This document shows positions 1 through 41,196 of a DNA stretch of 41,196 nt, in pieces. The stretch is taken from contig DRQN01000164.1 in the NCBI GenBank assembly GCA_011371455.1, forward strand, positions 1 through 41,196, in the 5' to 3' direction. A program made the position numbers and the translations under genes. The stretch is from Gammaproteobacteria bacterium (GTDB taxonomy: Bacteria; Pseudomonadota; Gammaproteobacteria; SZUA-152). The notes under the pieces were generated by a model. The model did not search any database. It worked only from the letters and a program-made list of their open reading frames with translations, and was not told the DNA's origin. Positions within the stretch are counted from its first letter, which is position 1. Every line of letters starts with the position of its first letter.

Positions 1-1971
1 CGCACCGGCCAGTCCCTTCATACCGTGCAGCAAGGCCCCGAGGGGCTTGATAACGACTTCTTCCTGGCCGATCAGCTGATCGACGACGAAACCGACACGC
101 TGTGCGCCGATGCTCACCACCACCACATGCCCTTCCTTCGGCAGGTCCTCATAACCGGCGCCGGCCACCAGCCAGCGACGCAAATAGAACAGCGGCAGGG
201 CCTTGTCGCGCACCACCACCACCAGCTGACCATCGACCACATTGGTGCGGGTCAGGTCGAGATGGAAGATTTCATTCACGCTGGCCAGTGGCAGGGCAAA
301 GATCTGATCTTCCAGCATAACCATAAGTGTTGGCATGATGGCGAGGGTCAGCGGCACCTGGATATTGATGATGCTACCGCGGCCCAGCTCCGAATCGATC
401 ACCACGGTGCCGTTCAATTGTTCGATGCGGGTCTTCACCACGTCCATGCCCACACCGCGCCCGGAGACATCGGAGATCTCCGCCTTGGTGGAGAAGCCAG
501 GGGCAAAGATCAGGTTGTAACAGTCGCGGTCTTCCAACCGCGCAGCGGCCTCTTCATCCATCAGGCCCTTGCTCACCGCCGCCTTGCGCAACACGTCCGG
601 GTCCATGCCCTTGCCATCGTCCTGAATCGTCAGGGCAATGTGATCGCCTTCCTGTTCGGCGCTCAGCACCACCGTACCAAGGCGCGGCTTACCGGCCTTG
701 ATACGCTCCTCCGGCGACTCGATGCCGTGATCGACGGCATTGCGCACCAGGTGTACCAGCGGGTCGGCCAGGGCCTCCACCAGGTTCTTGTCCAGGTCGG
801 TCTCCTCGCCCTGCATCTCCAGGCTGACTTCCTTCTTCAGGCTGCGCGCCAGGTCGCGCACCACGCGCGGAAAGCGGCCGAAGACCTTTTTGATCGGCTG
901 CATGCGGGTCTTCATCACCGCCGATTGCAGGTCGGCCGTCACCACATCCAGGTTGCCGACCACCTTGCTCAGCTCTTCGTTGTGGGTGGTCAGTTCCAGG
1001 GTCGCCATGCGGTTGCGCACCAATACCAGCTCGCCGACCAGATTCATGATGTCATCGAGGCGCTTGGTATCTACGCGCACCGTTGTCTCGGCCGCTTCCT
1101 TGGCTGGCGCCCTGGCCTTGGACTTCGCCTCCGTTTTTTCCGGCGTGGCGGGTTTGCTTTTTTTCGCAGGCTTGCTTGCTTCCGCAGGCTTGCTTGCTTC
1201 CGTGGGCTGGCTTGCCGCCGGTTCGCTTTCCGGCGCCGGCTGGCCGACGGCCCTGGCGGCCGGCGGCACGCCCGCATGCTTGCCGGGACCATGCAGCTGG
1301 TCCAGCAGGGCCTCGAATTCCTCTTCGCTGATCTCGTCGTCGCCGGCCGGCGCGGGCGCCGCGGCGGCGGGGGTGCCCGCCGGTTTGTCGCCCGGCACGC
1401 CACCGTGCTTGCCCTCACCGTGCAACTGGTCGAGCAAGGCCTCGAATTCTTCCTCGGTAATTTCGTCGTCATCCGCCGCAGGGACGGCCCCGGCGGACTC
1501 GACCAGTTGCTCAAAGGCCTCGTCCGCCACATCGGCCGCCGTGCCTTCCTCCACCGCTGCGGCAGACTCCGTTGCGGCGGCATCACCCTTGAGCAGGTCT
1601 TCCAGATTCTGCAGCATGCTGGCTTCGGCGTGCGCCGGCTCCTGCCCGCTACGCAGGGTGTCGAACTGGGTATTCAACACATCCAGTACCGGCAGCATGA
1701 TATCCATCAGCCGTGAGTCGACGCTCAACTCATCGTTACGCAGGGCGTTGAACACGTCTTCCGCGCGGTGGCAGAGACCGACCAGGCCATCGAGACCGAG
1801 AAAGCTGGCGCCGCCCTTGATGGTGTGGAAGCCGCGAAACACGGCGTTCAGCAGCTCCTTGTCGTCGGGGCGCTGTTCGAGATCGACCAGCTGTTCATTC
1901 AGTTCTTCGAGGATCTCTCCGGCCTCCACCAGAAAGTCCTGCAACAGTTCTTCGTCGTCGTCAAAGGCCAT
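1..1971 (-). CDS. cheA: Chemotaxis histidine kinase CheA of the flagellar che operon. The 3' end runs off the left edge of the window.
   Basis: Absent from the ORF track because no stop codon lies inside the window. My reverse translation starts at the ATG on the complement of 1969-1971, preceded by a GAGGAA RBS, and reads MAFDDDEELLQDFLVEAGEILE... It has an HPt box (FRGFHTIKGGASFLG), HATPase motifs (HLVRNAVDHGIE, DDGKGMD, GRGVGMDVV) and the start of a CheW-like P5 domain. The gene follows cheY-cheZ as in Pseudomonas. Confidence 0.9.
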   Translation of the reverse strand, partial: MAFDDDEELLQDFLVEAGEILEELNEQLVDLEQRPDDKELLNAVFRGFHTIKGGASFLGLDGLVGLCHRAEDVFNALRNDELSVDSRLMDIMLPVLDVLNTQFDTLRSGQEPAHAEASMLQNLEDLLKGDAAATESAAAVEEGTAADVADEAFEQLVESAGAVPAADDDEITEEEFEALLDQLHGEGKHGGVPGDKPAGTPAAAAPAPAGDDEISEEEFEALLDQLHGPGKHAGVPPAARAVGQPAPESEPAASQPTEASKPAEASKPAKKSKPATPEKTEAKSKARAPAKEAAETTVRVDTKRLDDIMNLVGELVLVRNRMATLELTTHNEELSKVVGNLDVVTADLQSAVMKTRMQPIKKVFGRFPRVVRDLARSLKKEVSLEMQGEETDLDKNLVEALADPLVHLVRNAVDHGIESPEERIKAGKPRLGTVVLSAEQEGDHIALTIQDDGKGMDPDVLRKAAVSKGLMDEEAAARLEDRDCYNLIFAPGFSTKAEISDVSGRGVGMDVVKTRIEQLNGTVVIDSELGRGSIINIQVPLTLAIMPTLMVMLEDQIFALPLASVNEIFHLDLTRTNVVDGQLVVVVRDKALPLFYLRRWLVAGAGYEDLPKEGHVVVVSIGAQRVGFVVDQLIGQEEVVIKPLGALLHGMKGLAGA

Positions 1972-1980
1972 GATCGTTCC

Positions 1981-2736
1981 TCAGAAGCCCAGGCTCGACA
2001 GCAGGTCGTCCACTTCGTCCTGGCCGGAGACCAGATCGCTTTTTCCCACCCCGGGAATGGCCGGACCCGCCGCTTCGATATCGGGCTTCTTGTCTTTGCC
2101 CGCATCCTTTTCTTCAGTATTTGAAAATTTTGTGCCGGTAAGGCGCACCAGCTCCACCAGGTTGCCTTCCACCTCTTCCACCAGTTCGATGACGCGGGTG
2201 ATGATCTGTCCGGTGAGGTCCTGGAAGTCCTGCGCCATCATGATGTCGTTGAGGCCCTCACGGATGTCGGAGGTGTCCTGCTCGGCATCGGTAAAGAAGG
2301 CCTCCAGCTCGGCGCTCAGTTCACGAAACTGGTCGACGCTCATTTCCCGGCGCTTGAAGTTCTGCCAGCTGGTACCCAGTCTGGCGATGCGCTCGGACAA
2401 TTGATCGCACTTGGGCAGGGTCTTTTCCACCGCATTCAGGGAGCGATCGGCCGCCTGGCGGGTGAGGGTGATGACGTAGCGCAGCCGGGCGCGCGCATCG
2501 GGAATCTCGTCTTCGGTCAGTTCATCGAGGCGGGTTTCCTGGGCGAAAGAATTCAGTGCGTCGTGCAACTGGCGGGTCATCTTGCCGACTTCGTGGTAGA
2601 TGCCCTCTTCGCGCGCGGTGTTGATGAGGTTGAGCAGGTTGGTCACCTGCGCCTCGTTGCCGGCCTGCATCTCACGCACCAGCTCTTCGGCATGGGCGAT
2701 GATGCCGGCGTTGACTGCGGTGGTTTCCGTCGCCAT
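1981..2736 (-). CDS. cheZ: CheY-P phosphatase CheZ
   Basis: 251 aa. The acidic C-terminal peptide (SGQDEVDDLLSSLGF) is typical of the CheZ CheY-binding tail. The gene lies between cheY and cheA. Confidence 0.9.
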   Translation of the reverse strand: MATETTAVNAGIIAHAEELVREMQAGNEAQVTNLLNLINTAREEGIYHEVGKMTRQLHDALNSFAQETRLDELTEDEIPDARARLRYVITLTRQAADRSLNAVEKTLPKCDQLSERIARLGTSWQNFKRREMSVDQFRELSAELEAFFTDAEQDTSDIREGLNDIMMAQDFQDLTGQIITRVIELVEEVEGNLVELVRLTGTKFSNTEEKDAGKDKKPDIEAAGPAIPGVGKSDLVSGQDEVDDLLSSLGF

Positions 2737-2739
2737 GTC

Positions 2740-3132
2740 TCAGCCCCCTGCGTCGATACGTTCAAAGATCTTGTCGATCTTTTCCTTCAGGGTCTGCGCC
2801 GTGAAGGGCTTGACGATGTAGCCGTTGACGCCGGCCTGGGCGGCCTCGATGATCTGCTCGCGTTTCTGTTCGGCGGTCACCATCAGCACCGGCAGGCTGG
2901 CCAGTTCGGCGTCGGCCCTGACGGCCTTGAGCAGGTCGATGCCCTGCATGCCGGGCATGTTCCAGTCGGTAACGAGAAAGTCGAAACCACCGGCCTGGAG
3001 CATCGGCAGCGCCGTGAGGCCGTCGTCGGCCTCCTGGGTGTTGGAAAAACCCAGGTCCCTGAGCAGATTCTTGATAATCCGCCGCATCGTGGAAAAATCG
3101 TCCACGATGAGGATTTTCATGTTCTTGTCCAA
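2740..3132 (-). CDS. cheY: Chemotaxis response regulator CheY
   Basis: 130-aa single receiver domain with [23 protein letters not shown] (phospho-Asp) and YIVKPF motifs. It lies immediately downstream of fliA. Confidence 0.95.
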
Positions 3133-3180
3133 GGCGTCCTCCGCGCTTGCTGATGGTTGATGCGGCTGGGCGGCGGGCGC

Positions 3181-3921
3181 TCAGTCGTCGTTCTGGGTCC
3201 AGTGATTCATGCGCGACTGCAGGCGAATCACCGCCTGGCTGTGAATCTGGCAGATGCGCGATTCACTCACGCCGAGGATGGAACCGATCTCGCGCAGGTT
3301 CAGCTCCTCGTCGTAATACAGGGTCATCACCAGCCGTTCGCGCTCCGGCAGTCCGGCGATGGCGTCGGCCAGGCTGCGTTTGAAATCGGCCGACTGCAAT
3401 CCTTCCAGCGGCCCCTGCGTACCCTGACTTAAGCTTTCGCAGTGGCCGTGCGATTCCACGTTCAGCTCGTCATAGCTGAATACGCGGTGACCGCTGGCGT
3501 CCTGCAGCAGGCGGTGATACTCCTGCAGGCTGACGCCCAGCCCCTCGGCGATCTCCTGATCGCGGGCGTCGCGGCCGGTGCGGTTCTCGATGTCCTTCAC
3601 CACCTCGGCCACCATGCGCGCCTTGCGGTGCACCGAGCGCGGCGCCCAGTCGTTCTTGCGGATCTCGTCGAGCATGGCGCCGCGGATGCGGATGCGGGCA
3701 TAGGTCTGGAAACTGGCGCCCTGCGAGGCGTCGTAGTTTCGCAGCGATTCCAGCAGGCCGATCATGCCGGCCTGGATCAGGTCATCCTGCTGCACACTGG
3801 GTGGCAGGCGTGACATCAGGTGGTAGGCGATACGCTTTACCAGGGGAGTGTGTTGGGCGATCTCATCGTTGATGTTGTGGTCGAAGGCCTGTGCCTCCGC
3901 GTACATTGCCGCTCCGCTCAT
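3181..3921 (-). CDS. fliA: Flagellar sigma factor sigma-28 (FliA)
   Basis: 246-aa sigma-70 family protein with region 2 (DLIQAGMIGLLESLRNYD) and a region 4 HTH (LNLREIGSILGVSESRICQIHSQA). Its position after flhF-fleN fits fliA. Confidence 0.95.
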   Translation of the reverse strand: MSGAAMYAEAQAFDHNINDEIAQHTPLVKRIAYHLMSRLPPSVQQDDLIQAGMIGLLESLRNYDASQGASFQTYARIRIRGAMLDEIRKNDWAPRSVHRKARMVAEVVKDIENRTGRDARDQEIAEGLGVSLQEYHRLLQDASGHRVFSYDELNVESHGHCESLSQGTQGPLEGLQSADFKRSLADAIAGLPERERLVMTLYYDEELNLREIGSILGVSESRICQIHSQAVIRLQSRMNHWTQNDD

Positions 3922-3955
3922 GACGACGTTCCTCTCTCTTGTTACCGGCTTACAG

Positions 3956-4834
3956 TTACTGATCCGGGTTCTGCTGACTGGCCAGGATCAGCCGTTCGAC
4001 AAAAAATTCGAGCTGCCCGCCAGCGGATGCCGGTACGGGCCAACTATCGGCTTTGCTGGCCAACTTCTTGAATGCCAGCGCCGACTTGCTTCGGGGGTAG
4101 GCGTCCACCACCGCACGCTGTTTCTGCACCGCCTTGCGCAGATACTCGTCCTCGGGAACCACGCCCATGAAGTCCAGCGCCACGTCCAGATAACGGTCCG
4201 TGACCTTGAGAATCTTGCCGTACAGCGCCCGCCCGTCCTGCACGCTCTGCACCCGGTTGGTGAGCACGCGGAAGCGGTAGATGCCGTATTCGCGGTTGAG
4301 CAGCTTGATCAGCGCGTAGGCATCGGTGATGGAGGCCGGCTCGTCGCACACCACCACCACCACCTCCTGCGCGGCGCGTGAGAAGGTGACCACGTTGTCG
4401 GAGATGCCGGCGGCGGTATCGATGAGCAACACGTCCGGGGTCACGCTGAGTTCACTGAAGGCGCCGATGACACCGGCATGTTCCGCGGTGCTCAGTTCGG
4501 CCATGTTCTGCAGCCCCGAGGAGGCCGGCACGATGCGCAGCCCCTGCGGCCCCATGCAGATCACCTCTTCCAGGGTGCGCTCGCCCTTGAGCACGTGGGA
4601 CAGGTCGTAATTGGTGTGCAGGCCCAGCATCACGTCCACATTGGCCAGGCCCAGGTCGGCGTCCAGCAACAAGACCTCCTTGCCCTGCGCGGCCAGGCTC
4701 ATGCCCAGGTTGACCGAGACGTTGGTCTTGCCGACGCCGCCCTTGCCGCTGGTGATGGCGATGACACGCACCGGCCGGGGGGTGGCGATGCGGCGCAGGC
4801 CGGCCGCTTGATCGATCGTTTCAGCCATGAGCAT
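3956..4834 (-). CDS. fleN: MinD/ParA-type flagellar number regulator FleN (FlhG)
   Basis: 292 aa with a deviant Walker A (ITSGKGGVGKTN) and the LLDADLGLANVDV motif. It overlaps the flhF stop, suggesting translational coupling. Confidence 0.9.
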   Translation of the reverse strand: MLMAETIDQAAGLRRIATPRPVRVIAITSGKGGVGKTNVSVNLGMSLAAQGKEVLLLDADLGLANVDVMLGLHTNYDLSHVLKGERTLEEVICMGPQGLRIVPASSGLQNMAELSTAEHAGVIGAFSELSVTPDVLLIDTAAGISDNVVTFSRAAQEVVVVVCDEPASITDAYALIKLLNREYGIYRFRVLTNRVQSVQDGRALYGKILKVTDRYLDVALDFMGVVPEDEYLRKAVQKQRAVVDAYPRSKSALAFKKLASKADSWPVPASAGGQLEFFVERLILASQQNPDQ

Positions 4835-6173
4835 TTGCCACCATCCCGCTGAACGCCAGGTTGAGGGATTCCCGTTCCAGGGCCTGACTGGTCTGCTGCG
4901 CCACCAGCACGGCGCGATTGACCAGGGTGTGGGCGCGGGCGATGTGAATGTCTTCCGGCACCCGCTGGCCGTCGCTCATGTAGGCCACCGGCAGCTTGTT
5001 CTCCATCAGCGTGGCGATGGCGCCACCGAGGCTGGTGGTCTCGTCCAGCTTGGTGAGGATGCAGCCGTCCAGCCTGACCTCCTTGAAGGCATTGACCACC
5101 TCGCGCAGACCGGCGCGGTGAGTGGTGGTGGACAGCACCAGGTAGGTGCGGATGGCCGCGGCGCTGTCGGAGATCATGGAAAACTGCTCCGACAGGCGCA
5201 CGTCGCGCTGGCTCATGCCGGCGGTGTCGATGAGGATCAGTTCCTTGTCGGCGAGCAGTTTCAGCGCCTCGCTGAGTTCTTCGCGGGTATTGGCGATGCG
5301 CACCGGAATATTGAGGATGCGGCCGTAGGTGCGCAGCTGTTCGTGGGCGGCGATGCGGTAGCCGTCGGTGGTGATCAGGGCCACCTTGTCGCGGCCGTGG
5401 CGCAGGGCATAACGCGCCGCCAGCTTGGCGATGGTGGTGGTCTTGCCGACGCCGGTGGCGCCGACCAGGGCCACCACGCCACCGCCGTCGAGGCTGTCGG
5501 CGGTGTCCAGCGGCAGGCGGCTGGCCAGCCAGGCCAGGGCGTGGCGCCAGACGTTGTCGAAGTCCTCGTGGCCATTGCCCACCTCGTCGGCCACCTGCTG
5601 ACACAGGGCCGGGCTCAGGCCCAGCTCCAGCAGGCAGCGGATCAGCTTGGCCTGCCGGGGATTGCGGTGCGACAGCTCGCTCCAGGCGAGGCTGGAGAGC
5701 TGCTGTTCGAGCAGGCCACGCAGGTCCTTGAGCTCGTTCTTCATCTGCTGCAGGGTCGGGTCCTGCGACCATTCCACCGCGGCTTCCGCGCCTGCGCCCG
5801 GCGCGGCCTCGCGGCGTGGTATCTCGGCGGGCGGCTCGGCGGGCATTTGCGGGCGCGGGATCTCGCTGTCACGCGGCGCCTCGACGGGCGCTACATAGGC
5901 CTGGCGGGCGCTGGCCGGCTGGCTGAGGCTGACGCTGTCCTCGCTCAGCAGATCCGTGGAAGGCTCGCCGGCCGGCGCAGTGTCCAGCAGGCTGGTGCGG
6001 GTCGCCGATTCCTCGGCGGCGAGCAGGGCCTCGTCGTAGTCGATGGCGGCGACGATCTCGATGCCGCCCACCACTTTCTGGTTGGAAAGGATCACCGCGT
6101 CGGCGCCGAGCGCCTCGCGCACCTGGCGAATCCCCGTCCGCATGTCTTTGGCAAAAAAACGTTTGATCTTCAT
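4821..6173 (-). CDS. flhF: SRP-like GTPase FlhF (flagellar placement)
   Basis: 450 aa. It starts MKIKRFFAKDMRTGIRQVREALGADAVILS and carries G-motifs GATGVGKTTTIAKLA, DTAG and TKLDE. Confidence 0.92.
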   Translation of the reverse strand: MKIKRFFAKDMRTGIRQVREALGADAVILSNQKVVGGIEIVAAIDYDEALLAAEESATRTSLLDTAPAGEPSTDLLSEDSVSLSQPASARQAYVAPVEAPRDSEIPRPQMPAEPPAEIPRREAAPGAGAEAAVEWSQDPTLQQMKNELKDLRGLLEQQLSSLAWSELSHRNPRQAKLIRCLLELGLSPALCQQVADEVGNGHEDFDNVWRHALAWLASRLPLDTADSLDGGGVVALVGATGVGKTTTIAKLAARYALRHGRDKVALITTDGYRIAAHEQLRTYGRILNIPVRIANTREELSEALKLLADKELILIDTAGMSQRDVRLSEQFSMISDSAAAIRTYLVLSTTTHRAGLREVVNAFKEVRLDGCILTKLDETTSLGGAIATLMENKLPVAYMSDGQRVPEDIHIARAHTLVNRAVLVAQQTSQALERESLNLAFSGMVANAHG

Positions 6174-6215
6174 GTCGTCCCGCTACCCCGATACATCTGC
6201 CTGGTTGCGACCCGG

Positions 6216-8297
6216 TCAAGCCCCCACCGTGGCGGTGATCTTGACCTGCTTGTTGTCCGGTATCTCGTTGAACGCCAGCACGTGCATGTTGGGAATGCTG
6301 TGCCGGACGAAGCGTGCCAGTAGTCCCCGCAACGCCGATGACACCAGCAGCACCGCCGGGTGTCCCGCGGCCTCCTGGCGCTGGGCCTGCTCGGCCAGGG
6401 AACGTTGCAGATTCTCTGCCAGTCCCGGTTCCAGCCCGCCGGCCTGCTCGGCGCCGCTTGCGAGGGTCTGTTGCAATAACTGTTCCAACCTTGGGTCCAG
6501 CGTCATGACGGGCAGATCCGCCCCTATACCACTGATCTGCTGGACGATTGAGCGGCTCAGGGCGACCCGCACGGCGGCGGTGAGAACGCCGGGGTCTTGA
6601 CTGTTTGGCGCCTGCTCCGCCAAGGTTTCGGCGATGGTGCGCATGTCGCGGATGGAAACCTTCTCTTCCAGCAGGTTCTGCAGCACCTTCAGCACTACGC
6701 CCAGGGGCAACAGCTTGGGCACCAGGTCCTCCACCAGCTTGGGCGCCGACTTGGCCAGTTTGTCGAGCAGTTGCTGCACCTCTTCGTGACCCAGCAGCTC
6801 AGCGGCATGGCTCTGCAGGATGTGGCTGAGGTGGGTGGCGATGACGGTACTGGCGTCCACCACCGTGTAGCCCAGGCTCTGCGCCTGGTCGCGCTGCGAG
6901 GGCTCGATCCACACCGCCTCCAGGCCGAAGGCCGGGTCGGTGGTGGCAATGCCGCCGGGGATGGCGCCGAATACCTGGCCGGGGTTGATGGCCATGTCGC
7001 GGTCCGGGTGGATCTCCGCCTCGCCCACGGGCACGCCCATCAGGGTGATGCGATAGGTATTGGGCGACAGATCGAGGTTGTCGCGGATGTGTACCGAGGG
7101 GATCAGGAAGCCCAGCTCCTGCGACAGCTTCTTGCGCACGCCCTTGATACGGCCCATCAGCTGTCCGCCCTGGCCGCGGTCGACCATGGGGATCAGCCGG
7201 TAGCCCACCTCCAGGCCGATGATGTCCACCGGCTCCACGTCGTCCCAGCTCAGTTCCTTGTTTTCCGGCAGGGTCTCCGGCGCCGGCGCCGCCACCGGCT
7301 CGTTCCCCTCGCCCTTCTTGCGTTTCGCAATCCACCAGGCGGAGCCGCCGGCGATCGCCGCCAGGCTGAGGAAGGCCAGGTTGGGCATGCCGGGGATCAG
7401 GCCCATGGTGCCGATGATGGCAGCCGCCACGGCCAGCGCCTTGGGATTGTCGAACAGCTGCTTGAGCACCTGCCCGCTCATGTCCTGGGAGGAGGAGTTG
7501 CGCGTCACCATCAGGCCGGCGGCGGTGGACAGCAGCAGGGCGGGGATCTGCGCCACCAGGCCATCGCCGATGGTCAGCAGGGTGTAGTTGTGGGTGGCGT
7601 CGCCGATGCTCATACCGTGCTGCAACATACCCACGGCGAGGCCGCCGATGATGGTGATCACCAGGATCAGGATGCCGGCCACCGCGTCGCCGCGCACGAA
7701 CTTGCCGGCGCCGTCCATGGAGCCGTAGAAGTCGGCCTCCTGGGCCACCTCGGTGCGGCGCGTGCGGGCCTCTTCCTGGGTGATGATGCCGGCATTGAGA
7801 TCGGCGTCGATGGCCATCTGCTTGCCGGGCATGGAATCGAGGGTGAAGCGCGCGCTGACCTCGGCGACGCGGGTGGCGCCCTTGGTCACCACCACGAAGT
7901 TGATGATCACCAGGATCATGAAGATGACGAGACCCACCGCGGTGTTGCCACCGACGACGAATTCGCCGAAGGCCTTGATCACCTGGCCGGCGGCGTCGGT
8001 GCCGGTGTGGCCTTCCAGCAGCACCACGCGTGTCGAGGCGATGTTCAGCGACAGGCGCAACAGGGTGGCCAGCAACAGCACGGTGGGAAACACGGCGAAT
8101 TCCAGCGGCCGCTTGACGTACACCGCCGCCAGCAGGATCACCAGCGCCAGGGAGATGTTGAAGGTGAACAGGATGTCGAGCATGAAGGGCGGCAGTGGCA
8201 CCACCATCATCGCCAGCATGACCATCAACAGCAGGGGTGCGCCGAGGCCACCACTGACCAGGCGTTGGGCACGTTCGATCACGTTTTTAAAATCCAT
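6216..8297 (-). CDS. flhA: Flagellar type III export gate protein FlhA
   Basis: 693 aa with a polytopic N-terminal domain, then a linker and a cytoplasmic domain. Conserved stretches include FVRGDAVAGILI and GDGLVAQIPALLLSTAAG. Confidence 0.97.
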   Translation of the reverse strand: MDFKNVIERAQRLVSGGLGAPLLLMVMLAMMVVPLPPFMLDILFTFNISLALVILLAAVYVKRPLEFAVFPTVLLLATLLRLSLNIASTRVVLLEGHTGTDAAGQVIKAFGEFVVGGNTAVGLVIFMILVIINFVVVTKGATRVAEVSARFTLDSMPGKQMAIDADLNAGIITQEEARTRRTEVAQEADFYGSMDGAGKFVRGDAVAGILILVITIIGGLAVGMLQHGMSIGDATHNYTLLTIGDGLVAQIPALLLSTAAGLMVTRNSSSQDMSGQVLKQLFDNPKALAVAAAIIGTMGLIPGMPNLAFLSLAAIAGGSAWWIAKRKKGEGNEPVAAPAPETLPENKELSWDDVEPVDIIGLEVGYRLIPMVDRGQGGQLMGRIKGVRKKLSQELGFLIPSVHIRDNLDLSPNTYRITLMGVPVGEAEIHPDRDMAINPGQVFGAIPGGIATTDPAFGLEAVWIEPSQRDQAQSLGYTVVDASTVIATHLSHILQSHAAELLGHEEVQQLLDKLAKSAPKLVEDLVPKLLPLGVVLKVLQNLLEEKVSIRDMRTIAETLAEQAPNSQDPGVLTAAVRVALSRSIVQQISGIGADLPVMTLDPRLEQLLQQTLASGAEQAGGLEPGLAENLQRSLAEQAQRQEAAGHPAVLLVSSALRGLLARFVRHSIPNMHVLAFNEIPDNKQVKITATVGA

Positions 8298-8299
8298 GG

Positions 8300-9436
8300 C
8301 TACTCGTCTCGTTTCAGGTCATCCGGGATGGGCATGTCAGCGTTGAATTCCGGCGCGACACCACCATTGAGTTCGTAGTGGCGCAGCTGGAACACATAGG
8401 CCAGCACCTGCGCCACGGCCAGGAACAGGCCGGCGGGGATCTCTTCGTTCAATTCGGTGTTGTGATAAATGGCGCGCGCCAGTGGCGGCGCGGAGACGAT
8501 GGGCACGTCGTTGGCCGCCGCGATGCGGCGGATATGACCGGCCACCTCGTCCACGCCCAGGGCCACGACGATGGGCGCTGCGCTCTTTTCCTGGTCGTAT
8601 TTCAGCGCCACCGAATAGTGGGTCGGGTTGGTGATCACCACGTCGGCCTTGGGCACCTCTTCCATCATGCGGCGCTGGGCGATCTCCTGCTGGGTCTGGC
8701 GGATCTTGCTCTTCAGCTCCGGGCTGCCTTCCGATTCCTTGTGCTCGTCCTTCACTTCCTGCTTGGTCATGCGCTGCTTGCGCGCGTGGTCCCAGGCCTG
8801 GAAGGGCACGTCCAGCAGCGCCACCAGGATCAGCGCACTGCTGAGCCAGATCACCATGATGACCAGCTCGTCGCCCAGGTGGGCGATACCCTTGTTCACG
8901 TCTTCGTAGCCGAGGCCGAGAAACACATCCATCTTGCTGACCAGCAGCCAATAGCCCACCGCGCCCACCAGCCCCAGCTTGGCCACCGACTTCAGCAGCT
9001 CGGCCAGGCTCTTGGCGGAGAAGATCCGTCCGATGCCCTTGATGGGGTCCATCTTGGTGAGGTCGGGCTGGATCGGCTTGGTGCTGAAGGTCCAGCCACC
9101 CAGCGCCATGGGCGCAACCAGGGCGACGATTGCCAGCAGCACCATCAGCGGAACCACGACCTTCAGCCCGGCCAGGACAGAGTGGGAAAACAGCTTCAGC
9201 ATGGCGCTGGTATCGAAGGCGTCGGCGCGATGAATGCTCAGGTTGTCGCGCATGATCTCCTCCAGGCCAGTGACCATGCCCTTGCCCATGAAGACGAAAC
9301 CGGCGCAACTCACCAACAGCACGATGACCGTGGTGAGTTCCTTGGAGCGGGCGATCTGACCCTTGTCGCGGGCCTCCTGTTTGCGTTTTGCCGACGCCTC
9401 TTCCGAGCGTTCCTGGCCGTTGTCGTTCTCTGCCAC
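8300..9436 (-). CDS. flhB: Flagellar export switch protein FlhB
   Basis: 378 aa. It has an N-terminal SEEASAKRKQEARDKGQIARSKEL motif, four TM segments and an NPTH autocleavage site (VVITNPTHYSVAL). Confidence 0.95.
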   Translation of the reverse strand: MAENDNGQERSEEASAKRKQEARDKGQIARSKELTTVIVLLVSCAGFVFMGKGMVTGLEEIMRDNLSIHRADAFDTSAMLKLFSHSVLAGLKVVVPLMVLLAIVALVAPMALGGWTFSTKPIQPDLTKMDPIKGIGRIFSAKSLAELLKSVAKLGLVGAVGYWLLVSKMDVFLGLGYEDVNKGIAHLGDELVIMVIWLSSALILVALLDVPFQAWDHARKQRMTKQEVKDEHKESEGSPELKSKIRQTQQEIAQRRMMEEVPKADVVITNPTHYSVALKYDQEKSAAPIVVALGVDEVAGHIRRIAAANDVPIVSAPPLARAIYHNTELNEEIPAGLFLAVAQVLAYVFQLRHYELNGGVAPEFNADMPIPDDLKRDE

Positions 9437-9437
9437 C

Positions 9438-10214
9438 TCAGCCTCCCGCCAGCCAGCGCATGAACTCGAAGATGACCGTCAGCTGGTTGCCCACCTGCGC
9501 GGAGATCACGTCCAGGGTGGCGATCATGATGAAGAAACCCGCCAGAATGGCGATGGGGAAGCCCAACGAGAAGATGTTGAACTGCGGCGCCGAGCGGGTG
9601 ACGATGCCGAAGGTCAGGTTGATCAACAACAGCGCGGCGATCGCCGGCAAGGCAATCTGCACCGCGCCGGCATACATCTTTCCGCCCCATACCGCGAGCT
9701 GCCACATGCCGTCGCGGGTCAGGCCGCTCATGCCGATGGGCAGGGTTCTGAAGCTTTCCGCCACCACATCGATGAACACCAGATGGCCATCGAGGGCGAA
9801 GAAGATCAGGGTCAGGGTGATGACGTAAAACTGGCTGATCACCGGCACCGTGGTGCCCGAGGCGGGGTCCACCATGGTGGAGAAGCCGAGGCCCATCTGA
9901 TAGGCGATGACCTGCCCGCCGAGCACGAACATGGCGAACACCAGTTGCAGGGCCAGGCCCATGGCGACGCCGATGAGGATCTGGTTGAGGGTGATCAGCA
10001 CCGCCTCGCCGCTGAGCGGATCGACCGCCGGCGGCGGCGGCAGGAGCGGCATGATGACGAAGGTGATCATCAGCGCAAAAACCAGCTTGATGCGTACCGG
10101 CACCGTGCGCGCGCCAAACACCGGCGCCGCCGTCACCAGCGCGGCGACACGGAACAGCGGCCACAGAAAGGCCCCGACCCAGGACATGATTTCCGAACTG
10201 GCGAAGGTCATCAT
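9438..10214 (-). CDS. fliR: Flagellar export apparatus protein FliR
   Basis: 258-aa polytopic membrane protein positioned between fliQ and flhB. Confidence 0.9.
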   Translation of the reverse strand: MMTFASSEIMSWVGAFLWPLFRVAALVTAAPVFGARTVPVRIKLVFALMITFVIMPLLPPPPAVDPLSGEAVLITLNQILIGVAMGLALQLVFAMFVLGGQVIAYQMGLGFSTMVDPASGTTVPVISQFYVITLTLIFFALDGHLVFIDVVAESFRTLPIGMSGLTRDGMWQLAVWGGKMYAGAVQIALPAIAALLLINLTFGIVTRSAPQFNIFSLGFPIAILAGFFIMIATLDVISAQVGNQLTVIFEFMRWLAGG

Positions 10215-10225
10215 GCGACGCCTGC

Positions 10226-10495
10226 TCAGCCGATGATCATGGGAATTTCGCCGAGCAGGCGCTGGGTGAAATCCAGCAGCAGGGTCAGCAGCCAGGGACC
10301 CGCCGCCATCAGGGTAAGGAAGGTGACGCCCAGCTTGGGAATGAAGCTCAGGGTCTGCTCGTTGAGCTGGGTGGCGGCCTGGAACATACTCACCAGCAGC
10401 CCCACCGCCAGCGCCGGCAGGAGAATGATCCCCGTCAGCAGCAACGTTACTTCGAGGGCCTTTTGCGCAACCGTCAGCACCATTTCCGGGGTCAT
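10226..10495 (-). CDS. fliQ: Flagellar export apparatus protein FliQ
   Basis: 89-aa protein with two TM segments, positioned between fliP and fliR. Confidence 0.9.
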   Translation of the reverse strand: MTPEMVLTVAQKALEVTLLLTGIILLPALAVGLLVSMFQAATQLNEQTLSFIPKLGVTFLTLMAAGPWLLTLLLDFTQRLLGEIPMIIG

Positions 10496-10548
10496 GAGAT
10501 TTTCCTTTACAGCACGGTTACCCGGGAAGGGATAACATCAACTGGAGG

Positions 10549-11298
10549 TCAAACGTAAAAACTCGAAGCCAGCGTACCCATGATCATCGCCCAGCCGTCC
10601 ACCAGCACGAACAGCATGATCTTGAAGGGCAGCGAGATGATCATCGGCGACAGCATCATCATGCCCATGGCCATCAGCACCGAGGCCACCACCAGGTCGA
10701 TGATCAGAAAAGGGATAAAAATCAGAAAGCCGATCTGATAGGCAGTCTTCAGTTCGCTGGTGACAAAAGACGGCATCAGCAGGGAAAACGGCACCTCGGC
10801 GGGATCAGCGACGGGTCCGCTGCCGGCGATGTCGGCAAACATGGACAGATCCTTCTCACGCGTCTGCGCCAGCATGAACTCACGGAACGGTATGCTGGCG
10901 CGCTCGAAGGCCGCCTTGGCCTCGATCTTTTCGTCCAGATAGGGCACCACCGCCTCCTCGTACACCTGGGTGAACACCGGCGCCATGACGAAAAAGGTCA
11001 GGAACAGCGCCAGGCCGATGAGGATCTGCCCGGACGGTGCCGTCGGCATGCCCACCGCCTGGCGCACGATGGCCAGTACGATGATGATGCGGGTAAACGA
11101 GGTAAGCATGATCAGCGCCGCCGGCAGCAGGCTGAAGGCGGTCATCAGGGCGAGGATTTGCAGGCCCACGCTGTAGGTCTGGCCGCCATCTTCCTCGGTG
11201 GTCACAGAGAGTATCTGCAGGCCGGGGTCGGCCGCCTGCGCAAGACCGGAGAACAGCAGCATCGACAAGGCAGCGGCAAACGGCAAACGGTAACGCAT
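10549..11298 (-). CDS. fliP: Flagellar export apparatus protein FliP
   Basis: 249 aa with a signal peptide and conserved FliP blocks ([23 protein letters not shown]). Confidence 0.95.
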
Positions 11299-11786
11299 CA
11301 GCCCACCTCCCGGTTCTTCAGCACGCTTTGCAGGCGCATGGCGAAACTGGGGGTGGCGGTACCGTCCGGCGCCGCTGTTTCACCATGGTCTTCATCTGTG
11401 TTCAGCGGTTGATCCAGAACATGCAGGGTGCGAATCTGCCCCGGCGCCACGCCTAACACCAATTGTTGATCACCCACCTGCAACAGCACCACGCGTTCGC
11501 GCGTGCCCAGCGACAGGCCACCGACGATCTTCATCTGCCCCTGCACGCCACCGCGCAGATTACCGAAACGCTTTACCATCCAGCCGATGGCGATGATCAC
11601 CGCCAGCACCGCCAGCAGGCCAAGGGTGGTCTGCAGCAGCTGCGAGGTGACATTGTTGTCCGCCAGCACGCTGCCGGCCGGGGCCTTTTCGGCAGCCTTT
11701 TGCACCGCCTCCCCGGCGGCCCGCGCCGTCGTGGCGATCGAGGCGGCGGCGATAACGAAAATGAGTAGCAGGGGCGTCTTCATCAT
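11298..11786 (-). CDS. fliO: Flagellar biosynthesis protein FliO
   Basis: 162-aa bitopic protein. The call rests mainly on position between fliN and fliP and on its single internal TM segment; sequence conservation is low. Confidence 0.7.
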
Positions 11787-12274
11787 TTCAGCTTCTTGAT
11801 ACGTTCCTGGGCGCTGATCACGTCGGTAAGACGAATGCCGTACTTCTCGTTCACCACCACCACTTCACCGTGCGCGATGAGCGTGCCGTTGACCATCACG
11901 TCCAGCGGCTCGCCGGCCAGACGGTCCAGCTCCACTACCGAGCCCTGGTTCAGTTTCAGCAGGTTGCGAATGCTGATCTTGGTGGAGCCGACCTGCATGC
12001 TGATGTTGACCGGAATATCGAGGATCACATCGAGACTGACGTCTTCCAGAGTGGCGCCGTTCTCCTCCGCCTGCAGTTGCTCCATCGGCGCCTGTTCGAC
12101 CGCGCCGGCCGCGCTCGCCTCGGCGCTGGCCTGCTCGGCCAGGGCTTCCCCCCAGTCGGCCTCCGCCGGCGCCGCATCGTCCGAAGCGCCCGTCTCGGCA
12201 CTGGCCTGCTCTGCCATCGCGGCCGCCCAGTCGTCGCCCGCGCCGTTGTCTTGTGTATCCGTGGTATCGTTCAT
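11783..12274 (-). CDS. fliN: Flagellar motor switch protein FliN
   Basis: 163 aa with an acidic, low-complexity N-terminus. The C-terminus is a SpoA/FliN domain (ISMQVGSTKISIRNLLKLNQGSVVELD...GEVVVVNEKYGIRL). Confidence 0.92.
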   Translation of the reverse strand: MNDTTDTQDNGAGDDWAAAMAEQASAETGASDDAAPAEADWGEALAEQASAEASAAGAVEQAPMEQLQAEENGATLEDVSLDVILDIPVNISMQVGSTKISIRNLLKLNQGSVVELDRLAGEPLDVMVNGTLIAHGEVVVVNEKYGIRLTDVISAQERIKKLK

Positions 12275-12292
12275 CTGCTTAACCTGTGCGTT

Positions 12293-13360
12293 CTATGAAT
12301 TGTTCGCCGCAGTGGCGGGCTCGGGCAATCGAGGGGGCTCATCCGCCGTCGGTTCTTCCAGGACCAGCGGCAGCTCCGGGGTGGGCGGCAGGGTCACCTG
12401 CTCGATGACCTTGACCGCCTCGTTGCCATTGGCAACGCCATACTTGCCGCGAAACACCGGCACCCCCTCGGCGCTCACCGTCACCAGCTCCGGCATATCC
12501 ACCGGAATCACGTCACCGGCCTTCATCGCCAGTACGTCGCGCAGACTCATCTCCGCCTCGGCGAGGGTACAGGAAAGGTGCACCTCGGCGCTCTTGACCT
12601 CTTCACGCAGGGCAAAGCCCCAGCGTCCGTCGGCATCGTCGCGGTCGCTCTGCACGCCGGCGTCGAGAATCTCGCGCATCGGCTCTAACATGGAATAGGG
12701 CATGGTGACGTGAAAGTCGCCGCCGCCGCCCTCGATCTCCACGTGAAAGGTGGTTACCACCACCACTTCGCTGGGGCTGACGATATTGGCGAACTGGGGA
12801 TTCACTTCCGAATTGATGAATTCAAAATCCAGCTCCATCACCGGCGACCAGGCCTCTTTCAGGTCGATGAACACCTGGTCGAGAATGATCTGGATCACGC
12901 GCCGCTCGGTGGGGGTGAACTCACGCCCCTCGATCTTGGTGTGAAAGCTGCCGTCGCCGCCGAAATAGTTGTCCACCACCATGAACACCAGCTTGGGGTC
13001 GAGCACGAACAGCGCCGTGCCACGCAGTGGCTTGATCTTCACCATGTTGAGGCTGGTGGGCACGAACAGGCTGTGCACGTATTCGGAAAATTTCAGCATC
13101 TGCACGCCGCCGACGGAGATCTCCGCGCTGCGCCGCAGCAGGTTGAACAGGCTGATGCGGAACAGCCGCGCATAACGCTCATTGACCATCTCCAGGGTCG
13201 GCATGCGCCCGCGCACGATGCGGTCCTGGGTGGTGAAGTCGTATTCACGCGCCTCACCATCGGCCAGATCATCATCGGCATCGGTGTCGATGTCGCTGCT
13301 GGAAACACCGTGCAGCAGGGCATCGATTTCGTCCTGGGAAAGAAGGTCGTTTACGGCCAT
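12293..13360 (-). CDS. fliM: Flagellar motor switch protein FliM
   Basis: 355 aa with an N-terminal CheY-P binding motif (LSQDEIDALL), a FliM middle domain and a C-terminal SpoA-like domain. Confidence 0.95.
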   Translation of the reverse strand: MAVNDLLSQDEIDALLHGVSSSDIDTDADDDLADGEAREYDFTTQDRIVRGRMPTLEMVNERYARLFRISLFNLLRRSAEISVGGVQMLKFSEYVHSLFVPTSLNMVKIKPLRGTALFVLDPKLVFMVVDNYFGGDGSFHTKIEGREFTPTERRVIQIILDQVFIDLKEAWSPVMELDFEFINSEVNPQFANIVSPSEVVVVTTFHVEIEGGGGDFHVTMPYSMLEPMREILDAGVQSDRDDADGRWGFALREEVKSAEVHLSCTLAEAEMSLRDVLAMKAGDVIPVDMPELVTVSAEGVPVFRGKYGVANGNEAVKVIEQVTLPPTPELPLVLEEPTADEPPRLPEPATAANNS

Positions 13361-13378
13361 GTCGTCGGATCCCGCCCG

Positions 13379-13912
13379 CTACTGCATCACGAAGCTGGTG
13401 AAGTACACCGCTTCCACGCCGGGGTCGCCGGTCTCTTCTTCGAGGATCTGCTGAATCACCGCCAGCGCCTCTTCGCGCAGCGTCTCCTTGCCGTCCAGGG
13501 TGCTGACGCCGTCGTAGGTCTGGCTGCTGAACAGCAGCATCAGGTTGTTGCGGATCACCGGCAGATGCTGCTCGACGTGCTCCACCACCTTGGGGTCGCG
13601 GGTCATCACCTCCACCGTAATCTGCAGGAATCGCGCGCGCCCCTCGCTGGCGAAATTGACCACGAAGGCGGGATCGATGGGAATATAGATCGCCGGCATG
13701 TCCGCGCCGCCGTGGCCATCGTCTCCTTCGTCAGCGCTGTCATGCCCCTCCGCCACCGCGGCCTGGCCACCGCCCGCGGGCAGCATGCCGGCGGCAAACA
13801 GTCCCCCCACCACCAGCACGATGGCGGTCATCAGCGGCAACACGCCGAAAAGAAGGATTTTGGTCACCATCGAGCCCTTGGGCTTTTCCTGGTCCTTGTC
13901 GTCATCTGCCAT
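13379..13912 (-). CDS. fliL: Flagellar basal-body-associated protein FliL
   Basis: 177 aa with a single N-terminal TM segment and a FliL-like C-terminal region (FLQITVEVMTRDPKV...EVYFTSFVMQ). It is the first gene downstream of a sigma-54 promoter. Confidence 0.85.
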   Translation of the reverse strand: MADDDKDQEKPKGSMVTKILLFGVLPLMTAIVLVVGGLFAAGMLPAGGGQAAVAEGHDSADEGDDGHGGADMPAIYIPIDPAFVVNFASEGRARFLQITVEVMTRDPKVVEHVEQHLPVIRNNLMLLFSSQTYDGVSTLDGKETLREEALAVIQQILEEETGDPGVEAVYFTSFVMQ

Positions 13913-13995
13913 GGTCTTGCTTCCTCGATTTCACTGCGGCTTTCTGCGGCTTTGCGGCCAAGCAGACATTCACGCCTGCTTGTCGCAACTGCCGC

Positions 13996-14011
13996 TGCAA
14001 GTGCCATGCCA
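13996..14011 (-). promoter_or_regulatory. Sigma-54 (RpoN) promoter for the fliLMNOPQR-flhB operon
   Basis: The minus strand reads TGGCAT-ggcac-TTGCA against the consensus TGGCAC-N5-TTGCA. It lies about 85 nt upstream of the fliL ATG. Confidence 0.6.
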
Positions 14012-14280
14012 CCCAGCCACGGCGGAGACGGCCCAATGATTTCAAGGTGTTGGAAACCCAGTAATGGGAAATGACCGTTTTTTGACTCCCGGCAAACGGC
14101 GCCATAGCCGGAAACCCGTCGGCCGCATGGAAGGGCCGCGGCGGCCACGGTAGAATGGCCTTGCGGCTTCCACGACGGCCGCAACGGGAATAACGAAAAA
14201 TCCAATAACCCGGCAACCCTGCCCAGTCGTCGATGCACCTCTACGCCGCTGGGCGGTGAAGCACCTCCAGGAGTCATCCG

Positions 14281-15312
14281 ATGTCACACCACTACCCCCT
14301 TCTGGGCCTTGGCCTGGCCCTTGGCCTCTACGCATCCCCTTCCGTCGCGGACTTCGCGCATTTCCAGGCATTACCGCAGGCGGTACAGCAACCGGCGGAC
14401 AATCCCTCCAGCGCGGAAAAAATCCGCCTCGGCAGAAAGCTGTTCTTCGACCCCGCCCTGCTGGGCGCGGACAGTCGCCTGTCCTGCAACAGCTGTCACA
14501 ACCTGGCCACGGCCGGGGTGGATGGCAAGGCGGTCTCTCATGGCCAGCACGGGCGCCACACCTACCGCTCGACGCCAACCCTGTGGAACATCGGTTTTCA
14601 GACCGTGTTGTACTGGGATGGCCGCAGCCCCAGCCTGGAGGCCCAGGCCCTGGATCACCTGCGCGACCCGGTGATTTCAGACAACGCCCATCTGGGCGCC
14701 ATGGTGCAACGGCTGTACGACTCGGCAGATTATCGGCGGGCCTTCGCGGCCGCCTTCCCCGGCGAGGACGCGGTATCCGCCGACAACGTGGCGCGCGCCC
14801 TGGCCAGCTTCCAGCGCAGCCTGCTGAGCCCCGACAGCCCCTTCGACCGCTACATCCGCGGCGACGAAGACGCCCTTTCCGCGCGCGCCAAGCGCGGCAT
14901 GCGCCTGTTCAACGACAGCGGCTGCGTGTCCTGTCACTTCGGCGTCAACTTCGCCGGCCCGGCGCCTGGCCCGGCCATGGGCCCGGGTGACGGCTTCTAC
15001 GAACTGTTCCCCAACCACCTCGGCAGCCAATACGACAGCCAATACCGGCTGGCGGATGATCTGGGACGCTTCGAGGCGACGGGCAATCTATGGGAAAAAC
15101 ATCTGTGGCGGATGCCGATCCTGCGCAACATCGCCGAGACCGCGCCCTATTTTCACAATGGCCGGGTAAAGACCCTGGACGAGGCGGTGCGAGTGATGGC
15201 GAAGACTCAGCTGAGACTGGAATTCAGCGAGGCGGAAGTGCAAGACATCGTGGCCTTTCTGCGAAGCCTGACGGGAAGGATGACGCTGCCGGCGGAGGGG
15301 GCTGGGGACTGA
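14281..15312 (+). CDS. Periplasmic di-haem cytochrome c peroxidase (CCP/MauG family)
   Basis: 343 aa with a signal peptide (LLGLGLALGLYASPSVA) and two CxxCH haem motifs (CNSCH, CVSCH). CCP blocks are present: LGRKLFFDP, WDGR, FDRY, PILRNIAETAPYFHNG. A GGAG RBS sits 7 nt upstream. The stop codon lies inside the first heptamer repeat units. Confidence 0.87.
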   Translation: MSHHYPLLGLGLALGLYASPSVADFAHFQALPQAVQQPADNPSSAEKIRLGRKLFFDPALLGADSRLSCNSCHNLATAGVDGKAVSHGQHGRHTYRSTPTLWNIGFQTVLYWDGRSPSLEAQALDHLRDPVISDNAHLGAMVQRLYDSADYRRAFAAAFPGEDAVSADNVARALASFQRSLLSPDSPFDRYIRGDEDALSARAKRGMRLFNDSGCVSCHFGVNFAGPAPGPAMGPGDGFYELFPNHLGSQYDSQYRLADDLGRFEATGNLWEKHLWRMPILRNIAETAPYFHNGRVKTLDEAVRVMAKTQLRLEFSEAEVQDIVAFLRSLTGRMTLPAEGAGD

Positions 15313-15614
15313 GGACTGAGGACTGAGGACTGGGGACTGAGGACTGAGGACTGAGGACTGAGGACTGAGGACTGAGGACTGAGGACTGAGGACTGAGGGC
15401 TGAGGGCTGAGGGCTGAGGGCTGAGGGCTGAGGGCTGAGGACTGAGGACTGAGGACTGAGGACTGAGGACTGAGGACTGAGGGCTGAGGGCTGAGGGCTG
15501 AGGACTGAGGACTGAGGACTGAGGACTGAGGACTGAGGGCTGAGGACTGAGGGCTGAGGACTGAGGACTGAGGACTGAGGACTGAGGGCTGAGGACTGAG
15601 GACTGAGGACTGAG
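15302..15614. repeat. Heptanucleotide microsatellite block 1: about 44.7 tandem copies of CTGAGGA, with variants CTGAGGG and CTGGGGA
   Basis: I phased the units by hand with no indels. The G-variant units come in runs (6, then 3, then singles). The two CTGGGGA variants are at the 5' end. Confidence 0.97.
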
Positions 15615-15698
15615 CACTCGGCACTCAGCACTCAGCACTCAGCACTCAGCACTCAGCACTCAGCACTCAGCACTCAGCACTCAGCACTCAGCACTCAG
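15615..15698. repeat. Heptanucleotide microsatellite block 2: 12 tandem copies of CACTCAG (the first is CACTCGG)
   Basis: It abuts block 1 directly. The unit is a 5/7 reverse-complement of the block 1 unit (CTGAG pairs with CTCAG). It ends 9 nt before the stop of the convergent STAS gene. Confidence 0.97.
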
Positions 15699-15707
15699 AA
15701 AAAGACA

Positions 15708-16010
15708 TCAGGTCAGGGTGAACATCTTGTCCAGGTTGGAGATGGACAGCACCTTGCGCACCTCCGGGCTGCAGTTCTGCAGACGGATGTCGGCGGACGC
15801 CTCGCCGGCGAATTCGCGCAACAGCAGCAGCATACCCATGGCCGAGCTGTCCATGAAGGTGGTCTGGCTCAGGTCGATGACGAACCGGGTGTCGGGGGGC
15901 AGGTTCCGGTAGGCGTCACGGAACTCTGCATGCAGGCTGAAATCGAAGCGGCCGGCGATGATAATATCCAGCTGATCGCCTTCCTCGGAAAGCCGTGTCG
16001 TAATGCCCAT
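15708..16010 (-). CDS. STAS-domain protein (SpoIIAA-like anti-sigma-factor antagonist fold); last gene of the second che cluster
   Basis: 100 aa with a SpoIIAA-type motif (VIDLSQTTFMDSSAMGMLLLL) that retains the phosphorylatable Ser position. A double AAGGAG RBS lies upstream. Confidence 0.75.
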   Translation of the reverse strand: MGITTRLSEEGDQLDIIIAGRFDFSLHAEFRDAYRNLPPDTRFVIDLSQTTFMDSSAMGMLLLLREFAGEASADIRLQNCSPEVRKVLSISNLDKMFTLT

Positions 16011-16126
16011 ACTCCTTGTCTCCTTGCTGCTGACGGGCCGCTATTTCATGCGACGTATTTTGCTGGCCCCGATATTACCATCATAGCCGCGCTGTCCCGA
16101 GTCGAATTTTCCCCGGGCGCGGGCCG

Positions 16127-17203
16127 TCAGCCTTTCAAGCGACGCAGAATGTGCTGCGGAATCCTGTTCAGCGAAAGCACGTCGTCCACGCAACCCAGCT
16201 TGACCGCCTCGCCCGGCATGCCCCACACCACGCTGCTCTTTTCGTCCTGGGCGATGGTTGGCGCGCCGGCCTCCTTCATTTCCAGCATGCCCCGCGCACC
16301 GTCGTCGCCCATGCCGGTCAGCAGCACGGCCATGGCGTTCGAGCCCACGTTCTGCGCCACCGAGCGGAACAGCACGTCCACCGAGGGTTTGTGCCGGTTG
16401 ACCGGCGGCCCGTCACTGAGCCGGCAGATGTAACGCGCGCCGTCCCGCTCCACCATCAGGTGCTGGCTGCCGGGGGCGATATAGGCATGACCGGTGACGA
16501 TCTGCTGCCCGTCCTCGGCCTCGCACACCGTCATCGCCGATATACCGTCCATGCGTCTGGCAAAGGGGGCGCTGAAGGCCTCGGGGATGTGCTGGGTGAT
16601 CACCGTCCCCGGGGTATCCGCCGGCAGGTGCATGAGCACTTCCTTGATGGCCTCGGTGCCGCCGGTGGAGGCGCCGATGGCGAGGATGCGATCGGTGGTG
16701 CGGAAATGGTGCGCCGGCGCCGCTTTACCGAGCACCGCATCGGCCGTGCGCCGCTCCGCCACCTCGCCGGCAGCGGACGGATTGCGCGCCAGGGCCTGCA
16801 CCCGCGCGCCGGCCGCCGTGCGCACCTTGGTGACGATCTCTTCGGCATAGTCGTCCAGGGTATGGGCGATGTCCGTCTTGGGCTTGGAAACGAAATCCAC
16901 CGCACCCAGTTCCAGCGCCTGAAAGGTGATATCCGCGCCCTTCTCGGTGAGGGTCGAGACCATCACCACCGGCATCGGGCGCAGGCGCATGAGATTGCGC
17001 AGGAAGGTGACGCCGTCCATGCGCGGCATCTCCACATCCAGGGTCAGCACGTCCGGGTTCAGCGACTTGATGCGCTCGCGCGCCACATAGGGATCCTGCG
17101 CGGTGCCGACCACCTCGATATCCGGGGCGGAATTCAGCATCTCGGTCAGCATCTGCCGCACCAGGGCGGAGTCGTCGACGATCAGAACCTTGATCTTTTT
17201 CAT
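16127..17203 (-). CDS. cheB: Chemotaxis methylesterase/deamidase CheB (receiver plus CheB_methylest domains)
   Basis: 358 aa with receiver motifs ([26 protein letters not shown]) and catalytic-domain blocks ([16 protein letters not shown]). Confidence 0.93.
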
Positions 17204-17215
17204 TTTCTTCCTTGC

Positions 17216-17863
17216 TCAGAACAGGTCGATTTCACCAGCTACCGGCTGCTGATCGATGGTCTTCATGTAGGCCGTTTCACGCTCGGCCACGGTACGGTTG
17301 TGCATGTTGCGCAGCTTTTTCACCCGCACCAGACCGGTATGGGGATGAAACAGCACCTTACGCGGATAGATATCACCCACGTCCTCGGCCACCAGCTTCA
17401 ACCCTTCGAGGCGCAGGTATTCCTCGACAAAATGGATGTTGCGCTCACCCACGTTGCTGCTCATGGTCTTGCTCAACACCTGGCCACCGCCGAAGATCTT
17501 GACCTCCAGGTTCTTGCGCGAACCGCCGTGTTTGAGGATCTCGTTGATCAGCAATTCCATGGCGTAATTGCCATAGCGGGTGGACAGGCCGCCGTCCGAG
17601 TCCCAGCTGCCGGTGCCGGACGACAATGGCAGCATGAAGTGATTCATGCCGCCGACCTTGAAGATGGGATCGCGCACGCAGGCCGAGACGCAGGAGCCCA
17701 GCACCGTCGTGATCACCTCATCCTCAGTGGTCACATAGACCTCGCCGGGCAGGATCTTGGCGGCGTACTTGTCGTTAGTCTTGTCCCAGTAGCGCTTGAT
17801 GCCCTCGAAGCCTTCCAGGGCCGGCGGCATGTCGATGGGGGCTTTTGTTTTCGGCAAGGCCAT
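17216..17863 (-). CDS. cheD: Chemoreceptor glutamine deamidase CheD
   Basis: 215 aa with the CheD signature TVLGSCVSACVRD...GGMNHFMLP. Confidence 0.9.
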   Translation of the reverse strand: MALPKTKAPIDMPPALEGFEGIKRYWDKTNDKYAAKILPGEVYVTTEDEVITTVLGSCVSACVRDPIFKVGGMNHFMLPLSSGTGSWDSDGGLSTRYGNYAMELLINEILKHGGSRKNLEVKIFGGGQVLSKTMSSNVGERNIHFVEEYLRLEGLKLVAEDVGDIYPRKVLFHPHTGLVRVKKLRNMHNRTVAERETAYMKTIDQQPVAGEIDLF

Positions 17864-17873
17864 GACGTCCCTC

Positions 17874-18740
17874 TCAATAGACTTTGCGGTAAATGGTTTT
17901 GCCTATCAGCTCGAAACGGTCACTGACCTTGAACAGGGATTCCGAGTGGCCGATGAAAAGATGCCCGCCCACCGGCAGCAGTTCGGCATAACGGTCGAAC
18001 AACACCTTCTGCGTCGGCTTGTCGAAATAGATCACCACGTTGCGGCAAAAGATAAAATCCAGCGGCCCGCTGATAGGCCATTCCTGCATCAGGTTCAGCT
18101 GGCGAAAAACGATCGGTTCACGCAGCGACGGTCGCACCTGCACCATGCCTTCGTTATCGCCCTTGCCGCGCAGGAACCAGCGCCGCAGACGCTCGGGAGA
18201 GATGCCATTGACCCGCTCCTGGGCATAGACGCCGCGCTGCGCCTTGGCCACCACGTCGGAATCCAGGTCGGTGGCGAGGAGGCGCGTGTCCCAGCCCTGC
18301 TCCGGCAGGGTCTCGCGCAGCACCATGGCGATGGAATAGGGCTCCTCACCGGTGGAACAACCCGCCGACCAGCAGCGCAGACGACGATCCGCCTTGCGCT
18401 GCATCAGTTCCGGCAACAGCGTGTCGCGCAGATATTCGAAGTGATGGTTCTCACGGAAGAACGAGGTCAGATTGGTGGTAATGGCATTGATGAAATTGAC
18501 CAGCTCGCCATCGTCCCCCGCCTTCAGCAACGCGCAGTAGTCGGCAAAGTGCTCCAGTCCCAACTGGCGCAGGCGCCGGCTGAGGCGGCTGTAAACCAGG
18601 TTGCGCTTGGCGTCGTTGAGCACGATACCGGTCTTTTCCGCCACCAGCCGGCGAATGAATTCAAAATCGGCATCGGTGAAGATGAACTCGCGCTCACCGC
18701 TCGAAACCCTTTCCTTGCGTGCCGCACTGGCCTGGGACAT
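17874..18740 (-). CDS. cheR: Chemotaxis methyltransferase CheR
   Basis: N-terminal helical domain plus SAM-binding domain (CWSAGCSTGEEPYSIAM, FCRNVVIYFD). I prefer the internal ATG at 18740 (MSQASAARKE), which has a GAGGAA RBS. The ORF-track start at 18785 would overlap the MCP gene by 16 nt. Confidence 0.9.
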   Translation of the reverse strand: MSQASAARKERVSSGEREFIFTDADFEFIRRLVAEKTGIVLNDAKRNLVYSRLSRRLRQLGLEHFADYCALLKAGDDGELVNFINAITTNLTSFFRENHHFEYLRDTLLPELMQRKADRRLRCWSAGCSTGEEPYSIAMVLRETLPEQGWDTRLLATDLDSDVVAKAQRGVYAQERVNGISPERLRRWFLRGKGDNEGMVQVRPSLREPIVFRQLNLMQEWPISGPLDFIFCRNVVIYFDKPTQKVLFDRYAELLPVGGHLFIGHSESLFKVSDRFELIGKTIYRKVY

Positions 18741-18769
18741 GGTCACTCGTTCCTCGTTCGTGGCGTGGC

Positions 18770-21298
18770 TCAGAATTCTTCCCACTCACCGTCGTCATCC
18801 ACCGCTGGACGTGGAGCCGGACGGGAAACCGCCGCGGGCCTCGCCGCTGGCCGGGGAGCGGGCGCGGGAGGGCTCTCCGCCTGCGGCTGCGGGGCCGGTG
18901 TGCGCGGCGCCGGCTGATGGCTCTCGTCGAGGCGGAAGAAGGCCATGCGCTGACTCATGTCGCGCGCCTGGTCGTCGAGGGACTCGGCGGCGGCCGCGGC
19001 CTCTTCCACCAGCGCCGCATTCTGCTGGGTCACCTCATCGAGCTGGGTGATGGCCTTGTTGATCTGCTCGATACCGATGGACTGCTCCTGGCTGGCGGCG
19101 GCGATCTCGGCGACGATGTCGCTGACCTTTTTCACCGAACCAACAATTTCCGTTAGCGTCTCGCCGGAGCGGTCCACCAGCTTGCTGCCCTCACCGACCT
19201 TTTCCACGCTGTCACTGATCAGCGACTTGATTTCCTTCGCCGCCGAGGCGCTGCGCTGGGCCAGGTTACGCACTTCGGAGGCCACCACCGCGAAGCCCCG
19301 GCCCTGCTCACCGGCGCGCGCCGCCTCCACCGCCGCATTCAGCGCCAGCAGGTTGGTCTGAAAGGCGATCTCGTCGATGACGCCGATGATGTCGGCAATC
19401 TTCTTGCTCGAACTGTTGATCTCGGCCATGGCATCCACTGCCTGTTGCACCACGCTGCCGCCCTGCTCCGCCTGGTCGCGAGCGCCATTGGCCAGTTGAT
19501 TGGCCTGACGCGCGTTGTCGGCGTTCTGCTTCACCGTCGAGGTCAGCTGCTCCATGCTGGAGGCGGTCTCCTCCAGCGAGGAAGCCTGTTCCTCGGTGCG
19601 CTGACTGAGGTCGGTATTGCCCTGGGATATCTCGCTGGCCGCCGACGTAATGCTCTCGGTGGCGACACGAATGCCGCCCACGGTCTCTTGCAGATTCTTG
19701 ACCGAGGTATTGACCGCATCACTCAACACCGCGAACTCACCCTGATAGTCACTACGGGCCAGTTGCGTCAGATCGCCCTCGGCGAGGCGGGTCATGACGC
19801 TGGAGATATCAGTGATCGGTTCGACGATGGCGTCCAACATGCTGTTTATGCCTTCGCCGAGGGTGCGGATGAAGCCTTGATAGCTCTCCACGTCCAGCCG
19901 CTGACCCAGATCGCCACGGGCGGCGGCGGCAATCATCTCCGCCAGCGCCCGTTCGGCCGCCTTCTGCTCGGTGATGTCGCGCCACTCCACCATATTGCCC
20001 ATGTACTTGCCCTGACCGTCGAGCACCGCCGTGGCATTGACCTCGAATTCCAGGTCCGCCACCTTGATCTCGGCCCTGGCCGGCAGGCGCGAGGGGTCAC
20101 CCAGCAGGGCTCGCTGATGAGCGGGGTTCTTGTGGAACATGTCGATATTCTTGCCCACCAGATTGTGCGCATCGAAACCGGGGAAGCGTTCGCGCAGCAC
20201 CTCCTGACGCGCCGCCATCATCTTTACCACCGCCGGATTGACGTAGGTGATATTGAGATCTTCGTCACACAGCATGAGATTGGACTGGGCGCCATCGATG
20301 GCCGACTGCAGGCGCTCCACCTCACGCGCCGCTTTGCGTTCCTCGGTAACGTCTTTCCACTGCACGGCATAGCCCAGGTGGCGGCCGCTGGCGTCGGTGA
20401 GGGGGCGGGTCTGGTGTTCGAAGATGAACCGACCGGGGGTGATCTCGCCGTGGCGCACGTCGTCCGGACCCATGGCGTGGAGGATGCGTTTAATCGCCTC
20501 GGGGTCCTTGTGATAACGATGGATGCTGCCACCCACCACCGAGTCGACGCTGAAGCCGGGCAGATACTGGGCCAGCTCATCTTCCACCGAGGTCAGGGTA
20601 TCGCGCGCCTGTTTGTTGATAAAAACAATATTCTCGTCAGCGTCGGCGATCATGATATTGATGGGCGAATGTTCGAGGATCGAATACATCGCTTCCAGGC
20701 TGTTGAGGGCCTCGCTCGTGCCCATCACCGATTCCATTGCTTTCTTGCTTGCTGCCATCGTCTTCTCCTCCAGGACTTCGTCCGCCGACAGCATGGTGGC
20801 CGCCACGGTATTCAATGCATCACGCCAGGCACCCGCAACCTCATCGGTCCACAGATCACCGGCAAACTCCGCCATCACGTCGAGCAGCGTCTCCGCCACC
20901 GCCGTGTAGTGTTCTCTTTTCGCCCCATAGGCATGGTGTTTTTCACCCAGGCCCAGCAGGGCCTTGCGCAGCTGCGCCGGCTTGCGCAGGCTGTTGACCA
21001 CCAGCTGCAGGGCCGCCAGCAGCTTTTTCTGCTGCTGCGCCGGATCGGCATTGGCGAACAAGGGCCGCACCTCGGGGAAACGTACGAACAATTCTTCGTA
21101 AAAGCGCGCCACCAGGGCCTCGCCCTGCGGCGCCAGGGCGGCAAAGGTCTCTTCCAGCAGGGCAACCGCAAGGCCGTCGCTCTTACGCCGCCGGCGACGA
21201 GGTGCAGACTTCTTCTCCACCAGCGGCTCGACCGGCGCCTCCTCCTTCATCCAGGCCAGCGGGTCAGCCCCTATGGGTGATTTCTTGCGTGTTGCCAT
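18770..21298 (-). CDS. Soluble methyl-accepting chemotaxis protein: basic N-terminal peptide, globin, PAS, PAS, HAMP, MA domain, Pro-rich tether and C-terminal EWEEF pentapeptide (Aer2/McpB-like position)
   Basis: 842 aa with no hydrophobic TM-length segment. The globin region [16 protein letters not shown]...[10 protein letters not shown] resembles Vitreoscilla Hb (FYKNLFAKHPEVRPLF...). Two PAS-like modules carry SIHRYHKDP and [13 protein letters not shown]. The MA signalling core is [35 protein letters not shown]. The C-terminus reads ...[12 protein letters not shown]. Confidence 0.92.
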
Positions 21299-21341
21299 TG
21301 ATCATCTACTCCAGGTTATATTCACCGTGCACGGCCTACTC

Positions 21342-21479
21342 TTTGCCACTGAGACACAGAGGACACAGAGCAGAAAATCCCATGAGAAGATACGGGACAC
21401 TTGTGTCATCGGATGCGAGAAAAACATCGGCACTTTATCCATAAGTTTTTCTCCGTGTCCTCTGTGTCTCTGTGGCAAA
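21342..21479. repeat. 138-bp inverted-repeat (MITE/REP-like) element, family 'TTTGCCACAGAG', copy 1
   Basis: The 29-nt arms TTTGCCACTGAGACACAGAGGACACAGAG (21342-21370) and CTCCGTGTCCTCTGTGTCTCTGTGGCAAA (21451-21479) are complementary at 27/29 positions. The element fills the parA-like/MCP intergenic gap. Confidence 0.7.
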
Positions 21480-21549
21480 CACAACAACTAGCCATTCCAG
21501 CAAGAACTGGCAAAGATGCTGATGATCAGCTGCAGGGTCGCTTCGGATA

Positions 21550-22329
21550 TCAGTGCCATTGCGCGGCCACCATTTCCTCGGCCAGGCGGCGATAGTCTTC
21601 GGCGCCGTGGCTATCGTCCTGGTATTCAAAAATGGTTTCTCCAAAACTGGGGCATTCGGCCAGCGCCACGTTTTCACGGATCGCGGTGTCCAGCAGGCGT
21701 CCCTGGAAATACTCTGCGAGACGCTCGCGCACCTCGCGGGCCAGGCGGCGCTGGGCGTGAAAACGGGTCATCACCACCCGCCGCGGCAAGGGCCGGCGCA
21801 GGGTTTCTTCGACGAAACTCAGGGTCTCCATGAAACGCGACAGGCTGTGCAGGGCCAGGTAGTCGCTGGACACGGGGATCAACAATTCGCTGGCGGCGAA
21901 AAGGGCATTCATACCCAGCAGGCCGGCCGAGGGCGGGCAGTCGATGATCACCGCATCGTAGTGTTCGCCGCAGGCATCGAGGGCGGTGCGCAGGCGCATG
22001 CCGCGCGCCTTGCCGCCTTCGCTGAGGTGTTCGACATTGGCCAGGCCGCGACCGGCGGGCACCAGGTCGAGACCGTCACGGGCACGCAGCCGGTAATCGG
22101 CCAGCGGCGCGCCCTCGAGCAGCACCACGTCCATGCCCGGGCTGGCCGCATCGGCGCCCAGGGCGGTGGTGAGATGGGCCTGGGGATCGAGATCCAGTGC
22201 CAGCACCCGCTGCCGGCCCAGCGCCAGAGCGTGGGCAAGGTTGACGGCGGTGGTGGTCTTGCCCACCCCGCCCTTCTGGTTCATGACCGCGATCACCCGG
22301 CTGACCACATCATTCGTGCCCGACGGCAT
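21550..22329 (-). CDS. ParA/Soj-family ATPase embedded in the che operon (PpfA/ParC-like candidate)
   Basis: 259 aa with a deviant Walker A (MNQKGGVGKTTTAVNLA) and the motifs LDLDPQ and IIDCPPS. Its start overlaps the cheW stop by 20 nt. Confidence 0.85.
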   Translation of the reverse strand: MPSGTNDVVSRVIAVMNQKGGVGKTTTAVNLAHALALGRQRVLALDLDPQAHLTTALGADAASPGMDVVLLEGAPLADYRLRARDGLDLVPAGRGLANVEHLSEGGKARGMRLRTALDACGEHYDAVIIDCPPSAGLLGMNALFAASELLIPVSSDYLALHSLSRFMETLSFVEETLRRPLPRRVVMTRFHAQRRLAREVRERLAEYFQGRLLDTAIRENVALAECPSFGETIFEYQDDSHGAEDYRRLAEEMVAAQWH

Positions 22330-22837
22330 GGTCCATCACCGCCAGCTCGCCGCTGTTGAGCAGGTGATCGATGTCGAGAATGATCACCATGGTTTCATTC
22401 ACCGTGGCCAGGCCCTCGACGAAGTCCACATTGACCACACTGCCGAAATCCGGCGCCGGCTTGAGCGATTCATCCTGCACGTTGTAGACATCGGACACCG
22501 CATCCACCACGATGCCCATCACCCGGCTCTTGTCCTCACGCATCACCTTGAGCACGATCACCACGGTCATGGGTCCGTACTCCACCGGCTCCAGGCCGAA
22601 ACGGCGGCGCAGGTCGATGATCGGCACGATGGTGCCGCGCAGGTTGATCACGCCGCGGATGTAATCCGGGGTATTGGGAATCGGCGTGACCGCATTCCAG
22701 CCCTTGATCTCCTGCACCCGCAGGATGTCCACGCCGTATTCTTCGCCGGCGAGAAGAAAGGTAAGAAACTGGCTGCCATCGACTTCACCGGTGCCGGCCA
22801 GCCCGCTGGCGATCTGTTCTGCTACGTCCATCTGCAA
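22310..22837 (-). CDS. cheW: Chemotaxis coupling protein CheW
   Basis: 175-aa CheW domain (FLTFLLAGEEYGVDILRVQEI...GVINLRGTIVPIIDLR). Confidence 0.93.
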   Translation of the reverse strand: MQMDVAEQIASGLAGTGEVDGSQFLTFLLAGEEYGVDILRVQEIKGWNAVTPIPNTPDYIRGVINLRGTIVPIIDLRRRFGLEPVEYGPMTVVIVLKVMREDKSRVMGIVVDAVSDVYNVQDESLKPAPDFGSVVNVDFVEGLATVNETMVIILDIDHLLNSGELAVMDHAVGHE

Positions 22838-22870
22838 CTCCCGAAAATACCTGTATTAAGCCGCACTGTT

Positions 22871-23155
22871 TATTAACCCGGCGACAATATAGATTATGTT
22901 CAGCCGTCGTGTGCCGCTGCGCAGCAAGGCATCAAAGCGCAGCTGTAGTGGGCCTACCGCAAGCTTTGATAACGCAGTCTGCGCAGCGGCACACGACGGC
23001 CTTTCATCATGAAAACAATCGGTTAGGGACTTCAAGCGTCCCCCAGCTCTGCGTTGTCACTCTTGCCAATGGAACCACCATTGCCGGCGAGTGACGCCTT
23101 GATCTGGAGAACGCTTGAAGTCCTGAACATGATCTATATTGTCGCCGGGTTAATA
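22871..23155. mobile_element. 285-bp non-coding MITE-like insertion at the cheA/cheW junction
   Basis: The 33-bp terminal inverted repeats (22871-22903 and 23123-23155) have one mismatch. Flanking direct repeats are TTAAGCCGCACTGTT (22856-22870) and TTAAGCCGCAGCGCTGTT (23156-23173), i.e. the last codons and stop of cheA are duplicated. Inside are two long hairpins: 22903-23000 with a perfect 22-bp stem, and 23027-23123 with a 13-bp outer stem plus inner stems. Confidence 0.7.
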
Positions 23156-25246
23156 TTAAGCCGCAGCGCTGTTCGCGCGCTTGTGACCGCCGTTCTGCGA
23201 CAGTTCGATGATGCCGCCGATATCGACGATCAGCGCCACCGTGCCATCGCCGAGGATGGTGGCGCCGGAGATGCCGCCCACCTTCTTGAAATTGGTTTCC
23301 AGACTCTTGATCACGACTTGCTGTTGGGCCAGCAGGTCGTCCACCAGCAAGCCGGCCTGTTGGCCGTGCCCTTCCACCACCACCAGCAGACCGTCTTCCA
23401 GGTTGGTGCTGTCCGGCTTGAGGCCGAAGGCGTCGTAGAGACGGATGATGGGCAGGTAGTCGTCGCGCAGTTTGTACAGTTCGGCGCTGCCGGCGATGGC
23501 ATTGACCCGCACCGGTTCCACCTGCAGGGATTCGATGATGGAGACCAGCGGGATGATGAAGGTCTGCTCGCCCACGCGCACCAGCTGGCCGTCGAGTATG
23601 GCCAGGGTCAGGGGCAGGCGAATGGTGAACGTGGAGCCATTGCCCGGACGCGACTCCACGTCGATGGCGCCGCCCAGGGCGGTGATGTTGCGCTTCACCA
23701 CGTCCATGCCAACGCCACGCCCGGACACGTCGCTGACCACCTCGGCGGTGGAAAAGCCGGGCTGGAACAGAAAGTCGAACACCTCGGCGTCGCTGAGATT
23801 GTCACCGCCGCTGGTGAGGCCACGCTCGATGGCCTTGGCGAGGATACGCTCGCGGTTCAGGCCCGCACCGTCGTCGCTGATCTCGATAAGGATGTTGCCG
23901 CCCTGGTGATAGGCATTGAGGTGCACCGTGCCGGTCTCCGGCTTGCCGGCCTGGAGGCGCGCCTCGGGGGTCTCGATGCCATGATCGACGGCGTTGCGCA
24001 CCAGGTGCACCAGCGGGTCGCCGATCTTTTCCATCACCGTCTTGTCCAGCTCGGTCTGCTCGCCGGACATCTTCAATTCGATCTTCTTGCCCAGCTTGCC
24101 GCACAGGTCGTGCACCATGCGCGGGAAGCGATTGAAGGCGAAGCTGATGGGCAGCATGCGGATGCTCATGACGTTTTCCTGCAGCTCACGCGTATTGCGC
24201 TCCAGCTCCGCCAGGCCGTCCTTGAGGCGCTCCACCTTGTCCATGCTGAAATCCTCACCCAGCTGACCTAACATGGATTGGGTGATCACCAGTTCGCCTA
24301 CCAGATTGATCAGGGCGTCCACCTTGTCGATGCCGACACGAATGGAGGAATTCTCGGAGGAAGCGCGGTTCTTGCGCCGCTCGCCCTGGCGGCGATCGCC
24401 CCTGCTGCGGCGTTCCCCGGCCTCGGGCGCGGCCTGCAGCGGCGCAGGGCTGGCGGCTTGCGCCGGGCCATCCGCTGCGGCTTCCGGCGCAGGCGTTTCC
24501 GATGCCGGGATTTCCGCCGCCACCGCGCCATCTCCACCGAGGGGCACGATACTCAGTTCACAATCGCCATCCACCCACTCGAACACTTCGTCGATCTGCT
24601 CGCGGTCGATCTCACCATGCAGGGCAAGCGTCCAGCTCAGGCAGGCCTCCTCGGGTTCCATGTCCACCAGCGCGGGCAGGCCTTCCAGATCCACCTCCAC
24701 CTTCATCTCGCCCATCTCGTCCAGTTCGCGGAACAGGCGCACCACGTCATTGCCGGAGCGCAGCATGTCGGGAAAGGGCTTGAAAACGATCTGCCAGCCG
24801 CTGGCCGCCGTGGCATCGTCCTGCGCCTCCGGCCCGGCCTCGGCCGCTGCCTGCGCCACCGAGCCCAGCATGCGGTCCAGCCCGGCCTTGACCTCGGCGA
24901 CCTGATCGAGATTGATCTCGAAACCTTCCTGGGCGCCGGCCAGCATGTCGCGGATGCAGTCCACGGACTTCAGAAACAGGTCGATGGCCTCCTGGGTGAC
25001 CTCGCGCTCGCCGGCGCGGATCTGGTCCAACAGGGTTTCGACGACGTGGGTAAAATTGCTGATGTCACTGAAGCCAAAGGTAGCGCTGCCGCCCTTGATG
25101 GAATGCGCGGCGCGAAAGATGTTGTCCACTTCCTCGGCGTCGGCCGCACCGGGCTGCATTTCCAGCAGCACCGACTCCATAATGTCCAGTCCCTCAAGGC
25201 TTTCCTCGATGAAGGTGGCCTTGAACTGTTCCATATCGATGGACAT
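23156..25246 (-). CDS. cheA: Chemotaxis histidine kinase CheA (second, Che2-type copy)
   Basis: 696 aa. It has an HPt domain (FRAAHSIKGGSATFGF), a long Ala/Pro/Arg-rich linker with no obvious P2 domain, a P3/HATPase region (HLVRNAVDHGIE, DDGAGL, GRGVGMDVV) and a CheW-like P5 domain. Confidence 0.93.
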   Translation of the reverse strand: MSIDMEQFKATFIEESLEGLDIMESVLLEMQPGAADAEEVDNIFRAAHSIKGGSATFGFSDISNFTHVVETLLDQIRAGEREVTQEAIDLFLKSVDCIRDMLAGAQEGFEINLDQVAEVKAGLDRMLGSVAQAAAEAGPEAQDDATAASGWQIVFKPFPDMLRSGNDVVRLFRELDEMGEMKVEVDLEGLPALVDMEPEEACLSWTLALHGEIDREQIDEVFEWVDGDCELSIVPLGGDGAVAAEIPASETPAPEAAADGPAQAASPAPLQAAPEAGERRSRGDRRQGERRKNRASSENSSIRVGIDKVDALINLVGELVITQSMLGQLGEDFSMDKVERLKDGLAELERNTRELQENVMSIRMLPISFAFNRFPRMVHDLCGKLGKKIELKMSGEQTELDKTVMEKIGDPLVHLVRNAVDHGIETPEARLQAGKPETGTVHLNAYHQGGNILIEISDDGAGLNRERILAKAIERGLTSGGDNLSDAEVFDFLFQPGFSTAEVVSDVSGRGVGMDVVKRNITALGGAIDVESRPGNGSTFTIRLPLTLAILDGQLVRVGEQTFIIPLVSIIESLQVEPVRVNAIAGSAELYKLRDDYLPIIRLYDAFGLKPDSTNLEDGLLVVVEGHGQQAGLLVDDLLAQQQVVIKSLETNFKKVGGISGATILGDGTVALIVDIGGIIELSQNGGHKRANSAAA

Positions 25247-25311
25247 GCGCTAGTTTCCGTATTTCGTGGCAGGGTTCATCTTTCTTACCGGATCATTCAT
25301 TGCATGGCCGG

Positions 25312-25755
25312 CTAGCCGAAAAAACTGCCCAGCGCCTTTTTCAACCAGCCTTTCTTTCTACCAAGAACCTCGTTGGCGTATGGCACATAGTGGCGATCTT
25401 CATTCTTGATGTGGTTGGTCAGCCAGATCTGTAATTCGGACATGAGCTTGCGGGTGACATCCTGCCCCCTTTCATGCTCTTTCTTATAGTTCTGGATATG
25501 CGCGATAAAAGACTCGTGCACTTTTTTGTGCGAGTCGGAAAGCGGGTAGCCCGCCTGAGCCATCAGATCTTCTTCAAAGGCAAAATGGGTCACGGTGTAA
25601 TCAACCAGCCCCATCAAAATCTGCGTCACCTTGTCGTGATCATGATTGCTGTGAGCATCGTGCAATTCATTGATGTAATCCACGATGCGCCGGTGCTGCC
25701 CATCGATCACGTCGATACCGATCGACAGCGAGGAATCCCAGACCCAATAACTCAT
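25312..25755 (-). CDS. Bacteriohemerythrin (single-domain, O2-binding di-iron protein)
   Basis: 147 aa. It starts WDSSLSIGIDVIDGQHRRIV and shows the His/Glu/Asp ligand pattern (H..., HFAFEE, HKKVHESF, NHIKNEDRHY). GC content is visibly lower: about 47-48% in two 60-nt lines I counted, against about 62% in a cheA line. Confidence 0.85.
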   Translation of the reverse strand: MSYWVWDSSLSIGIDVIDGQHRRIVDYINELHDAHSNHDHDKVTQILMGLVDYTVTHFAFEEDLMAQAGYPLSDSHKKVHESFIAHIQNYKKEHERGQDVTRKLMSELQIWLTNHIKNEDRHYVPYANEVLGRKKGWLKKALGSFFG

Positions 25756-25818
25756 CTCTGTTCTCCATTTCCTGTTTCAGCCAACAGGCCCGGTGATTAG
25801 CCATGGCCTGGCTCGCAA

Positions 25819-26181
25819 CTACCCCACGACTTTCTTGATGGTCGCCAGCAATTGTTCCGGATTGAAGGGTTTTACGATCCATCCGGTTGCGCCGGCGGCC
25901 TTGCCTTCCTGTTTTTTGCCCATGCCACCCTCGGTGGTCAACATCAGGATCGGGGTGAACTTGAAGGCCGGCAGGGCGCGCAGTTCGCGCGCCAGGGTGA
26001 TGCCGTCCATGCGCGGCATGTTGACGTCCGAAAGCACCAGGTCGAAGCGCTGCCGCTTGGCCAGATCCAGGGCCGCCTGGCCGTCCGCCGCCTCCGTGAC
26101 CTGATGTCCGGCGCCCCTGAGGGTAAACACCACCATCTGCCGCATCGAGGCGGAATCATCCACCGCTAGAATATTCGCCAT
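25819..26181 (-). CDS. cheY: CheY-like response regulator (second che cluster)
   Basis: 120 aa counted from the internal ATG (MANILAVDDSASMRQ), which has an AGGAGA RBS 7 nt upstream. Receiver motifs are DLVLSDVNMPRMDG and WIVKPF. The longer ORF-track start at 26286 overlaps the upstream gene and has no support. Confidence 0.9.
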   Translation of the reverse strand: MANILAVDDSASMRQMVVFTLRGAGHQVTEAADGQAALDLAKRQRFDLVLSDVNMPRMDGITLARELRALPAFKFTPILMLTTEGGMGKKQEGKAAGATGWIVKPFNPEQLLATIKKVVG

Positions 26182-26198
26182 TTTTTCGTCTCCTGCGC

Positions 26199-26516
26199 CT
26201 AGGCTGCTTTCATCTTCAATGCCAGTATGTCCGCGATGCCCAGCAGCTCCGCAGCACGGCTGAGCGCCGCCGATACGGATGACCACTGCACGTCGATATC
26301 CTGTGAGCGTGCGTCCTGAAAGAACGCCGCCAGCACCTGCAAGGCCGCCGTATCCGCGCGCTCGACGGCGCCGCCGTCCAGGGTCACGGGTTGTTTGGCC
26401 TCCAGCGCTTCGAGCAGATGCGCGCGCAATTCACCCGCCACGGCGATGTCCAGCATCTCGTCGCAGACGATATGGCTCACCGTTTCCGCTTCATTCTCTG
26501 AGGTTTCGTCACTCAC
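26199..26516 (-). CDS. Small STAS-like protein; first gene of the second che cluster (start uncertain)
   Basis: The C-terminal ~85 aa look like a short STAS/MlaB-type domain (LDIAVAGELRAHLLEAL...VTLDGGAVERADTAALQVLAAFF...IDVQW). The ORF-track N-terminus reads through a REP palindrome and the sigma-28 promoter. I therefore use the GTG at 26516; the ATG at 26456 is an alternative. Confidence 0.55.
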   Translation of the reverse strand: MSDETSENEAETVSHIVCDEMLDIAVAGELRAHLLEALEAKQPVTLDGGAVERADTAALQVLAAFFQDARSQDIDVQWSSVSAALSRAAELLGIADILALKMKAA

Positions 26517-26560
26517 CGATTTATCCCGTTGTGGATCACGCCTGTGAATCTCACCACAGC

Positions 26561-26586
26561 TATCGGCAATGGTTTTTAATGCTTTA
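26561..26586 (-). promoter_or_regulatory. Sigma-28 (FliA) promoter for the STAS-cheY-hemerythrin-cheA... operon
   Basis: The minus strand reads cTAAAG-cattaaaaaccatt-GCCGATAG, i.e. TAAA-N15-GCCGATAg against the consensus TAAA-N15-GCCGATAA. It lies about 45 nt upstream of the GTG at 26516. Confidence 0.6.
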
Positions 26587-26604
26587 GAGGGTTGTTGAAA
26601 TAAG

Positions 26605-26624
26605 CCTGAATCCGTGGGTTCAGG
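26605..26624. repeat. 20-bp palindromic REP-like element CCTGAATCCGTGGGTTCAGG (copy 1)
   Basis: Exact copy. Its flanks (TGAAATAAG... and ...GTAGGAT) resemble those of the copy at 28682. Confidence 0.8.
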
Positions 26625-26737
26625 GTAGGATTTGCGGCTGTGTACCATTCGCCAGCCAGCCGGCCGCAAGATGGCCTTTCGAGGCGGAAAAAGCGCTCAG
26701 AAACGGGATAGGAAGAAGCGGCCAGCCGGCAGCGGGG

Positions 26738-28117
26738 TCAGGCGAAGGTGTCCAGCAGCCCCTGGCCGATGATCACGGGCGGGGGCCGTTGCGGCGATTC
26801 GTCCTCACCGTCATCGGCCCGCGTTCCGGCGGCAGTGGCAGTGTGTGCAGGCAGACCGGTGTCACTTTCCGCATCCCGCTGCTGGCCGGCAAAGGATTCC
26901 TGCGAGACGCTGGCATCGGCCAGATTCAGGCCCTGCTGCTCGAACATCTCACGCAGGCGCGGCAGGGCGGCATCCAGCGCCTCGCGGGCGGCGGGGTGCT
27001 GAGCGCTGAAACTCACGCTCACTTGCTGCGCCTCCGAGTAGACGATACGCACGTCGATGGGACCGAGGTGGCGGGGGTTGAGCTGGATCTTCGCCTCGCG
27101 GATTTCCTGGTTGGCCAGCCACATCATGCGCTGGCCGAGTTCCGCGGACCAGCCCGGATGGCCCACGCCGGTGTTGATCACCGGGGCCGGCAGAGCGGCC
27201 AGGCCGGCCGGCACCATGGCCCGCGCCTCACCACCGGCACCCGGCAGCACGAAGGCGCCGACCGACAGCTCCGGGGGAGTGGCCGTGGTGGTGCTGTCCG
27301 TGGCCGCCGGCAGGGACGTGCTCAGCGGCCCGGTACCGGCGGGGGCGCGGGAGCTGGCCAGCAGGCGATCGACCTGTTGCTGGAACTGGCGCGACAGGGT
27401 CTCACCACTCAGCGTCTGTTGGATGATCGGTGCTGCCGCGCCACTGCGCAGGGCCTGCTCCGCCGACAGGCCGGCGCTGTGGCCAAGCGGTATCCCGGCC
27501 GCCTCGCCACGGCCATTCAGCCCCAGCGAAGCGGGCCGCTGGCGGGGGTCCGGCAGCGGAGGAATTGCGCCAGGGCCGGGCAACGGCGGGGCCACGGGTG
27601 GCGGCGCCGACGGCACAACCCGCCCATCGCCAGCGGCAGGCCGTTCAGCGAGGGCCGCCCGGGGCGTGGCGTCCAGCGTCGGCGGTGCAAGCGGCACGGC
27701 GGGCAGCGGCGCCGTGGCATCCGCCTGGATACCGGCCTGTGGCACCTCCTCAGGGGGCATGCCGGGCTGCGCCGCCATCGACGGCTTGCCCTCATCCCCG
27801 ACAGCCGGCGAAAGCCCGGTCGGCAGCGGCAGGCCTGACACCGGCGCCACGGCGGCCGCAGCCGCTCCCTGCGGCGGCAAGGGATTGCCGGTTTGTGGCG
27901 AAGGCGCTGCCGATGGCAAACCCTCATCCGCCGCCGACGGCGACTTCGGCGCAGCGGCCACGCTCCCCTTCGCCAGAGGCTCCGCCGCCGGCTGCAGGCG
28001 CTGCGCCAGCATACCGGCAAAGATGCCCTCGGCCGCCGGCGGCGCAGGCGTCACGGGAGTTCCCGGCGTGGGGGCCAGCATCTCGACAGCAGGTGTGATG
28101 AAAGCGGCTTCGGCCAT
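26738..28117 (-). CDS. fliK: Flagellar hook-length control protein FliK
   Basis: 459 aa. The N-terminal two thirds are Pro/Ala-rich. The C-terminus is a Flg_hook domain (WSAELGQRMMWLANQEIREAKIQLNPRHLGPIDVRI...FSAQHPAAREALDAALPRLREMF). Confidence 0.87.
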   Translation of the reverse strand: MAEAAFITPAVEMLAPTPGTPVTPAPPAAEGIFAGMLAQRLQPAAEPLAKGSVAAAPKSPSAADEGLPSAAPSPQTGNPLPPQGAAAAAVAPVSGLPLPTGLSPAVGDEGKPSMAAQPGMPPEEVPQAGIQADATAPLPAVPLAPPTLDATPRAALAERPAAGDGRVVPSAPPPVAPPLPGPGAIPPLPDPRQRPASLGLNGRGEAAGIPLGHSAGLSAEQALRSGAAAPIIQQTLSGETLSRQFQQQVDRLLASSRAPAGTGPLSTSLPAATDSTTTATPPELSVGAFVLPGAGGEARAMVPAGLAALPAPVINTGVGHPGWSAELGQRMMWLANQEIREAKIQLNPRHLGPIDVRIVYSEAQQVSVSFSAQHPAAREALDAALPRLREMFEQQGLNLADASVSQESFAGQQRDAESDTGLPAHTATAAGTRADDGEDESPQRPPPVIIGQGLLDTFA

Positions 28118-28188
28118 TGTGGTGATCTTTAGCGGGTCCGGTTGGTTCCAGGTCTTGTGCGTGAGGCACGGGTATCACCGGTTATGTG

Positions 28189-28203
28189 GCAAGGACCGTG
28201 CCA
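28189..28203 (-). promoter_or_regulatory. Sigma-54 (RpoN) promoter for fliK
   Basis: The minus strand reads TGGCAC-ggtcc-TTGC, an exact match to the core consensus TGGCAC-N5-TTGC. It lies 10 nt after the fliJ stop and about 72 nt upstream of the fliK ATG. Confidence 0.65.
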
Positions 28204-28212
28204 AGGGGGGAT

Positions 28213-28656
28213 TTACAGGGCCCCGGCCTGCCCGCCGCGCTGTGCGCGCTCGTCCTGCTCCCGCTGTTCCTGGCGTGCGGCCTGCCGTTCCTCCACGGCC
28301 TGGTAGCGGGCGACCACGGTATCGAGCAGGCGCACCCTGCCGCGCGAGGCGAACCACAGGGCGCGCCTGGCCTCGGCCTCGCGGCTGGCCTGCGCTACCT
28401 GCTGCGTCTGCTGTTCGATGGCCAGGCCCAGCCTGTGCAGGAACCGTTGGTAGTCCGCCAGCTGCGCCGCACCCATGCCGGCAGCGCCGGCCTGTTGAAA
28501 GCGTTGCCGGTAGTCGTCGCGGTAGTGCTGGAGTTCCGCCAGTTGCCGTTGTGCCTGGGCCAGCCGGGCCTGGGCGGCGCCGAGGGCCCGCGCCGCCTGC
28601 TGCTCGCGGCTCTCGGCCACCCGCACCACGGGCTTCATGCGTTTGGATCGTTTCAT
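28213..28656 (-). CDS. fliJ: Flagellar export chaperone/stalk protein FliJ
   Basis: 147 aa counted from the ATG at 28656. It is a coiled-coil, Gln/Arg/Ala-rich protein with a FliJ-like pattern (LAELQHYRDDYRQRF...YQRFLHRLGLAIEQQ...LLDTVVARY). The ORF-track start is a GTG inside a REP palindrome. Confidence 0.75.
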   Translation of the reverse strand: MKRSKRMKPVVRVAESREQQAARALGAAQARLAQAQRQLAELQHYRDDYRQRFQQAGAAGMGAAQLADYQRFLHRLGLAIEQQTQQVAQASREAEARRALWFASRGRVRLLDTVVARYQAVEERQAARQEQREQDERAQRGGQAGAL

Positions 28657-28681
28657 TTTCTGCAACCACGCCCTGTATCCA

Positions 28682-28701
28682 CCTGAACCCACGGATTCAG
28701 G
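28682..28701. repeat. REP-like palindrome, copy 2 (inverse orientation: CCTGAACCCACGGATTCAGG)
   Basis: Exact reverse complement of the copy at 26605. It sits in the 48-nt gap between the GGDEF-EAL stop and the fliJ start. Confidence 0.8.
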
Positions 28702-28704
28702 TAT

Positions 28705-31602
28705 TCATTTCAGCAGCCGCACCACCTCCGCCTTTCGGTCGTCACCCTTTTCGGGCGCCTCGTTCAGCGGCATCGGCATGCCCACATGAAAACCCTGAGC
28801 ATAATCCACGCCAATTTCCTTGAGGATGGCGATACACGCCTCGCTGTCGACGTATTCGGCGATCGTCGTCTTGCCCATGGCGTGGGCGATGTCGTTCATG
28901 GAGCGCACCATGGCCAGCTGCAGGGCATCGCGGTGGATATCACGGACGAAGGAGCCGTCGATCTTGACGCTGTCCACCGGCAGATCCTTGAGATAGGCGA
29001 ACGACGAATAGCCGACGCCAAAGTCATCCAGCGCCGTGCGGCACCCCAGGGCGCGCAGTTGTTCGAGAAATTTCAGCGCCGCGCCGAGGTTGGCGATGGC
29101 CACCGTCTCGGTAACCTCGAAGGTCACCGCCGTGGGTGGCACGCTGTGCCGTTGCAAGGCATTGGTGATGACCTCCAGCATGCTGACCTCGCCGATGGAT
29201 TCGGCCGACAGATTGATGGAGAAGTGCAGGTCGGGCTGTTTCTTTAGCCGATGGCCCAGGGCCTCGATGGCGTGATCGATGACCCAGCGGTCGATGGCGC
29301 GCATCAGGCCGAAGCGCTCGGCGGCGGAGATGAAACCGGCCGGCTGGATGACGTGGCCGTCTTCGTTGCGCATGCGCAGCAGCACTTCGTGGCGATTCAT
29401 CTTGCCCGTCTTCAGGTCCATGATGGGCTGGCTGACCAGGCTGAACTGATCGCGGCTGATGGCTTCCTTGATGCGCCGCGCCCAACCCATGTCCTCGGAC
29501 ATGGCGGCCAGATCCTGCTGGTCGTCGGCCTCGTAGAGGTGCACACAGTTGCGTCCGGAGCGCTTGGCGATGTGACAGGCGATGTCGGCCTGCATGAGCA
29601 GGTCTTCCTTGTTCACCACGGAGCGGCCGAACAGGCTGACGCCGATGGAGCAGCCGATCTGGATCGCCTTGCCCTCGTATTTGAAAACGTAGTCGGCCAG
29701 CAGGCGGCGGTGGGCCTCGGCGGCCTGCATCACTTCCGATTCATTGGTGTCGTAGATGAGCAGGGCGAATTCGTCGCCGCCCAGGCGGGCGAGCAGATCG
29801 CTCTTGCGGTTGCGCTGGCTGAGCATCTCGGTCACCTCCACCAGCACCTGGTCGCCGGCCATATGGCCGAGGGTGTCGTTGACGAATTTGAAGTTGTCGA
29901 GGTCGATATACAACAGGGCGTACTCCCGTGGGCTGCCGCGGCGGGCATTCTCGACCACGCGCTCCAGTTCGTTGAGAAAATACTGGCGGTTGTAGAGGCC
30001 GGTGAGGGAGTCGTGCTCGGCCATTCTGCGCAGGTTTTCCATCATCGCCATGCGCTCGCCGATGTCGTCGACCAGGGCGATGTAGAGCGTGCGGGCCTCG
30101 GTTTCCAGCTTGCTGACCTTGACCGACATGGGGAAGTCGGAGCCGTCCCGGCGCAGGGCCGTGACCGTTGTTTCATGGCCGGAAACGCTCATCGAGGGTG
30201 ATTTGCACAGTTCGAGAAAGCCGGGAAAAACCCCGCCCGGCGACAAGGGCACGATGACCATGACCGGGCGGCCGATGGCCTCCTCCGCGCAATAACCGAA
30301 GAGCTGCTGCGCGGCGCGGCTGAAGGTCTCGATGATGCCGTTTTCATCCAGGGTGATGATGCCCTCGGCGGCATTGTCGAGGATCGACTCGAGACGCGTC
30401 TGGCGTGACTGAACCTGATCCTGCATGCGCAGAAAGGCCTTCACCAGCACCGCCGTTTCCTGGGTGCGGGGAGCCAGCGCGGGCAGATAGTTCTCGCCCT
30501 TGCCGTGGGCCTCCAGGGCCCGCGTCACATCGAGGATGGGGCGGCGAATCACGCGCTCGAACATCAGATAGGCGAGCAGCAGGGTAGTGGCGATGAAGGC
30601 GGTGAACACCCAGATGACCGTGGACAGGGTGTCGGCCGTGTCCAGGGTGCGAATCACGTTCTGTTCGGAAAGACCGTCCATCTCCCGCTTCATGAGATCG
30701 AGGATTCCCCAGGCCTGATCGAGTATCGGGCGAATCTCGTTGCGCAGGATGGGCAGGTCGGCACGCCAGTTGTTAGAGGTATAGATGTCCACCGCGCGCT
30801 GGAAGTCGGATTCGTACTGCAGGCGGATCTCCTGCATCTTCTCCAGGGATTCGCGCTGCTGGAAGTCCAGCTTGCCCAGCTTGCGATAGGACTCCAGTTC
30901 GACCAGCAGTTCATCCACGCGGTCGATGTAGATCTCGCGGTTACGCAGGTTGTTGGCCATGCTGGCCTCCGGATCGCCAAACAGGCCGGAACGGTTGGCG
31001 ACGAACACCCGCACGGAACTGATCTGTTGCGCCCAGGCATAGCGCAGCTCGTTCAGCGCCTGCAGGATGACGGGCTGATCCGGCTGGTCCTCCATGCCAA
31101 CCGCTTCGGCGATGGCCAGATCCACGGCCTCGAGAAAGGCCACGTTGCCCGGCTGTAAGTCGTTGAGCAGAATGGCCGCGGCGGGAAAACGGGTCTCCAC
31201 GTCGGACAGCACCGTGAGCAGTTTCTGGGTTTCTTCATCCAGCCGCTGCATGGCGAAGACCAGGTTGGCGGCGAAATCGCGCAGCAGGGGGTGCCGGCGC
31301 AGGGCGTAGTGTTCCGACAGCTGACGCGCCTGCAGTTTGACCTCCGCCAGGCGGACCAGGATATTGCGATAGGACTTGGCGTCCAGCATCAGGGGATATT
31401 GATAGATGGCGCTTTCCGTCACCTGCAGGGAATCGGTGAGGGAATCGAAGGTCCAGTCCAGATCCTGATCCTCCTGCATCAGCTGAAAGCTTTCCTGGGT
31501 CAACAGGCGGACACGATACTGGGTGTACAGCGCCGCGGGCAGTGACAGCGCCACCACCAGGGCCGCCGTCAACAGAAAGCGTGCGCGAATACTCTTGGCC
31601 AT
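28705..31602 (-). CDS. Membrane sensor with large N-terminal ligand-binding region, HAMP, PAS, GGDEF and EAL domains (c-di-GMP turnover)
   Basis: 965 aa with two TM segments (residues ~10-30 and ~330-350). It has a PAS domain ([16 protein letters not shown]), a GGDEF domain ([10 protein letters not shown]) and an EAL domain (QPIMDL...[26 protein letters not shown]). Confidence 0.9.
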
Positions 31603-31731
31603 CAGCTGGAAACCATTAGCGTTATCTGTAGTATCTTATCGGCCAAGGGCGCGCCTGGAACAGCTCATTTCCAGCGCCGGTGGCAGCTAAATTCCCATGG
31701 AACCGCTCCACCTTTTGTCAAATATCCGTCA

Positions 31732-32406
31732 ATGTCAATGATTCTGCTGCTCAACAAGCCCTTTGACGTCCTTTGTCAGTTCACCGATGCAGACGGCCGC
31801 CACACCCTGGCCGATCTGGTCGACGTCCGCGGTGTCTACCCCGCCGGGCGCCTGGACCGCGACAGCGAGGGCCTGGTGATCCTCACCGACGATGGCGGCC
31901 TGCAACACCGCATCAGCCATCCCCGTCACAAGCTCGCCAAGACCTACTGGGTACAGGTCGAGGGTGATCCGGGCCCGCAGGCGCTGGAGCGGCTGCGCGG
32001 AGGCGTGCCGCTCAAGGACGGCGTCACCGCCCCCGCGCAGGCCCGGCTGATCGCCGAACCCGACATCTGGCCACGCAGCCCGCCGGTGCGCTACCGCGCC
32101 AGCATCCCCACCCGCTGGATCGAGCTGACCCTGCGCGAGGGCCGCAACCGCCAGGTGCGGCGCATGACCGCGGCGGTGGGGCACCCCACCCTGCGCCTGC
32201 TGCGCGTGCGCATCGGCCCCTGGTCGCTGGATGGCCTGGCGCCCGGCCAGTGGCGGGAGGCGCAAATGCCCGACGAATGGCGTAAAATGCCGCCCCATGA
32301 ACAGCAAACCCAGCCCCGGCGGCACCGCCCGCGCCACACAGCCCGCCGGCCGGCAGAACCGGCCCCGCCACGGGCAGGAAAGAAGCGGCGGCCGCCGCGC
32401 AGCTGA
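31732..32406 (+). CDS. rluE: 23S rRNA pseudouridine synthase RluE, with a basic C-terminal tail
   Basis: Closely parallels E. coli RluE blocks ([55 protein letters not shown]). Confidence 0.85.
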
Positions 32407-32412
32407 AAACAC

Positions 32413-33534
32413 GTGTTAACCATGGCAGAAGCGGCAAACATCCCCCTTGCATCCCCTCCCCCCCTGCGCAAGATCCTGGTCGGCGTCTCCGGCGGCGTGG
32501 ACTCCGCCGTGGCCACCTACCTGCTGCGCGAACAGGGCTACGAGGTGCAAGGCATGTTCATGAAGAACTGGGACGAGGACGACACGGAAGACCATTGCTC
32601 GGCGGCGGCGGATCTCGAAGACGCCAGCGGCGTCTGCAAACAGCTGGGCATCACCCTGCATACGCGCAATTTTTCCAGCGAATACTGGGACCACGTGTTC
32701 AGCTATTTTCTCGACGAATACCGCGCCGGCCGCACCCCCAACCCGGACGTGCTGTGCAATCGCGAAATCAAGTTCAAGACCTTCCTCGAACACGCCCTGA
32801 TCCTCGGCGCCGACCACATCGCCACCGGCCACTATGCCCGCGTGGACTACCGCGATGGCCGGTATCACCTGCTCAAGGCCCGCGACAACAATAAAGACCA
32901 GACCTATTTCCTGCATGCCCTGGGCCAGCACCAGCTGCAGCGGGCACTGTTTCCGCTGGGCGGGCTGACCAAGCCGGAGGTGCGACGCATCGCCAGACAG
33001 CAGGGCTTCGGCAATGCGGCAAAAAAGGACAGCACCGGCATCTGCTTCATCGGTGAGCGCAAGTTCAAGGAATTTCTCGGCCGCTTCCTGCCCGCCCAGC
33101 CCGGCGACATGCGCAGCCCGGAGGGTGAACTGATCGGCCAACACGACGGGCTGATGTATTACACCCTGGGCCAGCGCCAGGGCCTGGGCATCGGCGGCAG
33201 CCGAAGCGGCAGCGGTGACCCCTGGTACGTGGTGGGCAAGGACCTCGACAACAATGTCCTCATCGTCGCCCAGGGTCACGATCATCCGCTGCTGTTTCGC
33301 ACCGAACTCAGCGCCGGGCAGCTGAACTGGATCGCCGAACGGCCCGCCTCACTGCCCTTCCCGTGCATGGCCAAGACCCGCTACCGGCAGGCGGACCAGG
33401 CCTGCACCATTACCGAACTGGACGGCGACCGCTGCCAGGTCCGTTTCGAACGGCCGCAGCGCGCCATCACCCCGGGCCAGTCGGTGGTGTTCTATGCAGG
33501 CGACGAATGCCTGGGCGGCGGCATCATCGAATAA
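32413..33534 (+). CDS. mnmA: tRNA-specific 2-thiouridylase MnmA
   Basis: 373 aa with a PP-loop ([11 protein letters not shown]) and the blocks [20 protein letters not shown] and DQTYFL. Confidence 0.94.
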
Positions 33535-33575
33535 GCGTGCGCCATCAACCACATCGAGAGACACAAACCCACAAC

Positions 33576-34229
33576 ATGAAGTACACCGACACCGACCGCA
33601 CCATCGCCCTGGCGGGGATCTTTCAGGCCACCCAACTGGTTCATCAGCTGGCCTACACCGGCAAGGCCGATGGCGATGATTTCGAGACCTGCATCAACAG
33701 CCTGTTCGTGACCGATGCCGACACGGCAGTCGAGACCTTCGGCGACATCACCCGCCTGCGCAGCGGCCTGCAGGCACTGATCGAACAGCTTGGCGGCAGC
33801 GACGAAGCGGCCACGCCGCCGCAGAAAAATCGCCAACTGGACGCCACCAAATACGCCATCGGCATCATGGTGCTGGAACGCAAGCTGAGCAAGAACCCCG
33901 ATATGCTGAAGACCGTTTTCGACGGCATAGAACGCGCCCGCAGCCAGGCCGAACACTTTTCCATCACCCATGAAAACGTTATCGCCAGCCTGGCCCACAC
34001 CTACAGCCAGACCATCAGCACCCTGCTGCCGAAAATCATGGTCAACGGCGAGCACACCCACCTCGCCAATCCGTCCACCGCCGACCGCATCCGCGCCCTG
34101 CTGTTGGCGGCAATCCGCGCCGCGGTGCTCTGGCGCCAATGCCAGGGCAATCGCTGGCAGCTGTTCTTCAAGCGCAAGAAGATCCTCGGCGAGGCACGAC
34201 GGCTGCTGGTCAAGGCCGAGGCAATATAA
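33576..34229 (+). CDS. hflD: High-frequency-of-lysogenisation protein HflD
   Basis: 217 aa counted from the internal ATG (MKYTDTDRTIALAGIFQATQLVHQLA). It parallels E. coli HflD (LALAGICQSARLVQQLA...MVLERKL...LLAGIRAAVLW). mnmA-hflD synteny is conserved. Confidence 0.85.
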   Translation: MKYTDTDRTIALAGIFQATQLVHQLAYTGKADGDDFETCINSLFVTDADTAVETFGDITRLRSGLQALIEQLGGSDEAATPPQKNRQLDATKYAIGIMVLERKLSKNPDMLKTVFDGIERARSQAEHFSITHENVIASLAHTYSQTISTLLPKIMVNGEHTHLANPSTADRIRALLLAAIRAAVLWRQCQGNRWQLFFKRKKILGEARRLLVKAEAI

Positions 34230-34238
34230 ACAGAAACC

Positions 34239-34727
34239 ATGGATGCAAGGATGAAACCACTACTCGCTCTCCTTTCGCTGGTCATTCCTCTGACTTCAAC
34301 CGCAGCCGCCTACCGATGGGTGGACGAAAACAGCAACGCGCACTTGGGCAGCAAGTCACGGCTGGCCATCGCGCTGGCTCCCCTCGGTGAGGAACAACCC
34401 GCCGTGCGCAAGCTGCCCGCCCTCCCTTCGTCACCCGCACCCAGGGCAGCACAAAAGGCCAGCGCACCGCCTCCCGCCAAGGCGGTGCGGAAAACGCCCG
34501 GAAAATCCGGCAAAACCGGGAAAAAAGCCCCGACCACCGAACCGGCGCCATCACCGGCAAAGGCCGGCAGTGACGAAACGGGCAGAAATGCGGAACTGTG
34601 CGGCATGTTCACGACCTATGTCAGCGACTACGAGAACAAGCTCATCGGCTGCCAGGGCCCATCATGCGACATCTTCGGGAGAGCACTGGAAAAATACCAG
34701 AAAAAGAAACAGAGCTACTGCCGCTGA
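34239..34727 (+). CDS. Secreted hypothetical protein with an N-terminal DUF4124-like motif
   Basis: 162 aa with a signal peptide (LLALLSLVIPLTSTAAA) followed by YRWVDEN. The middle is a Pro/Ala/Lys-rich spacer and the C-terminal segment has four Cys. The function assignment is weak. Confidence 0.5.
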   Translation: MDARMKPLLALLSLVIPLTSTAAAYRWVDENSNAHLGSKSRLAIALAPLGEEQPAVRKLPALPSSPAPRAAQKASAPPPAKAVRKTPGKSGKTGKKAPTTEPAPSPAKAGSDETGRNAELCGMFTTYVSDYENKLIGCQGPSCDIFGRALEKYQKKKQSYCR

Positions 34728-34770
34728 GATTTGCCGGGCGCCTGCCTCCTATTGCGGCAACGGCATTCGC

Positions 34771-37551
34771 TCAGGGCGTTGCCAGCAATTCATGGATCGT
34801 CGCCAGCATCGGGCCACGGTCGTAGGGTTTGTTGACGAAGCTGCGAATGCCCACCGCCGCGGCCACCTCCTCATCGATCTGCTCGCTGTAGCCGCTGCAG
34901 AGGATGACCGGCAGCTCCGGTCGCAGTTCAAGGATTTCCGCGGCCAGCTCCACGCCGGTCATGGCCGGCATGGTCTGATCGGTGATCATCAGATCCACCT
35001 GCTGCGGATTCTGGCGAAAATAGGCCAGCGCCTGGCGGCTGTCGTCAAAGGTCTGTATTTCATAGCCCGCACGTGAAAGCCAGGCGCGCATGAAACCGAG
35101 AATGGCCTTTTCATCGTCCACGATCAGTATGCGCTGTCCCCCTCCCTCCAGCACCGGCGCGTCCACGGCGGGGGGCGCCGCCGAGTGGGGTTCCTCCGCA
35201 CCCATGACCGGCTCGAACAAAAGGCGAAAACACGTTCCCTTGCCAAGCGTCGAATCGACGCGGATATGGCCGTGGGCATCATGCATGATGCCATGCACCA
35301 TGGATAACCCCAGGCCGGTGCCGTTACCCACTTCCTTGGTGGTGAAAAAGGGTTCAAACAAATGCGCAAGGACGTGGCGATCCATGCCCTGCCCGGTATC
35401 GCGCACCAGCAGCTCGACGTAGTCACCATTGATGGATTCATGGCAGGAGGCGCACTCACCCTCCCGGTGATGACGCAGAGCCAGTTCCACCACCAGTTCC
35501 CCCTTGCCCTGCATGGCGTCACGGGCATTGATGCAGATGTTCATCACCAACTGTTGCAACTGCACGGGCTCGGCGCGGATCTGGGGAAGATCATCGGCAG
35601 GGCGGTCAAACCTCAAGTGGATGCTCGCCGGCAGAGTGGCGGTAAGCATTTTCACGGTTTCCTTGATCAACGGTACCGGGTCGAGCGGTCGGGCCCTGCT
35701 GCTGCCGCTACGGCTGAAGGCCAGCATCTGCTGGATCAGATCCCGCGCCCGCTCACCGGCGCGATACACCTGGCCCAGGTATTCTTCCAGCTTTTCCTGG
35801 CCGTCGCCGACACAGCGGGTCATGGCCAGGTCCGTGTAACCGATGATGCTGGCCAGGATGTTATTGAAGTCATGGGCGATGCCCGCGGTCAACTGGCCAA
35901 CCGCTTCCATCTTCTGCGCCTGCTGCATGCGTTCTTCCATGCGGCGACGCTCGTCCTGCACGTTGCGATGCTCGGTGACATCCTGCAGGTAGACCGACAT
36001 ACCCGCCGGCGATGGATAAACATGCACCGAAAACCAGCGTGACAGCGGCGGATAAAAACCTTCCGTGCGCACCAGCGACTGGCTCTTCATGGCCCGGTGC
36101 AGCGGCTTGAACAGAAAACTCGCCATCTCCGGCAGGGCATCCCAGATGACCTCGCCCCGAACATCATCCCATGAGGTGCCGAACATGGCGCTGGCGGTCT
36201 GGTTCAGGTAGGTAATGCGCCAATCGGCGGCGAGAGAGAAGAAGCCATCGCTGATGCGGTTGAGCATTTCGAACAATTCGTCGTTGCGCGCCGCCAGAGC
36301 TGTTTCTGCGGCCATGCGCTGCAGCTCCAGTGCTGCGCGCTCGGCCGCCACGCGCAACAGGGCGCGGTCCGTGGAGGACTCCACACAGGGCCGGTCATTG
36401 ATGGTAAACAGGACACCGATTCCCTTGTCATTGACATCCAGCAGGCGCTCGCCGCGATAGCACACGGCATCGATATTGCGCAGCATGGCATCATCAGGGT
36501 AAAGCTCGGCGACCCGATCCGGCACGATCAGTGAAACCCGCTCATGACACACCTCCGCGCAAGGCGTACCGGCCAGGTCATAGCTGAAAGTCTCGCCCTC
36601 GTGGTCCGTATCCCAGAAGCCCAGTACCTCGACGCGCTGGCCGTCATCGCTGAGCCGTCCAACGCCCGTCCAGCGGTAACCCAGCGCCTGCGACACAGAG
36701 CGCGATATATCATGAAAGACATGACGGGAAGAGGCCGCCACGGTCAGTGCTTCCAGCGCCGTATTGATCCGCAGCCGCTCACTGATATCACGCACGATGG
36801 CGATGCACTGGCCCCGGCCCGGACCTTCCGGAAAATACTGCAGGAAGATTTCCACCGGTATGCGTTTGCCGGACTTGGCCACGTGAGTGGCCTCCAGGGT
36901 CAGGTGGTCCTGGCTGCCCTCGACCAGCGGGGCGATGAGGTCACGAAAACCGGCCTCGTCGAATTCGGGTTTGATGTCCAGTGGCGTCATCGCCAGCAAC
37001 TCGGGTTCCGTGTAGCCCACCTGCTCCACCGCGCCCAGATTGACGTAGGTGAATTTGAGCGTCTGCGCATCGAACAGAAAGACGGAATCCAGGGTCTGGT
37101 CGAGGATGTGCTTGAAGTGCGCCAGCCCCTTTTGTGCGCGAATGCGCTCACTGACATTGGTGCGGATGGAAATATACTGCTCGGGTTTACCGCGCTCGTC
37201 GAGCAGCGGCATGATGGTGGTCTGCACCCAGTAGGGGGTGCCGTCCTTGGCGCGGTTTTCGATCATCCCCTGCCACACGGCGCCACTGGCGATGGTGCGC
37301 CACATGTCGCGGAAAAAGGCATCGCCATGGGCGGCCGATTTCACGATGCGATGATTCTGCCCCAGCAGCTCTTCCCTGCGATAGCCCGAGACCTCGCAGA
37401 ATTTGTCATTGACGTAGGTAATCGTTCCGCTGACGTCGCTGATGGAAACGATGGCGTGTGCGTCCAGCACCGCCTGCAGGCCCTGCAGCTGGGTGATCGA
37501 CAGGGCCTTTTTTTCACGCCGGATGGCTGGATCACTACCTGGCGCCATCAT
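34771..37551 (-). CDS. Hybrid sensor histidine kinase (multiple PAS/GAF-like modules, HisKA, HATPase and receiver)
   Basis: 926 aa with PAS S-boxes (ISDVSGTITYVNDKF...), an H-box (AGIAHDFNNILASI), HATPase motifs (DTGQGMD, GTGLGLS) and a C-terminal receiver (ILIVDDEKAI...ITDQTMPAMTG). Confidence 0.88.
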   Translation of the reverse strand: MMAPGSDPAIRREKKALSITQLQGLQAVLDAHAIVSISDVSGTITYVNDKFCEVSGYRREELLGQNHRIVKSAAHGDAFFRDMWRTIASGAVWQGMIENRAKDGTPYWVQTTIMPLLDERGKPEQYISIRTNVSERIRAQKGLAHFKHILDQTLDSVFLFDAQTLKFTYVNLGAVEQVGYTEPELLAMTPLDIKPEFDEAGFRDLIAPLVEGSQDHLTLEATHVAKSGKRIPVEIFLQYFPEGPGRGQCIAIVRDISERLRINTALEALTVAASSRHVFHDISRSVSQALGYRWTGVGRLSDDGQRVEVLGFWDTDHEGETFSYDLAGTPCAEVCHERVSLIVPDRVAELYPDDAMLRNIDAVCYRGERLLDVNDKGIGVLFTINDRPCVESSTDRALLRVAAERAALELQRMAAETALAARNDELFEMLNRISDGFFSLAADWRITYLNQTASAMFGTSWDDVRGEVIWDALPEMASFLFKPLHRAMKSQSLVRTEGFYPPLSRWFSVHVYPSPAGMSVYLQDVTEHRNVQDERRRMEERMQQAQKMEAVGQLTAGIAHDFNNILASIIGYTDLAMTRCVGDGQEKLEEYLGQVYRAGERARDLIQQMLAFSRSGSSRARPLDPVPLIKETVKMLTATLPASIHLRFDRPADDLPQIRAEPVQLQQLVMNICINARDAMQGKGELVVELALRHHREGECASCHESINGDYVELLVRDTGQGMDRHVLAHLFEPFFTTKEVGNGTGLGLSMVHGIMHDAHGHIRVDSTLGKGTCFRLLFEPVMGAEEPHSAAPPAVDAPVLEGGGQRILIVDDEKAILGFMRAWLSRAGYEIQTFDDSRQALAYFRQNPQQVDLMITDQTMPAMTGVELAAEILELRPELPVILCSGYSEQIDEEVAAAVGIRSFVNKPYDRGPMLATIHELLATP

Positions 37552-38611
37552 CGCTCCAGGTCAGGGCGCCGGTGCGCAGGATATTTTCAAAGATTTCCGT
37601 GCCCATGTCGGCCCCGGCCGAGGCCGGCATGCGCAAGTCCTCGGGGCGGTTTTGCAGGATGTCGCGGAAGACGTCCATCAGCTCGGGATCCCGCCAGCCC
37701 TTCGCCGTCTCTTCCTCCAGAATGGCAAGAATCTTTTCATCGGAGAAGGCCTTCTTGTAGGGCCGCTCATTACCCAGGGCATCGTAGATGTCGGCAAACT
37801 GGAAGATGCGCGCCAGCAGTGGAATCTGCTCACCCTTGAGGCCGTCCGGATAGCCGCCGCCATCCCAGCGCTCATGATGGCTGCGCACCACCGGCAGGGT
37901 CAGCTCCATACTCTTCAGGCCCTGCAGCAGCTCGGCGCCGATGATGGTGTGCTGACGCATGATCACCCATTCCTCGTCGGACAGCGGGCCGTTCTTGAGC
38001 AGGATGCTGTCGGGAATGCCGAGCTTGCCGATGTCGTGCAACACGCCGCCGCGCCGCAGCGCGGTCAGCTCTTCCTTGCCCAGCCCCAGCGCCTCGCCGA
38101 TCACCACCGAGGTATGCGCCAGGCGGGAACAGTGGTCGCCGGTATGCTCGTCACGCGCCTCCACCATGCGCGCGAGGGCGAACAGCAGGGTCTCGGCATC
38201 CTCCAGCTGGTCGGTGAGGCGCTTGTAGCCGGCAAAGTTCTCGGTGCGGGCGATCAGCTCCAGCGGATTGTAGGGTTTGCGAATGAAGTCGTTGGCACCG
38301 GCATGCATGCTCTTCAGCAGTTCCTCGCGGGCATTGGTGCCGGTCACCATGATCACCGGCAGCAGGTCCAGCCCCAGCTCGCCACGAATGCGCCGGCACA
38401 ACTCATCGCCATCCATGCCCGGCATGCGCTTGTCCAGCAGCACCACGTCGAACTCCTGCTCACGCAACCGAACCAGGGCCTCATCGCCATTACAGGCCTC
38501 GCTGACAAGATACCGGGGGCCGTCCAGCACCTCCTTCTCCAGGGTGCGATGTATCTCCTCGTCATCGACCAGTAGCACCCGAAAGGGTTTTTGATTGTCG
38601 GACTGCTTCAC
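37535..38611 (-). CDS. Response regulator with an HD-GYP domain (RpfG-type c-di-GMP phosphodiesterase)
   Basis: 358 aa counted from the GTG at 38611, which has a GAGG RBS 4 nt upstream. It has a receiver (RVLLVDDEEI, VLLDKRMPGMDG) and an HD-GYP domain (HDIGKLGIP...HHERWDGGGYPDGL). Its stop overlaps the start of the downstream kinase by 17 nt. Confidence 0.85.
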   Translation of the reverse strand: MKQSDNQKPFRVLLVDDEEIHRTLEKEVLDGPRYLVSEACNGDEALVRLREQEFDVVLLDKRMPGMDGDELCRRIRGELGLDLLPVIMVTGTNAREELLKSMHAGANDFIRKPYNPLELIARTENFAGYKRLTDQLEDAETLLFALARMVEARDEHTGDHCSRLAHTSVVIGEALGLGKEELTALRRGGVLHDIGKLGIPDSILLKNGPLSDEEWVIMRQHTIIGAELLQGLKSMELTLPVVRSHHERWDGGGYPDGLKGEQIPLLARIFQFADIYDALGNERPYKKAFSDEKILAILEEETAKGWRDPELMDVFRDILQNRPEDLRMPASAGADMGTEIFENILRTGALTWSDDGAR

Positions 38612-38717
38612 GGTACCTCGGTAATCTCTCAATTGCGTCTTCTGCACGGGGCATCGACATGGACTATCGACACCCGGCAAAAATTCTTGATGAAAAACGA
38701 GGTTGTGCGATGCCAGT

Positions 38718-39611
38718 TCAGGCCCGCGGCAGGCGGCTATACAGCGCCTCGTCCTGTGCCGTGGCGCCACGCCGTTCACACAGGGCCGAGGCGAAGGCGA
38801 TGGCCTGATCCAGCATCTGCTGCGGTGACAGGCCCCGCATCAGCCCGGCGATGAGCACGGCGGAGAAACCGTCGCCGGCGCCCACCGTATCCACCAGACG
38901 GGACGTCGGCACCGTCTCGCCGTCAATGATGCCCTCGGGCAGCACCATGAAGGCCCCCTGCGCACCACGGGTGACCACCAGCATTTCCAACTCGCACTGC
39001 ACGAACAGCTCACGCGCCGCCTGCTGCTGCGCCGCCAGGCTGTCGAACCGGCCGTGCATGGCGCTGTTGAGCTCATCGCTGTTGAGTTTTACCCAGGTGG
39101 CGCGGCGCAGCAGGGACACGGTGTCGGCCGGGTTCCACCACGGGTCACGGATATTGAGATCGAGAAACAGGGGCAGGTCGCTCTCCGCCTGCAGGCGCTG
39201 CAGGGCCGCCCGCGAGACGGCATTACGCAGGATCAGGCTGCCGTGGTAGAGCAGCCCGCCCCGGGTCTGCCGCAACGCCGCCAGGGCCTCGTCGGCATCG
39301 ATGGCGTCATAGGCCTGATCGGGCAAAATATGATAGTGGGGCTCGCCCGCCCTGACCTGCACCGCCACCACCCCGGTGGGCTTTTCCGCATCCACCTGCA
39401 CCGCCTCCACCGGCAACCCCCACTCCCGCATCAGGCGCAGCACCACCCCGCCGCGTTCATCGCTGCCGACGCGGGAGATCAGCAGCGGCGTCACGCCCAG
39501 CCCCTGCAGATGCCAGGCGACATTGAACGGCGCGCCGCCGAGGACGATGTTGCCGTCGGCGAAACAGTCGAACAACACCTCGCCGAAGAGAATGGGCTGG
39601 CCTTCGATCAT
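38718..39611 (-). CDS. PfkB-family carbohydrate kinase (fructokinase-like)
   Basis: 297 aa counted from the internal ATG, which has a GGAAGGAG RBS. Motifs are GGAPFNVAWHLQGLG and DTVGAGDGFSAVLIAGL. The longer ORF-track N-terminus overlaps the upstream gene and a degenerate REP. Confidence 0.8.
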   Translation of the reverse strand: MIEGQPILFGEVLFDCFADGNIVLGGAPFNVAWHLQGLGVTPLLISRVGSDERGGVVLRLMREWGLPVEAVQVDAEKPTGVVAVQVRAGEPHYHILPDQAYDAIDADEALAALRQTRGGLLYHGSLILRNAVSRAALQRLQAESDLPLFLDLNIRDPWWNPADTVSLLRRATWVKLNSDELNSAMHGRFDSLAAQQQAARELFVQCELEMLVVTRGAQGAFMVLPEGIIDGETVPTSRLVDTVGAGDGFSAVLIAGLMRGLSPQQMLDQAIAFASALCERRGATAQDEALYSRLPRA

Positions 39612-39675
39612 GATGTGCGAAACTCCTTCCAGGGGGGTCACGGTGAAAAGCAATGCCCAACGACCAGTGGACAGA

Positions 39676-40209
39676 TCATCCCGAATCCGTGGGTTTGGAA
39701 TCCGGTGCCGACTCGGGCAACACGCCCTCGGTGATCCACACCCGCGTCCCCACCGGCGCCAGGCCGAACAGCTCGACGACATCGCGGTTGCGCATCTTCA
39801 CACAGCCATGGGAACCGGGCCGGCCCAGCACGTCGTCGTCGGGACAGCCATGAATATAGACATAGCGGCGCTGGGTATCCACCGCGCCGAGGCGGTTGCG
39901 CCCCGGCTCCAGGCCGCACAGCCAGAGAATGCGGGTGAGAATCCAGTCTCGTTGGGGATGCCGGGCGCGCAGCGCCGGGGTATAGATCTCGCCGCTGGGG
40001 CGGCGGCCGACGAACACCGCGCCGAGCGGCGCGCCCTCACCGATCCTGGCGCGGATGCGGTGCCAGCCGCGCGGCGTACACTCACTGCCCTGCCGTTCGC
40101 CGGGGCCGTTGGCCGCCGTGGACACCGCCACATCCATCAACACACGCCCGCCCTCGCGCAACTGCAGGCGCTGTTCGGCAATGCTGACCAGGATCACTCT
40201 TTCCGCCAT
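39676..40209 (-). CDS. L,D-transpeptidase (YkuD domain)
   Basis: 177 aa with the catalytic motif IHGCP...GRPGSHGCVKMRN. Confidence 0.8.
   Translation of the reverse strand: MAERVILVSIAEQRLQLREGGRVLMDVAVSTAANGPGERQGSECTPRGWHRIRARIGEGAPLGAVFVGRRPSGEIYTPALRARHPQRDWILTRILWLCGLEPGRNRLGAVDTQRRYVYIHGCPDDDVLGRPGSHGCVKMRNRDVVELFGLAPVGTRVWITEGVLPESAPDSKPTDSG
39680..39698. repeat. Degenerate REP-like copy (CCCGAATCCGTGGGTTTGG)
   Basis: About 16/19 identity to the REP core. It overlaps the last codons of the L,D-transpeptidase gene. Confidence 0.5.
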
Positions 40210-40230
40210 GTGTGCAGCAACCTTGATTTA

Positions 40231-40338
40231 TTTGCCACAGAGGCACAGAGGCACAGAGCACACAGAGGAAAATATTGTGGTTTACTCTGACCTGAATCCG
40301 TGGGTTCAGGCCTGAGTTCTCTGTGCCTCTGTGGCAAA
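40231..40338. repeat. 108-bp inverted-repeat element, family 'TTTGCCACAGAG', copy 2, with a nested REP palindrome (40291-40310)
   Basis: Perfect 20-bp arms: TTTGCCACAGAGGCACAGAG (40231-40250) and CTCTGTGCCTCTGTGGCAAA (40319-40338). An exact CCTGAATCCGTGGGTTCAGG lies between them. Confidence 0.75.
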
Positions 40339-40351
40339 CATAACAAATCCA

Positions 40352-41196
40352 TCACTTCCGCCGCACCGATATCAACCCGTCATAGTTGCCATCCAGGCTC
40401 AGGGCATAGCCCTCGATGCCCTCGCGCGCGGCGTATACGTGGTCTTCATACCACAGCGGCACATAGGGCAACAATTCCAGCAGGCGCGCCTGCAGCTCGC
40501 GGTACAGCGCCGCCTGCTCGTCCAGCGTCGGCGCCGCGGCCGCCTGTTCGATCAGGGCGTCGCTGCGCGCATCGCTGAAGCGCCCACGGTTGGCGCCGTT
40601 GGGCGGCACTGCGTCGCGGTGAAACACATAACGAAAGATGTCCGGCGTCTTGATGCCCACCCAGGACAGGCTGTACATCTGGAAATTGCCGGCCTTGATG
40701 TCGCCGTAAAAGGTGCCCCAGTCGTAGCTGCGCAGATCGACTTCGATGCCCACCTCGCGCAACTGGCTCTGCAACACCGTGGCCAGGCGCACGCGGAAGG
40801 GGTCGGTGGAGGTCTTGTAACTCAGGCGCAGGGGATGCGCCGCACTGAAGCCGGCCTCGCGCAGCGCCGCGCGCGCGGCCTCGGGGTCGTAGGCGATCAG
40901 CGGCAGCTCGGGATTGCCGGCCCAGTGGTCCGGCGGCAGCAGGGCGCTGGCCAGCCGCGCCGCGCCACCCATCACGTAGCGCACGATGGCCTCGCGGTCG
41001 ATGGCCTGCGCGATGGCGCGGCGCACCGCGGGGTCACTCAGCCGCGGGTCGTCGAGATTGAAGCCCAGGTAGGTGAAATTGGAGCCGCGCGCGCGCTGCA
41101 CGCTGACGCCCGGCTTGTCCCGCAGGTAGTTCACCAGCTCCGGCGACAGGTCGTTCTGCAGCAGATCGACCTCGCCACGCAGCAGCTTCAGCACCC
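40352..41196 (-). CDS. ABC transporter substrate-binding protein, family 5 (peptide/nickel type). The N-terminal part lies beyond the right edge.
   Basis: The C-terminal ~280 aa have SBP_bac_5-like blocks (FTYLGFNL, YKTSTDPFR, DIKAGNFQMYSLSW, PYVPLWYE). The reading frame stays open to the window end. Confidence 0.8.
   Translation of the reverse strand, partial: VLKLLRGEVDLLQNDLSPELVNYLRDKPGVSVQRARGSNFTYLGFNLDDPRLSDPAVRRAIAQAIDREAIVRYVMGGAARLASALLPPDHWAGNPELPLIAYDPEAARAALREAGFSAAHPLRLSYKTSTDPFRVRLATVLQSQLREVGIEVDLRSYDWGTFYGDIKAGNFQMYSLSWVGIKTPDIFRYVFHRDAVPPNGANRGRFSDARSDALIEQAAAAPTLDEQAALYRELQARLLELLPYVPLWYEDHVYAAREGIEGYALSLDGNYDGLISVRRK

Follow-up and report, generated by a model that had tools for sequence, protein, structure and literature searches.

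The locus examined here lies in a stretch of 41,196 nt, referred to below as the window, from an uncultured gammaproteobacterial sulfur oxidiser of hydrothermal vents. Two genes converge on it. On the plus strand, ccp (14281..15312) encodes a di-haem cytochrome c peroxidase (Pfam PF03150, 2e-47), and facing it on the minus strand is a STAS-domain gene (15708..16010; Pfam PF13466/PF01740), which is the final member of a che cluster ordered MCP-CheR-CheD-CheB-STAS. The space between the two genes is occupied by an array of heptanucleotide units (15302-15700) and by a unique linker of 9 nt, AAAAAGACA (15699..15707), which separates the array from the STAS stop. The TGA stop of ccp (15310-15312) falls within array unit 2, and the last three ccp codons together with the stop are supplied by units 1-2. 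A sequence-only reading had previously described this region as a 397-bp period-7 array in two blocks that fills the whole gap, from the ccp stop in its second unit to 9 nt before the STAS stop. The array itself and these positions were confirmed.

Parsed unit by unit, the array consists of 57 heptamers in a single register. TRF reported it as two period-7 arrays, one at 15302-15618 (45.3 copies, 95 % matches) and a second at 15609-15698 (12.9 copies, 96 % matches). Block 1 (15302..15609, plus strand), as delimited by TRF, the unit parse and base composition, holds 44 units, namely 30 CTGAGGA, 12 CTGAGGG and 2 CTGGGGA, and ccp has the G-rich strand (47 % G) of this block as its sense strand. 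Block 1 is followed on the same strand by the two transition units CTGAGCA and CTCGGCA (15610..15623) and then by block 2 (15624..15700), made up of 10 CTCAGCA and a terminal CTCAGAA, with 43 % C and the equivalent register CACTCAG. The CTGAGGG units are clustered in runs of 6 and 3, as had been noticed earlier, and the run of six, which can be written (GGGCTGA)n (15397..15434, plus strand), is the sole canonical G3N4 motif of the array according to a regex scan. Head-to-tail units of 5-11 nt without spacers, repeated far above chance, characterize long simple sequence repeats (SSRs), and the array has all of these properties. Its heptamers were essentially absent elsewhere in the 41-kb window, where no second array was seen.

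Block 2 had initially been viewed as a 5/7 reverse complement of block 1. The complementarity between CTGAG and CTCAG is real, and block 2 units pair with block 1 units at 5-6 of 7 nt, but the two blocks are related by two in-phase substitutions and both single-step intermediates are present as units 45 and 46. Block 2 is thus a continuation of the block 1 register and no separate inverted copy. The reading frames of the array were likewise found to be only partly as first described. All three minus-strand frames are open across block 1, whereas block 2 reads (GCTGAGT)n on that strand and places a TGA in 3/3 frames. On the plus strand the situation is reversed, with frames that are shut in block 1 and open in block 2.

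We found the same ccp/STAS site in more than 20 independent contigs and metagenome-assembled genomes (MAGs), with flanks 98-100 % identical and with differing alleles. Unit number ranges from 7 to 57 and unit order also differs among these same-species assemblies, where only L133 and L134 are spanned gap-free, part of the diversity in alleles derives from metagenomes assembled from short reads, a procedure that can collapse repeats, and the count of 57 comes from the window's own single assembly. The two fully spanned alleles are short, with the unit orders 'A G A B3 b' (L133, 7 units) and 'A A B5 b' (L134, 8 units). Partial alleles in L003, L008, L135 and L137 contain 5, 7 or 10 block-2 units and differ in the order of their A and G units, while the transition pair 'x y' is common to the type-A alleles L002, L003, L008 and L135. 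Judging from the allele sequences, the ccp product would end in AGD* where the allele is of type A and in TED* where it is of type B. Both unit types are kept in every allele of this species, the shortest included. Because unit number and order differ at one and the same site between nearly identical flanks, the array is a hypervariable variable-number tandem repeat (VNTR), and the earlier suggestion of a slippage-prone repeat with polymorphic copy number among close relatives was borne out. One further contig, L010/L132, carries ccp, 21 units, a terminator and then DsrC. This DsrC flank was not found within the window. In DsrC relatives at 90-92 %, a lipid-A acyltransferase comes next after DsrC and no CTGAGG array is present. 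The terminator pattern of L010/L132 was absent from JGI metagenomes.

The convergent ccp/STAS pair is also retained in sister species, and the content of the spacer is not conserved among them. For example, the spacer of L145 (ccp 86 %) consists of 5 block-2-type units with no other repeat, and that of L148 (65 %) is a different heptamer array, (GCTGAGT)5(GCTAAGT)11. L146 harbors a MITE-like element, which is also seen in the partial spacer of L144, and L153, probably together with L154, has a short GC-rich hairpin alone. Looking more broadly, the CTGAGGR-class unit was found to form arrays at at least 119 places in many phyla, and blocks that had been mutated and re-expanded next to one another were common in those arrays. 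Among the matches listed, none of these at least 119 loci matched the window flanks, and a crude ORF-based survey of gene context gave 42 tandem, 23 divergent and 20 convergent cases, with no consistent context. About 200 arrays of the CTGAGGR class were inspected, and that of the window exceeded all others in length, the next reaching 266 nt. The flanks of the genome matches contained many unrelated heptamer units. The possibility that CTGAGGR is a special unit was rejected, as scrambled heptamers of the same composition formed arrays about equally often in viral contigs (15 and 7 versus 14 stretches).

Overall, we consider it likely that the array is a slippage-generated heptameric SSR/VNTR, either like the short tandemly repeated repetitive (STRR) sequences of cyanobacteria or Rehm-type, which sits in a 3'-3' ccp/STAS spacer and is exceptional mainly in its length. 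It may have begun as a short proto-repeat with a CTCAG/CTGAG core beside the STAS stop, expanded by slipped-strand mispairing and possibly by unequal recombination. Point mutations in single units (CTCAGCA <-> CTGAGCA <-> CTGAGGA <-> CTGAGGG) would then have been amplified locally, giving rise to blocks and runs that share one register. The site would tolerate such expansion because both genes end there: it is free of promoters, ccp already stops in unit 2 and all plus-strand frames of block 1 run into TGA. With this tolerance unit number would drift freely, and in the lineage of the window block 1 would have ballooned to 44 units.

Several known heptamer systems resemble the array in part. 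For the cyanobacterial STRR1, STRR2 and STRR3 repeats we take the units to be CCCCAGT, TTGGTCA and CAACAGT, respectively. Like STRR repeats, the array is built of tandem heptamers, with adjoining blocks of different heptamers. Compared with the STRR1 unit, the main unit, when reverse-complemented and rotated to CCTCAGT, is one substitution away, and 2/57 units (CTGGGGA) are identical, CTGGGGA being the reverse complement of a CCCCAGT rotation. It is also a rotation of the Nostoc unit GGGGACT. Unlike the cyanobacterial repeats, however, the array belongs to a gammaproteobacterium and its main units differ by 1-2 bases, so that unit identity with STRR is lacking. The STRR parallel had been drawn from the sequence and considered unexpected in a proteobacterium; of this, the likeness to CCCCAGT holds, but the element of surprise does not, as Xanthomonas, Burkholderia and Beggiatoaceae have all been described as carrying heptameric SSRs (PMC4692102, PMC4679880) and the CTGAGGR-class unit itself is spread over many phyla. 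STRR heptanucleotides were reported in Calothrix PCC 7601 (Mazel et al. 1990, as cited in PMC4692102).

Similarly, the repeats GGGAATC of Xanthomonas and GGGGA(C/T)T of Nostoc (Rehm et al. 2015, PMC4692102) share with the array a 7-nt unit, a G-rich strand and a non-coding nature. Such G-rich heptamer repeats are mostly intergenic; often their G-rich strand is the sense strand and they adjoin or overlap a stop codon, 16 % of them lie between convergent ORFs, and they vary between close relatives (PMC4692102). The array matches this picture in that the ccp stop codon falls within its G-rich strand, which is sense for that gene (the range described being 0-50 bp from or overlapping the stop), in that it separates convergent ORFs, and in that number and sequence of its units vary in close relatives; moreover, its CTGGGGA and CTGAGGG units carry G3-4 tracts. 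In contrast to the Rehm repeats, which occur hundreds of times per genome in 2-26 units with a preference for 4 (PMC4692102), the 41 kb contain a single array of 57 units; most of these have GG only, and a C-rich, partly complementary second block is attached. The TAACTGA repeats of marine Beggiatoaceae, cyanobacteria and Bacteroidetes (MacGregor 2015, PMC4679880) are also reminiscent of the array: they occur in sulfur-oxidising gammaproteobacteria of vents and seeps, carry stops in every 'forward' frame but have their 'reverse' frames open, form long arrays in some genomes (up to 43 copies) mixed with other heptamers, and show a patchy spread across phyla. Unlike the array, which has a different unit and is located at two 3' ends, they are mostly found in 2-6 copies immediately upstream of start codons, with a proposed role in translational regulation. 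Finally, heptanucleotide repeats are the most abundant class of long SSRs in many prokaryotes, with polymerase slippage as the proposed origin (Mrazek 2007, as relayed in PMC4679880). As far as that work (Mrazek, Guo & Shah 2007) is summarized in PMC4679880, prokaryotic long SSRs and VNTRs resemble the array in their 5-11-nt units, with heptamers the commonest, in length polymorphism through slippage and in their high-GC, free-living hosts, from which the array differs in length only and not in kind.

The partial complementarity of the two blocks invites another reading, in which they form a selected RNA hairpin that would work as a bidirectional terminator of a non-canonical kind or, in the manner of REP elements, protect the ccp and che-operon mRNAs at their 3' ends. 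The claimed fold-back potential was reproduced in silico: the DNA of 15530-15698 is predicted to form 12 short helices (-56.7 kcal/mol, z = -10.2), and for RNA of the whole array the predicted plus-strand fold has z = -15.6 and its minus-strand counterpart -9.4. Even the 7-8-unit alleles are predicted to give a small interrupted hairpin of three stacked 5-6-bp helices (z = -2.4 to -3.4). Like Rho-independent bidirectional terminators, the array has hairpin potential and is sited between convergent stops, in a spacer where no other terminator was detected. Unlike them, its helix is interrupted every 5-6 bp and its A- and U-tracts are misplaced. The plus strand has AAAAAGA 3' of the hairpin, and the minus strand has U5 ahead of the hairpin and CCCCUCC after it; since the linker thus presents an A-run on the plus strand and a U-run upstream of the minus-strand hairpin, both runs are on the wrong side for termination in either direction. 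A terminator and promoter scan of 14000-17000 returned no terminator and no promoter-like site in the spacer (15300-15710), and an Rfam scan of the whole window returned no family. An intrinsic terminator combines a hairpin with a U-tract and keeps its structure in orthologous spacers; the array does neither. The pairing is absent in L145 (z = +0.7, ccp-sense strand) and L148, the spacers of other relatives are unrelated, and the 44 block-1 units far outnumber the pairing capacity of 11 block-2 units. A textbook A6-hairpin-T6 terminator is found in the DsrC flank of L132, which suggests that the organism may use such terminators, if the flank is its own. The missing U-tract, the negative scan and the lack of two-block pairing in sister species argue against the bidirectional terminator first proposed, and a selected hairpin of any kind appears doubtful. 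Because all alleles of the species keep both unit types and a small predicted hairpin, some structural role at mRNA 3' ends is conceivable, and the array may have one.

We consider it unlikely that misassembly produced the long allele or its exact length, with the true array shorter or reordered or with a chimeric join inside it. Repeats do break or collapse short-read assemblies, most short-read contigs end inside this one, and in one MAG the site contains a gap of 100 N. In addition, L010, a contig from the same sample, joins ccp-side units to the unrelated DsrC flank, a junction that is possibly a chimera, a second array or a rearrangement. On the other hand, owing to the pattern of variant units, no k-mer that overlaps the array occurs more than once at k >= 77. 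Other contigs also reproduce the array: L002 matches 285 nt of it exactly from the STAS side, L010, L136 and L139 match the ccp side, and L002 and L010 overlap, tiling the array from both ends. The adjacency of ccp and STAS is further confirmed by the spanned alleles and by relatives.

A regulatory version of the VNTR reading, to which we give little credence, would have unit number tune the interplay of the two convergent transcription units through a length-dependent hairpin, G4 or rut-like C-rich RNA that affects termination and the stability of 3' ends, with arrays of the same heptamer elsewhere serving as recombination substrates for chromosomal rearrangement. If this were true, the contig with ccp, 21 units, terminator and DsrC could be a rearrangement event, and the CTNAG-core arrays in more than 100 genomes of many phyla would represent a recurrent selectable 'tunable spacer' element. 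Also improbable is a G-quadruplex regulatory repeat of the type of Rehm et al., in which G4 DNA or RNA at the ccp 3' end would modulate transcription, translation termination or local genome stability. The G-rich sense strand overlaps the stop codon, the position preferred by GGGAATC/GGGGAYT repeats, and the six consecutive GGGCTGA units constitute a canonical motif. Yet this run is the only place with a G3+ tract in at least 4 consecutive units, 30/44 block-1 units having only GG, and no genome-wide family was seen within 41 kb. G4 capacity is not conserved within the species either, because the short alleles hold one G-unit or none.

The array had also been suspected of being a contingency locus, where changes in unit number would switch a gene on or off. 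Copy number is indeed highly variable, and there is precedent: a Haemophilus influenzae study reportedly counted heptanucleotide repeats among phase-variable SSRs, and hmw promoters carry 7-bp repeats. However, since the array lies where its two neighbouring genes terminate, ccp at a stop fixed in unit 2, a change in unit number alters no frame and no promoter spacing; no gene or promoter lies downstream on either strand, and the repeat-encoded ORFs are not conserved. This very improbable reading is effectively refuted by the anatomy of the locus. Translation of the block 1 minus strand into a Ser/Pro-rich (SVLSPQS)n protein has a negligible chance of being real, as the ORFs of 135-178 aa that run through its 3/3 open frames start at GTG codons made by the repeat itself, meet TGA in all minus-strand frames of block 2, shift frame at each unit change owing to the period of 7, run antisense into ccp, vanish in 7-8-unit alleles and have as their sole Pfam match a low-complexity artefact (HV_Gp350_C-term, 22-30 bits).

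Under the preferred reading of a slippage-generated SSR/VNTR, selection has most likely not acted on the hairpin, on the G4-capable stretch or on the C-rich antisense RNA, all of which would be by-products, the partial complementarity of the blocks arising because the CTNAG core is near-palindromic, and we infer that the array is neutral. The array reveals no new mechanism or regulatory switch. In metagenome assemblies of this population it is known to break contigs and leave N-gaps, and possibly to give rise to chimeric joins. It also provides a highly discriminating VNTR marker by which strains of an uncultured vent gammaproteobacterium can be tracked. Heptameric repeats of bacteria, a class that has received little study, are hereby extended to another lineage and to an extreme length, 57 units compared with reported maxima of 26 (PMC4692102) and 43 (PMC4679880). 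Together, the alleles of the array and the sister species show array growth by mutation and re-expansion in one register.

Parsing the sequence into units resolved the spacer between the convergent ccp and STAS genes into 57 heptamers in one perfect register (15302-15700), bearing out the array and flanking genes described in the sequence-only reading. Block 1 comprises CTGAGGA (n = 30), CTGAGGG (n = 12) and CTGGGGA (n = 2, units 1 and 5), and is followed by the transition units CTGAGCA and CTCGGCA and then by block 2, in which ten CTCAGCA units precede a closing CTCAGAA. TRF called two stretches, one of 45.3 copies (95% matches) and one of 12.9 copies (96%). In ccp, the gene for a di-haem cytochrome c peroxidase (14281-15312, plus strand; PF03150, 2e-47), the TGA falls inside unit 2, and the STAS-domain gene (15708-16010, minus strand) ends 9 nt past the array. 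Past the STAS gene lie CheB, CheD, CheR and a globin-PAS-HAMP-MCP gene, with FliL and FliM on the opposite side. The 842-aa chemoreceptor (18770-21298, minus strand), with N-terminal globin and PAS, HAMP and MCP signalling domains, is a globin-coupled sensor at the head of the che cluster that ends with the STAS gene. The blocks form a single array in one phase and differ by two substitutions, at unit positions 3 and 6, each intermediate occurring in it. The complementarity earlier noted between them holds, but it stems from the near-palindromic CTNAG core and not from an inverted duplication. The minus-strand frames, all described as open, are so over block 1 only, since block 2, (GCTGAGT)n, puts a TGA in each; plus-strand frames are closed in block 1 and open in block 2. 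No second array of these heptamers was found elsewhere in the 41-kb window. TRF also detected a 129-nt tandem duplication (1264-1496; 1.8 copies, 77% matches) adjoining an 18-nt repeat (1154-1215); the duplication could be a repetitive coding region.

At k ≥ 77 every k-mer overlapping the array is unique, and therefore a 127-mer assembly of 150-nt reads can resolve it; no perfect run in it exceeds 78 nt, the second longest being 65 nt. An independent contig (L002) matched 285 nt of the array exactly from the STAS side; its ccp side was reproduced in three others (L010, L136 and L139), of which L010 overlaps L002. The ccp/STAS adjacency is supported by spanned alleles and by relatives. The array is real; its exact count of 57 units is that of the window's own assembly.

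Exact STAS and FliL proteins were each found on more than 20 contigs from hydrothermal-vent metagenomes and MAGs, with flanks 98-100% identical to the window. Most short-read contigs break off after entering the array by only a few units, and a gap of 100 Ns interrupts one MAG at this site. Writing A for CTGAGGA, G for CTGAGGG, W for CTGGGGA, x for CTGAGCA, y for CTCGGCA, B for CTCAGCA, b for CTCAGAA and u for CTGAGTG, with numbers for consecutive units, the spanned window allele reads W A3 W A8 G6 A6 G3 A5 G A G A4 G A3 x y B10 b. Two short alleles were fully spanned, A G A B3 b (L133) and A A B5 b (L134), and four contigs gave partial alleles: ..W A2 G3 A x y B5 b (L003), ..A u A u u A G5 A G A G A4 G3 x y B7 b (L008), W A5 x y B4.. 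(L135) and A G A B7.. (L137). The array is a hypervariable VNTR in which both unit number and unit order change, and this copy-number polymorphism upholds the suggested slippage hot-spot. The L008 allele (ERZ27262687 k141_252351, 1019-1260) finishes in interleaved CCTCAGC/ACTCAGC/ACTCAGT units, then CACTCCGGCCA at the contig end; the latter has no match to the ccp end and could reflect a further variant junction or a misassembly. In L010 4017-4215 / L132 1920-2116 (SRR4453772 k127_1098249), ccp and 21 block-1 units (W A3 W A8 G3 A G4) run straight into a classic A6-hairpin-T6 terminator and DsrC, in place of block 2 and STAS. The same metagenome also yields a contig 100% identical to the window, and DsrC relatives (90-92%) have no array at the site beside DsrC. 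Either a chimera by way of a second array or a genuine rearrangement could explain the ccp-DsrC join.

In a metagenome scan for ccp relatives, the convergent ccp/STAS pair was kept down to ~53% ccp identity. The STAS gene paired with ccp forms the end of the che operon (14281-16010 in the window; relatives L145-L163). Across these relatives the spacer measures 50 to 349 nt (~1.3 kb in L157), and its content varies, with none conserved. The sister species (L145, ccp 86%) has five block-2-type units only (GCACTAA, GCACTCA x3, GCACTAG), adjoining the STAS stop; in L148 (ccp 65%), (GCTGAGT)5(GCTAAGT)11 abuts the ccp stop and REP-like palindromes come next; a short GC hairpin is all that L153 holds, and the L154 spacer, compared by length, is similarly short (65 nt). 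Based on this comparison, block-2-type units are probably the older repeat at this site. Block 1 has expanded in the window's species alone, and greatly only in its own lineage. The L148 palindromes are GCGTGCGCCACGCGCACG and CTCCCACGC..GCGTGGGAG; L148 also has repeated TTTGCGTCCTCTGCG motifs and, ~1.8 kb from the array at the ccp stop, another heptamer array, (CCTTAAC)n (repeat regions 1589-1701, 1720-1900 and 3441-3500). We also found a small MITE/REP-like family (~100-130 nt) whose inverted arms are CACAGAG(G) octamer repeats, CCACAGAGGCACAGAGGACACAGAG ... CTCCGTGTCCTCTGTGTCTCTGTGGC, then GGCAAACAyAACAA. The window copies (21347-21476 and 40234-40338) each precede the start of a minus-strand gene by 25-49 nt (MCP at 21298; ORF at 40209), and relatives carry copies at L146 ~4075-4205, L144 ~3740-3803 and L151 ~2190-2290. 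The L146 spacer and the partial L144 spacer hold this element where the window has the heptamer array; in L151 a similar CACAGAG-arm element follows ccp, and no STAS was seen there.

Among species-representative genomes, (CTGAGGR)4 occurs in at least 119 places against a chance expectation of ~0.004 (own calculation). Hosts among the matches listed include cyanobacteria, Chloroflexia, Acidobacteriota, Gemmatimonadota, Verrucomicrobiota, Ectothiorhodospiraceae, Thiohalocapsa, Thiobacillus and Zetaproteobacteria, some genomes having several loci. The loci listed often hold period-7 arrays built from many other units as well, and neighbouring blocks 1-2 substitutions apart are common there. A crude ORF-based survey showed no preference in gene context among the matches listed (42 tandem, 23 divergent, 20 convergent), where 26% of arrays lie at contig ends. 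A viral collection gave 14 target stretches versus 15 and 7 for composition-matched scrambled heptamers. What stands out is period 7 and not the CTGAGGR unit. Among the arrays listed, the window's is the longest, the next being 266 nt. Four genome matches (L093, L013, L037 and L078) hold 8-10 period-7 arrays within 8 kb, with many different units (including ACGATGG, ACGCATC, AAACGTG and AACCCTG); such dense genomes are LSSR-rich and belong to Chloroflexia, cyanobacteria, Verrucomicrobiota and Syntrophobacteraceae.

In silico, the two blocks pair (RNA z = -15.6 on the plus and -9.4 on the minus strand; DNA 15530-15698, z = -10.2), and short alleles too are predicted to form a small interrupted hairpin (z = -2.4 to -3.4). 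Such pairing could serve a modest structural or stabilising role at 3' ends, but the sister-species spacer shows no fold on the ccp-sense strand (z = +0.7), and we regard this role as unlikely. Still more doubtful is a G4-related role: the six-G-unit run (15397-15434) offers the sole canonical motif in the array, but short alleles lack it. A conserved role as bidirectional terminator, proposed earlier, is not supported because AAAAAGA lies 3' of the plus-strand hairpin and a U5 run precedes the minus-strand one, a terminator scan of the ccp-STAS spacer found none, and the sister species lacks the fold; the array also failed the class tests for an intrinsic terminator. The textbook A6-hairpin-T6 terminator adjoins DsrC on L132, a flank that may come from the window's organism or from another one. 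The array failed as a contingency locus, unit number touching no ORF and no promoter. As for the proposed (SVLSPQS)n peptide, the minus-strand repeat ORFs (135-178 aa) use GTG starts supplied by the repeat, extend antisense into ccp and are lost in short alleles, which argues against coding. Their only Pfam match, HV_Gp350_C-term in Ser/Pro-rich repeat ORFs at 15088-15638 on the minus strand (26.8 and 30.5 bits versus a gathering cut-off of 26.4), is a compositional false positive that could spread through automatic annotation.

Heptanucleotide repeats are the commonest long-SSR class in many prokaryotes, with polymerase slippage put forward as the cause (Mrazek 2007, as cited in PMC4679880), and MacGregor (PMC4679880) described TAACTGA heptamers with up to 43 copies per array in some cyanobacteria and Bacteroidetes. 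Rehm et al. (PMC4692102) reported dispersed G-rich heptamers in Xanthomonas and Nostoc that are mostly intergenic (2-26 units), show a preference for the sense strand, at a stop codon or overlapping it, and vary among close relatives, 16% of them lying between convergent ORFs; rotating their GGGGACT unit gives the window's CTGGGGA. STRR proper was rejected on unit identity; no dispersed copies of the array were found in the 41 kb. The window's array is like the published heptamer class in unit size, position and behaviour, but differs in its extreme length, in being the sole array in 41 kb and in its attached, partly complementary second block. We conclude that it is a real, hypervariable heptameric microsatellite, an extreme case within the known heptamer class. 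It has quite likely arisen by slipped-strand mispairing, by which units would be gained and lost in a permissive 3'-3' spacer, together with local amplification of mutated units, which would give rise to blocks of variant units.

Follow-up and report, generated by a model that had tools for sequence, protein, structure and literature searches.

The 41,196-nucleotide stretch of gammaproteobacterial DNA analysed here (the window) carries, amid flagellar genes, a set of che genes interleaved with genes for a hemerythrin, a ParA-type ATPase and STAS proteins. This raises the question of whether the locus encodes a new kind of signalling system or a variant of a known one, and which of its parts set it apart.

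A complete second chemosensory pathway

Eleven open reading frames, all on the minus strand (as are the features written below as start..end, unless stated otherwise), span positions 15708-26516 and encode a first STAS protein, CheY, a bacteriohemerythrin, CheA, CheW, ParA, a receptor, CheR, CheD, CheB and a second STAS protein. Profile searches (Pfam/NCBIfam) gave domain calls above curated cut-offs for all eleven, and the globin, PAS, hemerythrin, STAS and CbiA/ParA assignments of an earlier note on this DNA all found support in Pfam. The core order that it predicted, cheY-cheA-cheW-MCP-cheR-cheD-cheB of the Che2/Aer2 (F7) type, was borne out by the domains and by the order of the reading frames, which fits the description of stage 1 F7 clusters (PMC7184735). 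As to its extent, given as 15708-26586, the reading-frame coordinates hold, but the GTG at 26516 is the most probable start of the first gene, and 26586 belongs to the -35 element of a promoter.

CheY (120 aa; 25819..26181; Pfam Response_reg, 98.9 bits) is 68-100% identical across related clusters. CheA (696 aa; 23156..25246) contains Hpt, H-kinase_dim, HATPase_c and CheW domains and is F7-like, with 533 bits against E. coli CheA and 341 against T. maritima CheA, a class assignment that uses these two scores as a proxy in place of the MiST class models. The window's other CheA, a partial gene in a cheY-cheZ-cheA set downstream of fliA (1..3132; Response_reg and CheZ domains), scores 326 and 336 bits, respectively, which is non-F7-like. 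The di-HAMP and kinase-control module of the receptor (18908..19942) aligns with E. coli Tsr without gaps (query 490-797 vs. 217-524) and has 36H length, so that the expected pairing of an F7 CheA with a 36H receptor is supported by proxy scores and alignment. The core is completed by CheW (173 aa; 22310..22831; Pfam CheW, 132.5 bits), CheR (288 aa; 17874..18740; Pfam CheR, 212 bits, and CheR_N, 67 bits), CheD (215 aa; 17216..17863; Pfam CheD, 111.6 bits; NCBIfam NF010013, 273 bits against a cut-off of 223) and CheB (358 aa; 16127..17203; Pfam CheB_methylest, 218 bits, and Response_reg).

The same eleven-gene order is complete in two independently assembled contigs (L008 and L009) and runs up to the contig ends in five more (L006, L010, L014, L081 and L082). 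This arrangement is no chance juxtaposition, since it recurs across independent assemblies. Between its fliK and fliL genes, this uncultured, Chromatiales/Ectothiorhodospiraceae-like gammaproteobacterium carries a second chemosensory pathway, complete and of the F7 (Che2/Aer2) class. The earlier claim that the full composition is undescribed stands insofar as no description of the exact eleven-gene composition was found in the searchable literature; however, the cluster is a lineage-restricted variant of the described F7/Aer2 type, specifically of the known stage 1 cluster, and not a new kind of system. Its true variants are the globin on the Aer2 receptor, the hemerythrin in the cheY-cheA slot, and a location between fliK and fliL with a FliA promoter in front. 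For the mechanism as a whole, we consider it probable that this is a FliA-driven F7 pathway for O2 sensing, with an array positioned by ParA and a hemerythrin as accessory.

Flagellar setting and the STAS proteins

A near-consensus promoter of the sigma-28 (FliA) type (TAAAG-N14-GCCGATAg; 26561..26586) is predicted ahead of the cluster. Its sequence, TAAAGcattaaaaaccattGCCGATAg at 26586-26561, lies ~45 nt upstream of the GTG of the first STAS gene and is the single match to the sigma-28 consensus in the 41-kb window, against 0.02 expected. Both hexamer elements are kept at this position in L008, L009, L004, L035 and L039, and in L004 they are retained around a diverged spacer. The FliA-type promoter that had been proposed within the flagellar locus is thus present as a sequence feature and conserved in relatives. 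Between it and the fliK stop codon, a terminator-like hairpin (26605..26624), detected by consensus scan only, suggests the boundary of a transcription unit.

The upstream neighbour is fliK itself (26738..28117; Pfam Flg_hook), whose C-terminal domain also lies immediately upstream of the first STAS gene in nine related loci (L004, L016, L017, L029, L037, L039, L046, L060 and L081). Downstream, the window holds fliL, fliM, fliP, fliR, flhB, flhA, flhF, flhG and fliA (3181-3921). FliA would transcribe the cluster alongside the late flagellar genes. The V. cholerae F7 system, in contrast, is RpoS-controlled, and the characterised stage 1 and stage 2 F7 systems are linked to RpoS or stationary phase and have no known role in steering the flagellum (PMC7184735, PMC7534058, PMC9855816). 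The convergent downstream neighbour is a di-haem cytochrome c peroxidase gene (14281..15312, plus strand; Pfam CCP_MauG, 162 bits), a position shared by L004, L008 and L014.

Both STAS proteins resemble anti-sigma antagonists. The first (105 aa from the GTG; 26199..26516; Pfam STAS_2, 52.6 bits; STAS, 40.8 bits) precedes cheY in most related clusters; in its conserved ERADT motif, Thr takes the place of the SpoIIAA phospho-Ser. The second (100 aa; 15708..16010; STAS_2, 52.4 bits) carries FMDSS, which aligns with the FMDSSG phospho-site motif of SpoIIAA. The assignments of the earlier note hold, but these are not extra components: the stage 1 F7 cluster, as in V. cholerae and M. alcaliphilum, is defined by an anti-sigma antagonist gene at either end, one before cheY and one after cheB (Ortega et al. 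2020, PMC7184735). We read the pair as inherited F7 parts that would belong to a partner-switching output, and no kinase or phosphatase partner for them is encoded in the cluster. The F7 CheY may act on the flagellar motor or on the STAS module.

The strongest alternative, which we hold as a tentative possibility, is that the cluster is a stress or stationary-phase pathway in which the STAS partner switch acts on a sigma factor and the flagellar placement is incidental. The models for such a pathway are the ancestral F7 systems, V. cholerae cluster III and S. oneidensis Che1. The flanking STAS pair matches stage 1 F7 clusters (PMC7184735), the second protein retains the SpoIIAA-type phospho-site, V. 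cholerae cluster III is RpoS-dependent (PMC7534058), and in S. oneidensis the genes for CrsR/CrsA, a pair that controls RpoS, belong to the che1 locus (PMC9855816). Against this stand the conserved sigma-28 promoter and the fliK-fliL location, as well as the absence from the cluster of genes for a serine phosphatase, an anti-sigma kinase or an McpA-like receptor. The second STAS gene is followed by a microsatellite and then the convergent peroxidase gene, and many relatives beside fliK also have no downstream STAS/REC genes.

Predicted oxygen-binding modules of the receptor and the hemerythrin

The receptor (842 aa; 18770..21298) is of the Aer2 type and consists of an N-terminal peptide, a basic linker, a globin, two PAS domains, a di-HAMP unit, the 36H domain and a terminal GEWEEF; Pfam recovers Globin, PAS, HAMP and MCPsignal. 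The Vibrio Aer2 model NF041847 covers residues 292-842 with 755 bits, under its cut-off of 1200. Pfam, hydropathy and structural relatives agree with the proposal of a soluble receptor with a globin of the flavohaemoglobin (FHb)/Vitreoscilla type in front of two PAS domains. No transmembrane-like stretch was found in any of the eleven proteins (19-residue Kyte-Doolittle mean; highest 1.69, receptor 1.26). A cytoplasmic array, as earlier proposed, cannot be concluded from this, because V. cholerae Aer2 has no predicted membrane anchor and its arrays are nevertheless membrane-associated (PMC7534058).

The PAS domains are both of the Aer2 type and alike conserve the haem His and the O2-contact Trp. 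In PAS1 (residues about 204-321; 20336..20689), the His of YHKDP and the Trp of VQWKD align to FHKNP and VQWTD, and PAS2 (residues about 327-452; 19943..20320) retains them in FHKNP and VEWRD. PAS2 scores 108 bits against the V. cholerae Aer2 PAS (6ceq) and 105 bits against P. aeruginosa Aer2 (3vol), with which PAS2 and HAMP align. Up to three haems of the receptor would bind O2 (or NO/CO), and the signal would pass through the di-HAMP unit to CheA/CheW. The receptor ends, as does V. vulnificus Aer2 (PMC10107281), in the pentapeptide EWEEF (18773..18787), here preceded by a Pro/Ala-rich tether; adaptation would be carried out by CheR, tethered to this tail, together with CheB and CheD.

The globin domain (residues about 44-180; 20759..21169; PF00042, 51.4 bits) gave no match to Pfam Protoglobin; among solved structures, FHb and VHb match it best. 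Its Tyr, Phe, Gln and His, read as B10, CD1, E7 and F8, do not vary among 20 homologues. Fusion of such a globin to an Aer2 receptor is widespread among uncultured gammaproteobacteria, and no experimental study of it was found in the searchable literature. The globin might instead be an NO- or redox-reactive haem of the FHb type (NO binding or dioxygenase-like) and not an O2 sensor in the sense of HemAT. The receptor would then be a sensor of NO/nitrosative stress or redox state beside O2-sensing PAS haems. Its lineage (PF00042, with FHb, VHb and an NO dioxygenase as top matches) and its B10 Tyr and E7 Gln, both characteristic of that lineage, are consistent with this, and classical globin-coupled sensors belong to the other, sensor/protoglobin lineage (PMC7475203). 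We nonetheless consider it unlikely: the cluster has no reductase domain or partner, and ligand preference is not readable from sequence.

The hemerythrin (147 aa; 25312..25755) is a stand-alone protein whose assignment holds in both Pfam (Hemerythrin, 69.5 bits) and NCBIfam (equivalog NF002007, 166 bits, cut-off 109), with the iron ligands H, HxxxE, HxxxH and HxxxxD all legible. Its occurrence in the cheY-cheA slot is confined to the window's own clade (contigs of at least 90% identity), and it is 90-93% identical in L006, L008, L009, L010, L014, L081 and L082. Outside the clade, the genes for its closest homologues (82, 75 and 71% identity) stand alone, in unrelated contexts with no che cluster, and it equals these homologues in length, with no visible docking extension; for these reasons, it could be a passenger. 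We regard it as a recent, clade-specific recruit, an ordinary O2-binding bacteriohemerythrin moved into the slot. Its most likely role is an auxiliary one: it would bind O2, as a buffer or a sensor, and be produced together with the array. The carriers of the variant cluster are an uncultured group of marine gammaproteobacteria.

It had been proposed that up to three kinds of O2 module feed one CheA. This stands only for the receptor's own domains; a signal from the hemerythrin to CheA is hypothetical. We consider it doubtful that the hemerythrin works as a third, dedicated O2 sensor that acts directly on the kinase (or the receptor), with input at the level of CheA. Its fixed position with gaps of 63 and 65 nt in several related assemblies argues for such a role. 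So does the CheA of L052, in which a Pfam Globin domain is placed between Hpt and the dimerisation domain; a few more CheAs are built in this way, so that an O2-binding module physically joined to CheA does occur in this family. There is also a precedent: in Treponema and Thermotoga, a stand-alone di-iron protein, ODP, reportedly senses O2/Fe for a soluble receptor (work of Muok et al. from 2019). On the other side, the protein has no extra segment, close homologues live outside che clusters, the insertion is limited to one shallow clade, and no CheA-hemerythrin fusion appears among the top matches listed.

ParA, the receptor peptide and the wide gaps

The ATPase (259 aa; 21550..22329; Pfam AAA_31, 141.9 bits; CbiA, 77 bits) has the deviant Walker A motif KGGVGKT and is of the ParA/Soj type, its nearest solved structures being a ParA-family protein and Soj of Thermus and H. 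pylori. parA begins inside the end of cheW, and the two genes share 20 nt. ParA had been presented as an extra component; the assignment holds, but ParA genes in che operons are already known and common: 37% of species have PpfA homologues there (Hamer et al. 2010, PMC2829493). About 20 related loci have ParA at the same position, and these are scattered over the neighbour-joining tree of CheR-CheD-CheB.

The new observation of this analysis is that the N-terminal peptide of the receptor (residues 1-18; 21245..21298) co-occurs with the neighbouring ParA gene. Across 51 loci from related genomes, compared on a simple neighbour-joining tree, the motif KK..G.DPLAWM is present in 18 of the 20 with ParA and in 3 of the 31 without it (Fisher p = 7.5e-9), and in L060 a globin-less receptor beside ParA carries it as well. 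This co-occurrence suggests that the peptide is a ParA activator. Activators of ParA/MinD proteins act through N-terminal peptides that are basic, and for PpfA the activator has been proposed to be TlpT (PMC7993993). By analogy with that proposal in Rhodobacter, ParA would be stimulated by the receptor's basic peptide and would position or partition the receptor array on the nucleoid.

The cheA-cheW gap (324 nt) and the parA-receptor gap (251 nt) are wide because inverted-repeat elements, given here without strand, lie inside them. The first, a MITE-like element (22871..23155), has terminal inverted repeats of 33 nt; only the window's own strain (L001 and L002) carries it, and it is absent from L008, L009 and L014. 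It is an insertion outside the system proper, and could affect co-transcription. That hemerythrin and ParA are likewise passengers in permissive intergenic sites, with no role in the pathway, would fit this strain-specific entry and the clade-specific hemerythrin, but is very unlikely given the position of ParA across scattered lineages, its co-variation with the receptor peptide, the overlap of parA with cheW, and a hemerythrin kept in every clade contig that covers the slot. The element in the parA-receptor gap (21342..21479) has 34-nt arms, and the folding energy of that gap is -93 kcal/mol (z = -4.6). Together, the two elements could split the transcript. The second is kept in place in L008, L009 and L014, and a related copy lies at 40244-40333.

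Gene content and family of the che cluster

The eleven genes stand head to tail on the minus strand, from 26516 to 15708, in the order STAS, CheY, bacteriohemerythrin, CheA, CheW, ParA/Soj-type ATPase, receptor, CheR, CheD, CheB and STAS. Reading of the open reading frames together with Pfam and NCBIfam searches confirmed the gene content and coordinates given in the earlier note, and Pfam searches of the eleven proteins, which that note had proposed as a check, matched globin, PAS, hemerythrin, STAS and ParA. CheA carries Hpt, dimerisation, HATPase_c and CheW domains, and the receptor (842 residues) combines a Globin domain, two PAS domains, HAMP and MCPsignal. None of the eleven proteins displayed a transmembrane-like segment. 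The intergenic gaps are mostly 10-116 nt and cheW and parA overlap by 20 nt, while two long gaps lie between cheA and cheW (324 nt) and between parA and the receptor gene (251 nt).

Based on its sequence, we predict that this system is an ancestral-type F7/Aer2 pathway, the chemosensory class of the Che2 type, captured by the flagellar regulon. The captured pathway comprises a putative multi-haem globin-Aer2 receptor, a ParA/peptide pair with a candidate role in positioning, and a hemerythrin that is confined to the window's clade. Each component of the operon has precedent.

Several lines of evidence point to the F7/Aer2 family. With bit scores serving as a proxy for MiST class HMMs, the operon CheA scored 533 bits against the E. 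coli (F7) CheA and 341 against the CheA of T. maritima, and the other CheA of the window scored 326 against E. coli and 336 against Thermotoga. The operon CheA also matched NCBIfam PRK10547 with 628 bits, below the cut-off of 793. The HAMP and signalling region of the receptor aligns without gaps to residues 217-524 of E. coli Tsr, indicating a signalling region of 36H length. The receptor is thus Aer2-like, of the 36H class, devoid of a periplasmic domain and encoded inside the cluster. Alignment to the structures 3vol, 4hi4 and 6ceq showed that PAS1 (YHKDP/VQWKD) and PAS2 (FHKNP/VEWRD) keep the His and Trp of FHKNP/VQW, the residues that in Aer2 coordinate the PAS haem and stabilise bound O2, respectively. 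PAS2 and the following ~90 residues match the PAS-diHAMP crystal construct 3vol (211 residues aligned), and a di-HAMP unit (Pfam HAMP_2 and HAMP) precedes the kinase-control module. The receptor ends in GEWEEF behind a Pro/Ala-rich tether, and Aer2 of V. vulnificus ends in EWEEF (PMC10107281). Finally, cheD is part of the cluster and cheZ is not, with a separate cheY-cheZ-cheA set downstream of fliA. Taken with the CheA scores and the receptor features, this suggests an F7/Aer2 system, in agreement with the family and the soluble globin, double-PAS, MCPsignal architecture that the earlier note had proposed.

The haem-PAS His and Trp, the di-HAMP unit, the 36H module and the xWEEF tail are shared with Aer2 of P. 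aeruginosa, V. cholerae and V. vulnificus, and V. cholerae Aer2 likewise has two PAS domains in tandem. The window receptor differs from these proteins in its N-terminal flavohaemoglobin-type globin, its ParA-linked N-terminal peptide and a basic linker, and it scored 755 bits against the NCBIfam Vibrio Aer2 model, below the cut-off of 1200.

In the ancestral (stage 1) F7 layout of V. cholerae and M. alcaliphilum, one STAS gene precedes cheY and another follows cheB (Ortega et al. 2020, PMC7184735), and an F6 system is encoded elsewhere in the genome (PMC7184735). Both anti-sigma antagonist genes of the window, before cheY and after cheB, match Pfam STAS. Since they belong to the layout of Ortega et al., they are ancestral parts, and their description as extra components by the earlier note cannot be upheld. 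V. cholerae cluster III and the M. alcaliphilum cluster further share with the window the order STAS-cheY-cheA-cheW-Aer2-type receptor-cheR-cheD-cheB-STAS, the lack of cheZ in the cluster, a soluble 36H receptor with PAS-haem domains and a separate cheY-cheZ-cheA set in the genome. Stage 1 clusters, however, have two cheW-like genes, an McpA-like receptor and a serine phosphatase. This set is not present in the window, where a single cheW is followed by parA in place of the second cheW-like gene, and the McpA-like receptor and the phosphatase are both missing. Pfam searches of the cluster and the rest of the window detected no cognate anti-sigma kinase or PP2C phosphatase for the STAS proteins, and STAS2 is followed by a 7-bp repeat array and then by a convergent peroxidase gene. 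Relative to stage 1, the window adds the globin on the receptor and the hemerythrin gene. The F7 arrays of V. cholerae are membrane-associated although they have no membrane anchor (PMC7534058), and the cytoplasmic location that the earlier note gave to the array is no more than a possibility.

Flagellar setting, promoter and distribution

The cluster is surrounded by flagellar genes. A PAS-GGDEF-EAL gene, a fliJ-like ORF and fliK precede it on the same strand, and fliL, fliM, fliP, fliR, flhB, flhA, flhF, flhG and fliA are found downstream. Beyond fliA follow cheY, cheZ and the start of the second cheA, a conventional set in the same organism. Together with a di-haem cytochrome c peroxidase gene (14281-15312, plus strand, convergent with the che genes), the cluster occupies the fliK/fliL junction of a flagellar locus that is otherwise Pseudomonas/Vibrio-like.

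A sigma-28 (FliA)-type promoter, TAAAGcattaaaaaccattGCCGATAg, is predicted at 26586-26561 on the minus strand, ~45 nt 5' of the STAS1 GTG, and a terminator-like hairpin (26624-26605, minus strand) lies between the fliK stop codon and this promoter. The site agrees at 12 of 13 positions with TAAAG-N14-GCCGATAA, the consensus of E. coli and Pseudomonas FliA promoters. It was the single match to a relaxed pattern in the window (0.02 expected), and the strict pattern TAAAG-N14-16-GCCGATAA had no match in the window because the last base of the site is G. A sigma-70 consensus scan produced no useful candidate ahead of the cluster. Both promoter elements also precede STAS1 in two loci of the window's close clade (L008 and L009) and in the related loci L004, L035 and L039. 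In L004 the spacer has a different sequence and is one base longer, and the retention of the hexamers across this diverged spacer is good evidence that the predicted FliA site is functional. Most related clusters away from flagellar genes have no FliA-type site. The FliA promoter claimed by the earlier note is therefore backed by a near-consensus match that is unique in the window and kept in relatives.

The V. cholerae system is controlled by RpoS (PMC7534058), whereas the window cluster lies between fliK and fliL behind a predicted FliA promoter. The literature on P. aeruginosa, V. cholerae and Shewanella has yet to settle the role of Aer2/F7 (Che2) (PMC7184735, PMC7534058, PMC9855816). The FliA promoter, the position between fliK and fliL and the absence of phosphatase output genes lead us to predict that at least some ancestral-type F7 systems control swimming. 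The window variant points to a way in which F7 might come to control the motor, and it provides testable handles on Aer2/F7 function. Its receptor shares the 36H length and the pentapeptide tail with receptors that work in the E. coli hijack assay, so that heterologous-expression tests would be cheap.

The peroxidase gene is also found between cheB/STAS2 and fliL in L004, L008 and L014. It seems to have come into the flagellar locus along with the che cluster, and this co-travel may link the cluster to peroxide or micro-oxic physiology. Meanwhile, genes for the PAS-GGDEF-EAL protein, a PAS-rich hybrid histidine kinase and a REC-HD-GYP protein (28705-31602 and 34771-38779, minus strand) flank the flagellar locus, suggesting control by c-di-GMP near the motility genes. 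The PAS-GGDEF-EAL gene lies just upstream of fliJ, and an EAL gene occupies the equivalent place in L004.

The window proteins were mapped onto 75 fetched loci. The complete eleven-gene order with the peroxidase gene and fliL-fliM was found only in the clade of the window, whose receptor globin regions are at least 88% identical (L001, L006, L008, L009, L010 and L014, plus the metagenome loci L081 and L082). The identical receptor protein occurs in one NCBI MAG (GCA_026996595.1) and one ENA metagenome. The nearest genomes are labelled Chromatiales, Ectothiorhodospiraceae or just Gammaproteobacteria, and several come from hydrothermal or sediment samples. At 59% receptor identity, L004 displayed the order fliJ-fliK-STAS-cheY-cheA-cheW-receptor-cheR-cheD-cheB-peroxidase-fliL, and its cluster lacks the hemerythrin, ParA and the second STAS. 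The C-terminal domain of fliK, the only part of this gene conserved in relatives, stands directly 5' of STAS1 in at least nine loci. Four other relatives (L015, L020, L038 and L040) retain the stage 1 tail, MCP-STAS-REC, behind cheB, and in some others the receptor gene is an orphan.

Other arrangements were also observed. In L035 and L044 the fliK-like match lies downstream, not upstream, of the che cluster, suggesting more than one point of entry of the cluster into flagellar loci; L035 has a sigma-28-like site before STAS1. L003 (GCA_034522055.1, a 3.7-Mb contig) carries a globin-Aer2-type cluster with its own CheZ, made up of PAS-GGDEF-EAL, cheA, cheW, receptor, parA, a 168-aa STAS, cheR, cheD, cheB, cheY and cheZ. 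The source name of L004 (GCA_975852575.1, CDLCYU010000044.1), 'Kaarinaea lacus', belongs to a cyanobacterium (Nostocales) in NCBI taxonomy. As this contig holds a proteobacterial-type flagellar locus, it probably derives from an associated bacterium or was mis-binned, and we do not use the name.

The globin-Aer2 receptor and its candidate ParA partner

The N-terminal domain of the receptor matches Pfam Globin (PF00042), with no Protoglobin match, and among solved structures it is closest to flavohaemoglobins and Vitreoscilla haemoglobin. In alignment with these two globin types, the B10 Tyr, CD1 Phe, E7 Gln and F8 His are invariant across 20 diverse homologues. Like HemAT and other globin-coupled sensors, the window receptor places an N-terminal globin on a soluble MCP domain and presumably senses O2. 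It differs from HemAT in having a globin of the flavohaemoglobin lineage, two haem-PAS domains and a di-HAMP unit behind this globin, and an F7/36H system as its setting. Classical globin-coupled sensors form a separate sensor lineage (PMC7475203), and the flavohaemoglobin ancestry of the window globin suggests a receptor that resembles them in function but has another origin.

Such fusions are not uncommon in nature, and all of the 120 best database matches combine Globin, PAS and MCPsignal. Among these, three PAS domains are usual, and some proteins carry the globin in two or three copies. A genome scan identified the globin-Aer2 fusion in ~50 loci of species-representative genomes, all of them MAGs, using two narrow patterns from an 8-sequence alignment of globin and PAS1 that may miss divergent isolates. 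The multi-globin, multi-PAS relatives would constitute a family of very large predicted multi-haem soluble receptors. Among them, the proteins P0009-P0016, P0024, P0028 and P0030 and the receptor of a MAG locus (L052:5209-8610) have two or three tandem globins and three to five PAS domains, reaching 1,395 aa. Aer2 receptors with one to three flavohaemoglobin-type globins form a large family, and we propose them as multi-haem sensors that would cover a wide range of O2. An Aer2-like receptor of a cultured Glaciecola (L061), considered as a relative of the window receptor, was discarded because it is membrane-bound and has no globin.

In the searchable literature, proteins with PAS, globin and MCP domains appear only in one in silico note, with no experimental study found, and a 2026 review of aerotaxis includes no characterised globin-Aer2 example. 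In that note, Sharma et al. (2018) listed seven proteins, three of them gammaproteobacterial, as rare (7 of 8,075 complete genomes) and proposed that PAS plus globin MCPs improve O2 sensing. These MCPs resemble the window receptor in being soluble and in joining PAS, a globin-superfamily domain and MCPsignal. They differ in their Bac_globin (truncated) domain, and the myxobacterial cluster described there has a gene set unlike that of the window.

The ParA protein has a KGGVGKT motif and AAA_31/CbiA matches in Pfam, and it is Soj-like according to a PDB search. No ParB-like gene was detected in the cluster by Pfam. ParA homologues have been reported in the che operons of 37% of 206 species, usually together with soluble receptors (PMC2829493). 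The window ParA thus belongs to a known class, and the earlier note overstated its novelty.

A more specific association emerged from the ~20 loci in which parA lies between cheW and the receptor gene. In loci with ParA, the receptor N-terminus consists of a basic stretch followed by G-x-DPLAWM. This motif occurs in 18 of 20 loci with ParA versus 3 of 31 without it (Fisher's exact p = 7.5e-9). Of the two exceptions with ParA, one has NPLAWM and the other has parA behind the receptor gene, and one of the three motif-bearing contigs without ParA is incomplete upstream. A single inherited event as the sole cause of this link was rejected, as loci with and without ParA are interleaved on a neighbour-joining tree of CheR-CheD-CheB. 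In L060, a globin-less receptor encoded beside ParA also has the N-terminus MATKKTSKLGFDPLSWM.

Short basic N-terminal peptides are characteristic of ParA/MinD activators, and TlpT is the proposed activator of PpfA (PMC7993993). Given that the motif tracks the presence of ParA, we infer that the receptor N-terminus is a ParA-interacting peptide and that ParA would position or partition the receptor array. No description of the conserved G.DPLAWM motif was found in the literature searched. The PpfA-TlpT pair of Rhodobacter sphaeroides differs from the candidate pair of the window in chemosensory class and operon layout. The putative ParA-receptor peptide makes a simple pair that is open to testing.

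Hemerythrin, globin-bearing kinases and repeat elements

The bacteriohemerythrin scored 166 bits against the NCBIfam equivalog NF002007 (cut-off 109). It is a protein of the four-helix class, and all of its di-iron ligand motifs (H, HxxxE, HxxxH and HxxxxD) are readable in the sequence. The gene is kept between cheY and cheA in the window's clade at 90-93% identity. Homologues that are 82, 75 and 71% identical stand alone amid unrelated genes. Homologue neighbourhoods and a metagenome scan showed no hemerythrin in the cheY-cheA slot outside contigs that are about 90% identical or more, and none of the other globin-Aer2 clusters surveyed has a hemerythrin gene. The co-occurrence survey suggested by the earlier note thus placed ParA at ~20 loci and the hemerythrin in this slot only in the window's clade. 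The clade-limited slot and the solitary outside homologues suggest that the hemerythrin is a recent recruitment of an ordinary bacteriohemerythrin. A distant hemerythrin with 36% identity, at the locus L100, has MCP and cheW genes as neighbours.

Di-iron O2-binding modules have been genetically tied to chemotaxis proteins before. DcrH of Desulfovibrio carries its hemerythrin at the C-terminus of a membrane MCP, and bhr genes lie near che genes in Methylomonas. In the window, unlike DcrH, the hemerythrin is a separate gene in the cheY-cheA slot of an F7 operon. The input to CheA that the earlier note assigned to it is hypothetical.

Rare CheA kinases with a built-in globin were one outcome of this analysis. 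On the MAG contig JAOUPJ010000016.1, a CheA (L052:1157-3820) contains a Pfam Globin domain (63 bits) between its Hpt and dimerisation domains. A handful of further metagenomic Hpt-Globin-CheA proteins were found (P0242-P0246), two of which are complete at 804 aa, and in P0241 a CheW is combined with globin domains. A recent survey of CheA domains describes CheA as having no input domains and does not mention globins.

The globin-bearing CheA of L052 is a suggestive parallel to the operon hemerythrin. A joint reading, which we consider improbable, is that O2-binding proteins feed the kinase as well as the receptor and that, through the FliA promoter, Aer2/F7 steers swimming. If so, the operon hemerythrin and the globin inserted in CheA (in L052 and the few metagenomic kinases) would be alternative sensory inputs to CheA, and such kinase-level input would contradict the textbook view of CheA as lacking an input domain.

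Repeat elements were found in both long gaps of the operon. The cheA-cheW gap holds a MITE-like element of 285 bp (22871-23155). Inverted repeats of 33 nt that are 97% complementary form its two ends, and perfect inverted repeats of 22 nt are nested in it. The element directly follows the cheA stop codon, is flanked by repeated tgcggcttaata and occurs only in the window's strain. The parA-receptor gap holds, upstream of the receptor gene, an inverted-repeat element of 138 bp (21342-21479) with CACAGAGACACAGAGGACAC arms, which folds strongly (z = -4.6) and has the same position throughout the clade. Elsewhere in the window, a related copy (40244-40333) likewise lies between genes. The 138-bp element may belong to the REP-like repeats or act as a regulatory hairpin, and either gap element could terminate, process or stabilise the operon transcript. 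At the gathering threshold, Rfam matched no known RNA in the window, including both intergenic hairpin elements.

Immediately after STAS2 lie two abutting tandem arrays, with 45 copies of CTGAGGA (15302-15618) and 13 copies of ACTCAGC (15609-15698). L008, L009 and L014 have no array, and L001 and L002, both public contigs with this operon, end within it. The cores of the two arrays, CTGAG and CTCAG, are reverse complements of each other.

What the first reader, a model, noticed from the sequence alone, without database searches (positions are those of the whole stretch)
18770..21298. Soluble chemoreceptor fusing a Vitreoscilla-type globin to tandem PAS domains, ending in an EWEEF tether pentapeptide
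Residues ~45-170 align by eye with single-domain bacterial haemoglobin: [16 protein letters not shown] against VHb FYKNLFAKHPEVRPLF, with a candidate proximal His in [10 protein letters not shown] against VHb AVKHCQAGV. Classical globin-coupled receptors (HemAT) use the distinct sensor-globin fold, so an Hb/flavohaemoglobin-like globin on an MCP is unusual.

Two PAS modules follow, with the repeated motifs SIHRYHKDP and [13 protein letters not shown]. Aer2-type receptors bind haem b through a PAS histidine, so these may be additional haem sites.

The protein ends with a ~45-aa Pro/Ala-rich tether and EWEEF. P. aeruginosa McpB/Aer2 ends in GWEEF, which recruits CheR2 specifically.
Basis: partly seen in the sequence, partly recalled or inferred. 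Interest (0 to 1): 0.65.

Follow-up and report, generated by a model that had tools for sequence, protein, structure and literature searches.

The report
Haemoglobin-capped soluble Aer2 oxygen receptor
This gene from a hydrothermal-vent bacterium encodes a soluble chemotaxis receptor of the known Aer2 oxygen-sensing type, carrying an extra flavohaemoglobin-like globin and a short N-terminal peptide that tracks a neighbouring ParA-like ATPase; the family is widespread, and I found no paper describing it.

Summary
ORF 18770-21298 (-) encodes an 842-aa protein with no membrane segment.

**Domain order**
- A basic N-terminal peptide.
- A Pfam Globin (PF00042) domain, with no protoglobin match. It is closest to flavohaemoglobin, Vitreoscilla haemoglobin and Hell's Gate globin.
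- Two Aer2-type PAS-haem domains.
- A di-HAMP unit and a 36H signalling domain.
- A 48-aa Pro/Ala-rich linker ending in EWEEF.

**Residues and context**
- The haem-pocket residues are invariant in 60-105 relatives: globin Tyr67, Phe81, Gln89 and His121, and PAS1 His263 and Trp314. PAS2 His389 and Trp439 are kept in at least 90%.
- The gene sits in an F7/Che2-type operon.
- The adjacent CheR has the longer beta-subdomain of pentapeptide-dependent CheRs.

- At least 203 protein clusters share the globin and nearly all listed ones the architecture; relatives occur in 124 species genomes.
- Relatives carry the same globin inside CheA, on CheW, or in tandem.
- The motif KKxxMGxDPLAWM co-occurs almost perfectly with a ParA-like gene (51/1/0/19).

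**Most likely function**
It is a three-haem oxygen (gas) receptor. PAS2 drives the kinase and PAS1 modulates it. The flexibly tethered globin tunes or protects the response. A ParA-type ATPase positions the array. Haem binding is untested.

I class it as a new variant of a known kind.

The parts
18770..21298 (-). Whole receptor gene, 842 aa plus stop. Soluble Aer2-type chemoreceptor with an N-terminal globin.
   Evidence: No TM segment.
21239..21298 (-). N-terminal peptide, residues 1-20 ([20 protein letters not shown]). Proposed docking or activating peptide for the ParA-like ATPase.
   Evidence: The motif is conserved in about 75 of 105 family members. It co-occurs with a ParA-like gene in 51 loci, against 1/0/19 in the other classes. 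It is disordered in the model.
21179..21214 (-). Arg/Lys-rich stretch, residues 29-40 ([12 protein letters not shown]), ahead of the globin.
   Evidence: There are 12 K/R in the first 44 residues. A basic stretch is conserved in relatives, although its sequence varies.
20774..21169 (-). Flavohaemoglobin/VHb-type globin domain, residues 44-175. Key residues: Tyr67 (B10), Phe81 (CD1), Gln89 (E7), Leu93 (E11), His121 (F8, codon 20936-20938), Tyr131 (G5), Asp173 (H23).
   Evidence: Pfam PF00042, PDB alignments, invariant residues, pLDDT 83-93, and a fold match to 3S1I with TM 0.90.
20705..20773 (-). Globin-to-PAS1 linker, residues 176-198. Low-confidence and non-helical, but contains invariant Met181.
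20324..20704 (-). PAS1, residues 199-325. Aer2-type PAS-haem domain with His263 and Trp314.
   Evidence: Pfam PAS_4 at 208-321. 29% identical to PAS2, E 1e-20, with His and Trp aligned. His263 and Trp314 are invariant in 60 relatives.
19934..20323 (-). PAS2, residues 326-455. Aer2-core PAS-haem domain with His389 (= PaAer2 His234) and Trp439 (= PaAer2 Trp283).
   Evidence: Matches 3VOL, 6CEQ and 4HI4. Fold match to 6CEQ with TM 0.88. His389 and Trp439 are kept in at least 90% of the family.
19664..19933 (-). di-HAMP unit, residues 456-545.
   Evidence: Pfam HAMP_2 at 473-536 and HAMP at 491-538. The alignment to the PaAer2 PAS-HAMP structure 3VOL runs through to residue ~537.
18929..19663 (-). 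36H kinase-control (MCP signalling) module, residues 546-790. Methylation-site equivalents are E570, E577, Q584 and E766.
   Evidence: MCPsignal E 2.8e-56. Gapless alignment to E. coli Tsr 262-524. Site mapping.
18788..18928 (-). Pro/Ala-rich flexible linker, residues 791-837.
   Evidence: Composition. pLDDT below 50.
18773..18787 (-). C-terminal pentapeptide EWEEF, residues 838-842. Proposed CheR/CheB tether.
   Evidence: xWxxF ends about 105 of 121 sequences held (the query plus 120 listed hits), and EWEEF ends 69 of them.
17874..18785 (-). cheR, overlapping the receptor's 3' end. CheR with a pentapeptide-dependent-type beta-subdomain.
   Evidence: Pfam CheR_N and CheR. Gapless alignment to Salmonella CheR 1AF7/1BC5, whereas P. 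aeruginosa CheR1 is 3 residues shorter in that region.
21550..22329 (-). ParA/MinD-family ATPase gene with a deviant Walker A (KGGVGKT), immediately upstream of the receptor. It overlaps the 3' end of cheW.
   Evidence: A ParA-like gene is present in 50 of 78 receptor loci.
22310..22837 (-). cheW
23156..25246 (-). cheA (Hpt, dimerisation, HATPase and CheW-like domains).
17216..17863 (-). cheD
16127..17203 (-). cheB
25312..25755 (-). Single-domain hemerythrin gene between cheY and cheA.
   Evidence: Pfam PF01814, E 4.8e-19.
25819..26286 (-). cheY. The receiver domain lies at residues 39-150 of the listed ORF, so the true start is probably internal.

Best explanation
The gene encodes a soluble, homodimeric aerotaxis (gas) receptor of the Aer2/McpB family. 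It works in a Che2/F7-type chemosensory operon of an uncultured hydrothermal-vent gammaproteobacterium.

Shown from sequence:
- It has the complete 'Aer2 core': a PAS-haem domain (PAS2, His389/Trp439) joined by a helix to a di-HAMP unit and a 36H kinase-control module.
- A second Aer2-type PAS-haem domain (PAS1, His263/Trp314) lies upstream.
- A flavohaemoglobin/VHb-type globin lies further upstream, with an intact haem pocket: His121 F8, Tyr67 B10, Gln89 E7, Phe81 CD1.
- It carries a C-terminal disordered tether ending in EWEEF and a conserved basic N-terminal peptide.

Inferred mechanism:
1. O2 binds the PAS2 haem and is stabilised by Trp439. The change passes through the di-HAMP unit to the signalling tip and alters CheA activity.
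2. PAS1 modulates PAS2, as in the V. cholerae and V. vulnificus receptors.
3. The globin is a third haem site on a flexible linker of about 25 residues. It most likely acts as a high-affinity modulator or accessory, tuning or protecting the O2 response, and not as the primary transmitter.
4. CheR, and more weakly CheB, dock on EWEEF and adapt the receptor at E570, E577, Q584 and E766, with CheD as deamidase.
5. The N-terminal peptide [17 protein letters not shown] engages the neighbouring ParA-like ATPase to position or partition the receptor array, in the manner of PpfA-TlpT or ParC-ParP.
For: Domain identities:
- Pfam and NCBIfam assignments.
- PDB sequence matches to FHP, VHb, HGbI, PaAer2 3VOL, VcAer2 6CEQ and Tsr.
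- Fold matches of the AF2 model: TM 0.90 to HGbI, 0.88 to VcAer2 PAS and 0.83 to Tsr.

Haem residues:
- They map exactly onto PaAer2 His234 and Trp283.
- They are invariant or at least 90% conserved in 60-105 homologues.

36H class: gapless alignment to Tsr 262-524.

In-line helices: the model has continuous helices joining PAS1 to PAS2 (318-335) and PAS2 to HAMP (443-460). The globin-to-PAS1 link (176-198) has pLDDT below 50.

Operon:
- The order is cheY-hemerythrin-cheA-cheW-parA-like-receptor-cheR-cheD-cheB, flanked by STAS genes.
- This resembles the stage-1 F7 layout of PMC7184735.
- 62-73 of 78 related loci keep cheA, cheW, cheR, cheD and cheB.

Tether:
- xWxxF ends about 105 of 121 sequences held.
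- CheR has the beta-subdomain length of Salmonella CheR, while P. aeruginosa CheR1 is 3 residues shorter.
- GWEEF binds CheR2 and CheB2 in P. aeruginosa (PMC7698151).

ParA link:
- Motif and ParA-like gene co-occur 51/1/0/19 (Fisher p 2e-16).
- The motif always opens the ORF just downstream of parA-like. That ORF is the receptor in 39 loci and a STAS protein in 12.
- Short positively charged N-terminal extensions are the general activators of ParA/MinD ATPases, TlpT-PpfA included (PMC7993993, PMC5706961).

Accessory role of the globin: the same globin clade is inserted in CheA, fused to CheW, found stand-alone, and repeated 2-6 times on receptors.

Multi-PAS precedent: in VvAer2 the HAMP-proximal PAS signals and the upstream PAS modulates (PMC10107281).
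Against: - Nothing is experimentally tested. Haem incorporation, ligand specificity, CheR binding and ParA interaction are all inferred.
- The NCBIfam Aer2 equivalog model scores 754.8 bits, below its 1200-bit cut-off, and covers only model positions 256-804.
- The FHb His-Tyr-Glu proximal triad is incomplete. H23 is Asp here and Tyr in about half the family.
- Two of the three Salmonella CheR positions I recall, from memory, as contacting the pentapeptide differ here (Q182 to R, R197 to Q; R187 is kept).
- The low-confidence globin-PAS1 linker could be a modelling failure and not real flexibility. It contains an invariant Met181 of unknown role.
- The co-occurrence statistic is not corrected for phylogeny, and most loci come from related gammaproteobacterial MAGs.
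- The biological output of ancestral-type F7 systems is unknown even in P. aeruginosa (PMC7184735, PMC6739360).
- I could not check whether this genome has a second (F6) system, because the genome search was shut.
Confidence: 0.62

Rival explanations
1. The globin is an array-resident enzyme or buffer with no signalling role. It would be an NO dioxygenase that keeps NO off the PAS haems, or a local O2 store. Selection would act only on co-localisation with the chemosensory array.
For: - The Tyr-B10/Gln-E7 pocket resembles those of flavohaemoglobins and VHb-type single-domain globins, which PMC3820574 treats as NO dioxygenases. The link from this pocket to that activity is my inference.
- The link to PAS1 is flexible.
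- The same globin is fused to CheW, inserted in the CheA linker, found stand-alone in the operon, and repeated 2-6 times. This pattern needs only tethering, not allosteric coupling.
- From memory, PaAer2 haem also binds NO and CO.
Against: - There is no reductase domain or obvious reductase gene in the operon.
- H23 Glu is not conserved.
- The position at the receptor's N-terminal tip is where other Aer2 receptors carry modulatory domains (PMC10107281).
- A conserved junction motif with invariant Met181 hints at a specific contact.
Confidence: 0.22
2. The globin is the primary in-line gas sensor, functionally like HemAT. Its ligand state would be transmitted through PAS1 and PAS2, which would serve mainly as transducers.
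For: - The globin sits at the N-terminal sensor position and has an invariant haem pocket.
- Globin-coupled MCPs such as HemAT work this way (PMC13401364).
Against: - Both PAS domains keep the complete Aer2 haem/O2 residues.
- In characterised Aer2 receptors the HAMP-proximal PAS is sufficient for O2 signalling (PMC10107281).
- No continuous helix links the globin to PAS1 in the model.
- Fusions to CheA and CheW cannot signal in line.
Confidence: 0.1
3. The globin no longer binds haem. It would serve only as a dimerisation or scaffolding cap, like the non-haem globin of RsbR or the tri-HAMP scaffold of PaAer2.
For: - Non-haem globins exist in signalling proteins (PMC8717448).
- The N-terminal domains of Aer2 receptors can be scaffolds (PMC10107281).
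Against: - Proximal His F8, Phe CD1, Tyr B10 and Gln E7 are invariant in 105 of 105 aligned sequences.
- The domain scores well above the Pfam haem-globin threshold.
Confidence: 0.04

Closest known systems
P. aeruginosa Aer2/McpB (PA0176), with structures 3VOL, 4HI4, 3LNR and 4I3M
   Same: - Soluble 36H receptor in a Che2/F7 operon, followed by cheR-cheD-cheB.
- PAS-haem domain with the same His and Trp, joined to a di-HAMP unit (E 2e-45 over PAS plus HAMPs).
- xWEEF pentapeptide on a disordered linker.
   Different: - PaAer2 has an N-terminal tri-HAMP stack and one PAS domain. This protein has a globin and two PAS domains, and no N-terminal HAMPs.
- As I recall its layout, the P. aeruginosa cluster has no ParA-like gene (not checked here).
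- The tail is EWEEF, not GWEEF.
V. cholerae Aer2 (VCA1092, dual PAS-haem, 6CEQ) and V. vulnificus Aer2 (tri-PAS-haem, PMC10107281)
   Same: - Tandem Aer2-type PAS-haem domains upstream of a di-HAMP unit and a 36H module.
- It is the best NCBIfam hit (NF041847, E 1e-226).
- The model of upstream PAS as modulator and proximal PAS as signaller carries over directly.
   Different: - Neither Vibrio receptor has a globin or the N-terminal ParA-linked peptide.
- The score is below the equivalog cut-off (754.8 against 1200).
HemAT and other globin-coupled sensors (S-family, protoglobin PF11563)
   Same: An N-terminal haem globin on a soluble MCP, proposed to sense O2 directly.
   Different: - The globin belongs to a different family. 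This one is F/M-type (PF00042), with no PF11563 match.
- HemAT joins globin to the signalling domain directly. Here two PAS-haem domains and a di-HAMP unit intervene, and the link is flexible.
Single-domain and flavohaemoglobin globins: Vitreoscilla Hb (1VHB), C. necator FHP (1CQX), Hell's Gate globin I (3S1I)
   Same: - 3-on-3 fold (TM 0.90 to 3S1I).
- Tyr B10, Phe CD1, Gln E7, Leu E11, His F8 and Tyr G5 are all kept.
   Different: - Those are free-standing or fused to an FAD/NAD reductase, not to signalling domains.
- H23 Glu is Asp here and variable in the family.
HGbRL of Methylacidiphilum infernorum, a globin fused to a Roadblock/LC7 domain (3WFW, PMC4476040)
   Same: An F-type globin fused to a putative signalling domain. 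It is among the PDB sequence hits (E 1.6e-12).
   Different: - The output domain is different.
- The HGbRL globin has a site-swapped fold with Lys-His hexacoordination.
- It has no chemotaxis context.
Corallococcus coralloides Cc_4972 (in silico, PMC6194562)
   Same: A predicted cytoplasmic MCP that combines a globin with a PAS domain.
   Different: - Its globin is a truncated (T-family) Bac_globin, PF01152.
- It sits in a different gene cluster and is reported in only seven proteins.
PpfA-TlpT of Rhodobacter sphaeroides and ParC-ParP of Vibrio
   Same: - A ParA-like ATPase encoded in a che cluster.
- The partner is an array component that engages the ATPase through its N-terminus.
- A short basic N-terminal extension is the general ATPase-activating element (PMC7993993, PMC5706961).
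   Different: - The motif GxDPLAW is not reported in the papers I read.
- Here it sits on an Aer2-type receptor or, in relatives, on a STAS protein.
- Whether positioning is over the nucleoid or at the pole is unknown.

Membership tests
Aer2/McpB-like chemoreceptors (Aer2 core; PMC10107281, PMC7184735) | PAS-haem domain with the E-eta His haem ligand and the I-beta Trp O2-stabiliser, connected directly to a di-HAMP unit. | tested here: met
   PAS2 plus the HAMPs align to 3VOL with E 2e-45. His389 and Trp439 align to His234 and Trp283. Pfam HAMP_2 is hit.
Aer2/McpB-like chemoreceptors (Aer2 core; PMC10107281, PMC7184735) | 36H heptad class signalling domain. | tested here: met
   263-residue gapless alignment to E. 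coli Tsr 262-524. The alignment to T. maritima 2CH7 spans 28 more residues in that chain.
Aer2/McpB-like chemoreceptors (Aer2 core; PMC10107281, PMC7184735) | No transmembrane or periplasmic domain. | tested here: met
   Maximum 19-residue hydropathy is 1.26. The AF2 model has no TM helix.
Aer2/McpB-like chemoreceptors (Aer2 core; PMC10107281, PMC7184735) | C-terminal pentapeptide x[HFYW]xx[HFYW]. | tested here: met
   EWEEF at residues 838-842.
Aer2/McpB-like chemoreceptors (Aer2 core; PMC10107281, PMC7184735) | Encoded in an F7-type cluster (cheY, cheA, cheW, aer2, cheR, cheD, cheB, STAS genes). | tested here: met
   There is only one cheW, plus a ParA-like gene and a hemerythrin. No mcpA-like gene was seen among the ORFs I checked in the window.
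Aer2/McpB-like chemoreceptors (Aer2 core; PMC10107281, PMC7184735) | NCBIfam equivalog NF041847 (Vibrio Aer2) trusted cut-off. | tested here: not met
   754.8 bits against a cut-off of 1200. The match covers model positions 256-804. It is therefore not a Vibrio-Aer2 equivalog, which is expected for a different N-terminal architecture.
Aer2/McpB-like chemoreceptors (Aer2 core; PMC10107281, PMC7184735) | Binds b-type haem and signals in response to O2. | not testable with these tools
   Needs expression, spectroscopy and a hijack assay.
F/M-family globins (flavohaemoglobin and VHb-like; Pfam PF00042) | Profile match above the gathering threshold and a 3-on-3 helical fold. | tested here: met
   51.4 bits against 22. 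TM 0.90 and rmsd 1.1 A to 3S1I.
F/M-family globins (flavohaemoglobin and VHb-like; Pfam PF00042) | Proximal His F8, Phe CD1, and distal Tyr B10 and Gln E7. | tested here: met
   His121, Phe81, Tyr67 and Gln89 align to VHb His85, Phe43, Tyr29 and Gln53. They are invariant in 105 sequences.
F/M-family globins (flavohaemoglobin and VHb-like; Pfam PF00042) | Proximal His F8 - Tyr G5 - Glu H23 triad of flavohaemoglobins. | tested here: inconclusive
   Tyr131 (G5) is invariant. H23 is Asp173 here, and Tyr (52), Glu (15) or Asp (10) in the family.
Globin-coupled sensors sensu stricto (S family, HemAT type) | Sensor globin / protoglobin domain (PF11563). | tested here: not met
   There is no PF11563 hit at E<=1. 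No HemAT appears in the 74 PDB sequence hits or the top 50 fold hits. The protein works like a GCS in outline but is not a member.
Pentapeptide-tethered CheR adaptation system | xWxxF at the extreme C-terminus, on an unstructured linker of about 30 residues or more. | tested here: met
   48-residue Pro/Ala-rich linker with pLDDT below 50.
Pentapeptide-tethered CheR adaptation system | Cognate CheR with the longer (pentapeptide-dependent) beta-subdomain. | tested here: met
   RGKGDNEGMVQV aligns without gaps to Salmonella RGTGPHEGLVRV. P. aeruginosa CheR1 is 3 residues shorter there.
Pentapeptide-tethered CheR adaptation system | Salmonella CheR contact residues Q182, R187 and R197 (identity recalled from memory). 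| tested here: inconclusive
   R187 is kept. Q182 is Arg and R197 is Gln. This may co-vary with EWEEF against NWETF.
Pentapeptide-tethered CheR adaptation system | Measured peptide-CheR binding. | not testable with these tools
   Needs ITC.
ParA/MinD ATPase plus N-terminal activating-peptide partner (PpfA-TlpT or ParC-ParP type) | Deviant Walker A ATPase encoded in the che cluster. | tested here: met
   KGGVGKT is present, with AAA_31 and CbiA hits.
ParA/MinD ATPase plus N-terminal activating-peptide partner (PpfA-TlpT or ParC-ParP type) | Partner carries a short, positively charged, unstructured N-terminal extension. | tested here: met
   [17 protein letters not shown]. pLDDT is about 33 for residues 1-41.
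ParA/MinD ATPase plus N-terminal activating-peptide partner (PpfA-TlpT or ParC-ParP type) | Partner and ATPase are genetically linked across genomes. | tested here: met
   Counts of 51/1/0/19. The motif always lies on the ORF directly after parA-like.
ParA/MinD ATPase plus N-terminal activating-peptide partner (PpfA-TlpT or ParC-ParP type) | Peptide stimulates the ATPase and is needed for array positioning. | not testable with these tools
   Needs biochemistry and imaging.

The most novel reading that the evidence does not exclude
This globin clade is a dedicated, portable 'array globin'. It would be a flavohaemoglobin-type haem domain that vent and sediment sulfur-oxidising Gammaproteobacteria graft onto any core component of their F7 chemosensory array. 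The hosts seen are the Aer2 receptor (one to six copies), CheA and CheW.

The globin would add a second, much higher-affinity gas input, or an NO shield, to the PAS-haem sensors. That would give a band-pass or wide-range microaerotaxis response.

It travels together with a second portable module, the GxDPLAW peptide, which plugs the array into a ParA-type positioning ATPase.
Probability: 0.3. Interest if true: 0.8.

Novelty: new variant of a known kind. Interest (0 to 1): 0.6.

Why it matters
**For haem-sensor biology.** Reviews I read treat globin-coupled signalling as the business of the sensor (S) globin family, and treat flavohaemoglobin-type globins as enzymes or carriers (PMC7475203). 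Here an F-type globin is fused to a chemoreceptor in at least 203 protein clusters. In some species the same globin is fused to CheA or CheW. This would extend globin-coupled signalling to the F family.

**As an experimental system.** One polypeptide carries three haem sites of two unrelated folds. The contribution of each can be separated by three single His mutations in an established E. coli hijack assay.

**For chemotaxis.**
- The work defines a new N-terminal module of the 'Aer2 core'.
- It offers comparative-genomic evidence for a specific peptide, GxDPLAW preceded by Lys/Arg, as the handle by which a ParA-like ATPase grips a cytoplasmic F7 array.
- A cultured organism, Sulfuriflexus mobilis, carries the same operon, so the idea is directly testable.

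**Ecologically.** It points to elaborate O2 or NO navigation in chemolithoautotrophs living at steep redox gradients.

Tried and rejected
- **Second che system.** The genome search and the fetch from genomes were shut (notice). I could not ask whether the genome has a second (F6) chemosensory system or other globins.
- **Transcription.** No RNA runs hold the gene, so transcription is unverified. DNA runs show it only in hydrothermal-vent metagenomes.
- **Upstream small ORF.** I guessed that the 46-aa ORF just upstream of the receptor in L002 might be a detached copy of the N-terminal peptide. It is not. The motif is on the STAS protein after parA-like instead.
- **Regex error.** My first regular expression for counting globin domains matched nothing. 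I replaced it with phmmer-based counting.
- **Fold search.** The full-length fold search is dominated by the coiled-coil and PAS parts. The globin hits appear only from rank 33. A separate globin-only model was not needed.
- **Clade size.**
  - The representative-library search gives 438 clusters at E<=1e-30.
  - Its top hits are polyglobins with up to 14 matched globin stretches, some carrying cytochrome b5 domains and none of the four checked an MCP domain.
  - Their origin is unknown and their scores are summed over repeats, so I do not count them as family members. The figure of 438 is only a rough size.
- **Protoglobin.** Membership in the HemAT-type family was considered and rejected.
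- **Literature.** Searches for an F-type globin on a chemoreceptor, and for a ParA link to Aer2, found nothing. The held library lacks most subscription journals, so this is absence of evidence only.

Full report
**Observation.** The minus-strand ORF 18770..21298 is intact and encodes 842 residues.

Pfam finds these domains:
- Globin PF00042 at residues 65-169 (E 1.8e-13; 51.4 bits against a gathering score of 22).
- Two PAS domains, at about 204-321 and about 328-450.
- HAMP_2 and HAMP at 473-538.
- MCPsignal at 601-757 (E 2.8e-56).

No protoglobin (PF11563) match appears even at E<=1. The protein has no hydrophobic segment that could span a membrane.

**The globin.**
- *Closest solved proteins.* The N-terminal 200 residues find C. 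necator flavohaemoprotein (1CQX/3OZU, E 8e-14), Vitreoscilla haemoglobin (1VHB, E 1e-13), Hell's Gate globins and thermoglobin as their best solved relatives. No HemAT appears among the 74 hits. NCBIfam adds 'NO-inducible flavohemoprotein' over residues 46-180 (E 4.8e-21).
- *Haem pocket.* In the VHb alignment, Tyr67 = B10, Phe81 = CD1, Gln89 = E7, Leu93 = E11, His121 = F8 and Tyr131 = G5. Asp173 takes the place of Glu H23.
- *Conservation.* In 105 aligned family members, Tyr67, Phe81, Gln89, His121 and Tyr131 are invariant. Position H23 varies: Tyr 52, Glu 15, Asp 10.
- *Fold.* An AlphaFold2 model built on a 60-sequence alignment gives pLDDT 83-93 for the globin. It superposes on Hell's Gate globin I with TM 0.90 and rmsd 1.1 A.

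The domain is therefore an F/M-family 3-on-3 globin with an intact haem pocket, not the sensor-globin type.

**The PAS domains and the Aer2 core.**
- *Homology.* Residues about 326-537 align to the P. aeruginosa Aer2 PAS-HAMP structure 3VOL with E 2e-45. PAS2 aligns to V. cholerae Aer2 PAS (6CEQ) with E 4e-29.
- *Haem residues.* Counting along the printed 3VOL alignment places PaAer2 His234 on His389 (FHKNP) and Trp283 on Trp439 (VEWRD).
- *PAS1.* PAS1 is 29% identical to PAS2 (E 1e-20), with His263 and Trp314 in the same columns.
- *Conservation.* His263 and Trp314 are invariant, and His389 and Trp439 are at least 90% conserved, in 60 relatives.
- *Heptad class.* The kinase-control module aligns to E. 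coli Tsr residues 262-524 without a single gap. Its alignment to the T. maritima receptor 2CH7 spans 28 more residues in that chain. This places it in the 36H class.
- *Methylation sites.* The Tsr methylation positions map to E570, E577, Q584 and E766.

This is exactly the 'Aer2 core' defined by the Watts laboratory: an O2-sensing PAS-haem domain joined directly to a di-HAMP unit and a kinase-control domain. [quoted passage not shown] A globin is not among them (PMC10107281).

The best NCBIfam model is Vibrio Aer2 (E 1e-226). Its score is below the equivalog cut-off (754.8 against 1200), and the match covers only the C-terminal two thirds of the model.

**Operon.** The gene order on the minus strand is:
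- STAS (26199-26516)
- cheY
- hemerythrin (25312-25755)
- cheA
- cheW
- a ParA/MinD-family ATPase (21550-22329)
- the receptor
- cheR
- cheD
- cheB
- STAS (15708-16010)

Apart from the ParA-like and hemerythrin genes, this matches the 'stage 1' F7 cluster of Ortega et al. (PMC7184735). That paper also states that Aer2-like receptors are all 36H and usually carry the pentapeptide x[HFYW]xx[HFYW].

The cluster lies between fliK and fliL-fliM-fliP-flhA. A match to TAAAG-N14-GCCGATA lies 45 nt upstream of the first STAS gene, where 0.01 matches are expected by chance. This suggests, but does not show, co-regulation with late flagellar genes.

**The tether.**
- Residues 790-837 are Pro/Ala-rich and predicted disordered. 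EWEEF ends the protein.
- Among the 121 sequences held from the first search (the query plus 120 listed hits), about 105 end in xWxxF and 69 end in EWEEF.
- The adjacent CheR is most similar to Salmonella CheR (1AF7/1BC5, E 4e-68), the paradigm pentapeptide-binding enzyme.
- It aligns with Salmonella CheR without gaps through the beta-subdomain (RGKGDNEGMVQV against RGTGPHEGLVRV).
- P. aeruginosa CheR1 does not bind the McpB pentapeptide (PMC7698151) and is three residues shorter in that region.
- Arg187 is kept, but the positions equivalent to Gln182 and Arg197 differ. That these three are the Salmonella contact residues is my recollection and was not checked here.
- GWEEF binds CheR2 at 0.52 uM and CheB2 at 93 uM in P. 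aeruginosa (PMC7698151).

The tether reading is well supported by homology, but binding is untested.

**Distribution.**
- *Protein search.* A search with the globin part of the protein found 203 clusters (90% identity) at E<=0.001. Nearly all of the 120 listed carry Globin, PAS, HAMP_2 and MCPsignal.
- *Genome scan.* A scan of one genome per species found 124 genomes encoding a relative. Of the 80 loci kept, most are uncultured Gammaproteobacteria:
  - Chromatiales
  - Ectothiorhodospiraceae
  - Thiohalobacter
  - Thiogranum
  - Sulfuriflexus
  - Woeseiaceae
  - Methylophaga
  - A few bins carry labels from other phyla.
- *A cultured example.* The protein search also found the family in the cultured Sulfuriflexus mobilis (P0079).
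- *Operon context.* In 78 non-redundant receptor loci, the same-strand neighbours are cheW in 73, cheA in 72, cheR in 66, cheB in 63 and cheD in 62.
- *Architecture.* The usual form is one globin plus two or three PAS-haem domains, 31 loci each.
- *Source.* The window's own sequence is found in hydrothermal-vent metagenomes from several studies.

**Other globin fusions.** The same globin clade also occurs:
- inserted between the P1/P2 region and the dimerisation domain of CheA (four loci, for example L062 9197-11836);
- fused twice to the C-terminus of CheW (L075);
- as a stand-alone gene beside the receptor (L039);
- as two to six tandem copies on receptors (L062, L035, L081).

Such promiscuous, often flexibly linked fusion to any array component argues that what matters is putting the globin in the array, not a rigid allosteric connection.

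**Model geometry.** The AlphaFold model shows continuous helices from PAS1 to PAS2 (318-335) and from PAS2 to the HAMP unit (443-460). The globin-to-PAS1 segment (176-198) is low-confidence and non-helical, although it contains an invariant Met181.

**The N-terminal peptide and the ParA-like ATPase.**
- *Conservation.* The first 17 residues, [17 protein letters not shown], are conserved in most family members as [RK]KKxx[MIL]GxDPLAW[ML]. They are disordered in the model.
- *Relocation.* In relatives whose receptor starts directly with the globin, the ParA-like gene lies downstream of the receptor. The next gene there encodes a STAS protein whose N-terminus carries the same motif: KRTKKKSLIGIDPLAWM in L002 and L004, and NLIGVDPLAWL in L006.
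- *Absence.* A relative without any ParA-like gene (L005) has no motif.
- *Counts.* Across the informative species-level loci the counts are ParA+/motif+ 51, ParA+/motif- 1, ParA-/motif+ 0 and ParA-/motif- 19. Fisher p is 2e-16, not corrected for phylogeny.
- *Gene order.* The motif always opens the ORF immediately downstream of the ParA-like gene. That ORF is the receptor in 39 loci and another protein in 12. Each of these I checked by Pfam is a STAS protein.

Short, positively charged N-terminal extensions are the general activators of ParA/MinD ATPases. TlpT, the cytoplasmic receptor partner of PpfA in Rhodobacter sphaeroides, has one (PMC7993993). ParP uses an N-terminal domain to bind ParC, and that domain still works when moved to another core component (PMC5706961).

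I therefore read residues 1-20 as the handle by which the ParA-like ATPase positions or partitions this receptor's array. This is inference from comparative genomics. I had reached the idea before consulting earlier notes, where another first-stage note proposes the same pair.

**How it most likely works.** The receptor's identity as an Aer2-family protein with two PAS-haem sites and an F-type globin is close to certain.
1. By analogy with VcAer2 and VvAer2, the HAMP-proximal PAS2 is the signalling O2 sensor.
2. PAS1 modulates it (PMC10107281).
3. The globin is a third haem site, with odds of haem binding about 0.8. Its Tyr-B10/Gln-E7 pocket is shared with flavohaemoglobins and VHb-type globins. 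From general knowledge of such pockets, I expect tight O2 binding and possibly NO-dioxygenase chemistry.
4. I favour a tethered modulator or accessory role. This could be a widening or shifting of the O2 response range, or protection of the PAS haems from NO. I favour it over a HemAT-like primary-sensor role because of the flexible link and the CheA and CheW fusions.

I cannot separate 'modulator' from 'pure accessory enzyme or buffer' with sequence data.

**Comparison and novelty.**
- Tandem PAS-haem Aer2 receptors and the pentapeptide tether are known.
- Globin-coupled MCPs are known, but with S-family globins (HemAT).
- A truncated-globin plus PAS MCP was predicted in Corallococcus (PMC6194562).
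- Reviews list flavohaemoglobins as the only chimeric F-family globins (PMC7475203). One F-type globin fused to a Roadblock domain has been solved (PMC4476040, listed; its structure 3WFW is a hit).
- I found no paper describing an F-type globin on a chemoreceptor, CheA or CheW, or a ParA link to Aer2. The searchable library is incomplete.

My verdict is a new variant of a known kind, widespread in nature but not described in the literature I could search.

Noticed in passing
L062:9197-11836, L067:1157-3820, L071:4389-6884, L081:5087-7615: CheA proteins of related F7 operons carry the same globin. It is inserted between the Hpt/P2 region and the dimerisation domain. Pfam confirms Hpt, Globin, H-kinase_dim, HATPase_c and CheW domains in L062.
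   Followed up: partly
L075:8987-10393; proteins P0004, P0006, P0007, P0020, P0021: CheW proteins carry two or three C-terminal copies of the same globin. L039:9486-9926 is a stand-alone globin gene directly upstream of a globin-bearing receptor.
   Followed up: partly
L002:11233-11841, L004:11601-12146, L006:11626-12108, L032:14183-14665: In relatives where the ParA-like gene lies downstream of the receptor, the GxDPLAW peptide sits on the N-terminus of a STAS-domain protein, separated from the STAS fold by an acidic linker. This suggests that a STAS protein can bridge the array and the ATPase.
   Followed up: yes
Proteins P0069, P0085, P0090, P0106, P0115, P0116, P0118, P0121 (locus L005); window CheA residues ~277-293, nt ~24370-24420 (-): Several family members, including that of the ParA-less locus L005, carry a different N-terminal extension, LKGLERRTxxNRRKxxRRK. 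A similar ERR..DRR..ERR run (GERRSRGDRRQGERRKNR) sits in the P2-P3 linker of the window's CheA. This may be a direct nucleoid or nucleotide-binding tail. It is unexplained.
   Followed up: no
window 25312-25755 (-): A single-domain hemerythrin gene (Pfam E 4.8e-19) lies between cheY and cheA. It is a further candidate O2-binding (non-haem iron) protein in the same operon. It is found in only 6 of 78 related loci.
   Followed up: partly
window 26561-26586 (-): TAAAG-N14-GCCGATA, a sigma-28 (FliA)-like promoter match, lies 45 nt upstream of the first STAS gene of the operon. The expected chance count is 0.01. The whole che cluster sits between fliK and fliL.
   Followed up: partly
window 21342-21479 and 40242-40335: A 34-nt inverted repeat (88% complementary, arms 70 nt apart) fills much of the 251-nt spacer between the ParA-like gene and the receptor start. 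As RNA it folds at -67 kcal/mol, z -6.3. A second pair of the same terminal repeat (GCCACAGAGACACAGAGGACAC, 3 mismatches per arm) lies at 40242-40335. It is therefore a small dispersed palindromic element, MITE- or REP-like.
   Followed up: partly
window 22871-23155: A separate 33-nt inverted repeat pair (97% complementary, arms 219 nt apart) occupies the cheA-cheW spacer. It encloses two further inverted-repeat pairs, 22 nt (100% complementary) and 28 nt (82%).
   Followed up: no
Proteins P0127, P0128, P0130, P0131, P0135, P0137 (representative library): Giant polyglobins of 1,200-3,700 aa have 7-14 stretches matching this globin profile. Of the four I ran through Pfam (P0127, P0128, P0135, P0137), two end in cytochrome b5 domains and none has an MCP domain. 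Their origin and relation to the bacterial clade are unknown.
   Followed up: partly
window 28705-31602 (-) and 34771-37551 (-): A PAS-GGDEF-EAL protein (965 aa) and a multi-PAS hybrid histidine kinase (926 aa) flank the flagellar and che region. No further analysis was done.
   Followed up: no

Follow-up and report, generated by a model that had tools for sequence, protein, structure and literature searches.

What does a ParA-like ATPase act on when its gene lies in a chemotaxis operon, between cheW and the gene of a soluble receptor? The question is raised by a gammaproteobacterial contig of 41,196 nucleotides (the window, taken at its full length). In the original prediction, ATPase and receptor were a candidate array-partitioning pair, acting like PpfA and TlpT through a Lys/Arg-rich peptide at the N-terminus of the receptor. 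The two proteins probably form (at a probability of about 0.7, judged from sequence comparison) a two-part positioning or partitioning system that follows the PpfA-TlpT logic and serves the array of an F7 (Che2/Aer2-type) operon. The element that carries this reading is a short conserved peptide, not the Lys/Arg run.

The oxygen-sensing chemotaxis operon is of the F7 (Che2/Aer2) type (stage 1 in Ortega et al. 2020) in both its gene order (STAS-cheY-cheA-cheW-aer2-like-cheR-cheD-cheB) and its 36H-type soluble PAS/HAMP receptor, which ends in an xWEEF pentapeptide, here EWEEF (PMC7184735). The published description of F7 clusters mentions neither a ParA gene nor a receptor tag (PMC7184735); the present operon also differs from them by its hemerythrin gene and by the globin fused to the receptor.

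The ParA-like ATPase (21550..22329, reverse strand; ORF listing and Pfam) has 259 aa and is of the small Soj type. It matches Pfam AAA_31 (E 2.6e-41) and CbiA and, over residues 9-255, the solved Soj structures (1e-41 to 1e-45; PDB 8ray, 1.4e-45; 1wcv, 1.4e-41). A deviant Walker A motif, KGGVGKT, is found at residues 19-25 (K19, K24), with D46/D48 and D130 also present; the protein thus has the KGGxxK[ST] signature and the Walker A'/Walker B aspartates on a Soj/MinD fold, as expected of the ParA/MinD superfamily. It ends 4 residues past the Soj-aligned core. Since the alignment to Soj structures extends to residue 255, it leaves no C-terminal amphipathic membrane-targeting helix of the kind that is the hallmark of MinD and FlhG. 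Two Soj arginines, presumed here to be the DNA-binding ones, align to Q193 and E219, with R194 and R218 one residue away and an Arg-rich segment at 183-205. Because of this displacement, DNA binding by the ATPase is not assured.

The predicted coupling of the ATPase to cheW (22310..22837, reverse strand; 175 aa; Pfam CheW, E 1e-38) was confirmed from the ORFs and the sequence: the end of cheW, up to its stop, and the beginning of the parA-like gene, from its ATG, overlap by 20 nt (22310-22329). Homologues of the ATPase mostly begin about 8 residues later. An in-frame GTG at codon 8 could serve as an alternative start; it lies 1 nt past the cheW stop, so that the coupling stands with either start.

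The gene that follows (18770..21298, reverse strand) encodes a soluble Aer2-like receptor of 842 aa with the Pfam domains Globin (65-169), PAS (204-321), PAS (328-452), HAMP (473-538) and MCPsignal (601-757). The NCBIfam Aer2 model gives 754.8 bits over residues 292-842, under its equivalog cutoff of 1200 bits because the N-terminal half of the receptor differs. No transmembrane segment was found in the receptor; the top 19-residue hydropathy window (1.26) lies within the signalling domain. Hydropathy and ORFs therefore agree with the earlier description of a TM-less receptor encoded after the ATPase. The basic N-terminal extension of about 45 residues, also described earlier, is equally apparent: 12 K/R are found within residues 1-45, and AlphaFold2 models the globin confidently from residue 45. 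Residues 1-40 have a pLDDT below 50 and are predicted to be disordered except for a helical turn at residues 15-18. The start codon (ATG at 21298) is preceded by GGAG 10 nt upstream.

Two parts can be distinguished in this extension. Residues 1-17 (21248..21298, reverse strand) constitute a candidate ParA-docking and ATPase-activating tag; residues 18-45 (21164..21247, reverse strand) constitute a disordered tether, in which the acidic patch KEEAPVEP precedes a basic run; the linker as a whole has 9 K/R and a net charge of +4. The tag has the consensus KK-x-Φ-G-x-DPL-A-W-M. G10, D12, P13, L14 and W16 are invariant across 26 orthologues, and the same residues are essentially invariant in 100 unique tag peptides, where the linker is hypervariable; residues 18-45 are likewise hypervariable among the orthologues. 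The tag is as strongly conserved as the globin core.

About 44 of 52 metagenomic loci (ParA identity 48-93%) have the order cheA-cheW-parA-MCP-cheR, and the receptor downstream begins in all of them with M-A-T-K-K-x-x-K-[LMI]-G-x-D-P-L-[AS]-W-M. Globin-less receptors also start with the tag (L099, L111, L130). When 174 loci were scanned in six frames, all motif matches (51/51) were located directly downstream of ParA-like genes; the window contains a single occurrence. The carrier in about 50 related loci is whichever gene directly follows the ParA-like gene, be it for a receptor with a globin, for one without or for a STAS protein. In the loci where a STAS gene comes next after ParA (L002, L112, L113, L172), the tag is found on the STAS protein and not on the receptor. 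A tag profile searched against 1.84 billion proteins found 73, the match beginning in the first 7 residues in 70 of them; 47 of the 57 long enough for Pfam are STAS proteins. A word-indexed search with receptor residues 1-40 returned one protein, few exact words being in common. By these comparisons, the tag tracks ParA rather than the receptor.

The same association was found in a presence/absence test that started from the receptors, five of which bear the tag and six of which do not. ParA is encoded immediately upstream of all five tag-bearing receptors (P0240, P0176, P0173, P0136 and P0199, the last counted as tag-bearing after correction of a miscalled start) and of none of the six tag-less ones (Fisher's exact test by hand, p ~0.002). 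Five of the six tag-less operons are devoid of any ParA (P0169, P0167, P0204, P0184, P0180), including two (P0204 and P0184, loci L167 and L168) that have flanking genes in common with the window. Two apparent exceptions are explained by a tag located on the STAS protein behind ParA (P0236, locus L172) and by a frameshift in the linker (L119).

In the proposed system, the receptor would be cargo and adaptor at once. Its tag (a basic patch, I-G-A-D-P-L-A-W-M and an acidic run) would act as a short linear motif at the tip of a disordered tether, about 28 residues long, docking on the ATP-bound ParA dimer and stimulating its ATPase activity, as do the N-terminal peptides of ParB, MinE, McdB, PomX and TlpT. 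The TlpT N-terminus is the proposed activator of PpfA (PMC3964821, PMC7993993), and charged N-terminal peptides are generally used by partners of ParA and MinD (PMC10241942). With many tags on one array, the array would hold on to a ParA-coated surface, most likely the nucleoid, and be moved along it; its number, spacing and inheritance would be controlled in this way. The F6 flagellar array of the same organism would have its own, separate system, the ParC/ParP pair. If this is true, array partitioning in the style of PpfA/TlpT extends to the widespread and functionally obscure F7/Aer2 systems, and a sharply defined tag, with G10, D12, P13, L14 and W16 as candidate residues, predicts which protein is the cargo of ParA.

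The closest published parallel is the cheOp3 operon of Rhodobacter (Cereibacter) sphaeroides, compared here from its description: an orphan ParA-like gene, ppfA, is located in a che operon directly after cheW and directly before the gene of a TM-less receptor, TlpT (PMC3964821, PMC4085708, PMC7993993). The same layout, an orphan ParA in a che operon, devoid of ParB and directly upstream of a TM-less receptor, is found in about 44 of the present loci. In both cases a second array system exists separately in the organism, and the N-terminus of the receptor is the proposed contact and activator of ParA, as published for TlpT and as suggested by conservation here. The present system differs by its chemosensory class, the gammaproteobacterial cluster being of the F7/Aer2 type and containing cheD, STAS and hemerythrin genes, by the globin and two PAS sensor domains of the receptor, and by the location of the same tag on a STAS protein instead of the receptor in some relatives. 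It would be a fresh example of a known principle, a ParA with a tagged chemotaxis cargo, in an F7/Aer2-type cluster, the tag now having a defined sequence.

The same pair could also work in the manner of ParC, the ATPase delivering the F7 array to the pole or membrane, or retaining it there, via a landmark protein and without nucleoid partitioning. F7/Aer2 arrays are membrane-associated, and usually polar, in four gammaproteobacteria (PMC7184735); the surface on which ParA works could thus be the pole or the membrane. The operon is inserted in a flagellar locus, with fliK on one side and the fliL-flhA block on the other, and the one-residue shift of the arginines presumed to bind DNA is also compatible with this mode. 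However, the ATPase does not group with the ParC proteins of Vibrio, Pseudomonas and Aeromonas, being excluded from the ParC clade (support 100/100) and placed within a clade of che-embedded ParA proteins (support 100/92). Its identity with the ParC of this organism is only 35% (that ParC has 52% identity with the one of Pseudomonas aeruginosa); the ATPase was rejected as a ParC on the basis of the tree. It is devoid of a C-terminal amphipathic helix and of any recognisable landmark-binding feature. Moreover, ParC/ParP is already available in the same cell for placement at the pole: a ParC/ParP/CheW/DUF2802 block is found just past the left end of the window in a 99.5%-identical contig, as had been expected of the flagellar che cluster. 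A ParC-like mode is considered unlikely.

In the ParC-ParP systems of the F6 clusters of Vibrio, Pseudomonas and Halothiobacillus, a ParA-like ATPase is also dedicated to a chemoreceptor array and its partner is encoded immediately downstream. The partner of ParC is a CheW-domain protein, whereas the putative partner here is the receptor itself; ParC follows cheB-motCD, whereas the ATPase follows cheW, and the organism also has a true ParC/ParP. A ParP-type CheW-domain partner in an F6 cluster, after cheB-motCD, was considered and rejected, the partner gene here encoding an MCP. Two array-specific ParA systems are thus apparently found side by side in one organism, which makes it suitable for the study of cross-talk avoidance.

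A second alternative places the array by the basic tail of the receptor, which would bind the nucleoid directly, ParA being accessory or otherwise employed. The precedent is FrzCD of Myxococcus xanthus, a soluble receptor whose histone-like N-terminal tail is disordered and positively charged (PMC5716589). FrzCD makes direct contact with DNA and does not require ParA, whereas here a distinct conserved motif goes with a ParA gene, and tagged relatives may or may not have the basic run. K/R-rich tails are equally frequent in orthologous receptors with and without ParA in the operon, and up to 21 K/R are found in the N-terminal tails of those from ParA-less operons; such tails therefore have some ParA-independent role. 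Direct binding by the tail leaves unexplained the invariant G-x-DPL-x-W-M and its strict co-occurrence with ParA, as well as the neutral or acidic linkers of several tag-bearing receptors (L090, L102, L106, L122). Since it can coexist with a ParA mechanism, it would be more an add-on than a replacement; as the explanation of array placement it is rather improbable. The Arg/Lys run (RRRRRK) was also tried as a ParA-specific element and rejected, K/R-richness being uncorrelated with ParA. The PpfA/TlpT-like N-terminal peptide of the original prediction therefore stands as a conserved peptide that co-occurs with the ATPase gene, but its key element is residues 1-17 and not the Lys/Arg run.

A third alternative makes the ATPase an ordinary ParA for DNA partition, of chromosomal or mobile-element origin, which lies in the che operon by chance beside an unrelated N-terminal motif. 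This is very improbable and already contradicted by the comparative data: Soj proteins are the best solved relatives of the ATPase and it has sub-threshold NCBIfam matches to ParA_partition and RepA models, but these scores are far under the cutoffs (125 bits vs 180 and 348), a ParB or parS-type neighbour is absent from the locus, the clade is distinct from Soj proteins adjoining ParB, dozens of loci conserve its location between cheW and the receptor gene, and the motif and the ATPase gene occur together.

The phylogenetic placement that had been proposed as a check was run against ParC and Soj and puts the ATPase outside both. Soj proteins adjoining ParB fall outside the che-embedded clade in two analyses that agree, by which the ATPase was also rejected as the chromosomal Soj; the FlhG of the window (3956-4834) is a very distant outgroup in the tree. 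No ParB gene was found in the window, and the grouping with chromosomal ParA that, together with a cognate ParB/parS elsewhere, would have spoken against the prediction was not seen. A profile search of genome contigs with the ParA alignment gave mainly chromosomal Soj among the matches listed, and these were used only as outgroup. In the plasmid collection, tblastn with the ATPase found no che-embedded relatives, and tblastn with a CheW+ParA chimera found only the ParC/ParP locus of P. aeruginosa. All predictions of the original reading that are open to computation are supported by these comparisons.

Chromosomal Soj/ParA-ParB-parS systems have the same fold and all the catalytic motifs; the present system differs from them in having no adjacent ParB and no DNA cargo, and in its separate clade. 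A pattern Φ-G-x4-[AS]-Φ-Φ after basic residues is common to the tag, to ParB N-termini (K..LGRGLxALL) and to ParP N-termini (..ALGFYLDSLL). In hhalign, tag and ParB peptides align in the same register with a weak match (probability 10%, P = 0.003), treated as a resemblance and not as homology. A wider proposal, held tentatively and at somewhat less than even odds, is that a dedicated ParA clade positions F7 arrays via a portable address tag of 17 residues, which evolution would have moved between STAS adaptor and receptor. With ParC/ParP and, presumably, Soj/ParB in the same cell, three ParA-peptide pairs would use one Φ-G-x4-[AS]-Φ-Φ skeleton, and the variable positions (DPL-W vs FYLD-L vs RGLD-L) would be a code against cross-talk.

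The receptor gene is not coupled to the parA-like gene, from which it is separated by 251 nt (21299..21549, reverse strand; read from sequence). This gap contains an inserted inverted-repeat element of 138 nt with 34-nt arms (21342-21479, reverse strand), the predicted RNA fold of which has an energy of -93 kcal/mol (z -4.6). No Rfam match was found over 14-29 kb of the window, the element included, and no promoter was found in a sigma-70 scan of the 251-nt gap. Because 251 nt and a strong hairpin separate the two genes, their expression may be uncoupled.

The protein deposited for the same 41,196-base record begins at Met17 (826 aa), and its tag is cut off. Surveys built on annotation that starts the receptor at this position would miss the tag.

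The 842-aa receptor (MCP; 18770-21298) is encoded within a single operon-like block on the minus strand of the window. The block comprises STAS (26199-26669), cheY (about 25819-26190), a stand-alone hemerythrin gene (25312-25755), cheA (23156-25246), cheW (22310-22837), the gene of the 259-aa ParA-like ATPase (21550-22329), the receptor gene, cheR (17874-18785), cheD (17216-17863), cheB (16127-17203) and a second STAS gene (15708-16010). fliK and fliJ sit upstream of the operon; the flagellar export/F6 block (fliL...flhA-flhF-flhG-fliA-cheY-cheZ-cheA) is found farther left in the window. Gene order and the C-terminal half of the receptor match an F7 (Che2/Aer2-type) operon. The NCBIfam Aer2 model scores 754.8 bits on receptor residues 292-842, which is under the model cutoff. 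The receptor C-terminus (18773-18787) is EWEEF behind a Pro/Ala-rich linker, the Aer2/McpB-type pentapeptide, which tethers CheR2 and CheB2. Hemerythrin is a third O2/NO-type sensor module of the operon, beside the globin and PAS domains. Its gene is missing from two syntenic ParA-less operons (L167 and L168). The operon CheA of some relatives carries a globin domain (L170:1-2084, L174:1-2112; 869-887 aa; Pfam Globin between the Hpt and dimerisation domains). A long heptanucleotide tandem array (15302-15698; 45 CTGAGGA then 13 ACTCAGC) separates the terminal STAS gene from the cytochrome c peroxidase gene.

The receptor had been described as TM-less with a basic N-terminal extension, and both features are found: no hydrophobic segment reaches transmembrane strength (hydropathy), and residues 1-45 include 12 K/R. 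AlphaFold2 (26 orthologues in input) predicts residues 1-40 to be disordered (pLDDT below 50), with a lone helical turn at residues 15-18, and the globin confidently from residue 45 on. The conserved part of this extension is residues 1-17, hereafter the tag (KK-x-Φ-G-x-DPL-A-W-M). With the ATPase as query, a metagenome scan yielded 52 loci (48-93% identity), about 44 of which keep cheA-cheW-parA-MCP-cheR. Every downstream receptor in these loci, including globin-less ones, begins M-A-T-K-K-x-x-K-[LMI]-G-x-D-P-L-[AS]-W-M and continues with acidic residues. Among 100 unique tag peptides, next to no variation is seen at G, D, P, L and W; the hydrophobic residue before G and the Lys at -4 also show strong conservation. 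In a 26-sequence alignment, M1, G10, D12, P13, L14 and W16 are invariant to the same degree as the globin core, and the linker (residues 18-45, with the basic run) is hypervariable. K/R-rich linkers occur in 39/71 tag-bearing versus 21/49 tag-less homologues, so that basic charge characterises the family whether or not the tag is present. The original prediction of a key basic N-terminal peptide thus stands in so far as a conserved N-terminal element exists, but this element is the tag and not the Arg run. Miscalled starts hide the tag: the deposited protein of the same 41,196-base record starts at Met17 (826 aa) and has lost the first 16 residues (21251-21298).

The tag travels with the ATPase. 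From the receptor side, 120 globin-PAS-MCP homologues were collected (68 with tag, 52 without), and genomic context was examined for 11 of them. Five tag-less receptors belong to STAS-cheY-cheA-cheW-MCP-cheR-cheD-cheB operons with no ParA, two of which have the flanks of the window (fliK upstream, cytochrome c peroxidase gene downstream). In four operons with a tag-bearing receptor (variants MGHDPLADL and IGYNPLAWM among them), the ParA gene sits between cheW and the receptor gene. One seemingly tag-less receptor with ParA upstream (P0199, L171) is another miscalled start; the upstream in-frame sequence is MSRSKRDSVSFNPLAWM. In L172, ParA follows a tag-less receptor and precedes a 168-aa STAS protein beginning MSEQDLIKDDPFDWIDE; in L002, L112 and L113, ParA precedes a STAS protein beginning ..IGFDPLAWM. 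ParA is immediately upstream of 5/5 tagged versus 0/6 tag-less receptors (Fisher's exact test by hand, p about 0.002). When all 174 fetched loci (78 of Soj type) were scanned in six frames, 51 motif matches emerged, each directly behind a ParA-like gene; the window contains one. The tag profile matched 73 of 1.84 billion representative proteins (E 0.001 or better), 70 of them beginning within the first 7 residues. Pfam assigns 47 of the 57 matches of sufficient length to STAS proteins; the rest are mostly globin or MCP proteins. The tag is thus a portable label at the N-terminus, and the receptor-fused tag of the window is one of its two main versions. In an Acidobacteria MAG (L006:1169-1621), an orphan ParA precedes a 150-aa protein beginning MANKPRMGTDPFEKKDPLGWI, a doubled, diverged tag version outside any che context.

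The ATPase has a deviant Walker A (KGGVGKT). Soj structures cover it end to end (8ray, 1.4e-45; 1wcv, 1.4e-41), and this alignment leaves no C-terminal extension able to form a MinD-type membrane helix. Residues 183-205 are Arg-rich. Two DNA-binding Soj arginines align with Q193 and E219, with arginines adjacent. In the main tree (IQ-TREE, 64 rows, LG+C20; ultrafast bootstrap/SH-aLRT), che-embedded ATPases form a single clade (100/92), in which STAS-linked and receptor-linked ones are intermingled; a 117-row tree agrees on the placement of the ATPase. Identity as chromosomal Soj is rejected, the clade being separate from Soj proteins adjoining ParB. Identity as ParC, the flagellar array ParA, is likewise rejected: the ParC proteins of P. 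aeruginosa, of Aeromonas and of the window's species form a separate clade (100/100). The sister group is three proteobacterial orphan ParAs (L004, L051, L075; 100/99). L004 is placed after fliA-motAB-like genes. A separate ParC had been expected outside the window, and this prediction holds. Contigs that match the window over 12.7 kb, at up to 99.5% identity, extend past its left end with cheA-cheB-motCD-ParC-ParP-cheW-DUF2802, the F6 order of P. aeruginosa; the 99.5%-identical contig encodes a true ParC of 270 aa and a ParP of 324 aa after cheB-motCD (L177:15701-17487). This ParC is 52% identical to that of P. aeruginosa and 35% to the window ATPase, which is therefore a second, dedicated ParA.

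By analogy with PpfA-TlpT of Rhodobacter sphaeroides, whose logic is established (PMC3964821, PMC4085708), and with ParA/MinD partners, which in general act via a charged N-terminal peptide (PMC7993993, PMC10241942), the flexibly tethered tag would dock onto the ATP-bound ATPase dimer and stimulate hydrolysis. A ParA-coated surface would hold an array showing many tags and carry it along. The nucleoid is the favoured surface, since the ATPase resembles Soj, has no membrane helix and includes the Arg-rich segment. Two points weaken this reading. One is Q193 and E219 at the Soj-arginine positions. The other is that imaging of F7 arrays in other species places them at the membrane and the pole (PMC7184735). 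The basic run may contribute direct, FrzCD-like DNA contact (PMC5716589), considered because such tails occur without ParA too; it cannot explain the tag. ParB N-termini encoded behind outgroup-locus Soj genes (K..LGRGLxALL), ParP N-termini (..LALQSYLDALL in P. aeruginosa; ..EALGFYLDSLL in the sister contig L175 of the window's species) and the tag all fit basic residues then Φ-G-x4-[AS]-Φ-Φ. hhalign puts the tag and ParB profiles in this register (P = 0.003) with a probability of 10%, low as expected for only 17 columns; the similarity is a lead, short of proving homology. ParA homologues are known in che operons of 37% of 206 species, PpfA-like and ParC-like not separated (PMC2829493). No description of ParA in F7 clusters or of the tag motif was found in the literature searched. 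The PpfA-TlpT logic and ParA in che operons are thus already known; the tag is a useful, newly defined addition.

The coupling of the ATPase gene to cheW that had been noted is borne out by the sequence, the parA ATG and the cheW stop overlapping by 20 nt. The ATPase is about 8 residues longer than most homologues; an in-frame GTG lies 1 nt past the cheW stop and would give coupling equally well. parA and the receptor gene are separated by 251 nt, most of which is an inserted inverted-repeat element (21342-21479; 138 nt; 34-nt arms of CACAGAG(G) units). Folded as RNA, the gap forms a highly stable hairpin (-93 kcal/mol, z -4.6), which might uncouple or stabilise the receptor portion of the transcript. 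A related arm is found near 40252 (region about 40231-40338).
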